Of a stretch of DNA of 64,000 nt, positions 1 through 64,000 are shown piece by piece. The notes under the pieces are model-generated. The model did no database searches and was not told the origin of the DNA. It saw only the letters and a list, made by a program, of their open reading frames with translations. Position 1 is the stretch's first letter. Every line of letters starts with the position of its first letter. A program made the position numbers and the translations under genes. Origin of the DNA: Rebecca billardiae RCC1528 (taxonomy: Eukaryota; Protista; Haptophyta); the NCBI GenBank assembly GCA_965240325.2, contig OZ251226.1:2356001-2420000 (forward strand), given 5' to 3'.

Positions 1-255
1 GTGCCCCCTGGCGCACGTGCGCCATGCGCGCGCGGGCGATGAGCATCTTGGCCTGGCCACGCAGGCAGCACATGCCCAGCTCGCGCCGCATGGTGCCGAG
101 CAGCGCGCGTTCGGCGGCGGGGCGCGAGGACGGAGGGTGCGCTGCTAACTAAGGCGCGCGCGGGCCCACGTGTCCCGCCGCATCTTGGCGATCTTCTTGA
201 GGGTGAGGTCCACCTCCGCGCTTCACTCGCCGAACGCCCCAACGACCGAATCGGG

Positions 256-302
256 ACGATACGATACGATACAATACGATACGATACGATACGATACGAT
301 AC
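256..302. repeat. (CGATA)n pentanucleotide microsatellite
   Basis: About 9 tandem CGATA units with one CAATA variant. Confidence 0.9.
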
Positions 303-1151
303 TGCTGCTAATAATGATGTAGTCGTCAAGCTGCATGGTCGATGTGATGAGTACTGCTGACGAGTGCTTCCCAGAATTCTCGGCCCGTTACGTGCCTCGC
401 GTACGGTCTAGTACTAGTAGCAGTAGCGTACTCAGCACCTACTGACAGCGTCTGACGGCACTGTCGCGTGGCTTATCGGTCCGGGCCCGCGTATACTAAC
501 AGTAACAGTAACACGTCGGACGCCGGGGCCCGGGCCCCGCGGGCCCGGCCCCGGGCCGCCCGTTTTGAAATTATTGCCGGCAGCGTCACTACCGCAGTAG
601 CCCGCACTTGGTAATATATATATATATACTGTCACGGTCGGCGGACCGGCAGCGTCGTCGGACTGCGCGCGCGCTACTAATCATCGGCGTCAACACGGTT
701 ACGTCTGCAGAAGTGTGATGCATGATGATGCGCCGGGACTCGGTGTCACTCGACTCTCGAGGCTCTGGGACCGCCGGCCGCGTCCGGGCGACCCGGGGGG
801 CGCCCGTCAGCGGCTGTTAATTGCTCGTCGTTGCTGTCCCACTGGCCGATGCCGCTTCAGTGTTGTCATCCTCGGATGCGTGCACGCCGTGCTCAAAGCG
901 CCGCGCTGGCCCTCCTCGAGCTGCGTCGCGCATCGGAAGGGTTGTCACTGATTGACAGACAGCAGACCGGAGACCCCGGCAACTACAGCCGCTTGCATCA
1001 GCTGGACTGAGCAGGCGCAGAGCAGGGCCGTCACGCGACGCCGGAGCTGGAGAACCTGCGCGAGGACGAGAGAACGCAGCGAGAGCCCGCCTGCGCACTA
1101 TGCGCTGCGCGTCGGGCAGCTCAGACCCTGGGCTTCTCGGCCAGGCACCCC

Positions 1152-1676
1152 TCACGCGGACATGGACGGATCGGGAGCAATGGATGATGTCAACCCCATC
1201 TTCTGCAGGCCCGTGCAGTACTGCTTCGCCATCTGCTTCCACGTGGTGGTGACGGTGGCGATGCCCGACATGTGCGCCTCGACAGTGATCTTGAATGCCT
1301 TCTTGCGGCTCACCGTCTTCACCACCTTGGTGATCGCCATCGACACGTAATCGAATGTGTGCACGTCATCGTTGTGCAGGAGCACCCGCCAGATGGGCTC
1401 CTTGTCCACCTGCTCCTTTCGCTCGGTCTCAACGTCCGGTTTGACTTTGTCGATCGTCACGACGCGCGAGCTCTTTCGCTCCTGCTCCCGTGCCGAGTCA
1501 GACGCCCGTGGGTCGATCACCATCTGCACGCCGCGTGCCGCCACCGCTACGCGCGACGCTGGTCGCGCTGCCACAGGTCGGCCCGTGGCGAGTGTTCCGG
1601 GCGAGCGCGAGGATGCGCAGAGCCCAACCACAGACAGAAGCAGGGCGCCCCTCGCGACGGCAGCCAGAGTCGGCAT
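1152..1676 (-). CDS. clpS: ATP-dependent Clp protease adaptor ClpS, probably plastid-targeted
   Basis: ClpS core: WRVLLHNDDVHTFDYV...AFKITVEAHMSGIATV...AKQYCTGLQKMGLTSSIAP. N-terminus MPTLAAVARGALLLSVVGLCA (signal-like) is followed by a Ser/Arg/Ala-rich transit-like segment. ATG at 1676. Confidence 0.9.
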   Translation of the reverse strand: MPTLAAVARGALLLSVVGLCASSRSPGTLATGRPVAARPASRVAVAARGVQMVIDPRASDSAREQERKSSRVVTIDKVKPDVETERKEQVDKEPIWRVLLHNDDVHTFDYVSMAITKVVKTVSRKKAFKITVEAHMSGIATVTTTWKQMAKQYCTGLQKMGLTSSIAPDPSMSA

Positions 1677-1984
1677 CCTTGCCGGAAATGTCACCGTCCG
1701 TCCCGAAGTCGCTGTGGTCACGGAGATGCCACCACGGCCACCCAAATCAAAGATGGCGCCCAGGAGACCACGTGTTCGAGACGCGTTTGACGAGACGCGT
1801 CATCAAATGATCATTCCGCGATTCATAATTGCGCCGACGATTAATTTTAATTCAACGATGCGATGGGCGATGGCTGCTCCAGGCCGACGACAAATCGACA
1901 ATGGCGAGCAGCCGAAGCTGAAGAGTGACGGCGCGCCGCGCGCTGGTCGTATCCGCCTGAGGCTGCGGTGGTCTCAGCAAGCTG

Positions 1985-3858
1985 CTACGATGGCGAGGAC
2001 CCTGCAGCTGCGGGCGCCGCTTGCGCCGCGCCGCGCTGCGCCATGCGGTTGTAGAGGCTGCTCACTCGCGCGTGCAGCTGCTCGACCTTGCGGCGGTTGT
2101 TGGTGACTGTCGCGTCGGCGCTCTCTTCGCCCATCGAGGTGCGATGCTCTTCGAGCGTACGCACGACATCGGCGAACGCCACGCCCTGCGCGTGCATCTC
2201 GCTCAGCGTGTGCCTGCTCAGGCCCGCATCACCGCTCGTGAGCAGGTAGCCGATGACCGCAGAGCTGAGCTGCACCGTGAACTCGCCCGCGTCGAGACGG
2301 CCGAGGAAGCGCTCCTCCTCGTCGGGAGGGTCGAGCCCTTGCCGCTCGTTCCGCGCAGCCATGTTCTCGAACGCCTCCTCAAAGTCGTCCACGCGATCAG
2401 CGTACTTGCCCCGCACGCGCACCACCGCGCGCACCTTCTCGCCGTCGCGCTCCACGAACTTTCCGAGAAGCCTCTGGCGCGGCGTGCCCGTCAGCTCGTG
2501 GCACAGAGTGCAGAGCACGCTCATGAGGTGCTCGTCGTCCTCCTTCTCCAGCGCAGTCTTCTCCTTCTTCGACTTCACGTGCTCCGTCGTCAGGTGCCGC
2601 TGCCCGCCGACGAACGGGAAGAGCGCCGGAAAGCCCGAGACCTCGACGAACCGCTCGCAGCACACGGCGTTGCGCTGGAGGGCAAAGTCGAGCGCCTTGA
2701 GCGCGCACCGCGCGGCGTACCTGTTCTCGCGCAGGGTGAGCACCATCAGCTCGATGCCCTCGGCGCGCAGGAAGACCGTCTGGTTTGACGGCAGCAGTAG
2801 CGCCGAGCAGAGGCAGTCGTACACATTCTCCGCGAGCTCGGCCTCCTCCGACGTGGGCGGGTCTGCCGGGACGCACCGCCGGGTCGTGCACGGGAGGGGA
2901 CGCCCCCGTGAGCGCGGCGCGCATGGCGAGGCGCAGGGTGCGAGCGCGCACGGGCTACGGCGGTGGCGGTGCGTGCCGCGCGCCGCGCACCCTTGCGCTT
3001 GTACGCCGACGCTGCGAGCAGCAGCACGTCCACGCCGTCGAGCTCGGCGAGCCGCTTCTGGTTCTCCGGCTGGCTCTGCAGCAGGATTGAGAGCAGCTCT
3101 GTCGCATACAGCCGGTTGGCGTCAAAGGCGCGCTCCTTCACCCTGCGGAGCAGCCAAGGCATGAAGGCGGTCTTGGCGACGACGAGCGGCGCCAGCTTGG
3201 ACGGGTCCGACTCGAGCATGTTCTCGATGATCCCGAGCGTCTTGTGCACCGCCTCCGACTCCTCGGCGACGGTCTCGTTCAGCCTGCCCAGGCAGTCGAC
3301 GAGTACGTCAAAGGCCGAATTCTCGACGAGCGCGCTGATGAGCACGTTCGCCTGCTCGAGCTCAGGCAGGTCGGTGAGGAGGTCGGAGTCGGTGAGCTCG
3401 GCGAGGAGCTCGATCACGCCGATCACGATGTCCAGGTTCTCGTGCGCAAGCAGGCCGAGCACCGTCGGCAGGCAGCCGGCGCTGACAAACGTCGGCAGCA
3501 GCTCGGGCGACGTGCCGAGCACACGGAACTTGTGAAGCTCGGCGTACAGCTCGATCTCGGAGTCCAGAAACTTGCTCGGCTGGTCACCGAACTTCGCGCG
3601 CATCTTGACGTTCTCCGTGACGCGTTTCTCGAACGCAAGCACGAGGTGCTTGAGCGAGCGCTCGTCGAGAGCGTCCTCCTCCACCTCGCCCCGCTGGTCG
3701 GCGGCCTGCAGCGTGCGGTTGACCGTCTCGCGCGTGGCCGCCGCCGCACGCTCCACCCGACCACGCTTGGCGTCGCGCGCCGCGTCTGCGGGCTCATCGG
3801 CCGCCGCCTCCCGCTTGCGCAAGATCTCCTCCTCGAGCTGGGCGAGCGCGTCCGCCAT
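1985..3858 (-). CDS. CTNNBL1: Beta-catenin-like protein 1 (spliceosomal Prp19/CDC5L complex), 2 exons
   Basis: Motifs FEKRVTENVKMRAKFGDQPSKFLDSEIEL, LLAHENLDI, NRLYATELLSILLQ. Removing GT-AG intron 2863-2990 joins YKRK-DPPTSEEAELAENVYDCLCS and continues to EGIELMVL...ALKALDFAL. Confidence 0.92.
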
Positions 3859-4200
3859 GGCCGCGACGCCGAGGGCTTGGTTCGGGGTTGGGAGTACCGG
3901 AAAACCGGGGAAATTAATAAGTATAGTGAGTATAAGTGACGGGAAAAGGGAAATTCAGACAGAATTGTCGCGGTTTTCGATGACTCACGGCCCTCAAGCT
4001 GAGTGATCAAGCTCCACATCAGCCTCCCAGGAACACTTCACAACTGTAGAATACGACTACAGTAGACGACTACAAGTACATAGCTCGGTGACTCCCACCT
4101 TCCCTTAGGCCTTACATTGATGCCGAACGTGAAGCCTGGCATCAGAGTCGTAACACTGTATTGCAAGATGCAGTCTGCGAAGAGTCCGGACCAGGGCGCG

Positions 4201-4259
4201 TAATCTCGCCTGCCTGAGTGCCTGAGCTGTGTGCGTCTCTTATTCTTTAGTAAACTGTA
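4201..4259 (-). repeat. Short dispersed repeat module AAGAATAAGAGACGCACACAGCTCAGGCAGGCG with adjacent 12-mer
   Basis: Same module at 31137-31169 (+), 33251-33290 (-), 43736-43768 (+), 54687-54719 (+). This copy carries an internal TGCCTGAG duplication. Confidence 0.85.
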
Positions 4260-4350
4260 CCGCGCAACCCAGGCCGCGGACCTGGCTGCCCCACACCACT
4301 GGGCTGCACTGCGACCACGCACGCTGCCTGCAACGTAGTGCCAGCAGTCG

Positions 4351-6017
4351 TCACGCGGGCATCTTCGTAGTGAGGTACTCGAGCACCGCGCCCTGCTTCT
4401 TGTTGGCTTGCGCGTACTCGATCGCCAGCTTGTTGCGAGCGTCGCGCGCCTCGAGGTCAGCGTCGGCCTCGACGAGGCTGCGAACGACCTCCACCGTGCC
4501 TGTGGGCGGCGTGCGCGGCGCGGCGCGCAAGCGTGGAGCGGAGCCCGTCGTGAGCGCGAGGAACGGCCACGCGATGCGCGGCGTACGGCCCAAGCGCAGC
4601 CGCGGCGCGCGTGCCCCGCGTGATGCTGCGATGCTGCGCGCGCACGGCCGCACGCACCTGTGCGCGCCGCAATGTGGAGTGGGCGCATCTGGGCTCGGCC
4701 AGGGCGGTTCACGTCGGCGCGGGCGTCGATGAGCATGCGCACGTGGCTGAGCGATCCTCGCTGCGCCGCGTTGTGCAGCGGCGTGTTCTCCAGCCCGCTG
4801 TCGCGGTTGCCCAGGTGCACGTCCGCGCCCGCCTGCAGCAGCAGCAGGCACACCGCATCGTGCTCAGCCTCCAGCGCAAGGTGCAGCGCTGTGGCCTCCG
4901 CCTCGCCCTCCCGGGCGTTCACGTCGGCCGCGTGCTCGAGCAGGAGCGAGACCATCTCCGTGCGCCCGGCGCAGCCCTGCGCACACGCGCACGCGCGCAC
5001 GCGCGCACGCGCGCACGCGCGATCCATCATGCCGCGCGCGCGTGACGACGGCAGTGCCGCCTCGGGTGTGCCGGGCGGCCGCCGGTTGGAGTGCAACGCT
5101 TGATGCGGCATGCACCAAAGGCGGGGGCCGCGCGCCAGAGCGCACGCGGGCGGGCGTACCTCCACGGCGAGGTGCAGGCAGGCCTTCCCGACGTCGCTCA
5201 CCGTCGAAAGCTGGCCGAACGCCTCCCGCCGCTCCCAGTCGCCGCTGCCGTACTCACTTGACGAGCGCGTGAACTGGTTGGGGTTTGCGCGCCCGCTGCC
5301 CAACATCTGCGCCGCGACCGCGACGAATTGCTCGTACGCCGGCACCGGCTCGTCGGCCGCGCCCGAGGCAGCGGGCGGGTCCGGGGCTGCCGCGCGCACC
5401 GCAATGTGCAGCGGCGACAGCCCCGAGCGGCACAGGACGCTCGGGTCGGCCCCGTGTGAGAGCAGGATGCCGCACGCACCCTCGTCGGCGCGCTTTGCAA
5501 CGATCGCGAGCGCGACCTCGCCCTCGTCGTCCATGCCGTCGAGCGCGATGGTCTGCGAGGCGAGGAGCGTTTGCAGCGCCGCGGCCGCATCCACCCCGCG
5601 CGCCGCCTCGTGCAGCTCGGTCCGGGGCTTGCCGAACGCCGGGCGGGAGTCTGGCTCCGGGCACATCTCGAACGCGCGCATTCGGTTGCCCGCGCACAGG
5701 TTCACATCCGCGCCGTTCTCGATGAGGTAGCGCCCGGTCTCGACTTGGTTGCGCTGGGCGGCGCAGTGGAGCGGGCTCGCGCCGAAGCGGTTGACCGCGT
5801 TCACGTTCGCGCCCGCCGCGAGAAGGAGCCGGACGGCGTCGAGCGAGCCCCACATCGACGCAATGTGCAGCGCGGACTGGTCGATGGTGTTGGCGGTGTC
5901 GGGCGAGGCGTTCGCACTGAGGAGCGAGCTCAGCGTCACAACGTCGTTGTCCTTTGCCGCCCCTAGCACGGCATTGATCATCCTGGGGTCGGCGGTCTGC
6001 GGAGCAGGCGGCTCCAT
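4351..6017 (-). CDS. Ankyrin-repeat protein, 3 exons
   Basis: Many ANK motifs (SALHIAS, SPLHCAA, TALHLAL, TPLHNAA, RPLHIAA). Introns 4977-5159 (183 nt, in frame) and 4500-4657. Last exon GTVEVVRSLVEADADLEARD...KMPA*. Confidence 0.85.
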
Positions 6018-6210
6018 GGCGACGGGCACCCGACGCGCGCGCGGTGGGCGGGTCACGCCCAGTCGGCGCCCGCCAGCACGACGGTGCCGGGCGGGCGCGC
6101 AGGGACCAGGGCGCAGCACCGGACCGGCGGCGCTGCGCTTGCGCCTCGATCACCGAGAGATGGCGACGGCCAGCGCGCCTGGTCGCTAAGATGTGCGGCT
6201 GCTCGGTTCG

Positions 6211-8013
6211 ATGGCGTGGCTCCTCGAGCGCGTGGTTTTCGGCGTCACGCTCTTTGCGGCCCTCCTGCTCGTACTCAACCTCATCCAGGCGCAGAACGGC
6301 ACACTCGATCCCATCGTTGCCGTGCCCACGATTCCGGGGCAGCGGGAGCGCAGCCCGCGGCACGCCCCACCGCCTGTCGTCCTTGGAAGCAATCGCACGG
6401 TGCAGGCCGAGCGCACACAGATACGCGTCGCGCCGAGCGCGCCGCAGCTCTTGCAGGCGCCGCGGGGCGAGCCCTCACGCGTCCGAGTGCGGGAGGTATA
6501 CGTTCCACAGACGCCGACCGCAGCGGCGCAGCCTTTGCGTGCGCAGCCGCGCATTCGTCTGAGAACGCCGGAACGCAGGCGGGTGCCGGGGGACGCAACT
6601 GCGCCAGGGCGACTGGCACCTGCGTGGCTGAACCTGACGTCGGCTCTGCGCGGACGTGGCGCCCCGCAGCTCAACGAGAGCTGGCGGTGCCCGAGCGGGG
6701 GGCAGCTGGAGCTCCTTGGGATGAGCCACAATCGGCAGGGCAAGCCATTCGTGGAGAGCAAGAAGACGACCGTCCCGCCCGTCAACGACATTGTCGCTCT
6801 CCCGCCTCCGCCGACCTGCATGCTCTTCGCATTCTTCCACTTCGACAAGGCCGGCGGCACCGTCCTGCGCGAGTACTTTGATCGGCTGGCCGCTGGCTGC
6901 CGCTCGCGCTCTGCCGTCGACTTTTGCGGCGCGCCCTTCTTTGAGCGCCTGCCCGAGTACAACTACACCTGGTGGGTGGACGACGCGGCAGCGCGTGCGC
7001 AGCTACCGCGAGTGTGGATCGAGTTCCACGCCGGGAGGTTCGGCCTCACGCTCGGCAAGCTCAGCGCCATACGTGCCGCGCTGCGCAACACTGGCTGCCA
7101 AGTGCTGAGCGCGACCATGATCCGCGAGCCGGTTGCCCAGCTCCAGTCGGCGTTCATGTACTGGGGGATCCAGCAGAAGCACTACAACGGCACCATCTTC
7201 CAGTGGTCGGACGAGCTCGGGCTACTGCCCCAGGAAGCGGGTGGGCTGGGCCCCGGCCGAACCGACTGGTTCTTCGGCAGGGTCAAGTTTGCCAACACAA
7301 CGCACCGCAAGGTGTGGGTGGGCGGGAAGCAGCAGCGCCACAGCGTCGACCTCAACCCGTGCAACCAGCGCGTGGGCAAGCCGTGCGATCCGCGCTGCCG
7401 CGAGATGCTCCATGGCTTCCTGCGCGCGCAGGACGTGGTTGCGCCCACGGAGGAGTGGGAGACCGTCTTCCTCGAGCTGAGCGCACGCATGGGCCTCACC
7501 AAGATGCCACTGCACTACAAGCCATCCCAGTGCCGATCGCTCCTCATGAAGCGGGAGGCTGCAAAGCGTGACAGCCTGCGCCACGGGCTCGTGCACCACC
7601 GCGATGAGCTGCGTGCGTATGTGCCCTGCTCGCTCGAGGTGTACCACCATTGGGCGGAGAAGTATCGGCAGCGGGTGGCCACGCAGCTGTGGGCAAGCGA
7701 CGCATTTCGTGCGCGCGTGTGCACGCTGGAGGCACAGTACACGTGCCACCTCAACCACGGGAAGCTGAGCAAGTACGAGGCCAAGCAGTTCACCCAGTTC
7801 TACTGCCGCATGCAGGCATCCATTGCTGCGCCCGGCGTCTGCCCGGAGGCGGCGGCCGGAAGCGCTGCCGGCGACCGTGCTTCTGGCCGGCGTGACGACG
7901 GCGCCGCCATCGGGAAGCAGAAGAACGAGCCTGGCACTGCGGCGCGCGCAGCACGGTCCGGTCGGCCTCTTGCCCTCCGCGGGCCTCCGCAGACAGTCCG
8001 CGCTGCCATCTAG
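6211..8013 (+). CDS. Type II membrane sulfotransferase-like protein
   Basis: N-terminal TM helix, Pro-rich stem, 5'-PSB-like FFHFDKAGGT and 3'-PB-like IREPVAQLQSAFMY. Paralog of 58586-60157. Confidence 0.75.
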   Translation: MAWLLERVVFGVTLFAALLLVLNLIQAQNGTLDPIVAVPTIPGQRERSPRHAPPPVVLGSNRTVQAERTQIRVAPSAPQLLQAPRGEPSRVRVREVYVPQTPTAAAQPLRAQPRIRLRTPERRRVPGDATAPGRLAPAWLNLTSALRGRGAPQLNESWRCPSGGQLELLGMSHNRQGKPFVESKKTTVPPVNDIVALPPPPTCMLFAFFHFDKAGGTVLREYFDRLAAGCRSRSAVDFCGAPFFERLPEYNYTWWVDDAAARAQLPRVWIEFHAGRFGLTLGKLSAIRAALRNTGCQVLSATMIREPVAQLQSAFMYWGIQQKHYNGTIFQWSDELGLLPQEAGGLGPGRTDWFFGRVKFANTTHRKVWVGGKQQRHSVDLNPCNQRVGKPCDPRCREMLHGFLRAQDVVAPTEEWETVFLELSARMGLTKMPLHYKPSQCRSLLMKREAAKRDSLRHGLVHHRDELRAYVPCSLEVYHHWAEKYRQRVATQLWASDAFRARVCTLEAQYTCHLNHGKLSKYEAKQFTQFYCRMQASIAAPGVCPEAAAGSAAGDRASGRRDDGAAIGKQKNEPGTAARAARSGRPLALRGPPQTVRAAI

Positions 8014-8264
8014 CTCCGCCTGAGACGAGGCTATTAGCGTATGATGTGGCTAGACGCGATTCAGTTGTTAGCTGCACGAGGCATCAAGCAGCGCGCGCCT
8101 GCTATTACATTCATCGCCGCCCTGCGACGACTGAGCCGAGAAGTGCGACGACGGTAACTACTACACCCTGTGCAACCCCGGCGGTGCCGCCCCTTACTCA
8201 CTTAGCGGGACGCCGACCACGATGCTCTTCTTACGCCCGCGTCGGACCGGACACAGCAGCGCGC

Positions 8265-9557
8265 TCAGTAGCCGGCCTCCCTAGGCGGCAGCGTCCGCTT
8301 GAGCTCTGCCGGTAGCGGGCCAGCGCGGGGGCTCCACCCGGTGCGCACCCACGCGGCAATCTGCTTGTCGGTGCACTCGAGCAAGTGGACAGGCGAACCG
8401 GTTCGCCTGTCCCCGTCGTCCGGGGCGCCGCACGCGCACACGTTACGAAGCCACCACACGATCCGGCGTGGGTTGCGCTCGAAGGTGTTCGACAGGTAGT
8501 CGTGGTTCTGTCGCTGCTGTGCGGATAGCCCCTCGAGGCCCTGTGGCAGCCACAGGCGGTCCAGTACCCTCTCCACGCGGAACAGCATGCGGCGCACGGC
8601 GCGCGCTTTGCGCTCAGCCTTCTCCGGCTCCACTTCGTCGCGCAGCTCCTCTTCGGCGCGCAGCACGCGGAGCACCTCCTCCTGTGTGATCCACGGGTGC
8701 GACGGCGTGAGCACATCGGGGTACTCGTCATGGACCGCACTGAGGCCATCCATCACGACGTTGCCGGCAGGCTGCGCGTCGTCGTCGTCGCTGCTGTCGC
8801 CCTCGTCCTCCTCCTCGACCTGCTCGCTTTCGGGCTGCTCCATCAGCGCCACGATGCACCGCTCGCAGAGGCACAGCTCGGCGAACTGCAGGAAGCGGAA
8901 GACCAGCTGGCGCATCGCCCCCTCGCCTTCGAAAGACGGGCTCATCCCGTGCGCGAAGCGGCGGAAGTCGACGGTGCCGTCGCCGTAGCACGGCACGCGC
9001 AGCTGCGCCTGCAGGCGCATCGTGCGCAGCTCGAGCGCCGGGCAGCTCTCTTCAGTGTGGCCAAAGCAGTAGTCGCCGCAGCGCAGCGCGCGCGTCGTCC
9101 AGGACGGATCGCCCTGGCCGATGGCTTGGAGTAGCGCGGTGCGCGCTGCGACGCCCTCGTTCGGGGGCTCGCCCATATCCTCCAGGTTGAGCACCGCCGT
9201 CCGCGCGCACAGGGTCACTTGCTTTGGCGAGAGGGACGGGAGCGACGGCTGCGGCGAATAGCGCCAGTCGTCGACGAGCAGGTTTTGGGGGCGCACACGA
9301 AAGCTGCCTTCGACGCCGTCGATTCGAGTGCACGGCACCCTGAAGTCACCAAGCGGGTCAGAGCTTATGGCCAGGGCTTTCAGCTCCGGGGAATGCACGA
9401 CGCGCACGCGCGCGCCGTTGAGCGCGCGGCCGCGCTCGGAGGTGAGACCAAGGACGATGTAGGAGTGTGGCGAGCTCACGGGGTCCACGATGATGCTTCG
9501 GTGCGATTTTACGCGCCACTCCATGGCCTGGGTGGTGGGCGCGCTCGCTGCAGACAT
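8265..9557 (-). CDS. Hypothetical protein (N-terminal GLTSERGRALNG beta-domain, acidic linker, Cys/His motifs)
   Basis: 430-aa ORF with protein-like composition, unlike the R/A/P-rich shadow ORFs. Contains CLCERC and CACG...HLLEC motifs. Start could also be MEW at 9524. Confidence 0.65.
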   Translation of the reverse strand: MSAASAPTTQAMEWRVKSHRSIIVDPVSSPHSYIVLGLTSERGRALNGARVRVVHSPELKALAISSDPLGDFRVPCTRIDGVEGSFRVRPQNLLVDDWRYSPQPSLPSLSPKQVTLCARTAVLNLEDMGEPPNEGVAARTALLQAIGQGDPSWTTRALRCGDYCFGHTEESCPALELRTMRLQAQLRVPCYGDGTVDFRRFAHGMSPSFEGEGAMRQLVFRFLQFAELCLCERCIVALMEQPESEQVEEEDEGDSSDDDDAQPAGNVVMDGLSAVHDEYPDVLTPSHPWITQEEVLRVLRAEEELRDEVEPEKAERKARAVRRMLFRVERVLDRLWLPQGLEGLSAQQRQNHDYLSNTFERNPRRIVWWLRNVCACGAPDDGDRRTGSPVHLLECTDKQIAAWVRTGWSPRAGPLPAELKRTLPPREAGY

Positions 9558-9574
9558 CGCCGGTCGGATCGTCG

Positions 9575-12574
9575 ATGCACACCGGACTTACGACGCCATC
9601 GCCCTCGGTCGTCGACCGCGACGTCCCGCGTGCGCTGAGCTTCATGAACCGGCGGCAGCGCGAGCGCCTCGACGCGAGCTTCAAGCTGCGGCATGGGCTC
9701 GTCGAGCGCGCGACGCTCACCGAGGAGGAGGCCCACGCCCATTTCTTCGCCATCGACGAGAAGGACGTGATCCCGTTTGGCATCCGGCGCATCATGCACG
9801 TCGACGTGAATCGCCTGTACACACCGCGCCCCACCGGGCACCTGCGCGGCGTGCCGATGGATCCGGAGATCACGCTGCTCGCGTACGCGGCGTGGCGGAG
9901 GCGTGACGTCATCGCCAAGCTGCTGCTCCGCGCCGGGGCCGACCCGACCATCCGCCACCCGTGCGGCAGCGTGCTTCGGCCTGAGGATGAGTCTGTGGTG
10001 CGCGCGGCGATCTCCCGGCTCGGTTGGGCGGCGCAGGTGTTCGGCGCGGTGCAGGTGGTCCGCATGCGCCTCCTGTCCACGCGCGAGGCCGCGTCGCGCC
10101 CCGGCGGCCTCGGCGCGTGCTCCGCGTGCGGCTCGTCCGAGCTGGCGATCCTGTGTGAGCCGTGCGAGCACGTGTGCTGCGAGCCGTGCATCTGGGCCAA
10201 GATGGCGGCGGCGGCCGCGACGGAGGGCGGCGCGTTCGCGTGCCCGCAGTGCAGCGTGCGGCTCTCCTCCTTCGTGGACAAGCCCGCCGACGCGCGCTGC
10301 GTGCCCCGGCTGCGCCCGCCGCAGGGGCGCGGCTGGTGGTGTGATGGCTGCGTGTACCACAACAACCTGCGGCGCACCTCCTGCTGCAACTGCGGCGCCG
10401 ACCGGCCGGCGTACGTGCAGGTGCCGACCGGCCCAGCGCCCGAGGCGCTGGCGCTGCGTGCCCCTGGCGCAGCCCGCGAGCTCGCCGACGAGCGCGCGCG
10501 CGCGCCGCTCGGCGCGCGCGCGGGCGCGCGGGCGGTCGCAGGTGCCGCGGTGGGCACGCTCGGCGCCACAGCGGCTCTCGTCGCGCTCGGCGCGGCGCGT
10601 CTCGGCGTCGGTCGGGCGCGCGCGTGCGCGGCGCTCGGCTTCGGGCTCGGCGCAGCGACGCTCGCGATCGCCGCCGCTCGCCGCGCCGAGGCTTTCGCGC
10701 CCCCGCGCGCCCCTCGGGGCACTGGCCCGGCGACGACCGCTGCGCCGGCCTCTGCGGCTGACGGCGGTTTGGCGGATGGCGGCGCTGAAGCGGCGCCCGC
10801 AGTCGTCGAGGTACAGCTGCGGCTGTGCCGGACGCGCGTGCTCGGCTCGAAGCTCTCGTTCATCAGCGGCACCGTGACCGAGCTCTCCTGCCAGGCGTGC
10901 GGGACGCACCTCTGCGCGCGCGCCGAGGGCCGCGGCGCCAAGGCGGAGCCCGAGCGCGCGGCCGCGTCTGTTGCCACGCCCGAGACTGGCGCCTGCTGCG
11001 AGGAGTGCGCGGCGTTCTCGCCGGGCCAGCTCGCGCAGGTGGTGCTGAACGAGTGCACGGCGTACCCCGAGTGCGACGGCACGCTCGTGCGGCAGGGCTG
11101 CGAGAAGGCCACCTCCGCCGCCATGGCCGAAGGCTCCTCCCGCCCGCGGCCGCTCGTGCGTGTGCGCGGCGTGCGCCAGCCAGACCCGAAGCGCAGCTCG
11201 CCGTCGGGACTCGAGCTGCGCGCGAGCTCGTGCGAGCTGCTCGAGCCGAAGCTTGCGAAGCAGCGGCTCGACGCGCCCAGGCCGAAGCCCGCGCCACGCC
11301 GCAGCGCGACGGAGAGCCGCCGCCGCCGCTTCGTGCCGCAGCCAGCCCTCGAGGACGCGGTGCGGCGGCTGCGGAGGGCCAAGCTCGCCGACCGTCGCGA
11401 GGCGCTGTTCACCGCCGCGGTCAAGGGTGACACCCTGCGGCTGGCGGCGCTGAAGGAGGTGGGCGAGGACGTGGGCGGCGCGCGCGACGCGTACGGGCAG
11501 ACCGCGCTGCACATCGCCGCGGCGCACGGCCAGCTCCTCGCCGTGCATGCGCTCCTCGAGCAGCACGGCGCAGATGCCAACGCGCTCGCGCCCTCGGGCG
11601 CCACGCCTGTGAGCGCGGCCGCGGCGCGCGGCCACGGCGCGGTGCTGGACGAGCTGGTGCGCGCCGGCGCAGACGCAGATCGGCCCGGCTCGGAGGGCGT
11701 GAGCCCTCTGGGCTACGCCCTGCGCCGCGCAGCCGCCGCCTCGCTCCTCCCGCTGCGCGCGGCCCTCGGGCCTGCGCACGGGCTGGCCTGCCTGGCCGGC
11801 GCGGCCGCGGCTGCTGGCGGCGCGGAGGCGGATGGCGGCGACGACACGGCGAGTGACGGCACGACGTGCCGCGACTTCAGCGGCGTGGGCGACGCGGAAG
11901 GCGAGGGCGAGCGGGGCGAGCGCGCTAGCGCCGGCGCGTCTCCCCCCGAGCTCCGCCTGTGCGCCGCCCCAGTCCTCGCCCCGCCGCCGCCGCTCACCGC
12001 CACGCTCACGAGGCTCATCCCTTCGGAGGCCGCGCACCCGGGTGCTGGCAGCTGCGTCATCGACGGCGCCTTCCCCGACGTGTTCCTGTCGCAGCTGGAG
12101 CGCCTCTTCAGCCGGCTGCCGCTCGCGCCGCGCACCAAGGAGACCCAGGGCAAGAACGACCGCAGCTACTTCTGCGACGCCGAGGGCTGGGTCCAGCGCG
12201 CGCTGCGCGAGGCAGTGCGCGCGTGCGGCGCCGACGCGCCGTGCGCTGGCGAGGCGATGGCGCACATGCGGTTCCTGCTGTATGCTGAGGCTGGCGGCGG
12301 GCTGCCGCCGCACATCGACTTGGCGCGCACGGACGCGTGCGGCGCGCGCTCGTCGCACACGTTCATCCTGTATCTCACCGACTGCGCGGCCGGCGGCGCG
12401 ACGGAGCTCGTCGAGCACATGCAGTGCGGCACGGCAAAGCCGCCGGCGACGCTCGCGTCCGTGCGGCCCACGCGCGGGCGGCTGCTCCTCTTCCCCCACG
12501 TGTGCCCGCACCTTGCGCGCGAGGTGGTCGCCGAGGGGCTGCCGAAGCTGCTGCTGCGCGGGGAGATCCGGTAG
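9575..12574 (+). CDS. Multidomain protein: RING-like Zn finger, RanBP2-type Zn finger, OB-fold-like region, ankyrin repeats, C-terminal 2OG-Fe(II) oxygenase
   Basis: CSAC...PCEHVCCEPC...CPQC; WWCDGCVYHNNLRRTSCCNCG; GQTALHIAAAHG; oxygenase MRFLLY...PHID...HTFILYL...GGAT...GRLLLFPH..PH...KLLLRGE. Confidence 0.8.
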   Translation: MHTGLTTPSPSVVDRDVPRALSFMNRRQRERLDASFKLRHGLVERATLTEEEAHAHFFAIDEKDVIPFGIRRIMHVDVNRLYTPRPTGHLRGVPMDPEITLLAYAAWRRRDVIAKLLLRAGADPTIRHPCGSVLRPEDESVVRAAISRLGWAAQVFGAVQVVRMRLLSTREAASRPGGLGACSACGSSELAILCEPCEHVCCEPCIWAKMAAAAATEGGAFACPQCSVRLSSFVDKPADARCVPRLRPPQGRGWWCDGCVYHNNLRRTSCCNCGADRPAYVQVPTGPAPEALALRAPGAARELADERARAPLGARAGARAVAGAAVGTLGATAALVALGAARLGVGRARACAALGFGLGAATLAIAAARRAEAFAPPRAPRGTGPATTAAPASAADGGLADGGAEAAPAVVEVQLRLCRTRVLGSKLSFISGTVTELSCQACGTHLCARAEGRGAKAEPERAAASVATPETGACCEECAAFSPGQLAQVVLNECTAYPECDGTLVRQGCEKATSAAMAEGSSRPRPLVRVRGVRQPDPKRSSPSGLELRASSCELLEPKLAKQRLDAPRPKPAPRRSATESRRRRFVPQPALEDAVRRLRRAKLADRREALFTAAVKGDTLRLAALKEVGEDVGGARDAYGQTALHIAAAHGQLLAVHALLEQHGADANALAPSGATPVSAAAARGHGAVLDELVRAGADADRPGSEGVSPLGYALRRAAAASLLPLRAALGPAHGLACLAGAAAAAGGAEADGGDDTASDGTTCRDFSGVGDAEGEGERGERASAGASPPELRLCAAPVLAPPPPLTATLTRLIPSEAAHPGAGSCVIDGAFPDVFLSQLERLFSRLPLAPRTKETQGKNDRSYFCDAEGWVQRALREAVRACGADAPCAGEAMAHMRFLLYAEAGGGLPPHIDLARTDACGARSSHTFILYLTDCAAGGATELVEHMQCGTAKPPATLASVRPTRGRLLLFPHVCPHLAREVVAEGLPKLLLRGEIR

Positions 12575-13000
12575 CGCCGCCCGCATCTGCTCCGCTACGA
12601 ACGACGTGTAGGCCCAATTGCTGCATCCGAAGCGCATTCATTACGGTCACAGACTCATTCACTAATCTGACAGCCTGGCCTATCGCCATGACAGCAGCTG
12701 TGCTGATGAACTTATAGGCTTAGCTGTGCGACGAGAAAACGCGCTCGGTGCGCTCCCCCGCTGGCTCGGCAAGCCATGGAGCCGATGGCTCTGGCGACTG
12801 CCCTTTGGTACGGTGCCTGTCGCGCGAGGCGAGCCGCGTGCCTTCACGTGCGGCCTGCGGCACGCCCGTTTTGCCCGGACGTTCACTGTCCGGCTCAGCC
12901 GGGGCGGCTGCAGATTAGTAAGTTACCACGAGCCTTCGGTCGTTTTCACCACAAGACTTGACACAGAGTCTGTCAGAGGCTTGACACTGTCGTCTCGCGC

Positions 13001-13012
13001 TCTCTCTCTCTG

Positions 13013-13054
<42 letters not shown>

Positions 13055-13064
13055 CTCTCTCTCT
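13001..13064. repeat. (CT)n microsatellite, interrupted
   Basis: Visible CT dinucleotide run. Confidence 0.9.
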
Positions 13065-13550
13065 CAGAGATGCTATATATATTGCGCTGTGTCTCAACGC
13101 TGCGGCAGCCAGTCTCAGTCCGATGTTAGTGACATATATACTGTCATAGCGTAGCTTATTACTTGCTGATCATCCGGAGTCGGCAGCAGTAAGTATATCC
13201 GTAATCGGATGTGAGTACAGTCATGTCGTCGATGATGACGATGACGATGAAGATTCGAAGAATACTGCTAATACTACTAGCGCTATCGCAGCAGCATCAT
13301 GATGATGCTGCTGCGTCATCGCTAATGATCGCGTCATCGCACGCACGCGCGCCGGTTTTTCCGATTCAGCGCCGCCTGCTGAGTCCCTGACTCCCTGACG
13401 GCTCGGGCTCGGTCCCGCTGTCCAGTCGCTCACGTACCGCCTCACACTCACTACTGACTACAGCACAGTGTCGGTAACGTGCGCGTCTAGAGTATTACTA
13501 TTAGTCCGGACTCAACTACTGTGTCGTCATATGTGCATGACAGGCAGCCG

Positions 13551-14675
13551 TCACACCGCGAAGGGATAGTCCAGGCGGACGCCAGGGTCCCCAAAGTACT
13601 CGCTCGGGCAGTTGTACTCCCCTCTGGGCACGTGCGGCGCGCGCTCAGCGAGCACGCCATCGGTGATGGGGAGCGGCGCACGACGTGCTGTGCCAGTGGG
13701 CAGCTGGTGATTCACAAGGCCGTAGGCCGGCCAGTCTGGTTCGGAGGCCTTGGCTGCGTAGGCCATCGCGTCGTGCACGAGCTTGTACAGCTCGGCTCGG
13801 TCGGATGGCTCGAGCTTGCGGACCATGCTGCCATGGCCCACCGCCCCCGTCACGTTCACACCCTGCAGCCGCAGCATGCTGACTGGGAGTCTGAGCGGGT
13901 CCGCCACCCGCCGCCACGCGTCGATGACCATCGCGTGCGTGCTGCGCTTGGGCGAGTAGTGGTACATGCATAGAGGGAGCACGCGCGCGCCGCTGCCCAC
14001 TTGCCACGTGGCCGAGGCGTTGATCATGCCGCCCACGCCGTCGGCTGCGCCGAGCGTGCGCAGTGCCTCCATGCGCAGGGCGGCAGCCGCGGGGAGCTCT
14101 CGCAGCACTTGGCAATAGCGCTTCTCCCGCCACCGCGTCGGCAGCGACGGCACGTGGCGCTCGAAGAGCTCCGCGGCGCGCGGCGGCCAGCGGATGGGGT
14201 CTGTGCGCCCGCCCATGCCCCACTCGCGCAGCCATTTCTCCCGGCTGCACTGGCAGTGGTAGCGATAGCCTGACAGGAGCATGTCGAGGGGGTTGCGCAC
14301 CAGATGCACGATGGCATCAAAAGATCTCAGCATGTGCTCGGCGCTGCCGTCGGCGAGCAGGTCGACCTTGTGCTTATACCGGCCATTGCTGTAGAACGTG
14401 ACGCCGTTCTGCGCGCAGCACCGCTCCCCGCCCAGCGACATGGGGTGGGAGTGCAGCTGGCATAGCCCGTTGAGCAGCTGGAACGCTGCTTCGGTGCCTG
14501 ACTTGTGGTGCGCAACCACGGCCACGCTCCCGCCGTGCGGGCCGGACACGTCGAATGCGCGCGGAGCGCAGGTGGCTGTCCTAGCTGCAAGGCTGCTCGC
14601 CGACGAGCTCACCCTTCCAGATGAGCAAAGCAGGACGAGGTATAATGAGAAACTGGCGGGGGAGTTCGCCGCCAT
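13551..14675 (-). CDS. Sulfotransferase-family (P-loop) protein with signal/anchor
   Basis: Hydrophobic N-terminus, VAHHKSGT, HLVRNPLDMLLSGYRYH. Confidence 0.7.
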   Translation of the reverse strand: MAANSPASFSLYLVLLCSSGRVSSSASSLAARTATCAPRAFDVSGPHGGSVAVVAHHKSGTEAAFQLLNGLCQLHSHPMSLGGERCCAQNGVTFYSNGRYKHKVDLLADGSAEHMLRSFDAIVHLVRNPLDMLLSGYRYHCQCSREKWLREWGMGGRTDPIRWPPRAAELFERHVPSLPTRWREKRYCQVLRELPAAAALRMEALRTLGAADGVGGMINASATWQVGSGARVLPLCMYHYSPKRSTHAMVIDAWRRVADPLRLPVSMLRLQGVNVTGAVGHGSMVRKLEPSDRAELYKLVHDAMAYAAKASEPDWPAYGLVNHQLPTGTARRAPLPITDGVLAERAPHVPRGEYNCPSEYFGDPGVRLDYPFAV

Positions 14676-14706
14676 TGCGCCCAGTGTTCAGCCAACGTGG
14701 TTACTG

Positions 14707-14773
14707 TGTGCAGTGTTGGATGGCGTTAATCACGCCTTAACCAAGTGTGCACGTTAAATCATAGTAAACTGTA
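14707..14773 (+). mobile_element. Terminal fragment of dispersed element family A
   Basis: TGCAGTGTTGGATGGCGTTAATCACGCCTTAACCAAGTGTGCACGTTAAATCATAGTAAACTGTA is identical to 31073-31137. Confidence 0.75.
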
Positions 14774-15116
14774 CGTGGCGGTCGGTCGGCCCGGATTCGG
14801 ATTTTGGAACAGGTGCCGCAAGTAGCTAACTCTCATGCTTCTGTCCAACTCCAGGGTGTCAGTCTGTCACTGTCTTGCTCATCTCTCGTCTGATAGCTGA
14901 CTCTCATCCGCACCCGACAGTCGTCGGAGTCACTCGCCGGGCCGCCGCGCGGGCTGCCCTGGCCCCGAGGGATGCCAGGCCGCCGCCTGCGCTACAGTGC
15001 CGTCTGAAGGGCAGCCCGTCAATGATATTGATCGCAGGGCCGCGTCAGTCCTGAGTGGGCCCGCCCCGGCCGAGCTCTGCATACGTCGTTCGCATGCGCG
15101 ACCACAGGGCATCATC

Positions 15117-15608
15117 CTAGACGACGCAGCGCATGGACAGCATGAATGGCGAGGACTGCACCACCCTTGCACAGCAGGGCATGTTGCGGTATTCTGTAAT
15201 GAGTGTCAACGCATTGCGCACACGTGTCACGTCTTGGTATGCGACGCGCAAGAGCGCCTCGCGACGCTGCGGATGGATGTGCAGGATGTCGATGGGTAAG
15301 GCTGCGCCGATCTGACCATACACAGTTCGCAGTGAGGTGTTCAGGAGCGTCTGCAGGGCGGTGGAATCACGAGGTGCATCGCTGCCATCAAAAGCCACAC
15401 GGAGGAAGAAGGAGCTGCATAGGGCGACCGAGGAGCGCCCTTCACCACCGAGGTTGGACTCATCATCTTCATCATCCAGCGCGTCACCATCAGACGGCTC
15501 TGCTGCTCCATCTATGCTCACGTCGCCGTCGCTGGTCCCGTCGCTGTCGTCGTCGTCATCGTCGTCGGGCAACGGGATGAAATCGTCGTCATGGCTTTCA
15601 GCCGCCAT
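15117..15608 (-). CDS. RNase P/MRP subunit, Rpp14/Pop5/Pop8 family, with acidic N-terminus
   Basis: LNTSLRTVYGQIGAALPIDIL...ALLRVAYQDVTRVRNALTLITEY...CARVVQSSPFMLSM. Confidence 0.8.
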   Translation of the reverse strand: MAAESHDDDFIPLPDDDDDDDSDGTSDGDVSIDGAAEPSDGDALDDEDDESNLGGEGRSSVALCSSFFLRVAFDGSDAPRDSTALQTLLNTSLRTVYGQIGAALPIDILHIHPQRREALLRVAYQDVTRVRNALTLITEYRNMPCCARVVQSSPFMLSMRCVV

Positions 15609-15661
15609 GCGCACTTCTGGCCGGCGCAAAATTCCGGATGGGTTGTCACCGCCAGTCCCGC

Positions 15662-16447
15662 ATGGACGACCTCGACGTGACTGCGCTGCTGCCCGAGGGG
15701 CTGTCGGATCGTTGGGTGCGCCTCTACGTCCGCCTTTGGCGTGACGCAGCAAGGCTCACCGCCGCCGACGGCCTCCCGCGCGCGGTGCACATCTCCCTCC
15801 TGCCAGATGGGAGTGTCCGTCTGACGGTGTCTGTGCGTCCGCCTGATGCACAAGGGCCTGATGCTTCTCCACAGGGAACCCCCGCTGGTGGCAGCCAGCG
15901 GCGCGAGGGAGGTGGTGGCGCGCCTTCTAAAGCTCCCCTGCATCCCGCCCCGCGCCGAGCGCGCAAGTCGGCTCCGCCGGCGCGCGCGCTCGCCGCGCAG
16001 GGCTCGGGTACTGGAGTGCAGGCTGCAAACGGCGAGCAGCAGCACTCTCAGAAGCGGAAGAAGAAGCCTCGGCGCGGGAAGCGCGGGCCTCGGCGTGACG
16101 CGCAAGGCAGGCGGATTCGATCTCCATCGAGCCGCCGCACCTCGTCGCGGCGCGCCGTCGAGAAACGCCAGGAGCGCAAGGCGGCGCGGCTGGCGGCCTC
16201 TCTGCCCGCAGCACCTGCGCCTGCTCCAGCTGCTGTCCCCCACGCGGACCGAGACTCGTCCATGGACGACGACTCGGACGACGAGGATGCGCAGCAGTCG
16301 GGGGCAAAGCGTACCCTGCACGCCGCAGCAGCGCCAGCCGCCGCCAGCAAGCCAGCTGAGCAGAGCGGCAAGCGCGCACGCGGCCGCGCAGGGCACACGG
16401 GGACGACTACATCACCGCCGGATCACCCGCCAGGGCCCAGCGGCTGA
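15662..16447 (+). CDS. Basic (K/R-rich) hypothetical protein lying within dispersed repeat family B
   Basis: 261-aa ORF with a folded-looking N-terminal ~60 aa, an NLS-like KRKKKPRRGKR and an acidic patch. Its 3' part and downstream sequence are repeated at 20203-20716. Confidence 0.5.
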   Translation: MDDLDVTALLPEGLSDRWVRLYVRLWRDAARLTAADGLPRAVHISLLPDGSVRLTVSVRPPDAQGPDASPQGTPAGGSQRREGGGGAPSKAPLHPAPRRARKSAPPARALAAQGSGTGVQAANGEQQHSQKRKKKPRRGKRGPRRDAQGRRIRSPSSRRTSSRRAVEKRQERKAARLAASLPAAPAPAPAAVPHADRDSSMDDDSDDEDAQQSGAKRTLHAAAAPAAASKPAEQSGKRARGRAGHTGTTTSPPDHPPGPSG

Positions 16448-16688
16448 GACGGCCGTCTGACATCCGGACCTGCACCCTCGCCCTCGCTCGGGGCACAGCA
16501 GGTCCATGCGAGCCGCGCAGCGCAGGTGGATCGCGCTCCAGCAGCTCAAGGCCGCGCTCAAGCCATTCGATCGCGGTTCAGGCTATGCTCTGCCACCAGC
16601 GCCGACTTCGTGTCGACGATCGGGCACTGCCGACGACGAATCAGGAGACCTGCGCCGTCCTACCTGTGTCGTTAAATCATAGAATGAG
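16230..16688 (+). mobile_element. Dispersed element family B, 3' region
   Basis: Aligns to 20203-20716. Both copies end GTGTCGTTAAATC(A/C)TAGAATGAG, sharing CGTTAAATCATAG with family A ends. Confidence 0.7.
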
Positions 16689-16789
16689 TCCGGCTGGAGC
16701 TCAGCCTCGGCCCGGCTGCGCACCCGAGACGGAGGGCGGCCGCCTCCCGCTGCCCGCGCGAGGTTCGTCCCTCTCGAACCGACTGGCGG

Positions 16790-18402
16790 ATGAGCACGTT
16801 GACGCAGCCTGCGGACGTGTACCAGCCGCCGCACCTAACCACGGACACAGAGGGCGAGCCGCTCAATCCGAGGATGGCACTCGAGGTCTCAGAGCCCCTT
16901 GCAGTGCCGCCGACTGCAGGCCAGCCCAGCGCAGGGTTGCCAGCCGAGAACGCTCACCTGGACTACCACCATGCCGAGCCGGCTGGGTACGCCGGTGTGG
17001 ACAGCTACGGCTCGGGCGGTGCGCACGCGTACCACCCTCAGCCACCGCACGTGGCCGACGCGCTTCCGCCTGATCAGGAGGTGCAGTCCATGGTCGCGAC
17101 CATCCAATCGTTCTCGAGCATACCCATCGTGTGCGCGGCAGGCGGGCTGTGCACGGCCCTGGCCATGTCGTCGGCGCTGAGCGGGGGCGCGTGGAAGACG
17201 GGCGTGCTTGGTGGCAAGCTCGTCACCATCAGCCTGACCCACATCGTCACGCACGCCGACAAGTCCGCTGCCGCCGATGACCCGGCATCGGTATCGCCAT
17301 CGGTCCACAAGCTTTCGTTCCGATGTTCCGACTTTGGCGAGCTGGAGGCGTGCCGGCTCGCGTCGGCAGGGCTGGCTGTGCGCGTGCTCCTGTGCTTCGC
17401 GATGCTCGCCATCTTCGCCGCCACGGTCTCCACGTGTCTCCTCATCCTCCTCGACGGCAACCGGCTCCACGGGCTGCGCGCCCAGCTTGGGTATTCGGGT
17501 GTCGCGGGGCTGCCCAAGGTGGCCATGGCTGCGTGGGCGGCGACGGTCGGCCTGCTCGCGAGCGGCGCGCTGCTGTACACGGCGATCTCGCCGTTCCGCT
17601 GGGGGCAGACGACCCTCGCGCTCGATGCGTCCTTCGGCCTCGTCCGCCTCGCGCTGCTCCTCGCGCTGCTGTGCGGCACCGCGCACACGATGTATGTGAA
17701 GCGCGTGCGAGCGCTCGTCGTCTCCGGCACGCATGCGTCCGCGGCCGAGCCGGGTGGCCTCGGTGAGCGCCCGGTAGAGGTGGAGCTCGGGCTCGAGCTT
17801 GTGCGAGCGACGCGCGTACTCGCGGACAAGTCGCGCGCACTCGCTGCGCTCCTCGCCGCGCAGCTCGCGCTGCAGCTCGTGTGCATCATCCACGCGCCGC
17901 AGTGGTCGGCGGTGCTGGTGTTTGCAGGTGCGCCGAGCGCGCCGCCTCCACGGTGTGCGGGGCGTCGCGAGATGAGCGCTGGTCCTGGAGGACCCGCTCG
18001 TCACTCACGCGCGACCCGCCCTCGTCCCCGCCCACCCGCATAACCGCGGCAATCACGCCGGCGCCGTCGTGCCCCTGCGTGCCGCCGCCACGTGCTTTGC
18101 CGCCTGCGTGCCTGGCTGGCTCCGACCGCCGCGCGTGGCCCGCAGGCGCCGCAGCGTGCGCGTACTCGCAGCACCACCTTGCGACCTTCTACATCCACGC
18201 CACGGCCATTTCCGCTCTTTACGACGTGCTCGACCTCATGGCCGGGCCGCCGCTCACGATGGCCAGTGGGGGTTACACGACGACCTACATGCTGCTGCTG
18301 CTCGTCACATCGCTCAAGGTGGCCGGCGCCGCACTTGTCGCGCACCTCGATGAGCGCTCGGGCGCCGGCTACGGCGAGTACCTCATGCGCCAGCAGGGCT
18401 GA
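16790..18402 (+). CDS. Multi-pass membrane protein, unknown family, at least 2 exons
   Basis: Several hydrophobic helices. Intron 17928-18145 (GTGCG..CGCAG) joins VFAG-AAACAYSQHH and continues to ...EYLMRQQG*. Confidence 0.65.
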
Positions 18403-19116
18403 CTCGACCGGTGCCTCCGCGCCGCCTAGCTAGGCAAGGTCGCGCCACGAGAGGCACCCGGAACAAGGAGGCAAGATGACAACCACGGGCGGCGCCACAC
18501 GTCGCGGATATGCCGAACCGTGCCTATTGTCAGCTGCCAACCGCCAACCGGTGCGGGTCAGGCGGGTCAGCGGCTCCGAATCCGCGATTGCGCGCTGCAT
18601 GAGAGTGCTGTCGACGCGGCGACACCGCCTCCGACACGCACGGGTCACGGACAATCACGACAATGCGACGACGCGAATCAAGCGGTGGAGTAGAGGTCGC
18701 CTGGTGATCGATGGTTACTATTAGCAAGCACTGAACGCAGGTCGAAAGGTGAAGGGTCCTCACAGACCGATGTACATACAGACATACTGTCAAGCTACTC
18801 AGTTTCGGTAAGTGGTGGCATTTCGTCGTCGGCACGGATTCCAAAGGGCAGCCTTCCAAACTCCCCAAACTGGATTACTACTACGACTGGATTTGGAAGC
18901 GAATTCGGCCGCGCGAACTTCGCTACGAACTTCCAATTGGCTGACCTGGACACTGATGGAAGCCGTAATATGGTTCACACTTGTGAACTTGACCGTTGGC
19001 CCAGGTCACCGCCCGCCGCCGCCCTCAGAGCCCGTCCACCCGTGGAAGTTCACAAGAAACCTCACACTCCCAGCCGTCAGCCCGAACGACGACCGACCCG
19101 CCGCACGTCGCAAACC

Positions 19117-19374
19117 ATGAGCCTGTCTGACCTGGAACCGTCGCTGGCGACCGTCTTTCGGATGTTCGACACGAACCACAACCAGCTCTTGTCCTTCAAA
19201 GAAGCAAAGAACTGCGTCCACTCCGACATGGTGCCAAAAGGCCGCGGCCTCGAAAAGGACGTCAACCCGATGCCGGGGACCATCGACGACATCACGTTCG
19301 GCGAGGTCTTCGCCCAAATCGATCAGGATCAGTCGGGGGAGCTGTCTTACAGTGAGTTGATGAACCTTCTTTGA
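19117..19374 (+). CDS. Small two-EF-hand calcium-binding protein (85 aa)
   Basis: FRMFDTNHNQLLSFKE and FAQIDQDQSGELSYSEL. Confidence 0.8.
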   Translation: MSLSDLEPSLATVFRMFDTNHNQLLSFKEAKNCVHSDMVPKGRGLEKDVNPMPGTIDDITFGEVFAQIDQDQSGELSYSELMNLL

Positions 19375-20202
19375 CAGCCTCGAGCCCACCCCGCCCACGC
19401 ACACCGTCATCATACCATGAGAAGTGCCTTGTCTTCCGGGCCTTTGGCTACGGGCATTATTCTTCCGCGCAGTCCAATCGGCCGTGGCTCCACTCGGCTG
19501 GTTGCGAGGGCGCACTGGCTTCGGCTTTGCTTGGCTTCCGTCTGTGCAGACGCGCGGTTGCAGTCACGCGATTGCAGCTTCGGTTGAGAGCTACTGTCCC
19601 TGCAAGCGTCACGGGCTTCGGTACTGCGACTAGCCTACCGCGGGCAGTGCTACAGCGGTAGTGGCACTCGACGAGTCCCGCGGCTCTCACGCCTCTACTA
19701 ATCGGCCGCGCAGCTCTCGGCAGCCAGGAGTGCGGCAGTGCCACGCGTGACCCACGCTGCCGTCGGGTGTCGCTTCGCGGCGCGGCGAACTGCGCCTCAG
19801 GTGCGACGTGGGTGGCCGCAGTCAGCGGACTCGCCATCCAGCGCGCCGCGCGGACCGGGAGTCAGCGGTCCCGGTCAACCGCGGCTGACTCAGCAGAGGC
19901 GCCGCCGGCACGGCGGATCGCAGGCCCGCAGTACTGAACGGAGCCCTCAATTCTCAGTGCACCTGACAGCAGCGTGGACCGCCGCGGTTGCCATAATCGC
20001 TGGCGCGCGGCACTGGTCGGATTGATGACCGAGTGGTCCGCTGCCAGAGAATTCTTAGTAGTGTCCGCCTGCCGGGTCCCCCGATTAAAGGTGCCACGCG
20101 GTATATTTAGGTTTTAATTTATTATAATTCATTTATATATATTCATCGACTAATACTAAACGGCCCGCCAAACGGCCCGCCATTTAAAGCTCAAGGCCAG
20201 TC

Positions 20203-20716
20203 CCTGCTGCCCCCTCCACGAGGACCGAGACGACTCGCCCCCGGGCGACGACTTGGACGACGAGGAGGTGCCGCAGCAGCGGACGAATATATAATACGGA
20301 ATAAGCGCACTCGCCCTGGACGACGCCGCAGCGCCAGCCGCCGCCGCCGAGCCCGAGCCAGCTGGCTCAGAGCGCCGTGAGCGCGAGTACGCGACCGCGC
20401 CCGGGGAGCACGGGGCAGGCTCGACCAGCTGCTACCTACCAGCGGCTGAGACTGCCAGCTGACATGCGGACCTGCGCCCTCGCCCTTGCTCGCGGGGCAC
20501 GCGGCAGGTCCACGCGAGCCGCGCAGCGCAGGTGGATCGCGCTCCAGCAGCTCAAGCTCAAGGCCGCGCTCAAGCCAATAGCCATTCGATCGCGGTGCAG
20601 GCTATGCTCTGCCACCAACGCCGACTTCGTGTCGACTGTCGACTATCGGGCACTGCCGCCGACGAATTAGGAGACCTGCGAGTCGTCCTACTTGTGTCGT
20701 TAAATCCTAGAATGAG
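20203..20716 (+). mobile_element. 5'-truncated, degenerate copy of family B
   Basis: Colinear with 16230-16688 but carries many short duplications and insertions. Confidence 0.7.
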
Positions 20717-20939
20717 AGTACGGGCCATGCCATCAGTCGTCATCATCAGTACATTCGCCGTGTCATAACAGCATTCTCACAGAGTCAGAGAGTCCCGCGG
20801 CCGCTGGCGCTGAGTAGTGAGTGAGCCCCAGACTCCGAGGCGGCCCCGGCCGCGGTGGCCCCCGGGCCCGCCGCCCGCCGGCCCCCGACGCCGACCCGCA
20901 ACTGCTATACTGAGTCTGACAGCTCAATACTTATGGCGC

Positions 20940-23900
20940 ACGGCCCCCCCGAAAGCGGAAAGGTCTGAGCGTGAGCGAAAGCCGGGGGGGGCGGCGCACG
21001 TGCTCCGCAAAATCAAAAAAGAGGATGCGCGCAGGATTTGGGGGATTTTTGTAGGTGGATTTAGGTGTGAAACCGCAGCATTTGTGTCCATATCGCTGCT
21101 CATGATTGCGTTTGTACTGCTCCTTAATCCTTGGATAGTAAGTAATAGAAGAAATCGGAATCAAATAGGACGAAGTCATCTCTGATATCATTCTGATAGT
21201 CAAGACTCGTGTGTTGAACTGACCATAAAAAGGTGAGATATCGAACTAATTCTCTGGATAGCTGTTCACTCCTCAGATTCATCAAAGCGACGCGATATGG
21301 TATTGCGCGGGTAGCTTGAATCGACGTTCCCGCGCGCCCTGGCCTTAGTCTTGGCCTAATGTGGGTGGCATTCGACGTACCTCTATCTGCGAGGATTAAC
21401 AGCTCTCTGAAAACGAGTGTGTCCTGGACAGCTTGAAAGGGGAAATCCAAATTTTGCGGTTTTAACCCAAGATTCTCATGCCCATATTCAGCATGAGTAG
21501 TCATAGGACAATTCATCGGTGAACAGAATCCAGAAGCCTGGCTTCTTGATATCGAGATCCGAGTGAAAGCCAATCAGCGTGGTCTCCAACTAGCTTGTTA
21601 ATCACCTGTAAATGGTAAAGGTGATTAGTGATCACCCGCGTGATAGATGTGATTTGAGATTATTGTGAGCAGCCTGAAACCATAATCATAAGCGCGAGTT
21701 GCGAGTCGTGAACCGTCACTTTGAAATCGGACCCCCGTGCGAGGCGTCACGTGCCGCGCCACACCACGCGCCGCACGCCGACGCGCCGACGCTGCGCGCA
21801 TACGAGGTGGCGCAGCTGCTGCTCGAGGTGATTGCGCACTGCGCGCTCGACCCCGCCGAGCCCGCCGCGTGCGCCACCGCACCGCGCCCTCGTGGCGGAC
21901 GGCGGCGCCCGGCGTGAGTGACGGCGTCCGCCGGGCCGCCGTGCGGGCGATGGCGCGCGGCGCGTGACCCGACATTAGCCGACATACGCGGCGGCGCTCG
22001 GCCGTGCGGGCGCGCTCGCGCGGCTATGGACTCGCTCGAGGGAGCGCTGTGCGCACTCGCCGAGCCGCCGCTGCCCGCCGCCGCCGCAAGCCGCAGGCCG
22101 CTCGCGCGCCGCGGCCGCGGCGAGGCGCGCCGGCGGCGGCGGCGTGGCGCGCTGCGGAGGCGCCGCTGCTGCCGCCGCGCGCGGCGCAGCGGCTTCTCGC
22201 GCAGTGGTCGGGCGCGGCGCTGTGGCTCGCACCACTGCACCGCGCCCTCGTGGCGGACGGCGGCGCACGCGGCCGCGGCCGTGTGGGCGATGGCGCGCGG
22301 CGCGCGACCCGCGGCGCTCGGCCGTGCGGGCGCGCTCGCGCGGCTATGGACTCGCTCGAGGGAGCGCTGTGCGCGCTCGCCGAGCCGCCGCTGCCCGCCG
22401 CCGCCGCAAGCCGCAAGCCGCTCGCGCGCCGTGGTCCTGGCTGAGGCGGGCGGCGGCGGCGCGGCGCGCGCCGCAGAGGCGCCGCTGCTCGGCCGCCGCG
22501 CGCGGCGCCGAGCGGCTTCTGCCTTCTCGCGAAGTGGTCGGGCGCGGCGCTGTGGCTGCTCTGCGCGCAGCGCGGCTGCGCACACAACGCGCGTGCGAGC
22601 TCGTGTGCACCCCCGGCGCCGCCGCCCGGCTGTCGGATCTTATTGCGCGCCGCTCTGCCTCAGCTGCGTCGCCGTTCACACTGAGCCGAGCACTTGGCAG
22701 TCGGCTGACTCGCCAGTGTGACTCGGCTGCACGGCGCATGCACCGTCCGACCGTCCGACCGTGTCGTCACAAGCCGGCTGCTAGGGCCGTGCGCCCTCAA
22801 CTTCGTTGTTCACTACCCGAAGATCGGCGTAGCCGATCATGGCCCGCGGTGCAGGGCGGAGCGCGCAGCGTGGAGCCCGCACCAGCGGGCCCGAACAACG
22901 TTTCAAAAAGATCTTTGATCAAGAAAAAAGGGACGGGGGACGATTTTCATGGCTGGAGGAGACCGAGTTTCGAATTTTGAGACCCTCTCTAACCGATGCA
23001 TCACGGCCGAAAAAGGTCGCGCCCACGGCAAGTTCATAGTAAAGCGTGGAGTGACGCCCGTCCAAAAAACTTCACGCCCTTTAGGATCCCTAACGTAACG
23101 AACCGTTACAAGCGATTTTTCCGGCCAATGAGATTGCAGCAAGGTCCAAGGAGCGATGACGTATCTAGATAGATCGAGACTGCCGCGAACCGATGTGACC
23201 ATGTACGTCCCTTGAATCAGTTGAATCAACTATTCAATCGCGCCGTGTCTGTATCAGGAGCCGACGAGGCAAGGGTCAGTAGCCGATGGGCCAACCTCGG
23301 CGAATCTCAATACTATCTGACGCGAACGGACTTGGTTGGGCGCGCGCGTGGCCCCGGGCGGGCCGCGCTGCGGAGGCGCCGCTGCTGCCGCCGCGCGCGG
23401 CGCAGCGGCTTCTCGCGCAGTGGTCGGGCGCGGCGCTGTGGCTCGCACCACTGCACCGCGCCCTCGTGGCGGACGGCGGCGCACGCGGCCGCGGCCGTGT
23501 GGGCGATGGCGCGCGGCGCGCGACCCGCGGCGCTCGGCCGTGCGGGCGCGCTCGCGCGGCTATGGACTCGCTCGAGGGAGCGCTGTGCGCGCTCGCCGAG
23601 CCGCCGCTGCCCGCCGCCGCCGCAAGCCGCAAGCCGCTCGCGCGCCGTGGTCCTGGCTGAGGCGGGCGGCGGCGGCGCGGCGCGCGCCGCAGAGGCGCCG
23701 CTGCTCGGCCGCCGCGCGCGGCGCCGAGCGGCTTCTGCCTTCTCGCGAAGTGGTCGGGCGCGGCGCTGTGGCTGCTCTGCGCGCAGCGCGGCTGCGCACA
23801 CAACGCGCGTGCGAGCTCGTGTGCACCCCCGGCGCCGCCGCCCGGCTGTCGGATCTTATTGCGCGCCGCTCTGCCTCAGCTGCGTCGCCGTTCACACTGA

Positions 23901-25740
23901 GCCGAGCACTTGGCAGTCGGCTGACTCGCCAGTGTGACTCGGCTGCACGGCGCATGCACCGTCCGACCGTCCGACCGTGTCGTCACAAGCCGGCTGCTAG
24001 GGCCGTGCGCCCTCAACTTCGTTGTTCACTACCCGAAGATCGGCGTAGCCGATCATGGCCCGCGGTGCAGGGCGGAGCGCGCAGCGTGGAGCCCGCACCA
24101 GCGGGCCCGAACAACGTTTCAAAAAGATCTTTGATCAAGAAAAAAGGGACGGGGGACGATTTTCATGGCTGGAGGAGACCGAGTTTCGAATTTTGAGACC
24201 CTCTCTAACCGATGCATCACGGCCGAAAAAGGTCGCGCCCACGGCAAGTTCATAGTAAAGCGTGGAGTGACGCCCGTCCAAAAAACTTCACGCCCTTTAG
24301 GATCCCTAACGTAACGAACCGTTACAAGCGATTTTTCCGGCCAATGAGATTGCAGCAAGGTCCAAGGAGCGATGACGTATCTAGATAGATCGAGACTGCC
24401 GCGAACCGATGTGACCATGTACGTCCCTTGAATCAGTTGAATCAACTATTCAATCGCGCCGTGTCTGTATCAGGAGCCGACGAGGCAAGGGTCAGTAGCC
24501 GATGGGCCAACCTCGGCGAATCTCAATACTATCTGACGCGAACGGACTTGGTTGGGCGCGCGCGTGGCCCCGGGCGGGCGGGCGGCGGCCCACCAGAGGC
24601 GGCCCGCGTTTGGAGGCGAGCCACGGGCACGAGGCTCACGAGCGACCGACGCGGGTGAGGACGGCGATGGGCAGGTGCGCGCGGCGAATGGCGCCTGGAG
24701 CGCGCGGCTGCGGCGGGTCCCGACTGCCGTCGACATCGCGTTCGTCGTGCCCCCGCTCACTCCGCGCGCCCCCGCCGCCCCTGCCGCCCTGTCGATGCCT
24801 CGGCGCGGCCTTGCGCGGCCCCGGCGCGTCCGCGAGCCGGCGCCGCAGCCGCCGCCCTGTGTTCGGGCTCTCGCAAGCTCGGGGGCAGCGGCGCCTGATG
24901 CCGGACTGATCGATCTCTGAGCCTTCGACTTCACCACGCGCCGCCCTTGCCATGCCTTTCCGGGGTCTCCCAGAACTCTTCTTGATTGAGAGAGAGCAGG
25001 CGCGCCGACGATCCGAGTCCATCGTCGGTCGACTCTGAGCGAGGGCTACGCCTCGGAACTGAACGGTACTCTACGAGGAGGACGAGCTGCGCGGGCGACG
25101 GTGGTGCGTGACGTCCCCAGAGCTGGCCGTGCCTCTGCAACGCGTGCCGAGCCTGATCGAGGTGTGTCAGCTGCCCGTGCACGCGCGGCGAGTGCGCGAA
25201 CCGGATCACCGGTGCCCTCGCACCTCGGCACCGTGCTCCCTCGGGCTGTCAGCTCCGCGTGGCCTGGCGTGCACGTAGAGTTGCGCTCATGCGTCGATCA
25301 CGCCTCGCGCCCGCCTGCCGGCCGTCGCGCAGGCGCTGGTCGAACCCTACTCGGACCCTACTCCTCCAGCCCTACTCCCGGGCGCTGCCGGCGCGGGGGG
25401 TGACCCCGGGGACAGCGGTCAGCAGCAGCGGCCCGAACGAATCCGCGGCCCCGCACCGTGCTCCCTGGCTGTCAGCTCCGCGTGGCCTGGTGTGCACGTG
25501 GAGTCGCGCTCATGCGTCGATCACGCCTCGTCGCATCCGCCTGTACACAATCGGCGCCGCGCCGGCGGCTGCAATGGGCCCGCCCGGCGCGGCGGGCGGC
25601 GGCGCGCCGCTGATGGAGTCTAGTTGTACGGGCATATGCAACTGGTCTGTCAATAGACGACTGCGACGGAGGGTGCACCGCCACCGCGGGCCCTGAACTA
25701 CGTTCGTTCTACGGAAAAAGGACCGCGGAACGCGGTCATC
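20940..25740. mobile_element. Putative non-autonomous or composite transposon region (AT-rich blocks, internal repeats, hairpin termini)
   Basis: Low-GC non-coding blocks at about 21000-21720 and 22900-23330, ~320-bp imperfect repeats at 21880-22430, hairpin motifs at 22822, 24038 and 25721. No recognisable gene. Boundaries approximate. Confidence 0.4.
22148..24579. repeat. Tandem duplication of a 1216-bp unit (22148-23363 / 23364-24579)
   Basis: Identical ORF translations at a constant offset of 1216. Blunt junction at 23363/23364. Confidence 0.92.
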
Positions 25741-26135
25741 TATATCTCGCGCTGTATGGCGCGCATTTCCGCAGTATAACTATACTCGGATTCTATCGGT
25801 GACATCATGATGATATTAGTCTGATCTTACTAAGTAACTGCGCTTGCCGCTATTCCGCGCATGCATGCATATATATCCGCATCAGCTCACAGCTGGCGGC
25901 GTCAGTACAGCGCAGTCTGTCGTCTTGAGCTAGTATTTGCCTGATGATATGACTATATATACTGCATCATTAGTAGCAGGCAGTAGCTGTAAGCAGGCCG
26001 AATCGCAGAATCGGCTCGGCCGCGGACCCCTGATGAGTGAGGCCCTGAGTGAGAGTACTGCTATACTTAACAGATTCTTACTAGATGAACTTATAAGTCG
26101 TACTGCGGCCGTACTCCACTCTCCAGCAGTCGCGA

Positions 26136-27035
26136 TTAGTCTGAGCCCAGGGCAGAGTTGTCGATCAACCGCACCGGCGGCTCGCCCAGCCACGCAGCGA
26201 GCAGTATCCGCGTGTCATCGTGCAGTTCGGTCGCAGGCTGCAGCGAGTACGGCTCGCGCAGCTCCAGGTAGTCGAGGGAGAGCTCGGCCGACGCGCCAGC
26301 GGTGAATTCCGACGTGAGCTGCGCGCAGAGCGCATCCGCTGAGCGCTCACCGTCGGCGAAGAGGCGCCTCGCACGCTCAATGGTGCGATGTAACGCGAGC
26401 GCGTCGTGCCGCTGCGTCGGCTGTAGGTACCGATTGCGCGAGCTCATCGCGAGGCCATCCGGCTCGCGGACAAGAGGCACGCCGTGGACGGCGACAGGGA
26501 CGTGGAACGTGCGCACGAGCTGCTGGATGAGCACGAGCTGCTGCCAATCCTTCTCGCCAAAGTAGGCCGCGTTTGGGCGGCACAGCTGGAACAGCTTGAG
26601 CACGACGGTGCACACGCCCGCGAAGAAGTCGTGCCGGCTCGTGCCACAGAGCTCGCGGCCGCGTGGGCCAGGGTCGACGTGCATCACGTCTTTCACGCTG
26701 ACGCGCGCGGAAGGATCGGCGCCGCCGACGGGAGGGTAGAGGTCGGGCACGCTCGGAAACCAGACCAGGTCCGCGCCCGCCTTCATCGCAATCTCCACAT
26801 CCTCCGCCTCGTGGCGTGGGTAGCGCTCAAAGTCCTCGTTTGGACCAAACTGCGTCGGGTTGACAAAGACGCTCACCACGGTGACGTGGCCCTCATCGCG
26901 GCAGCGGCGGATGAGGGATGTGTGCCCGGCGTGAAGCGCGCCCATCGTCGGCACCAGACCAATCGTGCGGCCACGAGCTGCCCAGGCACCCACAGCCGAA
27001 CGCAGCGCGGACGTGTCCACGCGGCGCACCCCCAT
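26136..27035 (-). CDS. panC: Pantoate--beta-alanine ligase (pantothenate synthetase)
   Basis: VPTMGALHAGH, SVFVNPTQF, YFGEKDWQQL, REPDGLAMSSRN, VRLIDN. Confidence 0.97.
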   Translation of the reverse strand: MGVRRVDTSALRSAVGAWAARGRTIGLVPTMGALHAGHTSLIRRCRDEGHVTVVSVFVNPTQFGPNEDFERYPRHEAEDVEIAMKAGADLVWFPSVPDLYPPVGGADPSARVSVKDVMHVDPGPRGRELCGTSRHDFFAGVCTVVLKLFQLCRPNAAYFGEKDWQQLVLIQQLVRTFHVPVAVHGVPLVREPDGLAMSSRNRYLQPTQRHDALALHRTIERARRLFADGERSADALCAQLTSEFTAGASAELSLDYLELREPYSLQPATELHDDTRILLAAWLGEPPVRLIDNSALGSD

Positions 27036-27422
27036 GCTGGCCAGGGCGGAATCACCGAATTAGCTGGGGAGCCGTGCCCGTGTCCCGGGATTTTGCAAAG
27101 GCGGGGCGAAAATGATCGATTTAAAATCCAGACGCGGTCTTTTACGACTCTTTTTTCGTCCTCACGCGGCGGCGGGAGCGCTGCGGCGACCGTGGGGAAC
27201 GACCGAGGGAGGGCTGGCAAACGGGCGGGCGCGGGAAGCGGTTCAACAGCAAAGCGGTCCATCAAGCCGTGCGGAAAAGGAGGTGGACGTCCACCAGGGT
27301 GCCCACGCAACGCCGGCAACGGGCCGGCATGCTCGCGACCAAGATCATCAGAAGCGCGCTGCAGGCCCTCGGCTTCAATGCAACCGCCGTCGAGTGGTTG
27401 CATTATTGAGCCTGCTGGCGGC

Positions 27423-30400
27423 TTATTTGCGGCGCCGGCGGGAGAACCTACGTACGCGCACGGCCGTGCCGAACAAGGAACAGCGAGGCGCCACGAGGGC
27501 TGGGGCGCTTGTCAGTGAGCGGTCACTGTGACTTGCTGTCGTTAGCCCAGGGCGGTCATTGGTGCGATGATTCACCACCGGCAGCAAAGGGGGGGGCTAC
27601 GACGCGACACAGCAGCAGGGCGCGCTACGCGCACGCGCGCGCTAGGCACGCACCACTCCTGCGCAAAGGCTTGAGCAAAATGCGCCTGGAGCTGCGCTTT
27701 GCTCGCCTGGTACGCCGACGCCTGCTGCTTCAGCCAGCGATAGGCGCCCGTGCCGCCCTCTCCGGACACAGCGGCCAAGGCGCCGCGCTCGTCCGCGAAC
27801 GGGTCGCCCGCAACACCCCGCGCCAGTCTGCTCAGCTCGGGATCGGCGAGGGTTGTGGCGAGGGTCGTGAGCAGCGGACGCACGCGGTTGAGGAGCGCGG
27901 ACTGTGAGACAGAGCTCACCGCCTGAGCGTGCGGCGCCGTCGTTTGAGGGGCACGGGGAGGGGCATGCGCGGGGTGAACACTCACGGGGCACGGGCAGGC
28001 GGATGCGCCGCGCACCGGCGGCGCACGGGCAGGGCAGGCGCGCCCCGAGAGTGAGCAAGCGGTGCACAATGCACGCGCATGCGCGCGCCCGCGTGCCGCG
28101 CCGCACCCGCATCAAGCCTGCGGCGTGCATCCTCTCTTCGAGCGCAGCGATCAGCGCACTCGCGGCCTGGTGACGCGCGAGCTGCTTGTTACTCGCGGGT
28201 GGGCCCTCGACGCGCACGCTGCCCAAGGCGGGCGTCTCGACCGCCGCGGCGAACGTGAACTGCGGGTCGTGGTCGGGGCCAGTGCGCGCCGCCTCCGACA
28301 GCTCTGCGCGGCGGCGCGCGGGCCGCGGCGTGGGCGGAGGCAGCGGATGGCGTGAACGGCGTGCGGCAGGGCACGCGGCGAATCGGGCACACGCGCCCAG
28401 ACATCAGCTCGCTGCGTCTCTGGGAGCACGCGCGCACGCACACCTGGCTCGGGCCAGCCGTTAGCCGCGCACGTTTCGAAGAGCGCGCTCGTCAGCGCCG
28501 CGGGCGCGACCCCGTCGAGTGAGTGCCCAGCGCTCGCGCGCAGCAGCTCAATCGGCCGGAGGGGTGAGACCGGCCGGCCGGCCTTCGCCTCGAGGACCTC
28601 GGCCATCTCATCGCCGGCTGCCCAGACCCACGCGAGCGTGCTCGCGCTGCCCTTGCTCGCGCCGGGCCGGCCGGGCGGGAGCACCTGCCCCGGGACGGTC
28701 GACTCGGGCACCCAGGCCAGGCTCGGGTGGTTGAGCGCGTGCGGCCACGGCAGCAAAGCCTCGATGCCGCGCGCGCGGCAGCAGAGCGCGCGGCTCAGCG
28801 CGCCGTGCGAGAAGGTCGGGCCGCCGGTGACGACGCTCGCTAGGAAGACCGGGTGCGCGAGCAGGTGCGCGAGCGCGCCGCCCTGAACCCCGCACACGTT
28901 CCAGCGGAGCAGCTTGTCGCAGCAGGACAGCTTGCGCGCACGCGGCAGCACCGCGCTCAGCTGGACGCATGCCGAGTGCTCCGCGGCGCGCGCCGCGGCG
29001 AGCCGCGCGCTCGCCTGCGCCGCGAGGGCCTCGGCCTCCGCCAGCGCTCGTGCCGTCGGCGTGTCGGCGTCGCCGAGCGGCCCGGCCGCGCGATCCGCGC
29101 CGGGCGGCGGCTCCGAGCCGCGGCCGCCCGCGGCCGCTTCCTTGTCGTCCGCAGGATCGGCGGTACTTGTCAGCTCAGCCGCGCTGCGCTTAGCGATGCG
29201 AGCGCGCGCGGCCGGTGCCGGAGCGCCGTCGGCCGCGGGCATGCACGCGTCGTCGGCCGCGGCCATCACACCATCGTCCGCACCGGAGGCGGCTCGCGGC
29301 TCGGCAGGAGCGGTGGCTGCGGGCACTGAGACGGCAGCAGGATCGGCCGCCTCGGCGCGAGCGCGCGCGCGCGCGGCGAGTGCGCGCGCGCGCAGCTCCT
29401 TCTCCTCGACCGTCAAGTCTCGCACGAGCTCGGCGAGTGCTGTCGGTCCGATCGTCGGCGGCACGGGCGTGAGTGACTCGCCCGTGTCGAGGCGCACGCG
29501 CAGCACGCCGTGCGTCTTGCGCCGGCTGGCGGCGTCGGAGCCCGCGGGCCAGTGCAGCTCGAAGGGCACAGGGTCCTCCTGCAGCCCAAGCATGGCGCCG
29601 CCGGGCGCGGCGTGCCAGTTGCACGTCAGCCGACGGCACGGCCGCTTGAACCTCTGCTCGAGTGGGTAGATCTCACCGTCGCCGCACGGGCACGAGCTCA
29701 CGTAGAGGTGGAAGCGCACACCGGGCTTGAGCGCGAAGCGCTGGCGTGGCGGCTCGGCCGCCGCCGTCGCCGAGAGCTCGAGGACCGAGGGCTCGCCCCG
29801 CGCACAGCTGTGCATCTCGTCCACGAGATACCGGCGCAGCGCGCGGCGCGCGAGCACCTCGGCGTGGGCGTCGAGCACGACGTCCTCGTCCGGCACGCGC
29901 ATCTGCTCGGTGACGAAGCCCGTGCCCACCGCGACCGCGACCGGCCGCAGGCTGATGGGCATGCCATCCGCCCTCTGGATGACGCGCACGCCGCCCACGT
30001 CCGCGGTGCCGGCCGCCAGTCGGGGCGGCAGCCGCAGCCCGGCTGGCACCTCCTGCACAATGCTCGCGACGCACGTGTGCGCGGGCGTTCGCACGCCCTT
30101 GCGCGCAAGCGCCGTGTACGCATCGACGGCTAGCCGGACGATGGCGACGGCGAGCGGGTCGTCCACGGGCTCGTCCGCCAGGCAGCTCAGCGCGTGCTCA
30201 GCGGCCGCGTGCCGTGCGCGCTGCTCGGATGCGCCGCAGCCCTGCGCGATGAGCACGCCATTGATGAGCGCGTCGACGCCGAAGACTCGCGGCATGGGCG
30301 AGTGCGCCGGCGGCGCCCACGGGATGAGCTCGACGCTCAGGCCCTGCTGCGCCCCGAGCTCGAGCAGCTGCTGCACGGGCGTCCGCTGCGCAGCGCCGCG

Positions 30401-30787
30401 GCCGGCTGCCCCGGCTCGGCCGGCCGGTGGCGCGGACGTCGGCCGCGCGGAGGGTGCGGCCGCCGGAAGCGGCGCGACCTGGGAGGCAGGGGAAGAGGCC
30501 AGCTGGCTACCGCTGCCTCCGTCGTACACCGGCGTCCGTGGGTCCCGCAGCGCGGCGAGCGCCGCCGCACGCCGGGCGACCTTCTTGCTGCTGCCGGTGC
30601 CCAGATAGGAGAAGCGCGCGGGCTCGTCCGCCGGCCCAAAGGTGACACGCACGGTGTGCGTCCGCTCGTGGTCGTGGCCTGTGGTCCCGCGGTCCGCGTA
30701 CTCGGGGATCGCCCACTGCCGTCGCTGGCACGCCACCTGCAGGCGAGAGACGTGGTCGTCGTCGCTCGCGAGCCCCTTGACGCCCAT
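27423..30787 (-). CDS. ADAR-like dsRNA adenosine deaminase (dsRBD-dsRBD-deaminase with a third dsRBD inserted), 4 exons
   Basis: Exons 30787-28444, 28303-28107, 27922-27654, 27447-27423; the last intron is less certain, with an alternative stop at 27572. Motifs DAHAEVLARR, FHLYVSSCPCGD, GVLRVRLDTGES, KLSCCDKLLRWNVCGVQG, YRWLKQQASAYQASK, plus three dsRBD signatures. Confidence 0.88.
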
Positions 30788-30921
30788 GGCGGACGAGTTC
30801 GCGAGGTGGGCCCGCAAGCGGCTCTTGAGTGTGACGAGATCGATCTATTTATTATAAAACCGTCCATGCGCTTTCAAGCCGCTGGAGCTTTCAGCAGCAA
30901 TAAATCCAGCATACAGTTTAC

Positions 30922-31422
30922 TGCAGCACCCTCCCCGTGTGGTGTCAGAGCGCGCTCTCGAGCGCGTGCCTCCGAGCGCGGGGCGGCCGCTTGCTGCAAT
31001 GGCCGCCTCGATGAGGTGCGGCAACGCGCCCCTCATCTGCCTGCGCCGGTCTGTTTTGTGGCGGTGTCTTTGTGCAGTGTTGGATGGCGTTAATCACGCC
31101 TTAACCAAGTGTGCACGTTAAATCATAGTAAACTGTAAGAATAAGAGACGCACACAGCTCAGGCAGGCGAGATCGACGCCCGCCAACTGTCACCGCCCAT
31201 GAAGCCGTCGCCGATGGCTGCGCCGCCTTAGTTTACTATACAGTTTACTAGTACTATGTTTTAACGTGCACACTAGACACCGCCACAAAACAGACCGGCG
31301 CAGGCAGATGAGGGGCGCGTTGCCGCACCTCATCGAGGCGGCCATTGCAGCAAGCGGCCGCCCCGCGCTCGGAGGCACGCGCTCGAGAGCGCGCTCTGAC
31401 ACCACACGGGGAGGGTGCTGCA
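30922..31422. repeat. Perfect 148-bp inverted repeat (30922-31069 / 31275-31422) formed by two tail-to-tail family A elements
   Basis: Base-by-base reverse complement. Inner ends GTGTGCACGTTAAA(T/A)CATAGTA also match. Confidence 0.93.
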
Positions 31423-32069
31423 CCTTATGGACGGTCGTACTGTATCCCAGCCACCTCGAGGGTGCAGCCGCGCCAAACACCTGCCTGCGCTGTGAGCGAC
31501 GCCGCGTCGACTGATCGAGCCCCAGCCGAAGGGAAGTAAGCTGTTACTGGAAGATGAAGGGTGGGCAGGTCCATATGCCCGGCGTAAAGTGCGCGCTGCT
31601 ATCAAAGCGCAGTTCCCTAATTGGAATCCAGACTCCAGAGTTGCTGATCGATAAACATTGGTTGATGATGATGATGATGCGGTGACAATGCTGACAATGT
31701 CAGACAGCAGGACGTCAGATATCGGCGGCTGTTCATGAGCCAGGGTGGCAGGGTAGTGAGGGTTGCGGCCCGTGCATCCGAAGCAACGTATAGTTCACTC
31801 TGGCCGATTATTTAGCGAGTGCTGACGCGCCGCAGACGGCGACGCAGTAACGCAGTTCACTCCGAGCGGACCGCAGTGCAGCTGGACTTCCGAGTCTAAG
31901 CATTATCACTGCCACTGGCCCCGTGCTGCGGATATAGCGGCGCCGACGAGTCATCTGACTTGAAGTAGTAGACACATTCCGTCGCGGTTGACGATGTACA
32001 AGTACTGAACACGACAGTGTCGCAGCAAATAAGAGAACACTAGAACAGAAGTGTAAAGTGACAGAATCA

Positions 32070-32993
32070 TCAGCCCACGGTCGAGGTCGCGACGGGCGTT
32101 GCGCCAATCTCGGCATCGATCCCATCGGCAGGTGGCCCGTCCTTGACGTCGGAGTGGGACAAGTGCTTGTGCACGTCAATGTGGTACATGGATGCCCCCG
32201 TGTCCTTGCTGATGTACTTGCCGCGCAGGCCACCAGGCTGGAACTTGCGCTCCGCGAACCAGAGCGGGTAACCGACGGCGACGATTGCACTGCCCACGAA
32301 AGGGATGACGATGAACAGCCACAGATCGGAGAGAGCCTGCGCACTGCCGAAGAGCGCGGGCCCAAGCGAGCGCGCGGGGTTGATGCCGCACCCCGTGACC
32401 GGCACGCCGATGAAATGCGCCACAGTCACGGCCATGCCGATGGCATACGGCGCAAAGCCGCTCGATTCGCGCCCCGGGTCGATCGTGGCGAACACAGTGA
32501 AGACCAGGAGCATGGTCGTGATGAGCTCGACCAGCACGGCGCCGAGGATGTTCTGCGAGCCATCGGCCCGCACCGGAATCGCGTTGGTGCCCTGCATCTC
32601 CTCCAGGTCAAAGACGGCCTGTAGTGTGGCGGAGGCGACGATCGAGCCAACGCACTGCGCGACGATGTAGAACCCGCCGCGCAGCGGTGGGATCTGCTTG
32701 GCGAAGACGAGAGAGAGCGTGACGGCTGGGTTGATGTGCGCGCCCGAGATGTGGCCCATACAATGCGCCAGCACGAAGATCGTCAGGCCAAACGCCAGGG
32801 GGATAGTCACTCCCGCACCAGCTGGGAACACGGCAAGCTGCCCGATGGCGCATCCGACCGCGATGAACACGAACCAGAATGTCGCGACGAACTCGGCGGT
32901 GACCCAGCGCCAGAAGTGGCGCGACGCGGGGCTCTCCGTGTCCACCGCCTGCTTTTTCAGCGTCGAGAGCGGTGCGGCGACGACCTGCGGCAT
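32070..32993 (-). CDS. Aquaporin (MIP family)
   Basis: AEFVATF, ISGAHINPAVT, GCGINPARSLGP and six TM helices. Start could extend to 33089. Confidence 0.95.
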   Translation of the reverse strand: MPQVVAAPLSTLKKQAVDTESPASRHFWRWVTAEFVATFWFVFIAVGCAIGQLAVFPAGAGVTIPLAFGLTIFVLAHCMGHISGAHINPAVTLSLVFAKQIPPLRGGFYIVAQCVGSIVASATLQAVFDLEEMQGTNAIPVRADGSQNILGAVLVELITTMLLVFTVFATIDPGRESSGFAPYAIGMAVTVAHFIGVPVTGCGINPARSLGPALFGSAQALSDLWLFIVIPFVGSAIVAVGYPLWFAERKFQPGGLRGKYISKDTGASMYHIDVHKHLSHSDVKDGPPADGIDAEIGATPVATSTVG

Positions 32994-33435
32994 CCCTCCG
33001 AAAGGCTTCGAAACAGCAAGCCACGCTCGGCGCGCTCGCTCGACAGTGTGGTGCAGGAATCTGCTTTTGATTCTTCTCTGCCTCGTCATCGAGAAAGATC
33101 ATCCTGGCAATCAGTAGTACCGTCTCGGTACGACGCCAAGTAGCGGATTGACTATTCGCGCCATTCATTATGATCAACTTTACCTGACTCATTCTATGAT
33201 TTTAGATAAAGCCATAGAGAGCTCATGAACAAGTATGCTCCGGTAGTCCAATAATCTCGCCTGCCTGAGCTGTGTGCGTCTCTTATTCTTAGTAAACTGT
33301 ATGTCGGTGACAATGATCAGAGCATCGATTACGAACGGTACCTGTAAAATCTCGGGGTAAATCAAAAGAACCGGCCGGGGGGTTCGAAGACCGAACACCG
33401 GACGTGGTCCACAGGACCAGCCAAACCTGCCAACG

Positions 33436-34006
33436 ATGGCGGAGGGAAAGAACGACGAGCAGCGCACACTGTTTGCGAAGGCCATGTTACCAAAGGAGGG
33501 CGAGAAATGGACGGACGTACGCGCGCGAGGCGCACGTTCGGCACCGTGTCATCACTCACGAGCGCGGATCCCGCCGTGCGCTGTCACCAACTCCGCGCGC
33601 AGGAGGAGATAGCGGATGTTGCTCATTGGCTACGCCAGGCTCTCGCGCTCGGGTGCGGCCTCACGTGGGGCTCGATGTCCGTACGAGGCCCGCTGGGAGT
33701 CCTCATGTTCACCGCGCTCAGCCTATCCGCCGTGTCATTCGTCCTCGGGATGCAGATTAAGGTGGACTCTGAAAGACTCGCAGAGGCTCTTTCATTTGAA
33801 ATGACACGCGATGGCTTCATGTCCTCCTTCGCACTGTTCCTGGTACGGGTTGCTCTGCGTGCCTCGTCCGACGCGTCGAGGCGCACACGCGTGCCAGCCG
33901 TACTCCGCCCGCGCCGTCCCCGCTCCTCACGCGCACGCGCACACCGCCAATCGGATCGTGCGCGCAGGTCTGCTGGATCGTGGCGTACACGGCCGTGCAG
34001 CCTTGA
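33436..34006 (+). CDS. RAB5IF: RAB5IF/OPTI (Rab5ip family) small membrane protein, 3 exons
   Basis: Exons 33436-33516, 33603-33842, 33968-34006 give KWTD-EEIADVAHWLRQ...WG...RG..G...DGFMSSFALFL-VCWIVAYT. Confidence 0.85.
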
Positions 34007-34887
34007 CAATTCTTGCGTCACCGGCACCATCAGGAGCTCCCAGCGGACGATTCAGACCCGTCAGTGGGCGTGGCGACACGACCGATGTGCCAAGGACGGG
34101 CGTTGAAGTCCGTGACCGGCAGGCGGCACACAAGATCCGGAGCCACCGCCATGACACTCACCTCCGCGCCCCACAGTGCTGAGCTGAAATGTGAACTCGG
34201 GCTCGGCCGCAGTGCGGCCTGCGGGCCATGCTCATGCTGGCGGCCCGCGCTGATTATCATGCCGCCATCAGTAGCCCAGTCGGAGTGAGTCGGACTACGA
34301 CTGCCTGATACTGCATCCAGACTTAGTCTGAGTAATACTGGCAGCTCGATGACTGACGGCGCCGTGGCCCGTGCCCGTGGCCCGCGCCGACCGCCGACAC
34401 GGTGCGGCGGCCCGGGGGCGGGGTGCGGCGGCTGTGACCCGCGCCCGCGGTGACGGGCGCCGACGCCGCGACGGCGCGGGCCGGCTGGGACTGCGTCTGC
34501 GGGGGCTGGGCCTGGGGCCCGGGACGGCGGGCCGGGCCCGGGACCGGCTGTCCGGCACCGGTGACCGGGTGCCGCGGAGTGGCGGTGCGGCCCGCGCGCC
34601 GGATGCCTCATCAGTCATCAGACATACTACTGCTTAGTACTTACTAGTGTCTAGACTCTAGTTGATCTGCATATCAGTTATCACTCATGCCTCATGGCTG
34701 ATGAGTGATGACTCATGGCATGAGATTAATCATGAGTGATATGAGGCACTAGCTGATCGTCTGATCACTGATGGCGGTACTGATGATCGCGATCATCGGC
34801 GCGCCGGGCAGGGCATCTGGGTGACAAGTATATGGAGCCACCTTACGAGCCGTCGGCAGCTCGGCATCCTCGGCGGCGCGCGTTGTG

Positions 34888-36939
34888 TCAAGCCCCCATC
34901 GTGGCGTCCTCGTCCACAAACGAGAGCCCGCGCTGCTCGTCGCGCAGGGCGGCGAAGAGCGCGCGGCCGATGCGCGCCTGGCTCGAGATGTACCACGCGA
35001 CCTCGCCGGCCGCGGGCTGGCCGTCAGGCGCGGCGGGCCCCGCGCCATCACCTCCCGGCGCGTCCGCGGCGCCGCCGCCACGACCGACCCGCCCGTCCTC
35101 CTCCACCATCTCGGTCAGCCGGCGCGCGGACAGGTTGAGGAGCGCGCGCCCGTCCGTGCCGGGCGGCAGCACGACCTGCGAGAAGCGGCCGCCGTGCGCG
35201 TTGGCGATCCACGCGCGCACGTGCTCGGCCGTCCACTTGTGCACGGGGAGCCGCTCGTACGCGAACTCGTCGTCGGCCTCGCCACCGCGTCGCCGCCGGC
35301 GCATCGGCACGTCGAGCACGACCGCGTGCGCAGGCGGCGCGACCACATCCTCGCGCGCGCCGTCCGTCTTGTCCGCCGCGCCGGCTGATCGCTTGACGCC
35401 GCCTGCGCGGCCGCCCGGCGGCAGCGGCTGCGCCGCCTCGTCGAGGCCGAGGTGCGGGGCCATCATCGTGGTGTAGTCGAGCGTGTTCAGCGTGTGCAGC
35501 ACGTCCGCCGAGCCCGGCGCCACCGCGGCGATGATCGCGGTCCGGTGCTGCGGGTCCACGAAGCACTGCTGAAGCACGCGAGTGAGCGCGGACGCGCGGA
35601 ACGGGACGCGCACGCCCGCGCCGCCGGAGCCGGCGGGGCCGGCGTCGGCGGGTTCGGCGTCGGCGACGTTGGCCGCGGGCGCGCCGAGCTCGTTGAGCGC
35701 GCGCGGCGCGCCGCGCTCGCGCGCGAGTGCGTGCGCGCGCGCCGCCTGGCGGAAGCACTCCTTGAGGCTGAACAGCGCGTGGTTGATGGCGGCCGACTCG
35801 CGGTGGTCTGCAGCCGTCATCTGGTGCGTCTCGTAGTTGCGCTCCGAGCCGGCGAGGTCGACGAGGCGGAGCGTGCGCCCGGTGGGCGCGAGCTCGAGCA
35901 CGCACACCGCGTGCGAGCGCGACGAGAGCGCGTTGCGCTCCGTCGCCGCCGTCTTGCGCAGCGCGAGACCGTCGGCGAGGGCGCCCAGCAGCTCCTCGCG
36001 CGAGCGCGCGTCGCGCCGCGTCGCGCCGCGCGCGTGCGTGATCCCAGCGCCGTCCGAGCAGAGGCGCACGGGCGCGCGGGCGTTGAGGAGGTCGTACGCC
36101 CCGCCGCCCGCGCGCTCGCGCCCGCTCACCTCGAAGAAGGTGACGCGCACGCCCGTCGGCCGCTGCGCGCGCCCGCCCCGGTCGCACGCGTCGTCGGCGC
36201 CGTCAGCGCCAGTGTCGGGCAGCTGCTGTGCGATGGAGCGGAGCAAGCCCATGAGCGTGTGCGTCTTGCCCGCGCCGGTCTGGCCGTAGAGCAGCAGCGT
36301 CGCGTCGCCCACTCCCGCCATCGCACGCTCGAGCAGCGGCCTCGCCGCCAGATCGAACACGGCCGACTCCGGCGCGTGCGGCGGCCAAACGCCGTCGGCC
36401 GCGTAAAACTTGTGCGTCATCGTCAGCCGCGTGCCCGAGCGGGCGAGGCGGCCGTCGTGCACGACGAGCGCGCGGGACATGCGATCTCCCATGTCAAGCG
36501 CGGCGTACTCCCCCGCCTTCGCCTCGTGCGGCAGCAGCGGGCGCACGCGCACGAAGACGCGAAAGGGCGCGAGCGCGTGCTCCTTGGCGTGCGCGCGCAG
36601 CGCGCCGACGCGCGTGTGCTCGCGGGCGACGATGGTGGGCACGAGGGCGCCCTGGCCGGGCATAGCCTCGTCAACGATCATCGCGAGCAGGTCCGCGGAC
36701 AGCTTCGGCAGCATGCCCGGCGCCGGGAGCTGCTGGCCGCGCACGAGCGCGCGCACGACGTAAAAGTCCGCCTGCGCATCGAGGATGGCCGGCCGGTAGA
36801 TCTGCGTGGCCTCGCGCACGGAGAAATGCTGCCGCGCGTCGATGTTGGCACCCCGCCATGCTGCTTCCTGCGCGGCACGCGCCTCCGCGTTCCGCGGCGC
36901 GTCCTCGCCGAGCTCAAAGTCCACCTCGTCGCGCTGCAT
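34888..36939 (-). CDS. Kinesin motor protein (kinesin-13-like) with C-terminal SAM-like domain, copy 1
   Basis: VFVRVRPL, YGQTGAGKT, NALSSRSHA, LVDLAGSER, VPFRASALTRVL. C-terminal WTAEHVRAWI...DGRALLNLS. Confidence 0.88.
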   Translation of the reverse strand: MQRDEVDFELGEDAPRNAEARAAQEAAWRGANIDARQHFSVREATQIYRPAILDAQADFYVVRALVRGQQLPAPGMLPKLSADLLAMIVDEAMPGQGALVPTIVAREHTRVGALRAHAKEHALAPFRVFVRVRPLLPHEAKAGEYAALDMGDRMSRALVVHDGRLARSGTRLTMTHKFYAADGVWPPHAPESAVFDLAARPLLERAMAGVGDATLLLYGQTGAGKTHTLMGLLRSIAQQLPDTGADGADDACDRGGRAQRPTGVRVTFFEVSGRERAGGGAYDLLNARAPVRLCSDGAGITHARGATRRDARSREELLGALADGLALRKTAATERNALSSRSHAVCVLELAPTGRTLRLVDLAGSERNYETHQMTAADHRESAAINHALFSLKECFRQAARAHALARERGAPRALNELGAPAANVADAEPADAGPAGSGGAGVRVPFRASALTRVLQQCFVDPQHRTAIIAAVAPGSADVLHTLNTLDYTTMMAPHLGLDEAAQPLPPGGRAGGVKRSAGAADKTDGAREDVVAPPAHAVVLDVPMRRRRRGGEADDEFAYERLPVHKWTAEHVRAWIANAHGGRFSQVVLPPGTDGRALLNLSARRLTEMVEEDGRVGRGGGAADAPGGDGAGPAAPDGQPAAGEVAWYISSQARIGRALFAALRDEQRGLSFVDEDATMGA

Positions 36940-38149
36940 CGCGTGCACCCACGCCCACCTTGAACGAATGAACGCAGCTTCAAACCGCCCTGTCCAGCGC
37001 GACAATTCCCTGGCGCCGGGACCGCGAAATGGCGGCCGACGCCCGAAAGGCGGGCCGAAACGCTCTTTTCGCCGGGGTCCGGGCGCACGCCGACACTTTC
37101 CGCAGAACTACTTTATTCCGCCAAGTGTTCTCGCCGCTCACTGACCTAGTAGTAGTACTCACTCCAGTCATGCACCAGTTGTGTCTGTTGATCACAGATC
37201 AGTCTGTGACTGAGTACTCACTGACCACTCCAATGACTCCATCTCCATAGGGCTGACCGCTGAGTCTTATAGGACACTGATAGTCTGTCTGACTGCTACG
37301 GAGTACGGTAATCACCGGAGTCGGTCACTCCGCGCCGGCGTCGTCCGCGTAAGAGCGCGTTGGCCGTAGCGGTATCGCTGGCGGCCGACGCATCCGAGCC
37401 TGAATATGCCAGTCAGTCAGGCTTTCGGTGGGCGCTTGCTCGGCCGCTCGGTCCCGGCGCAAACGACAGCCACTGGCACTGACTCTGAGCCCAACTCCCA
37501 ACTCCCATCGGTGCCGGGTGCGGCCGTGCGGCCGCTGCTTGTCACTACTGTCTACTCACCAGACAGCAGACTCCAGACAGAGAGTCGGTCCAGAGTCCAG
37601 ACGCCAGCTGGCTATGAATAGCGGCAATGCTGCCGACCGCGGAGGCAGGCCTTTAGATTTTTTTCGACATAGTCTTTAGCAGAAGCCTAGCTTAGCTGCG
37701 GAAGCTAGCAGCGGGCCTCGGAAGCTGGCAGCAGAGCTGCCCCGTCAGCCTGTGGCCGTCATTACGGATTACCGTCATAGCCGTGCGGGCCGCGGCGAAT
37801 ACGGAAAAATCGGGCCGGCCTCAATGACAATGGGCCGTGACGGACGACGCAGACCGATGACGGCGACGCCACCGACGGTCCCGGTGCCCGGGACGCGGGA
37901 CTTTCGGACTTCGGTGCGTCGCCGCCGCTGCTGTCGGCTGTGCGGACTGACTCAGACTGTCCTAGTACTCCTAGTGCGGTGTGCCAGTGTCTAACTCTAA
38001 AACACGACGCTGTCAGTGTCACTGATCTGTATGTAAGTGACTTACACTAAGCAGACAGCGCATCAGTGACTCATTTTCAGTGCAGACTCAGTAAGTCACT
38101 CCGGATCTAGCTCGGACGATGACTCAGTCAGTCATGAAGCCTCTGACCA

Positions 38150-40455
38150 TCATCGATCATGATGCGTGGACGTGGTCGTTGGCGACTGCTGGCGGCCTCG
38201 AGCAGCAATCAGCGCCCGTGCCTCCGCCTCCGCAGCCAGGGTCACCCGCGCCTCAGCCTCACCCGCTGCAGCCTGCGCCGCCCGTGCCTGCTCGCCCTCG
38301 CAGTTGCGCACCATGTCACGGCCCAGCGGCGGCGGCGGCGGCTGCATTGGCGGCACGGGCGGTGAGTGCGACGGCGCCAAATAGTGCGAGCGCAGCGAGG
38401 CAGGGTCCGCGTAGAAGGCGGCGCACGGCGAGGTCAAGGCGTCGCGGTCACACCCGCCGCCCGCGCCTGCGTGCCCTGCCTTGCCCATCGCGCGCGCGAA
38501 CTCGCGATACTCGATCTTCCCATCGCGGTTGGTGTCGAGCTCCTGGAAGAGCGCCGCGAGCTCGGACGGGCGCTCGATGCGCGCCGCGGGCTCGGGCGCG
38601 GCGGCGGCGTCGGCTCTGCCGCGCTCCGCCGAGTTGTACACTGGACTGTGCGCGAGGTGGTAGGGCACGTGGCCCCGGCCGTGGCCTGACGGCGGCGGCG
38701 GCGAGTGCGGCTGGCCGTACGAGGCGCCCATCCCCGGCGCCGCCGGGTGCGCGTGCGGCGGAGCGCTACCCGCGCTCGCCGCGTGGTGTCGAGGCTCGGG
38801 CGCCGCGTGCGCGAACTCGCCGGCTGCCATCGGCGCGTGCGGCTGCTCGTACTGGCAGCGATAGGAGTGCTGCAGCGGCTGATGCGAGGGGCGCGCGGCT
38901 GCGGCGCCGGGCGGCGTGCCCGCGTGCGCAGGCTGCGGCGGGTGATGGTGCGCGCCCGGGTGATGGCGCGCGCCACCGCCCACCGCATCGTACGCGGCGT
39001 GCACCGGAGGGCCGCCGCCCTGCTCCGTCCCGTACCCCACCGCGGCATCGCGCGGGAGCTCCGCCCACGACGGCAGCTGGCCCACCGCCGAACCGTACCG
39101 GCTGGGGCCGTCGGGCGGAGCGCCGCCGGCGTACATCTCGGCGGTGTGGTGCAGCGCCCGCCACGTGTCCACGAGCGCGAGCTCGCCGTCGGAGAGGAGC
39201 AGGCTGGGCAGCGTGCTCCGCTTCGGCCCCGTGTGCGGGCTCTTGCCCCTCTCCACCTTGCTCCACGCGGTGCTCGCGGCTGACGACCACGCGTGCGCCT
39301 GGGAGCTGTCGCGCTCGCGCGGCGGTGACGGCGCCGGCCGCGGGCCGTCCGCGGCGGAGAGCTCGCCACGCCGCAGCATGTTGATCTCGCGGAACTCTGC
39401 GGTGCTCAGCGCCACGTTGTGCACACGCGGCGCGCGCGTGCGCACCGGGTTCCTCGGGTCAGTGCGGCCGAGCGTGCGCTGAGCGGCGGCCATGCCGCTC
39501 GCACGCGGCGTGAGCACATCAGGGACCGTGTACGATGGCAGGGCGGCCGGTCCGGCAGCGCTGCCTGCTGGCAGGCGCGACGGATCCGGCGGAAGCTGCG
39601 GCGGGCTCGACGCCGCGCCGCGCCTGGGCGGTGGCGGCGGCGGCGGCGAGCGCGCGCTGCGTGCCGCCGGCGCCGGAGCCGCGTGCGCTGCCGCTCGGCC
39701 GCCGCCGCCACCGTCGCAACGTGGCGGAGGGCCGAGCCCCAGCTGGCCTGACCCCACCGCCGCGCCGCCGTGCGCGGCCGCCGTGGGCTGCCACGCGGGC
39801 GCTGGGGGCGCGGACTGGCGCGGGCTCAGCTGTCGCAGCATGTGCTCCCGCGGCGGCGAAAACTCGGCGACGCCCGGGTGCGGTCTCCCGCTGCTCGGTG
39901 GCGGCGGCGACTGCGGCCGGCTCGCGCGCGCAGGCGGTGCCGCCGGCATCAGCGGCGGCGCGTGTGGCTGCTCGTCCGAAGGGGGCCACGTCCTCGGGGG
40001 CGATGGAGGCGCTGGGCGCTGTGCCCACGACGCCCCCTCGGTGCTGGCACCCACACTCTCTGGCGGCATCGCGGACAAGTGCTGATGGCCGTGCGCGCCT
40101 GCCTCCCATGCTCGGAGCCGCCACTGCGCGCGAGGCGAAGGTGCGGCGGGTGGGAGGAGGGGATGCGCCAGTGGGATTGCAGTGGTCAGTGGCAACCGCG
40201 CCAGGCACATCGCGTGGCCGGGAGGTTGGCATGTCGCCGGCACGCCTTTGCGCGCACCTCGGACGATTCGACGTCGATGAGTCTGCGCTCCATCTCCTGG
40301 AGCCGATGCTGCCACTGCGCGAGCGACAGCTCAAGCTCGGAGAGCCGCAGGGCTTCCAGCGCATTCTGCCGACGCTCCTCCGCGGCGGACACCCTCGCCT
40401 CAGATGCCATCGGAGACGCGGCTTCGTATTCGCGATAGTAGCCGGCCGACTCCAT
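38150..40455 (-). CDS. Pro/His-rich protein with N-terminal coiled coil and one EF-hand, copy 1
   Basis: Exon 1 MESAG...LQEMERRLIDVESSE. Intron 40124-40257 joins in frame. EF-hand LFQELDTNRDGKIEYREF. Confidence 0.65.
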
Positions 40456-40645
40456 CGCCCAGCACGATTTGAAATGCCGCCCGGAGTTCATCCGTCCGAG
40501 TTCCATAAAATGGTCTCGGCAGATTTTTTTCGGAGAAAACTCCGTTTATTACACATTTGATGGTCCTTTGTTTACACGCCGCCTCGGTAGGCTGTCCGAC
40601 TCTACACTGCCCCCGTAGCCAGCGGAGGGGGGCCGGACAGGCTAC

Positions 40646-41080
40646 CGCCTCGGAGGTGCGGCAACGCCCCTCCCGGCCTGCCTGCGCCGGTCTGTCTTGT
40701 GGCGGTGTCTTTGTGCAGTGTTGGATGGCGTCAATGGGACCACCCCACAGTGAGTTGGGCTTGTATGCTGTTGGCAATGGCATACCCCCCCCCCCCCCCC
40801 CCCCCCCCCCCCTGGAGGCGAGCTGTCCACAGTGGAGTGGTGTCAAGGCACTACAGTAGCCGCACTAGGTGTCTCGGTCAGTGTTTTGAGGTTGGGTGTC
40901 GAGCGGGAGTGGTGCCGGTTCATTCAGGTTGTGGGCTGGCCAGGGACAGGGTAGGGCTGGAGGCTTCGGCCGCCAGTCTGATCACCCGGAGCCCGTTATA
41001 TAAAGCAGGGGAATTTATTATTAATCACGCCTTAACCGTAACGATCAAGTGTAACGCACCTTAAAACATAGTAAACTGTA
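40646..41080 (+). mobile_element. Longer family A element with internal poly(C)28 and TATATAAA
   Basis: Matches 31003-31091 at its 5' part and 31091-31137 at its end, with about 290 extra bp between. Confidence 0.65.
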
Positions 41081-41111
41081 TGACTGTATCGAATTGTCGG
41101 CGAAACATATT

Positions 41112-41867
41112 TCATTGCAGGCTGAAAAGTGCCACGCTCACACGTCGCTCGACGTCCTCGTCCATGGACACCGCGTGGCCGCGGAAAACACGGTCCTGAT
41201 GACGCTCCTCGAAGGGCAAGCCGAGCGTCTTGAGCTCCTCGACGAGCGTACGCCGGGCGATGTTGACAGAGTCCACGACAAGCACCTGAATGTTGCGCTC
41301 GTGTGCCTCTGCACACCTGCGGGCGAGCGCGCGGGCCACCTGCTCATTGTAGCACACGTCGGCGGCGAGGAGGCAGTCGACGGCCGGGAGCTCCTCCGCG
41401 CCGCACAGGTCGAAGACGGCCGTCTCAACGGCGTCAAGCCCTTGCGCTTGCGCAGCTCTGTCGACGAGCTCCAGTGGCGCAGGGTTGTTGTCGGTCGCAA
41501 TCACCCGGCTGGCCCCACGTGCTGCGGCAGTCAGCGAGACCAGCCCTGTGCCACACCCGACTTCCATGAAGGTGCGATCGGCGCAGGGAAGCGCCGGCTG
41601 CCCCAGCTCGTCCGCGATCACGGTCGCTGCCGGCCACAGCACCAGGCCAAACGGGTCGAGCACATCGTCGTTCAGACTCCACGCAGACACGAGGTCGGAC
41701 GTCCTCTGCACTTCGATGACATACGGCTGCGCCTCACCGGCGTGGTGCGTGCGCACGGCTCGGCCGCCGAGCACCGAGGCACCGCCGCTGGCTCTCGGGC
41801 CGGACCCTCGAGGTTGGATAGCTGTACCGTGGGCGAGAGCCACCAGCAGAATCATGGACGACGCCAT
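41112..41867 (-). CDS. SAM-dependent protein methyltransferase (family 16 / METTL21-23-like), copy 1
   Basis: DPFGLVLWPAA, MEVGCGTGLVSL, IATDNN, LLAADVCY. Start at 41867 or 41909. Confidence 0.85.
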   Translation of the reverse strand: MASSMILLVALAHGTAIQPRGSGPRASGGASVLGGRAVRTHHAGEAQPYVIEVQRTSDLVSAWSLNDDVLDPFGLVLWPAATVIADELGQPALPCADRTFMEVGCGTGLVSLTAAARGASRVIATDNNPAPLELVDRAAQAQGLDAVETAVFDLCGAEELPAVDCLLAADVCYNEQVARALARRCAEAHERNIQVLVVDSVNIARRTLVEELKTLGLPFEERHQDRVFRGHAVSMDEDVERRVSVALFSLQ

Positions 41868-41907
41868 CGTGCCAAAGAAAATTATTATCACGATTCGGAG
41901 AGGAATC

Positions 41908-43614
41908 ATGGCGGTCAGCTTGGCGGCGGCCGTGCTCGCGGCGGCCGCGCTTGCGTCACCACCATCGCGCGCGACGAAGCTCGCGCCGGGCACCTCCGTC
42001 TCCGCTTGGCATCGCCCCTTGTCCTTCTCCCCTGCCTGGAGGGCGGGATCGCACCGACGACCTGCCCAGCGGTCGCTGTGGCGTGAGCGGCAGAGCGCAT
42101 GCAAAGCCGTGCTGATGTGTGCAGGGCATTCGGAGCGGCTGCACGACCCGTTTGTCGAGCGCCTGTCGCCTCCAAGGCAGGTGGGTGGCGCACAAGACGG
42201 CGCGCCCCTCTCCGGCCTCCGCTTTGCGTGCAAGGCCAACATGGACGTCGTCGGCCTGCGCACGGGAAACGGCTCGCCCGACTGGCGCGCAAGCCACAGG
42301 CCAGCTTTCAGGCAGGCGGAGTGCGTGAGCGTGCTGCTCCGCACGGGCGCAGCGCTGGTGGGCGTGGCGCACATGGACGAGCTCGCCTTCTCCATCGCGG
42401 GCGAGAACGCGCACTACGGCGCGCTGGACAACCCGCGCGCGCCGGGGCACGCGGTAGGGGGCTCCTCATCGGGCGCCGCAGTCGCCGTCGCGTGCGGCGA
42501 GGTGGACTTCGCCCTTGGCACGGACACGTGCGGCTCGGTGCGCGTGCCCGCCTCGCACTGCGGGGTGTGGGGTCTGAGGCCAACCCACGGCGCCATCCCG
42601 CTCGACGGCGTGTGCCCACTCGCGCCCTCCTTCGACACTGTGGGTATCCTGGCGCGCAACGGCACCACCCTCATGGCTGCGAGCAGCGTGCTCCTGGCGT
42701 CGCCGGCTGGGCCTCCAGCTGCGCCACCCGCGACGACCGCCGTGCTTCTTGCGGAAGACGCCATACGCCTGTACTCATACGCCGAGGTGGGTGAGCTAGA
42801 CGCTGAGGCGCGAGCGCGCGCAGAGTCAGACGCGGCGGCGCACTTCCGCACGGCCGCTGCCTCGCTTTGCACCGCGCCAAGCAGTGGCGGCGGCCCGGCG
42901 CCCGACGCTCTTGCGGTGGAATTGGGCGACGCGATGCTCGAACGCGCCGGCCCGGCGCTCGCCCGGTACGTGCCCACGACGCTCGACGGCGAGAGCGGGG
43001 CGGCTGCGTCACGGGAGGGGCAGCCCGCTGCGAGCGACGGCCTGCGCGCGCTGGAAGCACTCTCGCGCGCGCTCTTTGCCAACGAGGCTGCGGACGCGCT
43101 CGGGCCGTGGGCAGCAGAGTTCAGCGACACGTGCGGCCGAGATCCGGATCTGGGCGAGGATGTGGGCGCGCGGCTGCGCTGGGCGATCTCACAGGCTCGC
43201 GTGGAGGAGGCTGGGCGCGAGGCGCGCGAGGCGGTAGCAAGCGCGTTGGACGAGCTGCTTGCCTCGGCCGAAGCTGAGGCCGCCGGCGAGGCTGGTGGCA
43301 CCCGCCTCGGCATCCTGTGCATGCCCGCCGCGTGCTCGCCGCCGCCTCGGCCAGGCGTCGCCAGCGGCGCGCAGTATCGGGAGCGCGCGTTCGCACTGTC
43401 AGCGCTCGCGAGCCTGGCAGGATGCCCGCAGCTGGTTGTGCCCGTGGGAACCTGCGAGCACACGGGGCTGCCGCTGGCGGTATCATTCGTCGCGCGGCCT
43501 GGGCGTGACCGAGAGCTGCTGCAGCACTGCGTGTCATCGTTCATGGCAGGCCCGGCGCCGCCGGACAGCCCTGCCGGGCGAGCTGCGGCGGAGTCGGCAC
43601 CGCCATCAAGCTGA
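41908..43614 (+). CDS. Amidase signature family protein (AMI1/Toc64-amidase-like), copy 1
   Basis: FACK, MDELAFSIAGENAHYG, GGSSSG, GTDTCGSVRVPASHCG. N-terminal signal-like segment. Confidence 0.9.
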   Translation: MAVSLAAAVLAAAALASPPSRATKLAPGTSVSAWHRPLSFSPAWRAGSHRRPAQRSLWRERQSACKAVLMCAGHSERLHDPFVERLSPPRQVGGAQDGAPLSGLRFACKANMDVVGLRTGNGSPDWRASHRPAFRQAECVSVLLRTGAALVGVAHMDELAFSIAGENAHYGALDNPRAPGHAVGGSSSGAAVAVACGEVDFALGTDTCGSVRVPASHCGVWGLRPTHGAIPLDGVCPLAPSFDTVGILARNGTTLMAASSVLLASPAGPPAAPPATTAVLLAEDAIRLYSYAEVGELDAEARARAESDAAAHFRTAAASLCTAPSSGGGPAPDALAVELGDAMLERAGPALARYVPTTLDGESGAAASREGQPAASDGLRALEALSRALFANEAADALGPWAAEFSDTCGRDPDLGEDVGARLRWAISQARVEEAGREAREAVASALDELLASAEAEAAGEAGGTRLGILCMPAACSPPPRPGVASGAQYRERAFALSALASLAGCPQLVVPVGTCEHTGLPLAVSFVARPGRDRELLQHCVSSFMAGPAPPDSPAGRAAAESAPPSS

Positions 43615-43624
43615 CACCGATCGA

Positions 43625-43626
<2 letters not shown>

Positions 43627-43662
<36 letters not shown>
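43627..43662. repeat. (AT)n microsatellite, about 18 units here versus about 20 in the duplicate at 54574-54613
   Basis: Counted directly. Explains the offset change from 10947 to 10951. Confidence 0.85.
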
Positions 43663-43666
<4 letters not shown>

Positions 43667-44398
43667 TATAACTACTGAATATAGCTAAGCTACCGTGATT
43701 CCTGACGCGCGACTAGGTGACTGCTACAGTTTACTAAGAATAAGAGACGCACACAGCTCAGGCAGGCGCCGCAGCTGGCAGATCGATCATCGCAGCCTCG
43801 TGCCCGTGGCGGCGTTAATTGTCCGCCATAACGGCGGCGTCTGATGAGGTAGTGGTCCGAGAGCGGTAGTCGGACGGTCCCGAGCGTTCATAACGACGGT
43901 GGCTGCTCAGCAGTACCGGTCACTGAGAACTACTCACTAGTCACTCAGCATCCGAAGCTGGACCGCAGACCGTGACTGCCGGCGCGGTACTCTGACAGAC
44001 AGCAGAGTAGTTAGTCGCGGACGACTCTCAGAATATGACTACAGTCGTATGAGGACGCAGTGAGCACGGGGACCCGATAAAGTAAGGGAGTACTACCGAC
44101 CCGGCGGGCCGCGGGCCGATCGGTCCGAGAGAGTCAGAGTCAGAGTGAGTGCCCGGACCGTCACTCGTCATCGGACCCGCCCGGCGGGCGGGCCGGTGAC
44201 ACGCAGTGCAGCCAACCTGCCCCTGGTCCCGGGGGCGGCCCGCCTACGGCCAGGGATGAGGGCTACTGTTACACTCACTGCCTACTGAGTACTACTATTT
44301 GCCGCGTCGGAGAGTCGAGGCCCCGTAACTTTCCCGCTGACCGGGATTCTCGTGGCCGATCCTCAGCAATCAGCATTCTGCCATTGATGACGCAAAGA

Positions 44399-45067
44399 TC
44401 ACACGGCCATGGCGCCGACTACAATCGGGGTCACGATGGCTGCTGTCGCGGCTGTCGCGGCTGTGCCGATCACGATCCCCATCTTTGCCTGGTTCCAGTA
44501 GTGGAAGCGCTTGGCCTGTGTCGTGACCTTCTTGAACTCCTTTGCTGCTCGGCTCATCTCAGCCGCCTTGTCCTCGAGCTCGCTGACACGGTTCTGCTGC
44601 GCGAGCATCGACTCGATGTTCTCGTGCATGATTTCCTTCACCTCGTCCACTCTTTGCGTGACCAGGGCCAGCTTGCCCTGCGAGTTGGCCTGCTCCATGC
44701 GCTGTTCGAGAGTGGTGCCAAAACCAGCCTGGATGGCAAGGTGTGTGCGCGTGTCGACAAGCGGGTCGTCGACGAGCGGGCGCACGAGCAGCGCGAGCTT
44801 CTCGAGGTATCCCTTGACCAATTGTGCCGGGGAATCGGGCGTCGCCACCGCCAGTACGACCACCACAGACGAATCCTCAAGGTGCATCGGGAGCGACGTC
44901 AGCTTCAGCGGGGACGATCGCTCGGAGACAAAATCCCACCCTGGCGCGGGCTTGCGCGCCCTCGCCTTCGCCACAAGCTTTTGCACCTGTGCCACGGACA
45001 CGTTCTCGTTCGCGTAGCCCTCGCACAGCAAGACGCTGTCGCGGTAGACTGCTGCGTAGTACAGCAT
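44399..45067 (-). CDS. Longin R-SNARE (VAMP7-like), copy 1
   Basis: Longin-like N-terminus MLYYAAVYRDSVLLCE, SNARE motif VDEVKEIMHENIE...ELEDKAAEM...F, C-terminal TM helix. Confidence 0.88.
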   Translation of the reverse strand: MLYYAAVYRDSVLLCEGYANENVSVAQVQKLVAKARARKPAPGWDFVSERSSPLKLTSLPMHLEDSSVVVVLAVATPDSPAQLVKGYLEKLALLVRPLVDDPLVDTRTHLAIQAGFGTTLEQRMEQANSQGKLALVTQRVDEVKEIMHENIESMLAQQNRVSELEDKAAEMSRAAKEFKKVTTQAKRFHYWNQAKMGIVIGTAATAATAAIVTPIVVGAMAV

Positions 45068-45696
45068 GAGGACAGCCCCCTCCCGCCGCGACGCGTTGGG
45101 CCTTGAGGAGGGTGGCGCCTGGCGGCAAATTTCCTTGCAACTTCCAAAAACCCCTTGTTCCAACTTCCAACTGACGGGAAGACAGTGAGGAGCCTGGCCG
45201 ATACACACCCTTACCGCTCTGCGCATGGGGAACCCATGCTCGCAGAGCGGCCGGGGCGAATCTCAGGGGCCTGAGGCGGTCCCGGACGCGCGCCCCGCGG
45301 CCACGCCTGAGGGTGCGGGCGGGCTCTTCGATCATGTTGGTGAGCTCTCCGCCATCGGGGCGCGCTTCATTGCGCCGCCTCGCCTCGCGTACGGCGTTCC
45401 CGTCGTGCTCGCACTGACAAGGCTGAGCAGAGCGTAGAGTGCCATCATGATTGCATTCGGTTCCAACTTACTCGCCAGCCACTTCCAGCCAGGTGCGCGC
45501 GGCTTGGGAGTAGACGATTAGTTCCGTGTGCCCGGGCTCGTCGTGACACCGGCATGCCGATCCCTCCCCAGCCGAGATGTCAGAGCGCGTGCGCACAGGC
45601 AGTCACAGGCAGTGCGCACTGGTAGCCAAGTGGACGCGTGTGAGCGACGACAAGCCACGACGAGAAAACGGCCGCATCCAACCTTCTCACATACCA

Positions 45697-47886
45697 CTAG
45701 ACCACCGCGCAGAATGCGTCTGAGCCCGCCCATTCCCGCCCATAACGAGTTACAGCGGCTCGATTGTGAGGCGGGTGCAAAGGCGGCGGGTGAAAGCGAG
45801 CCCCGCGCGGGCGGCGAGAGAGACGCGCGTGCATAGACCTGATGCGGGAGTGCCCGAACAACGTGAAGGTGCGTCCATCTTCCAAGCGCGCGACCGGTCC
45901 GACACCGCGCCACGCCAAACGAGCACCACGCGAGATGTACCACGCGACCTCGCCGGCCGCGGGCTGGCCGTCAGGCGCGGCGGGCCCCGCGCCATCACCT
46001 CCCGGCGCGTCCGCGGCGCCGCCGCCACGACCGACCCGCCCGTCCTCCTCCACCATCTCGGTCAGCCGGCGCGCGGACAGGTTGAGGAGCGCGCGCCCGT
46101 CCGTGCCGGGCGGCAGCACGACCTGCGAGAAGCGGCCGCCGTGCGCGTTGGCGATCCACGCGCGCACGTGCTCGGCCGTCCACTTGTGCACGGGGAGCCG
46201 CTCGTACGCGAACTCGTCGTCGGCCTCGCCACCGCGTCGCCGCCGGCGCATCGGCACGTCGAGCACGACCGCGTGCGCAGGCGGCGCGACCACATCCTCG
46301 CGCGCGCCGTCCGTCTTGTCCGCCGCGCCGGCTGATCGCTTGACGCCGCCTGCGCGGCCGCCCGGCGGCAGCGGCTGCGCCGCCTCGTCGAGGCCGAGGT
46401 GCGGGGCCATCATCGTGGTGTAGTCGAGCGTGTTCAGCGTGTGCAGCACGTCCGCCGAGCCCGGCGCCACCGCGGCGATGATCGCGGTCCGGTGCTGCGG
46501 GTCCACGAAGCACTGCTGAAGCACGCGAGTGAGCGCGGACGCGCGGAACGGGACGCGCACGCCCGCGCCGCCGGAGCCGGCGGGGCCGGCGTCGGCGGGT
46601 TCGGCGTCGGCGACGTTGGCCGCGGGCGCGCCGAGCTCGTTGAGCGCGCGCGGCGCGCCGCGCTCGCGCGCGAGTGCGTGCGCGCGCGCCGCCTGGCGGA
46701 AGCACTCCTTGAGGCTGAACAGCGCGTGGTTGATGGCGGCCGACTCGCGGTGGTCTGCAGCCGTCATCTGGTGCGTCTCGTAGTTGCGCTCCGAGCCGGC
46801 GAGGTCGACGAGGCGGAGCGTGCGCCCGGTGGGCGCGAGCTCGAGCACGCACACCGCGTGCGAGCGCGACGAGAGCGCGTTGCGCTCCGTCGCCGCCGTC
46901 TTGCGCAGCGCGAGACCGTCGGCGAGGGCGCCCAGCAGCTCCTCGCGCGAGCGCGCGTCGCGCCGCGTCGCGCCGCGCGCGTGCGTGATCCCAGCGCCGT
47001 CCGAGCAGAGGCGCACGGGCGCGCGGGCGTTGAGGAGGTCGTACGCCCCGCCGCCCGCGCGCTCGCGCCCGCTCACCTCGAAGAAGGTGACGCGCACGCC
47101 CGTCGGCCGCTGCGCGCGCCCGCCCCGGTCGCACGCGTCGTCGGCGCCGTCAGCGCCAGTGTCGGGCAGCTGCTGTGCGATGGAGCGGAGCAAGCCCATG
47201 AGCGTGTGCGTCTTGCCCGCGCCGGTCTGGCCGTAGAGCAGCAGCGTCGCGTCGCCCACTCCCGCCATCGCACGCTCGAGCAGCGGCCTCGCCGCCAGAT
47301 CGAACACGGCCGACTCCGGCGCGTGCGGCGGCCAAACGCCGTCGGCCGCGTAAAACTTGTGCGTCATCGTCAGCCGCGTGCCCGAGCGGGCGAGGCGGCC
47401 GTCGTGCACGACGAGCGCGCGGGACATGCGATCTCCCATGTCAAGCGCGGCGTACTCCCCCGCCTTCGCCTCGTGCGGCAGCAGCGGGCGCACGCGCACG
47501 AAGACGCGAAAGGGCGCGAGCGCGTGCTCCTTGGCGTGCGCGCGCAGCGCGCCGACGCGCGTGTGCTCGCGGGCGACGATGGTGGGCACGAGGGCGCCCT
47601 GGCCGGGCATAGCCTCGTCAACGATCATCGCGAGCAGGTCCGCGGACAGCTTCGGCAGCATGCCCGGCGCCGGGAGCTGCTGGCCGCGCACGAGCGCGCG
47701 CACGACGTAAAAGTCCGCCTGCGCATCGAGGATGGCCGGCCGGTAGATCTGCGTGGCCTCGCGCACGGAGAAATGCTGCCGCGCGTCGATGTTGGCACCC
47801 CGCCATGCTGCTTCCTGCGCGGCACGCGCCTCCGCGTTCCGCGGCGCGTCCTCGCCGAGCTCAAAGTCCACCTCGTCGCGCTGCAT
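45697..47886 (-). CDS. Kinesin copy 2 with chimeric C-terminus created by the duplication junction
   Basis: Identical to copy 1 up to VAWYIS, then reads into unrelated sequence (RGARLAW...). Confidence 0.8.
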   Translation of the reverse strand: MQRDEVDFELGEDAPRNAEARAAQEAAWRGANIDARQHFSVREATQIYRPAILDAQADFYVVRALVRGQQLPAPGMLPKLSADLLAMIVDEAMPGQGALVPTIVAREHTRVGALRAHAKEHALAPFRVFVRVRPLLPHEAKAGEYAALDMGDRMSRALVVHDGRLARSGTRLTMTHKFYAADGVWPPHAPESAVFDLAARPLLERAMAGVGDATLLLYGQTGAGKTHTLMGLLRSIAQQLPDTGADGADDACDRGGRAQRPTGVRVTFFEVSGRERAGGGAYDLLNARAPVRLCSDGAGITHARGATRRDARSREELLGALADGLALRKTAATERNALSSRSHAVCVLELAPTGRTLRLVDLAGSERNYETHQMTAADHRESAAINHALFSLKECFRQAARAHALARERGAPRALNELGAPAANVADAEPADAGPAGSGGAGVRVPFRASALTRVLQQCFVDPQHRTAIIAAVAPGSADVLHTLNTLDYTTMMAPHLGLDEAAQPLPPGGRAGGVKRSAGAADKTDGAREDVVAPPAHAVVLDVPMRRRRRGGEADDEFAYERLPVHKWTAEHVRAWIANAHGGRFSQVVLPPGTDGRALLNLSARRLTEMVEEDGRVGRGGGAADAPGGDGAGPAAPDGQPAAGEVAWYISRGARLAWRGVGPVARLEDGRTFTLFGHSRIRSMHARLSRRPRGARFHPPPLHPPHNRAAVTRYGREWAGSDAFCAVV

Positions 47887-49096
47887 CGCGTGCACCCACG
47901 CCCACCTTGAACGAATGAACGCAGCTTCAAACCGCCCTGTCCAGCGCGACAATTCCCTGGCGCCGGGACCGCGAAATGGCGGCCGACGCCCGAAAGGCGG
48001 GCCGAAACGCTCTTTTCGCCGGGGTCCGGGCGCACGCCGACACTTTCCGCAGAACTACTTTATTCCGCCAAGTGTTCTCGCCGCTCACTGACCTAGTAGT
48101 AGTACTCACTCCAGTCATGCACCAGTTGTGTCTGTTGATCACAGATCAGTCTGTGACTGAGTACTCACTGACCACTCCAATGACTCCATCTCCATAGGGC
48201 TGACCGCTGAGTCTTATAGGACACTGATAGTCTGTCTGACTGCTACGGAGTACGGTAATCACCGGAGTCGGTCACTCCGCGCCGGCGTCGTCCGCGTAAG
48301 AGCGCGTTGGCCGTAGCGGTATCGCTGGCGGCCGACGCATCCGAGCCTGAATATGCCAGTCAGTCAGGCTTTCGGTGGGCGCTTGCTCGGCCGCTCGGTC
48401 CCGGCGCAAACGACAGCCACTGGCACTGACTCTGAGCCCAACTCCCAACTCCCATCGGTGCCGGGTGCGGCCGTGCGGCCGCTGCTTGTCACTACTGTCT
48501 ACTCACCAGACAGCAGACTCCAGACAGAGAGTCGGTCCAGAGTCCAGACGCCAGCTGGCTATGAATAGCGGCAATGCTGCCGACCGCGGAGGCAGGCCTT
48601 TAGATTTTTTTCGACATAGTCTTTAGCAGAAGCCTAGCTTAGCTGCGGAAGCTAGCAGCGGGCCTCGGAAGCTGGCAGCAGAGCTGCCCCGTCAGCCTGT
48701 GGCCGTCATTACGGATTACCGTCATAGCCGTGCGGGCCGCGGCGAATACGGAAAAATCGGGCCGGCCTCAATGACAATGGGCCGTGACGGACGACGCAGA
48801 CCGATGACGGCGACGCCACCGACGGTCCCGGTGCCCGGGACGCGGGACTTTCGGACTTCGGTGCGTCGCCGCCGCTGCTGTCGGCTGTGCGGACTGACTC
48901 AGACTGTCCTAGTACTCCTAGTGCGGTGTGCCAGTGTCTAACTCTAAAACACGACGCTGTCAGTGTCACTGATCTGTATGTAAGTGACTTACACTAAGCA
49001 GACAGCGCATCAGTGACTCATTTTCAGTGCAGACTCAGTAAGTCACTCCGGATCTAGCTCGGACGATGACTCAGTCAGTCATGAAGCCTCTGACCA

Positions 49097-51402
49097 TCAT
49101 CGATCATGATGCGTGGACGTGGTCGTTGGCGACTGCTGGCGGCCTCGAGCAGCAATCAGCGCCCGTGCCTCCGCCTCCGCAGCCAGGGTCACCCGCGCCT
49201 CAGCCTCACCCGCTGCAGCCTGCGCCGCCCGTGCCTGCTCGCCCTCGCAGTTGCGCACCATGTCACGGCCCAGCGGCGGCGGCGGCGGCTGCATTGGCGG
49301 CACGGGCGGTGAGTGCGACGGCGCCAAATAGTGCGAGCGCAGCGAGGCAGGGTCCGCGTAGAAGGCGGCGCACGGCGAGGTCAAGGCGTCGCGGTCACAC
49401 CCGCCGCCCGCGCCTGCGTGCCCTGCCTTGCCCATCGCGCGCGCGAACTCGCGATACTCGATCTTCCCATCGCGGTTGGTGTCGAGCTCCTGGAAGAGCG
49501 CCGCGAGCTCGGACGGGCGCTCGATGCGCGCCGCGGGCTCGGGCGCGGCGGCGGCGTCGGCTCTGCCGCGCTCCGCCGAGTTGTACACTGGACTGTGCGC
49601 GAGGTGGTAGGGCACGTGGCCCCGGCCGTGGCCTGACGGCGGCGGCGGCGAGTGCGGCTGGCCGTACGAGGCGCCCATCCCCGGCGCCGCCGGGTGCGCG
49701 TGCGGCGGAGCGCTACCCGCGCTCGCCGCGTGGTGTCGAGGCTCGGGCGCCGCGTGCGCGAACTCGCCGGCTGCCATCGGCGCGTGCGGCTGCTCGTACT
49801 GGCAGCGATAGGAGTGCTGCAGCGGCTGATGCGAGGGGCGCGCGGCTGCGGCGCCGGGCGGCGTGCCCGCGTGCGCAGGCTGCGGCGGGTGATGGTGCGC
49901 GCCCGGGTGATGGCGCGCGCCACCGCCCACCGCATCGTACGCGGCGTGCACCGGAGGGCCGCCGCCCTGCTCCGTCCCGTACCCCACCGCGGCATCGCGC
50001 GGGAGCTCCGCCCACGACGGCAGCTGGCCCACCGCCGAACCGTACCGGCTGGGGCCGTCGGGCGGAGCGCCGCCGGCGTACATCTCGGCGGTGTGGTGCA
50101 GCGCCCGCCACGTGTCCACGAGCGCGAGCTCGCCGTCGGAGAGGAGCAGGCTGGGCAGCGTGCTCCGCTTCGGCCCCGTGTGCGGGCTCTTGCCCCTCTC
50201 CACCTTGCTCCACGCGGTGCTCGCGGCTGACGACCACGCGTGCGCCTGGGAGCTGTCGCGCTCGCGCGGCGGTGACGGCGCCGGCCGCGGGCCGTCCGCG
50301 GCGGAGAGCTCGCCACGCCGCAGCATGTTGATCTCGCGGAACTCTGCGGTGCTCAGCGCCACGTTGTGCACACGCGGCGCGCGCGTGCGCACCGGGTTCC
50401 TCGGGTCAGTGCGGCCGAGCGTGCGCTGAGCGGCGGCCATGCCGCTCGCACGCGGCGTGAGCACATCAGGGACCGTGTACGATGGCAGGGCGGCCGGTCC
50501 GGCAGCGCTGCCTGCTGGCAGGCGCGACGGATCCGGCGGAAGCTGCGGCGGGCTCGACGCCGCGCCGCGCCTGGGCGGTGGCGGCGGCGGCGGCGAGCGC
50601 GCGCTGCGTGCCGCCGGCGCCGGAGCCGCGTGCGCTGCCGCTCGGCCGCCGCCGCCACCGTCGCAACGTGGCGGAGGGCCGAGCCCCAGCTGGCCTGACC
50701 CCACCGCCGCGCCGCCGTGCGCGGCCGCCGTGGGCTGCCACGCGGGCGCTGGGGGCGCGGACTGGCGCGGGCTCAGCTGTCGCAGCATGTGCTCCCGCGG
50801 CGGCGAAAACTCGGCGACGCCCGGGTGCGGTCTCCCGCTGCTCGGTGGCGGCGGCGACTGCGGCCGGCTCGCGCGCGCAGGCGGTGCCGCCGGCATCAGC
50901 GGCGGCGCGTGTGGCTGCTCGTCCGAAGGGGGCCACGTCCTCGGGGGCGATGGAGGCGCTGGGCGCTGTGCCCACGACGCCCCCTCGGTGCTGGCACCCA
51001 CACTCTCTGGCGGCATCGCGGACAAGTGCTGATGGCCGTGCGCGCCTGCCTCCCATGCTCGGAGCCGCCACTGCGCGCGAGGCGAAGGTGCGGCGGGTGG
51101 GAGGAGGGGATGCGCCAGTGGGATTGCAGTGGTCAGTGGCAACCGCGCCAGGCACATCGCGTGGCCGGGAGGTTGGCATGTCGCCGGCACGCCTTTGCGC
51201 GCACCTCGGACGATTCGACGTCGATGAGTCTGCGCTCCATCTCCTGGAGCCGATGCTGCCACTGCGCGAGCGACAGCTCAAGCTCGGAGAGCCGCAGGGC
51301 TTCCAGCGCATTCTGCCGACGCTCCTCCGCGGCGGACACCCTCGCCTCAGATGCCATCGGAGACGCGGCTTCGTATTCGCGATAGTAGCCGGCCGACTCC
51401 AT
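49097..51402 (-). CDS. Pro/His-rich EF-hand protein, copy 2
   Basis: Duplicate of 38150-40455. Confidence 0.65.
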
Positions 51403-52058
51403 CGCCCAGCACGATTTGAAATGCCGCCCGGAGTTCATCCGTCCGAGTTCCATAAAATGGTCTCGGCAGATTTTTTTCGGAGAAAACTCCGTTTATTACA
51501 CATTTGATGGTCCTTTGTTTACACGCCGCCTCGGTAGGCTGTCCGACTCTACACTGCCCCCGTAGCCAGCGGAGGGGGGCCGGACAGGCTACCGCCTCGG
51601 AGGTGCGGCAACGCCCCTCCCGGCCTGCCTGCGCCGGTCTGTCTTGTGGCGGTGTCTTTGTGCAGTGTTGGATGGCGTCAATGGGACCACCCCACAGTGA
51701 GTTGGGCTTGTATGCTGTTGGCAATGGCATACCCCCCCCCCCCCCCCCCCCCCCCCCCCTGGAGGCGAGCTGTCCACAGTGGAGTGGTGTCAAGGCACTA
51801 CAGTAGCCGCACTAGGTGTCTCGGTCAGTGTTTTGAGGTTGGGTGTCGAGCGGGAGTGGTGCCGGTTCATTCAGGTTGTGGGCTGGCCAGGGACAGGGTA
51901 GGGCTGGAGGCTTCGGCCGCCAGTCTGATCACCCGGAGCCCGTTATATAAAGCAGGGGAATTTATTATTAATCACGCCTTAACCGTAACGATCAAGTGTA
52001 ACGCACCTTAAAACATAGTAAACTGTATGACTGTATCGAATTGTCGGCGAAACATATT

Positions 52059-52814
52059 TCATTGCAGGCTGAAAAGTGCCACGCTCACACGTCGCTCGAC
52101 GTCCTCGTCCATGGACACCGCGTGGCCGCGGAAAACACGGTCCTGATGACGCTCCTCGAAGGGCAAGCCGAGCGTCTTGAGCTCCTCGACGAGCGTACGC
52201 CGGGCGATGTTGACAGAGTCCACGACAAGCACCTGAATGTTGCGCTCGTGTGCCTCTGCACACCTGCGGGCGAGCGCGCGGGCCACCTGCTCATTGTAGC
52301 ACACGTCGGCGGCGAGGAGGCAGTCGACGGCCGGGAGCTCCTCCGCGCCGCACAGGTCGAAGACGGCCGTCTCAACGGCGTCAAGCCCTTGCGCTTGCGC
52401 AGCTCTGTCGACGAGCTCCAGTGGCGCAGGGTTGTTGTCGGTCGCAATCACCCGGCTGGCCCCACGTGCTGCGGCAGTCAGCGAGACCAGCCCTGTGCCA
52501 CACCCGACTTCCATGAAGGTGCGATCGGCGCAGGGAAGCGCCGGCTGCCCCAGCTCGTCCGCGATCACGGTCGCTGCCGGCCACAGCACCAGGCCAAACG
52601 GGTCGAGCACATCGTCGTTCAGACTCCACGCAGACACGAGGTCGGACGTCCTCTGCACTTCGATGACATACGGCTGCGCCTCACCGGCGTGGTGCGTGCG
52701 CACGGCTCGGCCGCCGAGCACCGAGGCACCGCCGCTGGCTCTCGGGCCGGACCCTCGAGGTTGGATAGCTGTACCGTGGGCGAGAGCCACCAGCAGAATC
52801 ATGGACGACGCCAT
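52059..52814 (-). CDS. Protein methyltransferase, copy 2
   Basis: Duplicate of 41112-41867. Confidence 0.85.
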   Translation of the reverse strand: MASSMILLVALAHGTAIQPRGSGPRASGGASVLGGRAVRTHHAGEAQPYVIEVQRTSDLVSAWSLNDDVLDPFGLVLWPAATVIADELGQPALPCADRTFMEVGCGTGLVSLTAAARGASRVIATDNNPAPLELVDRAAQAQGLDAVETAVFDLCGAEELPAVDCLLAADVCYNEQVARALARRCAEAHERNIQVLVVDSVNIARRTLVEELKTLGLPFEERHQDRVFRGHAVSMDEDVERRVSVALFSLQ

Positions 52815-52854
52815 CGTGCCAAAGAAAATTATTATCACGATTCGGAGAGGAATC

Positions 52855-54561
52855 ATGGCGGTCAGCTTGGCGGCGGCCGTGCTCGCGGCGGCCGCGCTTG
52901 CGTCACCACCATCGCGCGCGACGAAGCTCGCGCCGGGCACCTCCGTCTCCGCTTGGCATCGCCCCTTGTCCTTCTCCCCTGCCTGGAGGGCGGGATCGCA
53001 CCGACGACCTGCCCAGCGGTCGCTGTGGCGTGAGCGGCAGAGCGCATGCAAAGCCGTGCTGATGTGTGCAGGGCATTCGGAGCGGCTGCACGACCCGTTT
53101 GTCGAGCGCCTGTCGCCTCCAAGGCAGGTGGGTGGCGCACAAGACGGCGCGCCCCTCTCCGGCCTCCGCTTTGCGTGCAAGGCCAACATGGACGTCGTCG
53201 GCCTGCGCACGGGAAACGGCTCGCCCGACTGGCGCGCAAGCCACAGGCCAGCTTTCAGGCAGGCGGAGTGCGTGAGCGTGCTGCTCCGCACGGGCGCAGC
53301 GCTGGTGGGCGTGGCGCACATGGACGAGCTCGCCTTCTCCATCGCGGGCGAGAACGCGCACTACGGCGCGCTGGACAACCCGCGCGCGCCGGGGCACGCG
53401 GTAGGGGGCTCCTCATCGGGCGCCGCAGTCGCCGTCGCGTGCGGCGAGGTGGACTTCGCCCTTGGCACGGACACGTGCGGCTCGGTGCGCGTGCCCGCCT
53501 CGCACTGCGGGGTGTGGGGTCTGAGGCCAACCCACGGCGCCATCCCGCTCGACGGCGTGTGCCCACTCGCGCCCTCCTTCGACACTGTGGGTATCCTGGC
53601 GCGCAACGGCACCACCCTCATGGCTGCGAGCAGCGTGCTCCTGGCGTCGCCGGCTGGGCCTCCAGCTGCGCCACCCGCGACGACCGCCGTGCTTCTTGCG
53701 GAAGACGCCATACGCCTGTACTCATACGCCGAGGTGGGTGAGCTAGACGCTGAGGCGCGAGCGCGCGCAGAGTCAGACGCGGCGGCGCACTTCCGCACGG
53801 CCGCTGCCTCGCTTTGCACCGCGCCAAGCAGTGGCGGCGGCCCGGCGCCCGACGCTCTTGCGGTGGAATTGGGCGACGCGATGCTCGAACGCGCCGGCCC
53901 GGCGCTCGCCCGGTACGTGCCCACGACGCTCGACGGCGAGAGCGGGGCGGCTGCGTCACGGGAGGGGCAGCCCGCTGCGAGCGACGGCCTGCGCGCGCTG
54001 GAAGCACTCTCGCGCGCGCTCTTTGCCAACGAGGCTGCGGACGCGCTCGGGCCGTGGGCAGCAGAGTTCAGCGACACGTGCGGCCGAGATCCGGATCTGG
54101 GCGAGGATGTGGGCGCGCGGCTGCGCTGGGCGATCTCACAGGCTCGCGTGGAGGAGGCTGGGCGCGAGGCGCGCGAGGCGGTAGCAAGCGCGTTGGACGA
54201 GCTGCTTGCCTCGGCCGAAGCTGAGGCCGCCGGCGAGGCTGGTGGCACCCGCCTCGGCATCCTGTGCATGCCCGCCGCGTGCTCGCCGCCGCCTCGGCCA
54301 GGCGTCGCCAGCGGCGCGCAGTATCGGGAGCGCGCGTTCGCACTGTCAGCGCTCGCGAGCCTGGCAGGATGCCCGCAGCTGGTTGTGCCCGTGGGAACCT
54401 GCGAGCACACGGGGCTGCCGCTGGCGGTATCATTCGTCGCGCGGCCTGGGCGTGACCGAGAGCTGCTGCAGCACTGCGTGTCATCGTTCATGGCAGGCCC
54501 GGCGCCGCCGGACAGCCCTGCCGGGCGAGCTGCGGCGGAGTCGGCACCGCCATCAAGCTGA
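52855..54561 (+). CDS. Amidase, copy 2
   Basis: Duplicate of 41908-43614. Confidence 0.9.
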   Translation: MAVSLAAAVLAAAALASPPSRATKLAPGTSVSAWHRPLSFSPAWRAGSHRRPAQRSLWRERQSACKAVLMCAGHSERLHDPFVERLSPPRQVGGAQDGAPLSGLRFACKANMDVVGLRTGNGSPDWRASHRPAFRQAECVSVLLRTGAALVGVAHMDELAFSIAGENAHYGALDNPRAPGHAVGGSSSGAAVAVACGEVDFALGTDTCGSVRVPASHCGVWGLRPTHGAIPLDGVCPLAPSFDTVGILARNGTTLMAASSVLLASPAGPPAAPPATTAVLLAEDAIRLYSYAEVGELDAEARARAESDAAAHFRTAAASLCTAPSSGGGPAPDALAVELGDAMLERAGPALARYVPTTLDGESGAAASREGQPAASDGLRALEALSRALFANEAADALGPWAAEFSDTCGRDPDLGEDVGARLRWAISQARVEEAGREAREAVASALDELLASAEAEAAGEAGGTRLGILCMPAACSPPPRPGVASGAQYRERAFALSALASLAGCPQLVVPVGTCEHTGLPLAVSFVARPGRDRELLQHCVSSFMAGPAPPDSPAGRAAAESAPPSS

Positions 54562-54571
54562 CACCGATCGA

Positions 54572-54617
<46 letters not shown>

Positions 54618-55349
54618 TATAACTACTGAATATAGCTAAGCTACCGTGATTCCTGACGCGCGACTAGGTGACTGCTACAGTTTACTAAGAATAAGAGACG
54701 CACACAGCTCAGGCAGGCGCCGCAGCTGGCAGATCGATCATCGCAGCCTCGTGCCCGTGGCGGCGTTAATTGTCCGCCATAACGGCGGCGTCTGATGAGG
54801 TAGTGGTCCGAGAGCGGTAGTCGGACGGTCCCGAGCGTTCATAACGACGGTGGCTGCTCAGCAGTACCGGTCACTGAGAACTACTCACTAGTCACTCAGC
54901 ATCCGAAGCTGGACCGCAGACCGTGACTGCCGGCGCGGTACTCTGACAGACAGCAGAGTAGTTAGTCGCGGACGACTCTCAGAATATGACTACAGTCGTA
55001 TGAGGACGCAGTGAGCACGGGGACCCGATAAAGTAAGGGAGTACTACCGACCCGGCGGGCCGCGGGCCGATCGGTCCGAGAGAGTCAGAGTCAGAGTGAG
55101 TGCCCGGACCGTCACTCGTCATCGGACCCGCCCGGCGGGCGGGCCGGTGACACGCAGTGCAGCCAACCTGCCCCTGGTCCCGGGGGCGGCCCGCCTACGG
55201 CCAGGGATGAGGGCTACTGTTACACTCACTGCCTACTGAGTACTACTATTTGCCGCGTCGGAGAGTCGAGGCCCCGTAACTTTCCCGCTGACCGGGATTC
55301 TCGTGGCCGATCCTCAGCAATCAGCATTCTGCCATTGATGACGCAAAGA

Positions 55350-56018
55350 TCACACGGCCATGGCGCCGACTACAATCGGGGTCACGATGGCTGCTGTCGC
55401 GGCTGTCGCGGCTGTGCCGATCACGATCCCCATCTTTGCCTGGTTCCAGTAGTGGAAGCGCTTGGCCTGTGTCGTGACCTTCTTGAACTCCTTTGCTGCT
55501 CGGCTCATCTCAGCCGCCTTGTCCTCGAGCTCGCTGACACGGTTCTGCTGCGCGAGCATCGACTCGATGTTCTCGTGCATGATTTCCTTCACCTCGTCCA
55601 CTCTTTGCGTGACCAGGGCCAGCTTGCCCTGCGAGTTGGCCTGCTCCATGCGCTGTTCGAGAGTGGTGCCAAAACCAGCCTGGATGGCAAGGTGTGTGCG
55701 CGTGTCGACAAGCGGGTCGTCGACGAGCGGGCGCACGAGCAGCGCGAGCTTCTCGAGGTATCCCTTGACCAATTGTGCCGGGGAATCGGGCGTCGCCACC
55801 GCCAGTACGACCACCACAGACGAATCCTCAAGGTGCATCGGGAGCGACGTCAGCTTCAGCGGGGACGATCGCTCGGAGACAAAATCCCACCCTGGCGCGG
55901 GCTTGCGCGCCCTCGCCTTCGCCACAAGCTTTTGCACCTGTGCCACGGACACGTTCTCGTTCGCGTAGCCCTCGCACAGCAAGACGCTGTCGCGGTAGAC
56001 TGCTGCGTAGTACAGCAT
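55350..56018 (-). CDS. VAMP7-like R-SNARE, copy 2
   Basis: Duplicate of 44399-45067. Confidence 0.88.
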   Translation of the reverse strand: MLYYAAVYRDSVLLCEGYANENVSVAQVQKLVAKARARKPAPGWDFVSERSSPLKLTSLPMHLEDSSVVVVLAVATPDSPAQLVKGYLEKLALLVRPLVDDPLVDTRTHLAIQAGFGTTLEQRMEQANSQGKLALVTQRVDEVKEIMHENIESMLAQQNRVSELEDKAAEMSRAAKEFKKVTTQAKRFHYWNQAKMGIVIGTAATAATAAIVTPIVVGAMAV

Positions 56019-57462
56019 GAGGACAGCCCCCTCCCGCCGCGACGCGTTGGGCCTTGAGGAGGGTGGCGCCTGGCGGCAAATTTCCTTGCAACTTCCAAAA
56101 ACCCCTTGTTCCAACTTCCAACTGACGGGAAGACAGTGAGGAGCCTGGCCGATACACACCCTTACCGCTCTGCGCATGGGGAACCCATGCTCGCAGAGCG
56201 GCCGGGGCGAATCTCAGGGGCCTGAGGCGGTCCCGGACGCGCGCCCCGCGGCCACGCCTGAGGGTGCGGGCGGGCTCTTCGATCATGTTGGTGAGCTCTC
56301 CGCCATCGGGGCGCGCTTCATTGCGCCGCCTCGCCTCGCGTACGGCGTTCCCGTCGTGCTCGCACTGACAAGGCTGAGCAGAGCGTAGAGTGCCATCATG
56401 ATTGCATTCGGTTCCAACTTACTCGCCAGCCACTTCCAGCCAGGTGCGCGCGGCTTGGGAGTAGACGATTAGTTCCGTGTGCCCGGGCTCGTCGTGACAC
56501 CGGCATGCCGATCCCTCCCCAGCCGAGATGTCAGAGCGCGTGCGCACAGGCAGTCACAGGCAGTGCGCACTGGTAGCCAAGTGGACGCGTGTGAGCGACG
56601 ACAAGCCACGACGAGAAAACGGCCGCATCCAACCTTCTCACATACCACTAGACCACCGCGCAGAATGCGTCTGAGCCCGCCCATTCCCGCCCATAACGAG
56701 TTACAGCGGCTCGATTGTGAGGCGGGTGCAAAGGCGGCGGGTGAAAGCGAGCCCCGCGCGGGCGGCGAGAGAGACGCGCGTGCATAGACCTGATGCGGGA
56801 GTGCCCGAACAACGTGAAGGTGCGTCCATCTTCCAAGCGCGCGACCGGTCCGACACCGCGCCACGCCAAACGAGCACCACGCGTGTCGCCCCCCAGCGCC
56901 GGCCACGCGTCCCGAGGCGCTGCCATGTTTCGTCACGGGCCCGATCTCTGAGGTTAGCCCCGGCCGCTCTGCGAGCGTGGTTCCACCACGCGCAGAGCGG
57001 CCGGGTGTGTATCGGCCAGGTGAGGAGCGAGGAACCCAATCTCAAATCCGGGATCTCCAGTCGGCGGATCGGAGGAGCCAGGACTGGTGGGAGGGATCCT
57101 TGTCAACCTTCGAACTCTCTGCTGCTGCAGAACCGTGGACGTGCAGACTCGACGCGATCATGCGCACTTGTTCAGGATCAGCATTTCTTTTACTGTTCGT
57201 ACTTCGTTCCGGTCCCGGCGGACGTGCTGCTAAGCTTGCCGCGTGGACGTTAGGTGGTCGTGGACACGAGATACACCTGCACCAGCAGTGCTCGTCGAGT
57301 CGGGCAGATTCATCAATCGAACGTAGGCGTGGTGTCTGATCGTGATCGGCGCAGACTTCAGAGTGACGATACTGTACATACAGTACGGGCCACATGGCAT
57401 CGCGAGTCGCCAGTGCCGACCGCGTGGCGGTGCCCACATCTGCGCGAGCCGCCAAGCGACGA

Positions 57463-58383
57463 TCATCGCGCTCGATCCACCCCGGCATCATGCGCCACGG
57501 TGGTGCCGACGAATGTCGGGTACGGCTCGCGACCCGGCCACTGCACGCCCTCCTCTGTCATCTCGACGAGCGGCAGCGGCGCGCCTTCTCTGCTGCGCGC
57601 GCCTGAGCGCGCCGGCTTGCCGCGCTCGAGGCCATACAGCCGCCGGAGGAGCAGGACGATGAGCGGGTGGTCTTGCGTCTCAATGTAGCGGTCGATCGGC
57701 ATCCACGTCGCGTCAGCGATCTCGCACGGCTGCGGGTGGAGCTCCTCGCTGTGCGGCTCGAGCCGGGCGACAAAGTAGAGGTCGGAGCGGTTGAACGTGA
57801 GGCCGTGCCGGTGCCAGAACGAGAGGATCCCCTTGAAGGACGCGCGCACACCCGTCTCCTCGAAGACCTCGCGCACGACGCCGGTGGCGAAGGACTCGCC
57901 GCGGTCGAGAAGCCCGCCCGGCAGCTTCCACTGCGCGCCGGGCTGGCGGCCGCGCTCGGTGTCTACCCACTCCTTCACAAGAAGCAGCTCAGATCGCTGG
58001 TTGAGCACAAAGCCCGCAGCGCCCACCTGGTGAGTGGCGTACGGCGGCACCTTGTCCTCGAGGTCGGGCTGGAGCCAGCACTTGAGCACGGCGTGCCCAC
58101 CCTCGGCGTGGTGGTACGCAAAGCCGTGCTCCGCAGCCACCGCGGCGAGATGTGATTCCTCGAGCGGCACCTTGAGCATCACCGACTTGGCTCCCTCTTC
58201 TCGCCAGTGCTCGAGTGATGTGCTGATGCGCGTGGCAAACTGCTCGGCCTCGCCCGGACTCACGGTGATGAGTACACCACGGTGGGGGAGAGGGGTGGAG
58301 GGCAGCAGGACGCGCGACGTGAGGGTTCTCTGCGCCTGCAGCATCGTTGGCCGTAGGGACGGCAGCCTCCACACGCGCGCCAT
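57463..58383 (-). CDS. Nudix hydrolase (NUDT6/plant NUDT2-8-like), probable organellar transit peptide
   Basis: GFAYHHAE, PPYATHQVGAAGFV, Nudix box LPGGLLDRGESFATGVVREVFEETGV, SDLYFV. Confidence 0.92.
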   Translation of the reverse strand: MARVWRLPSLRPTMLQAQRTLTSRVLLPSTPLPHRGVLITVSPGEAEQFATRISTSLEHWREEGAKSVMLKVPLEESHLAAVAAEHGFAYHHAEGGHAVLKCWLQPDLEDKVPPYATHQVGAAGFVLNQRSELLLVKEWVDTERGRQPGAQWKLPGGLLDRGESFATGVVREVFEETGVRASFKGILSFWHRHGLTFNRSDLYFVARLEPHSEELHPQPCEIADATWMPIDRYIETQDHPLIVLLLRRLYGLERGKPARSGARSREGAPLPLVEMTEEGVQWPGREPYPTFVGTTVAHDAGVDRAR

Positions 58384-58585
58384 GATGACGCTCGTCCGGT
58401 GCGCTGATGATCAAGAGCCCGCGATGAGCCGATGACGAACGATGGAATCTGGGCATCTGGCAATCATTATTATTCTGCCAAAGCCCAAAGGCCAAGTGAC
58501 CAACGGAACGACGCCAGAAAGGCTCCGCCGCTGGCGACCAGAAAATCGGTTAATGGCAGCTGGTGGCAGTCGTCGCCGTCGAACG

Positions 58586-60157
58586 ATGGCGGCGGCTGCA
58601 GCATGGAATGTCGCCGCACTTCTCTGCGCGCTGGTGGCGGTGGTGGCGCTGATGCACGGCCCCGTTGACTCGGTGATACGTCTCATGCCGCCGCATAAAC
58701 CGGCCCCAGCGTCTGCACCGAGCGTACAAGTGCTTGCCGGCGCCAATGCCACATCTGCACTGAGCGTACATGCCGGCGGCAATGCCACCGCGCGCATCGC
58801 GCGCACCGCGCGCTCGAGGCGACATGCCGGCGCCAATGCCACATCTGCACCGAGCGTACATGCCGGCGGCAATACCACTGCGCGCATCGCGCGCACCGCG
58901 CGCTCGAGGCGCGATGAGCAATCCTTGCTTGCCTCAAAGCCGCCAGCAGTACCCAGGCGGGCTCGACAGCCAGCACGAACCGGTGGAGGCGCAAATGGCA
59001 CGCAGGCGCGCGTCCGGTCAGCCGTCAGGCGGCGATCACCGGCTCTCGCATCCCGTCGCAAGACGCCACGGTCCTTCCGTCTGGTCAAGCCGCCGCCGCT
59101 GGCGTTGAACTTGAGCTGCGCGGGCCTCACCGCGGCGAGGATCAATGGGTTCAAACAGCAGCAGGGCCTCCAAAGCCTGGTGCCGAGGCGCATCGACCTC
59201 GCCGCCGCCGAGGCCTCCCTCGCGCACACGCAGCCGCCGCCGGCGCAGTGCATCCTCTTTGTCTACTACCACTTTGCCAAGGCGGGTGGCACGTCGATCC
59301 GCGAGGCGATGGACCAGCAGGCAAAGGCCGAGGGCAACCGAAGCTGGTACGTGATGACGATGCAGAGGCGCGAGGAGGAGCTCGGCCGGTTCAGCAGGTC
59401 GGCCGACTTCCGGCGCGCGCACCCGCGCGCCTTCTTGGAGTGCCACGGGGGCTGCCCCTTCCTGCAGGTGCACGAGCAGCTGCTCGCGATCCGGCGCAAG
59501 CTCGAGCCGCTCGGCTGCCGTGTGTACACGGCGACGCACCTGCGCGAGCCTGTGAGCCAGTACATCTCCGCATGGTACTACTGGGCCCCCGTGTGGCACC
59601 GCCAGAAGCTGCGATCGATCCCCGAGTACATGGCGCACGAGTCCAAGGAGCAGTACTACTCCAAGTACGCGTTCAAGGGCAGCGAACCAGGGTACGCATG
59701 CGGGCAGCGGGGCGACTGCGAGTGCTTCGCCCGCACGCTTGGGCGCTGGCTCGAGTCGTTGGACATGGTGGGCATCACGGAGGAGTGGGAGACTGGGTAC
59801 GTCATGATCGCACACGCGCTCGGCTTTGCGAGCAGGCCGCGCATGTACAAGGGGGTGCGCGAGTGCGCATCCGTTAGGCGCATCCGCGCCTCGATGGCCT
59901 ACGGCGCTTCGCCCAAGTGCGTGGGCATCAAGGCGTGCATCAGGTCGGTTCCTCCAAATGCCACCGAGCGCGAGTACTACCGCCGGACGATCACCCCGTG
60001 CAGCACGATGGTGTACAACGAGTGGCGCACTCGCTACGTGCGCATGCGCACGGAGTATCTACGCAACCTCTCCGCCGAGCACTACAACCTGGTCCTTGAT
60101 CACGTTTGCCTGATGAAGCGCGAGTACTTCTGCAAGGCAGTGACTGACATCATCTAA
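58586..60157 (+). CDS. Type II membrane sulfotransferase-like protein
   Basis: TM anchor, YYHFAKAGGTS, LREPVSQYISAWYY, VGITEEW. Start may be 58553. Confidence 0.78.
   Translation: MAAAAAWNVAALLCALVAVVALMHGPVDSVIRLMPPHKPAPASAPSVQVLAGANATSALSVHAGGNATARIARTARSRRHAGANATSAPSVHAGGNTTARIARTARSRRDEQSLLASKPPAVPRRARQPARTGGGANGTQARVRSAVRRRSPALASRRKTPRSFRLVKPPPLALNLSCAGLTAARINGFKQQQGLQSLVPRRIDLAAAEASLAHTQPPPAQCILFVYYHFAKAGGTSIREAMDQQAKAEGNRSWYVMTMQRREEELGRFSRSADFRRAHPRAFLECHGGCPFLQVHEQLLAIRRKLEPLGCRVYTATHLREPVSQYISAWYYWAPVWHRQKLRSIPEYMAHESKEQYYSKYAFKGSEPGYACGQRGDCECFARTLGRWLESLDMVGITEEWETGYVMIAHALGFASRPRMYKGVRECASVRRIRASMAYGASPKCVGIKACIRSVPPNATEREYYRRTITPCSTMVYNEWRTRYVRMRTEYLRNLSAEHYNLVLDHVCLMKREYFCKAVTDII
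58712..58912 (+). repeat. 90-bp (30-aa) coding tandem repeat in the sulfotransferase stem
   Basis: AGANATSA(L/P)SVHAGGN(A/T)TARIARTARSRR occurs twice, plus a partial copy. Confidence 0.9.
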
Positions 60158-60837
60158 TGACACTTATCTTGGACTCAGACTCAATTCTCAGTACTGACGC
60201 GACCGGGCTGTGAGTGTGGCGCACCCGCGACCCCAGGGCATCACGTAGGACGCTTCGATTTTGGCTTCTGCTAAGTTAGCTTATAATGATATTATGATAT
60301 ATATATATATATATATATATGGTGATTCATCCGAGTTTAGTCCGAATGCGCCGCCGCGCTTACACAGACACTACAGACACTGGCACGTGCTGCACGCGAC
60401 CGGCGCAGCGCGCGTGGCCCGCATTCGAGGGGGAGACGCCGAGGGCGTGCAAGGAGCGGCTGCTGCGGCTGCGGGAGGTCGTAGACAGGCTCGAGCCGCG
60501 GCTGCTCGCGACGCTCTTCCCCGCCGACGCCGACGACGAGGCTGCGCGAGCTCGTCCGACGCTGCGCCGATCCCGCCGAGCGCGCGAGGCTGTCTGTGCG
60601 AGGCTGAGACGGGCGAGCTGCCGAGCGCGATCTCCGCGCTGCGCGCGGCCACAGCAGGGCTGCCCGAAGCGCACCGGGCGGAGGCGCTGCGGCTGCTGCG
60701 CGTCGAGTTCACGACATGGCGCAGCCCCCCGAGGCCGTCAATCGCGTCGATTACTCGCGCCCGCGCCTCCTGCACGGCGACGCGCCGGGCGCGCGCATCA
60801 TGTGTCGTGATTCGGTGAAGAATGCGACAACGCTACC

Positions 60838-60898
60838 AGGGCCGTGCGCCCTCAATGCCGTCGTTGTTTTCTACCCGAATATCGACGTAGCCGATCAT
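60838..60898 (+). repeat. Hairpin-terminus repeat, copy of 22783-22840
   Basis: AGGGCCGTGCGCCCTCAA...CTACCCGAA..ATCG(A)CGTAGCCGATCAT. Confidence 0.8.
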
Positions 60899-61236
60899 AA
60901 TAAGTAAGTACGGTTAATAAGCCGCACCATCAGGGCTCCTAGATGAGCAGGTGATGTGTAGTCGCGCGGTTGATCCGAGCAGACGACAATTCAATACTTA
61001 CAGAAATAACGTACTACTGCATGCATCATCCTACTTGATGGGGGGCTGGCCGGCCGGCGGCGCCGGGCCGGGGCACCATCACACTCCGATGATGCCGGAG
61101 TCGAGATCAGTTGGTGAGTTGGTTGAATAGCCGCGCAGCGGTCTCACCGGATGCAGCTCAGCGCCACGATCGCGTCGGTGCTCGAGCCGCGTTATCGGCA
61201 CGGGCGACTCCTCCGCACCGCGCACGCGGCCCTCGC

Positions 61237-62070
61237 TCAAACCTCCGTCTTGCTGGTTGAGTCCTTGCCGCCAAACATCCCCTTGACGTAGCTGGACGCG
61301 TCAGAGATGGAGTCACCCACCCACGTCTCCAGCCGTTGGAGTGGCGAGGGCGGCGCGGCCGGGGCGAACGCGGGCTCGTCGTCCCATCCGTCGTAGCCGC
61401 CGTCGTCCATGCCCATATCCATGCCCATGTCGCCCATGCCCCCCATCATCTCCGGATCCATACCCATCATCCCGTCCGCGCCGTACCCACCCGCACCCAT
61501 CTGCTGCTGCATCTGTGCCATCAGCTCCTCGCGCTGCTCCGCCTCCGTGAGCGCGGTGAAGGGCTCGGCGCCACGGCCGGCAGGGTTGGGGATCGGCTTC
61601 CTAACCGTTGAGCACGCCGACGTGAGCTGGTTGCACAGCTTGTGCGTGAAGTCCGCGCGCTGCAAGCCCTCCGTGTAGAGCGCCTCGGCAATCTCCGTGT
61701 CTGCAGCATCGACAAGCTGCGAGCACGCGCGCCCAACCGTGAGGCACTCCTTGCCGCAGCGCCCGCGCTCGTCGTGCACCTTGAGCTTGAAGGTACGCTC
61801 ATCCTCCGAGAGGAAGTAGTCGACCGAGCGGATCCACTTGCCCTCTTCCTGCGCCATGTCGCACACCGCCGACGTGAGATCGTACAGCACGTCCTCGTTG
61901 GTCGGCTCGCCGGCTTTGCGCTTCTCGGTCACTGACCTGTACAGCACCTTTGCCACCTCGTGGCAGACGGGACAGAGCAGGTACTTCAGGTCAGCGCTGT
62001 TCACGCCCTGGGCGCTGCATCTACCCACGAGAAGGGCACTCGCCGCCAGCGCGCGCAGTGCCGACGACAT
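61237..62070 (-). CDS. Secretory-pathway saposin-like/canopy (DUF3456-like) protein
   Basis: Signal peptide, CPVCHEVA...VCD...CGKEC....ACSQL...LCNQLTSAC, Met/Gly/Asp-rich tail, C-terminal KTEV (KDEL-like). Confidence 0.75.
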   Translation of the reverse strand: MSSALRALAASALLVGRCSAQGVNSADLKYLLCPVCHEVAKVLYRSVTEKRKAGEPTNEDVLYDLTSAVCDMAQEEGKWIRSVDYFLSEDERTFKLKVHDERGRCGKECLTVGRACSQLVDAADTEIAEALYTEGLQRADFTHKLCNQLTSACSTVRKPIPNPAGRGAEPFTALTEAEQREELMAQMQQQMGAGGYGADGMMGMDPEMMGGMGDMGMDMGMDDGGYDGWDDEPAFAPAAPPSPLQRLETWVGDSISDASSYVKGMFGGKDSTSKTEV

Positions 62071-62172
62071 CACTGTCTGGACCGACCCAGGCGCACCAGG
62101 GCGCGCGCGGCAGACGCGGGCGTGGGCGGGAATCCGGACCTCAGACCGGAGACATCGCTACCCCCATCCACT

Positions 62173-62201
62173 GTGTGCACGTTAAATCATAGTAAACTGT
62201 A
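62173..62201 (+). mobile_element. Minimal terminal fragment of family A
   Basis: GTGTGCACGTTAAATCATAGTAAACTGTA. Confidence 0.7.
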
Positions 62202-62471
62202 CGAATTACGATGCCGGCACTCAAGCAGCCCCTCCAACCCGGCCGCCCATTCACAATTGCTCTCACGGCCGTCGAGGGTGAACGAGGTCATCGACATGGT
62301 GCCTCCAGAAGGACGCCGAGCTCCCGTCGACGCGCACGTGATCACGGCTCGCTCACGGCACCATTAACGTTTTGACACTTGGACTTCGGACGAGATGGAT
62401 ATTGGATGGTCGTGCGTGTTGCTGCATGATGTGCGGATGTGCCGTTGAGGTGGTAGGAGCGTGTGCTGCTG

Positions 62472-63524
62472 TCATGAGCCATCAGCGATGATGAGGAGCT
62501 CAAGCGGATCGTGCCCGCCGATGCCCAGCGGGCCTCGCCGTATCGGCACCGTGCTGCTCCCGCCCGTGACGCCTGGGCCCGTGACGCCTGGGAACACCGG
62601 TGGGAGTTCGCGCGTCGGCACCTGCGCTTCGCCCGCGCGCTCTGCCGGCGATGGCCGCGCGCCGCCGTGCTGCGTCACCCATGACCTCAGCTTCGACCCG
62701 CCCTTGGCCACCGCGCCGAGTTGCGTGCGCAGCTGCAGCACCTCCGCCTCGAGCTGCCGGATCCGATTGTCGCGCTGCGCGATCGCGTGCTCCAGGTAGT
62801 TGGCGTCCGACTGCGCCGCGCGCATTTCCCTGTACGTGTCGGTGTTGTAGTCCGAGAAGTGCATGATGAAGGAGAGGATCGACTTCCATATGACGTTGGC
62901 CGCGCCCACGACGACGCCCTGGAACTCAACGGGGACGTATCGGAAGTTGATGAGCTGCACGGGCAGCCAGAGCATCATGCACACGCCCCACGCGTTGTGG
63001 AATTGCCCGGTCAGCTTCTCCCTGATGTCCGGCCAGGACTTGCGCTCGAGCACGCCCATCGAGAGCAGGTACAGGTTGATGAACGCGGGCGTGAAGAAGG
63101 CGAGGTCGGCGACGAGCTTCGCCGAGACGTCGGTCCACACGCTCGGTAGCTCTCTCGCGTGGTGCAGCGACGCCACCCACTTGAGCCCCGGCGTGCGCTC
63201 GAACAGCCAGTTGAGGCCCTCGTGCCCCACGACCGGGTTGAAGTGCACGCGGTACAGCGTTGTCGCGCGGTCGAGCTGCTGGTACCACACGCACATGAGC
63301 GGGCCGCCGATCGCGGCGCCGAAGAAGCCCATGCGCAGCGTGCGCCCCCAGTTGAACCCCTCCTTCCCCGGAGACTCGATCTTCAGGCGGCTCTCAACCT
63401 TTTGCGCGATCGCGTCGCCGCAGCCGTAGAGCACGCCTGAGGTGAGCGACTGCGTGAGCATGGGGCGCAGCTCGAGCGCGGTGCGATAGGAGCGCGCAAC
63501 GCGGAACAGGAAGGCGATCGGCAT
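62472..63524 (-). CDS. Mpv17/PMP22 family membrane protein with C-terminal coiled coil
   Basis: RPMLTQSLTSGVLYGCGDAIAQ, RTLRM, WLPVQLINFRYVP, NVIWKSILS. Confidence 0.92.
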   Translation of the reverse strand: MPIAFLFRVARSYRTALELRPMLTQSLTSGVLYGCGDAIAQKVESRLKIESPGKEGFNWGRTLRMGFFGAAIGGPLMCVWYQQLDRATTLYRVHFNPVVGHEGLNWLFERTPGLKWVASLHHARELPSVWTDVSAKLVADLAFFTPAFINLYLLSMGVLERKSWPDIREKLTGQFHNAWGVCMMLWLPVQLINFRYVPVEFQGVVVGAANVIWKSILSFIMHFSDYNTDTYREMRAAQSDANYLEHAIAQRDNRIRQLEAEVLQLRTQLGAVAKGGSKLRSWVTQHGGARPSPAERAGEAQVPTRELPPVFPGVTGPGVTGGSSTVPIRRGPLGIGGHDPLELLIIADGS

Positions 63525-64000
63525 GATGCTTCGGTCAGCTGTGGCCGGCGACGCCCCTCCGGCGCCCGCCCAGCGCCGCGCGCGGCACCGCGCCGCTTCA
63601 AGCGGTCGCGGAGGATGGCGCAATTGATCTGGAAGCGCGCTTGAAAGCTCTCGATCGGCTGCTGCGGACCGACGCGTGCCCGACCTTGATTCGCCGGACC
63701 CGTTGAGAAAATCGTCGGATGACGCGAGGCCGTGGCGTTTTGCGGCCCAGATCCAGCCAGATCGCATCACAGCGAGCTTCTGTGCGTGAGCCCACCGTGT
63801 CCTGACGAACGAACTTGCGCGCGAGTTCCCAGCCCGCCAACCGTTGGAGACTTGGAGGCCATAAGGCCGCAACAATCGAACAAAACTTACAAAAGGGCCT
63901 AGTATTCATTTTCCATTTGCGGATAATCGCGTGGATTTGACGGGCCCTGGCTCTGCCTCTGAGTCGGTCATGAGTCACGGTGATGATAGCTAGACTACGG

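Follow-up and report, generated by a model that had tools for sequence, protein, structure and literature searches.

A predicted ADAR-like adenosine deaminase with three dsRNA-binding domains encoded in an algal genome

Introduction

Is the union of dsRNA-binding domains (dsRBDs) with an adenosine deaminase domain confined to animals? The ADAR enzymes that carry it have been treated as an animal invention (PMC4323055; PMC9989829), and the question is raised by a minus-strand gene running from position 30787 to position 27423 of the algal DNA analyzed here (the window, a stretch of 64 kb). ADAR-like genes as such are on record from protists, reported from Symbiodinium in 2017 and from 24 protists, including Diacronema lutheri, in 2025; the proteins on record include those of Symbiodinium (OLQ07757), paradinids, diatoms, Ostreococcus, and D. 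lutheri, and the 2025 paper states that dsRBDs are absent from them (PMC11946409). An earlier note on this DNA had called the editing system undescribed, which is too broad for ADAR-like protist genes in general, already published in 2017 and 2025; the dsRBD-bearing form, given as absent in that survey, appears to be the new part (PMC11946409).

We hypothesize that the gene encodes an adenosine deaminase that is active on dsRNA and represents a lineage of its own outside the animals, a reading to which we assign a probability of roughly 0.55. Below, the gene, its domains, and its relatives are compared with animal ADARs, with the tRNA deaminase ADAT1/Tad1, and with the dsRBD-less protist proteins.

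Gene model and genomic context

The gene is predicted to comprise four exons encoding a product of about 937 aa, and an 888-aa open reading frame (28151–30817, minus strand) covers everything quoted in the earlier note. Exon 1 (28444–30787; all gene features are on the minus strand) starts with the ATG at 30787 and encodes aa 1–781, as supported by the reading frame, Pfam, and the gene model; it holds dsRBD1, dsRBD2, the deaminase core with an insert, and helix alpha1 of dsRBD3. Removal of intron 1 (28304–28443; 140 nt, phase 1; CAG/GTGTGCG ... GCGCAG/AG) restores a complete dsRBD, and the same dsRBD is contiguous in the transcripts of relatives. Exon 2 (28107–28303) consists entirely of dsRBD3 and is followed by intron 2 (27902–28106; 205 nt, phase 0; CGG/GTGCGG ... 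CACAG/TCC). Exon 3 (27654–27901) encodes the helices that close the deaminase fold and bears a Y-x3-K-x5-Y-x3-K ... W pattern of the IP6-pocket type; it aligns with positions 260–326 of the Pfam A_deamin profile at 15.9 bits, and on its own it found no match in a phmmer search of the PDB. The boundaries of intron 3 (27448–27653; 206 nt, phase 2; TG/GTGCGTG ... GTACGTAG/G) were chosen because they keep the conserved W in a W-x-S-R context, as in relatives; alternative 3' splice options beyond this W, which would replace it, were discarded. Exon 4 (27423–27447), a micro-exon, completes the W and adds F-S-R-R-R-R-K before the TAA stop at 27425–27423, the end coordinate proposed earlier. With the resulting W-F-S-R near the C-terminus, position W+3 is basic, just as it is in relatives.

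All three introns share the donor G/GTG(C/T)G, which also occurs in the neighboring CTNNBL1 gene, in agreement with the earlier view that the introns are of host type, and GC3 is 0.87–1.0 across the conserved coding parts. This is a genuine nuclear gene, and its host is a GC-rich eukaryote other than an animal. Contamination or recent gene transfer from an animal would fit the architecture of dsRBD plus deaminase, otherwise typical of animals, and the fact that the large Atlas clusters combining dsrm with A_deamin are all metazoan. Against it stand the 64-kb stretch itself, with a GC content of 59–78% and eukaryotic neighbor genes (CTNNBL1, aquaporin, and PanC); the equal distance of the CTNNBL1 neighbor from its plant, insect, and fungal homologs, at 45–47% identity; the donor motif common to gene and neighbor; a top identity of 47% in a set of 1.84 billion representative proteins; and the position of the gene outside the ADAR clade (see below). 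An animal source has a negligible probability and is in practice refuted; the non-animal host recognized at first reading stands.

Upstream of the gene lies a perfect inverted repeat (30922–31422, unstranded) with two arms of 148 nt (30922–31069 and 31275–31422) separated by a 205-nt spacer. It is located 135 nt upstream of the ATG and is the sole inverted repeat of at least 60 nt with arms no more than 2 kb apart in the window. In L003, the DNA preceding a relative's gene contains no comparable inverted repeat.

Catalytic, zinc-binding, and IP6-type residues of the deaminase domain

In the 888-aa reading frame, Pfam A_deamin scored 152.8 bits (E 2e-44) and Pfam dsrm 51.8 bits. The architecture read earlier from the sequence, dsRBDs joined to a deaminase of ADAR type whose active site is intact, is real. 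The N-terminal part of the deaminase (29453–30145, aa 215–445) contains H308-A-E310, R314/R315, P-C368-G-D, H412-W-P, and the flipping loop G-E437-S, and the C-terminal lobe (28520–28948, aa 614–756) contains S-C622-C-D-K625, R628, W629, C669-C670, and N-H687-P. Both were delimited by Pfam, column counts, and HMMER alignment with ADAR2, ADAR1, and Hydra ADAR. The recomputed motif positions (HAE 29866–29858, PCGD 29689–29678, SCCDK 28927–28913) agree with those given previously. H308, E310, C368, and C622 occupy near-invariant alignment columns; the zinc and catalytic residues are intact, and columns that are invariant or near-invariant hold the residues of the active site, R-R, D-K..R-W, and the C-terminal Y/K/Y/K/W set. 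The protein is a member of the Tad1/ADAR superfamily of adenosine deaminases and is predicted to be catalytically competent.

These features were compared with those of animal ADARs, represented by the human ADAR2 catalytic domain (PDB 1zy7, 5hp2, 8e0f) and Hydra ADAR (9dp5). Like them, the algal protein has N-terminal dsRBDs followed by A_deamin, the H-A-E, P-C-G, and S-C-x-D-K motifs, the R-R, D-K..R-W, and C-terminal Y/K/Y/K/W residues of IP6 type, and the flipping-loop Glu. In the HMMER alignment, the loop G-V-L-R-V-R-L-D-T-G-E-S lies opposite G-Q-L-R-T-K-I-E-S-G-E-G of ADAR2, with E437 opposite ADAR2 E488, this local segment scoring low by itself; with no K-P-G-R-G loop present, the earlier assignment of an ADAR-type loop holds within that limit. 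The flipping-loop Glu is found in eight of the nine members of the protist clade to which the gene belongs (pA, described below) and in 35 of 41 ADAR-clade rows. The algal protein differs from animal ADARs, to which it has only 23–30% identity over the alignment: it lacks the Q-T-W-D-G...G-E-R-L segment after the flipping loop, carries a 168-aa insert after that loop, and houses a dsRBD within its deaminase fold. The Q-T-W-D-G segment is missing from pA, which counts against a dsRNA-deaminase reading.

The IP6-pocket residues, as defined by the ADAR2 structure, are all present with identical spacing, R replacing the last K, as had been anticipated from the sequence; the C-terminal Y/K/Y/K/W spacing (0, +4, +10, +14, +29) is that of the consensus drawn from 70 aligned members of the family. 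Such residues occur in ADAT1 as well and therefore do not discriminate ADAR from ADAT1. The ligands of the second zinc site of ADAR1, H988, C1081, C1082, and H1103, have counterparts in the algal protein in H412, C669, C670, and H687. This H/CC/H set is present in nine of nine pA members and in approximately 31 of 41 ADAR-clade rows, whereas all 10 ADAT1 rows lack both the CC and the His of the NHP motif. A second zinc site of the ADAR1 type is accordingly predicted by sequence in the algal enzyme, which would resemble human ADAR1 (PDB 9b83, 9b84, 9b89) in these four ligands and differs from it in lacking Z-alpha domains.

The intact active site bears on another reading, in which the protein is mainly a non-editing dsRNA binder of the ADAD kind, or a deaminase acting on RNA:DNA hybrids or DNA as a genome-defense mutator. 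Animals do have catalytically dead ADADs, and a 2026 preprint describes A>G hypermutation at TpA sites in integrated viral DNA of a chlorarachniophyte, for which adenosine-deaminase activity was suggested. The catalytic and zinc residues, intact in the algal protein and across pA, argue against a dead enzyme, and DNA targeting has no supporting evidence; we consider this reading improbable.

Directly after the flipping loop lies an Ala-rich insert of about 168 aa (28949–29452, aa 446–613), modeled by AF2 as long helices at 448–481 and 577–613 around a disordered middle. It is missing from most relatives and occurs in a shorter version only in the closest one (P0003/P0154). Within it GC3 falls to 0.63–0.83, and in-frame splice candidates are present (strong donors at 29283 or 29271 to 29137, with weak AAG or GAG acceptors), so the insert may in part be an in-frame intron. 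This insert, unusual and adjoining the flipping loop, is a further point counting against the dsRNA-deaminase reading.

Three dsRBDs, one of them embedded in the deaminase fold

The two N-terminal dsRBDs described in the earlier note were both recovered by Pfam dsrm above its 23-bit cutoff for single domains; the note's count omitted a third, embedded one. A profile built only from animal-ADAR dsRBDs gave three matches in the algal protein. dsRBD1 (30533–30751, aa 13–85), with a G-H-D-H loop and a helix that starts with S-K-K-V-A-R, scored 35.4 bits with Pfam dsrm (aa 13–81) and 17.4 bits with the animal-ADAR profile. Among PDB sequences it is matched best by Loquacious and TRBP dsRBD2; the algal dsRBDs are not specifically ADAR-like, and this leaning of dsRBD1 toward Loquacious/TRBP counts against a dsRNA-deaminase function. 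dsRBD2 (30173–30382, aa 136–205) scored 25.3 bits (aa 162–201), and its AF2 model has the alpha-beta-beta-beta-alpha fold (pLDDT 84–95). The K-K motif of its region 3 is replaced by E-Q, which likewise counts against that function.

dsRBD3 (28107–28519, aa ~757–845) is split by intron 1 between the end of exon 1 and the whole of exon 2 and has the canonical loop G-P-D-H-D-P-Q-F. It scored 21.7 bits with Pfam dsrm on exon 2 alone and 21.4 bits with the animal-ADAR profile on the spliced model (aa 780–831). This third dsRBD is inserted in the C-terminal lobe of the deaminase, between its last beta-hairpin and the closing helices.

Structure prediction covered aa 1–780 of the algal protein and the full length of a relative, P0004. 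The top Foldseek matches of the former were ADAR2, ADAR1, and Hydra ADAR (E 1e-18 to 1e-12). The P0004 model superposed on ADAR deaminases with Z 41–43 and rmsd 2.4–2.9 Å over ~340–358 residues, extending to the last helices, and its embedded insert, homologous to dsRBD3, was modeled as a dsRBD fold (pLDDT 91–97) matching solved dsRBDs at Z ~11.

The protist family pA and its position relative to ADAR and ADAT1

The algal gene belongs to a protist clade of nine proteins, some of them transcript-derived, designated pA (support 99/96). Its other sources are one pelagophyte, one cryptophyte, the transcriptome of a choanoflagellate, and environmental transcripts; architecture and motifs, among them the loop motif and the embedded dsRBD, are shared across the nine. 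KAJ1462547.1 (Pelagophyceae sp. CCMP2097), KAJ1479470.1 (Baffinella frigidus), and EP00040_P031434 (Diaphanoeca grandis), annotated only as hypothetical proteins, share with the algal gene the loop H-W-P...L-R-A-K-L-D-x-G-E-S-L-T-P and 31–39% identity over the aligned region, and differ from it in lacking the Ala-rich insert. The insert before the last helices aligns in the pelagophyte and choanoflagellate proteins, the cryptophyte protein lying outside that alignment. Pfam recognized dsRBDs in P0004, P0005, P0007, P0011, and P0012; the dsrm score of KAJ1462547.1 was 40.6 bits. Of 181 relatives from metagenome contigs, none was closer than the known ones, and the pA loop was present in only one of the 80 loci kept; no relative was found in the viral contigs searched.

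In the tree, pA lies outside the ADAT1 clade (100/99), which includes a Chytriomyces protein named ADAT1 and a Saccostrea protein named ADAT1-like, and also apart from the ADAR clade dominated by animals (100/99). The domain therefore does not show the grouping within ADAT1 that the earlier note had named as the main objection to its reading. The ADAR identity that it proposed holds for architecture and residues and fails for clade membership, pA being a separate, deep clade. AU tests accepted pA joined with ADAR (p-AU 0.64) as well as with ADAT1 (p-AU 0.72). In age and distinctness, we infer, pA equals ADAT1 and the animal ADARs.

The second of these AU results leaves room for a functional ADAT1 of the alga, forming inosine at position 37 of tRNA-Ala, with the dsRBDs gripping the helical arms of the tRNA. 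The algal protein shares superfamily, catalytic motifs, and IP6-type residues with ADAT1/Tad1, the tRNA-Ala A37 deaminase with a function regarded as pan-eukaryotic (PMC3239186), and the 2025 survey found one ADAR-like gene and no ADAT in D. lutheri (PMC11946409); if the same absence holds here, the algal enzyme might have to serve tRNA. In contrast, the ADAT1 clade excludes pA. ADAT1 has no dsRBD and carries a long insert followed by a K-P-G-R-G loop, whereas pA has neither that loop nor that insert, and the algal gene combines a loop of the type L-R-V-R-L-D-T-G-E-S with three dsRBDs, seemingly more than a tRNA needs. The ADAR-type flipping-loop Glu and second-zinc-site ligands are kept in pA and absent from ADAT1. 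Yeast tad1 is non-essential, and loss of ADAT1 is therefore tolerable. On balance, a tRNA deaminase is unlikely.

The published protist ADAR-like proteins resemble the algal protein in being non-metazoan A_deamin proteins that branch apart from ADAT; they are stated to be dsRBD-less (PMC11946409), whereas the algal protein and its relatives carry dsRBDs. The sampled dsRBD-less protist clade, including a Micromonas protein (XP_003054961.1), stands apart from pA (100/99), and its flipping loop has no Glu. A mitochondrial role has been proposed for one protist ADAR-like protein (PMC11946409), and an organellar editor, working on A-to-I sites in mitochondria or plastids as suggested for paradinid ADAR-like proteins, could be imagined here too. 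However, the algal protein and its relatives begin with dsRBD1 right at the N-terminus, which leaves no room for an organelle presequence; pA differs from the dsRBD-less clade with the Micromonas protein; and mitochondrial A-to-I editing is unconfirmed in other protists with sequenced mitogenomes, that of Pavlova lutheri being cited (PMC11946409). An organellar role is very improbable.

Proposed function and significance

As an active dsRNA adenosine deaminase, the protein would dock onto double-stranded RNA through its dsRBDs, and the G-E-S loop would flip the target adenosine out of the duplex. H308, C368, and C622 would hold the zinc that converts adenosine to inosine, E310 serving as the proton shuttle, in a fold stabilized by a buried inositol phosphate and the putative second zinc site of ADAR1 type. 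We infer dsRNA as the substrate, the activity, and a biological role, which may be, for example, the marking or destabilizing of viral, repeat, or antisense dsRNA.

We tentatively suggest, at somewhat less than even odds, that a dsRNA-directed A-to-I enzyme with a dsRBD within its catalytic domain exists in marine algae of several supergroups and in at least one choanoflagellate, that it is either older than the animal ADARs or the product of a separate dsRBD-deaminase fusion, and that in this alga it may regulate itself through the 148-bp hairpin.

Since the algal gene belongs to a small protist family, the "animal" dsRBD-deaminase architecture exists outside animals as well. The pA family, with two or three dsRBDs and an active site of ADAR type, makes it testable whether dsRNA editing occurs outside animals and whether the fusion took place once or twice, and the deaminase-embedded dsRBD is a natural design that may be of interest for the engineering of ADAR-based RNA editors.

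Gene model and domain architecture

The deaminase gene (minus strand, 30787-27423) begins within an 888-aa ORF on the minus strand (30817-28151), on which Pfam recognizes A_deamin (152.8 bits, E 2e-44, two stretches) and dsrm (51.8 bits). Scored alone, both N-terminal domains pass the dsrm cutoff of 23 bits, dsRBD1 (aa 13-81) with 35.4 bits and dsRBD2 (aa 162-201) with 25.3 bits, and the catalytic residues are present, which bears out the observation in the earlier note that dsRBDs and an ADAR-type deaminase are joined in one gene. The final 100 residues of this ORF are read-through into an intron, and the sole record of the unspliced product is one Logan genomic contig (ERR14847151). Once three minus-strand introns are removed (intron 1, 28443-28304, 140 nt; intron 2, 28106-27902, 205 nt; intron 3, 27653-27448, 206 nt), the gene model yields a coherent 937-aa protein. 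All three introns start G|GTG(C/T)G and end (C/T)AG, and the same donor, GG|GTGCGC, is found in an intron of the adjacent CTNNBL1 gene.

A third, embedded dsRBD is formed by exon 2 and the end of exon 1; it scores 21.7 bits from exon 2 by itself (Pfam dsrm, cutoff 23 bits) and 21.4 bits on the spliced model (aa 780-831) with an HMM built from animal-type ADAR dsRBDs only. Exon 3 encodes the helices that close the deaminase fold, and the 25-nt exon 4 supplies the W-F-S-R-R-R-R-K end with a stop at 27423, the gene end that had been read from the sequence earlier. This last splice is preferred because the invariant Trp is then retained, with a basic residue three positions further on (W+3), like most relatives (family consensus W-x-x-K). 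GC3 is 0.87-1.0 across conserved coding parts and 0.63-0.83 in aa 481-570 of the 168-aa Ala-rich insert that follows the flipping loop; in-frame splice candidates with weak acceptors are present there, and part of the insert may be an intron.

Active site and predicted structure

The catalytic and zinc centre (H308, E310, C368, C622), the arginines following H-A-E (R314, R315), the residues following the second Cys (K625, R628, W629) and the C-terminal Y, K, Y, K, W motif (spacing 0, +4, +10, +14, +29) occupy columns that are invariant or nearly so in an alignment of 70 sequences. HMMER aligned the loop ending G-E437-S to the ADAR2 loop ending G-E488-G; in contrast to ADAT1, the protein has no K-P-G-R-G loop. 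The ligands of the second zinc site of ADAR1, which we take to be H988, C1081, C1082, and H1103, have as counterparts H412 (codon 29552-29554), C669 and C670 (28778-28783), and H687 (28727-28729). This H/CC/H set is kept in 9/9 members of the protist family pA, which holds the window protein, in 9/9 proteins of a second protist clade, and in ~31/41 ADAR-clade rows; the CC pair and the NHP-motif His are both missing from 10/10 ADAT1 rows. The predicted second-zinc-site character sets ADAT1 apart from all other groups.

The AF2 model of aa 1-780 (mean pLDDT 71; core at least 90; dsRBD2 84-95) depicts the Ala-rich insert as two long helices flanking a disordered middle. Its top PDB matches in Foldseek are ADAR2, ADAR1, Hydra ADAR, and C. 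elegans ADR-2 (E 1e-18 to 1e-12), with dsRBD proteins ranking after them. The predicted structure of a full-length relative, P0004 (pLDDT 83, pTM 0.78), contains three alpha-beta-beta-beta-alpha domains; superposition of its residues 166-638 on ADAR deaminases gives Z 41-43 and rmsd 2.4-2.9 A over ~340-358 residues, and that of residues 501-573 on solved dsRBDs gives Z ~11.

The pA family

Exhaustive HMMER searching of 1.84 billion representatives returned 2,274 matches, none exceeding 47% identity to the window protein. Judged by sequence, the nearest matches make up one family, pA, comprising P0004 (JGI), P0005 (Logan), P0006, P0007, and P0011 (ENA), P0012 (KAJ1462547.1, Pelagophyceae sp. 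CCMP2097), P0028 (KAJ1479470.1, the cryptophyte Baffinella frigidus), and P0159 (EP00040_P031434, EukProt transcriptome of the choanoflagellate Diaphanoeca grandis). The motif H-W-P ... L-R-A-K-L-D-x-G-E-S-L-T-P is common to all pA relatives, and 7/7 full-length aligned relatives carry an insert at the identical site before the last helices. Among these relatives, Pfam detects dsrm in P0004 (77.6 bits), P0005 (76 bits, in three stretches), P0007, P0011, and P0012. The contigs of P0004 and P0005 hardly exceed ORF length, which marks both as transcripts; in mRNA, then, the embedded dsRBD is uninterrupted, and this supports the splice model of the window gene.

P0159 has a long K/P-rich N-terminal extension. 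Choanoflagellate surveys reported no ADAR (PMC4323055), and its presence in the D. grandis transcriptome may reflect contamination or transfer from algae. The closest relative, L002 (GCA_977009365.1, contig CDRMYC010006748.1; 51% identity in the C-terminal lobe), lies on a genomic contig of 62% GC and, like the window protein, carries an insert behind the flipping loop; the contig stops inside the gene, and the N-terminus lies beyond the contig end.

Phylogeny and origin

The main tree (IQ-TREE, 54 rows, 391 columns, LG+C20 PMSF; UFBoot/SH-aLRT) recovered an ADAR clade (100/99), an ADAT1 clade (100/99) that takes in proteins named ADAT1 (from Chytriomyces) and ADAT1-like (from Saccostrea), pA (99/96), and the second protist clade (100/99), which lacks dsRBDs and includes Micromonas XP_003054961.1. 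From this grouping, the window gene is a member of neither ADAT1 nor the animal-dominated ADAR clade; recent transfer from an animal is excluded. The branch connecting the four groups is weak (87/67), and both pA+ADAR (p 0.64) and pA+ADAT1 (p 0.72) survived AU tests on a 99-row tree. The dsRBD fusion may be shared with animals or convergent. dsRBD1 is a far closer match to Loquacious/TRBP dsRBDs than to those of ADARs, and pA alone has the embedded dsRBD; both features lead us to lean toward independent domain shuffling.

P0053 (KAK3240331.1) from the green alga Cymbomonas tetramitiformis, placed within the animal-dominated ADAR clade, joins a Pfam z-alpha domain (39 bits) to A_deamin (239 bits), and its loop, G-E-G-T, is of ADAR type; it represents an ADAR1-like architecture in an alga, contamination, or gene transfer.

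Genomic context

The adjacent genes encode a CTNNBL1 homologue, an aquaporin, and PanC. The CTNNBL1 homologue shows 45-47% identity whether compared with plant, insect, or fungal proteins, and the contig is therefore not metazoan. Within the window, A_deamin queries matched the deaminase gene alone. A perfect inverted repeat has 148-nt arms (30922-31069 and 31275-31422) around a 205-nt spacer that is richer in AT. It is situated 135 nt upstream of the ATG of the deaminase gene, 648 nt downstream of the aquaporin ORF; no other inverted repeat of at least 60 nt with arms up to 2 kb apart occurs in the window. A transcript of this repeat, if made, would fold into a perfect dsRNA of 148 bp, ideal as an ADAR substrate, and, as a post hoc observation, the repeat could be a putative autoregulatory element. 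About 8.6 kb is present as a direct duplication (~35000-43600 and ~45950-54600; 100% identity, offset 10,947 nt) that includes one methyltransferase-like ORF along with several ORFs lacking annotation; it reflects either a segmental duplication of very recent date or an artefact of assembly.

Novelty and putative function

Published accounts treat ADARs as an innovation of metazoans (PMC4323055, PMC9989829) and as present "only in metazoans" (PMC3239186). Protist ADAR-like genes have nevertheless been published, from Symbiodinium in 2017 and from 24 protists in 2025; the 2025 paper, which states that they have no dsRBD, lists Diacronema lutheri with one ADAR-like gene and no ADAT (PMC11946409). 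The earlier proposal of an undescribed non-animal editing system thus holds as to position outside the ADAT1 clade and a non-metazoan contig, but not as to "undescribed". Literature searches found no description of a dsRBD-bearing ADAR-type enzyme outside animals, and the large Atlas clusters joining dsrm and A_deamin are all metazoan; the gene class is therefore known, and its dsRBD-bearing architecture outside animals is apparently new to the literature.

A role at tRNA-Ala A37 is the main rival reading, provided that the genome truly lacks ADAT1; the gene itself groups outside ADAT1. We regard this role as unlikely. The likeliest putative function, to which we assign a probability of roughly 0.55, is that the enzyme converts A to I in double-stranded RNA, as a member of what would be an ancient and independent lineage of the Tad1/ADAR superfamily outside animals.
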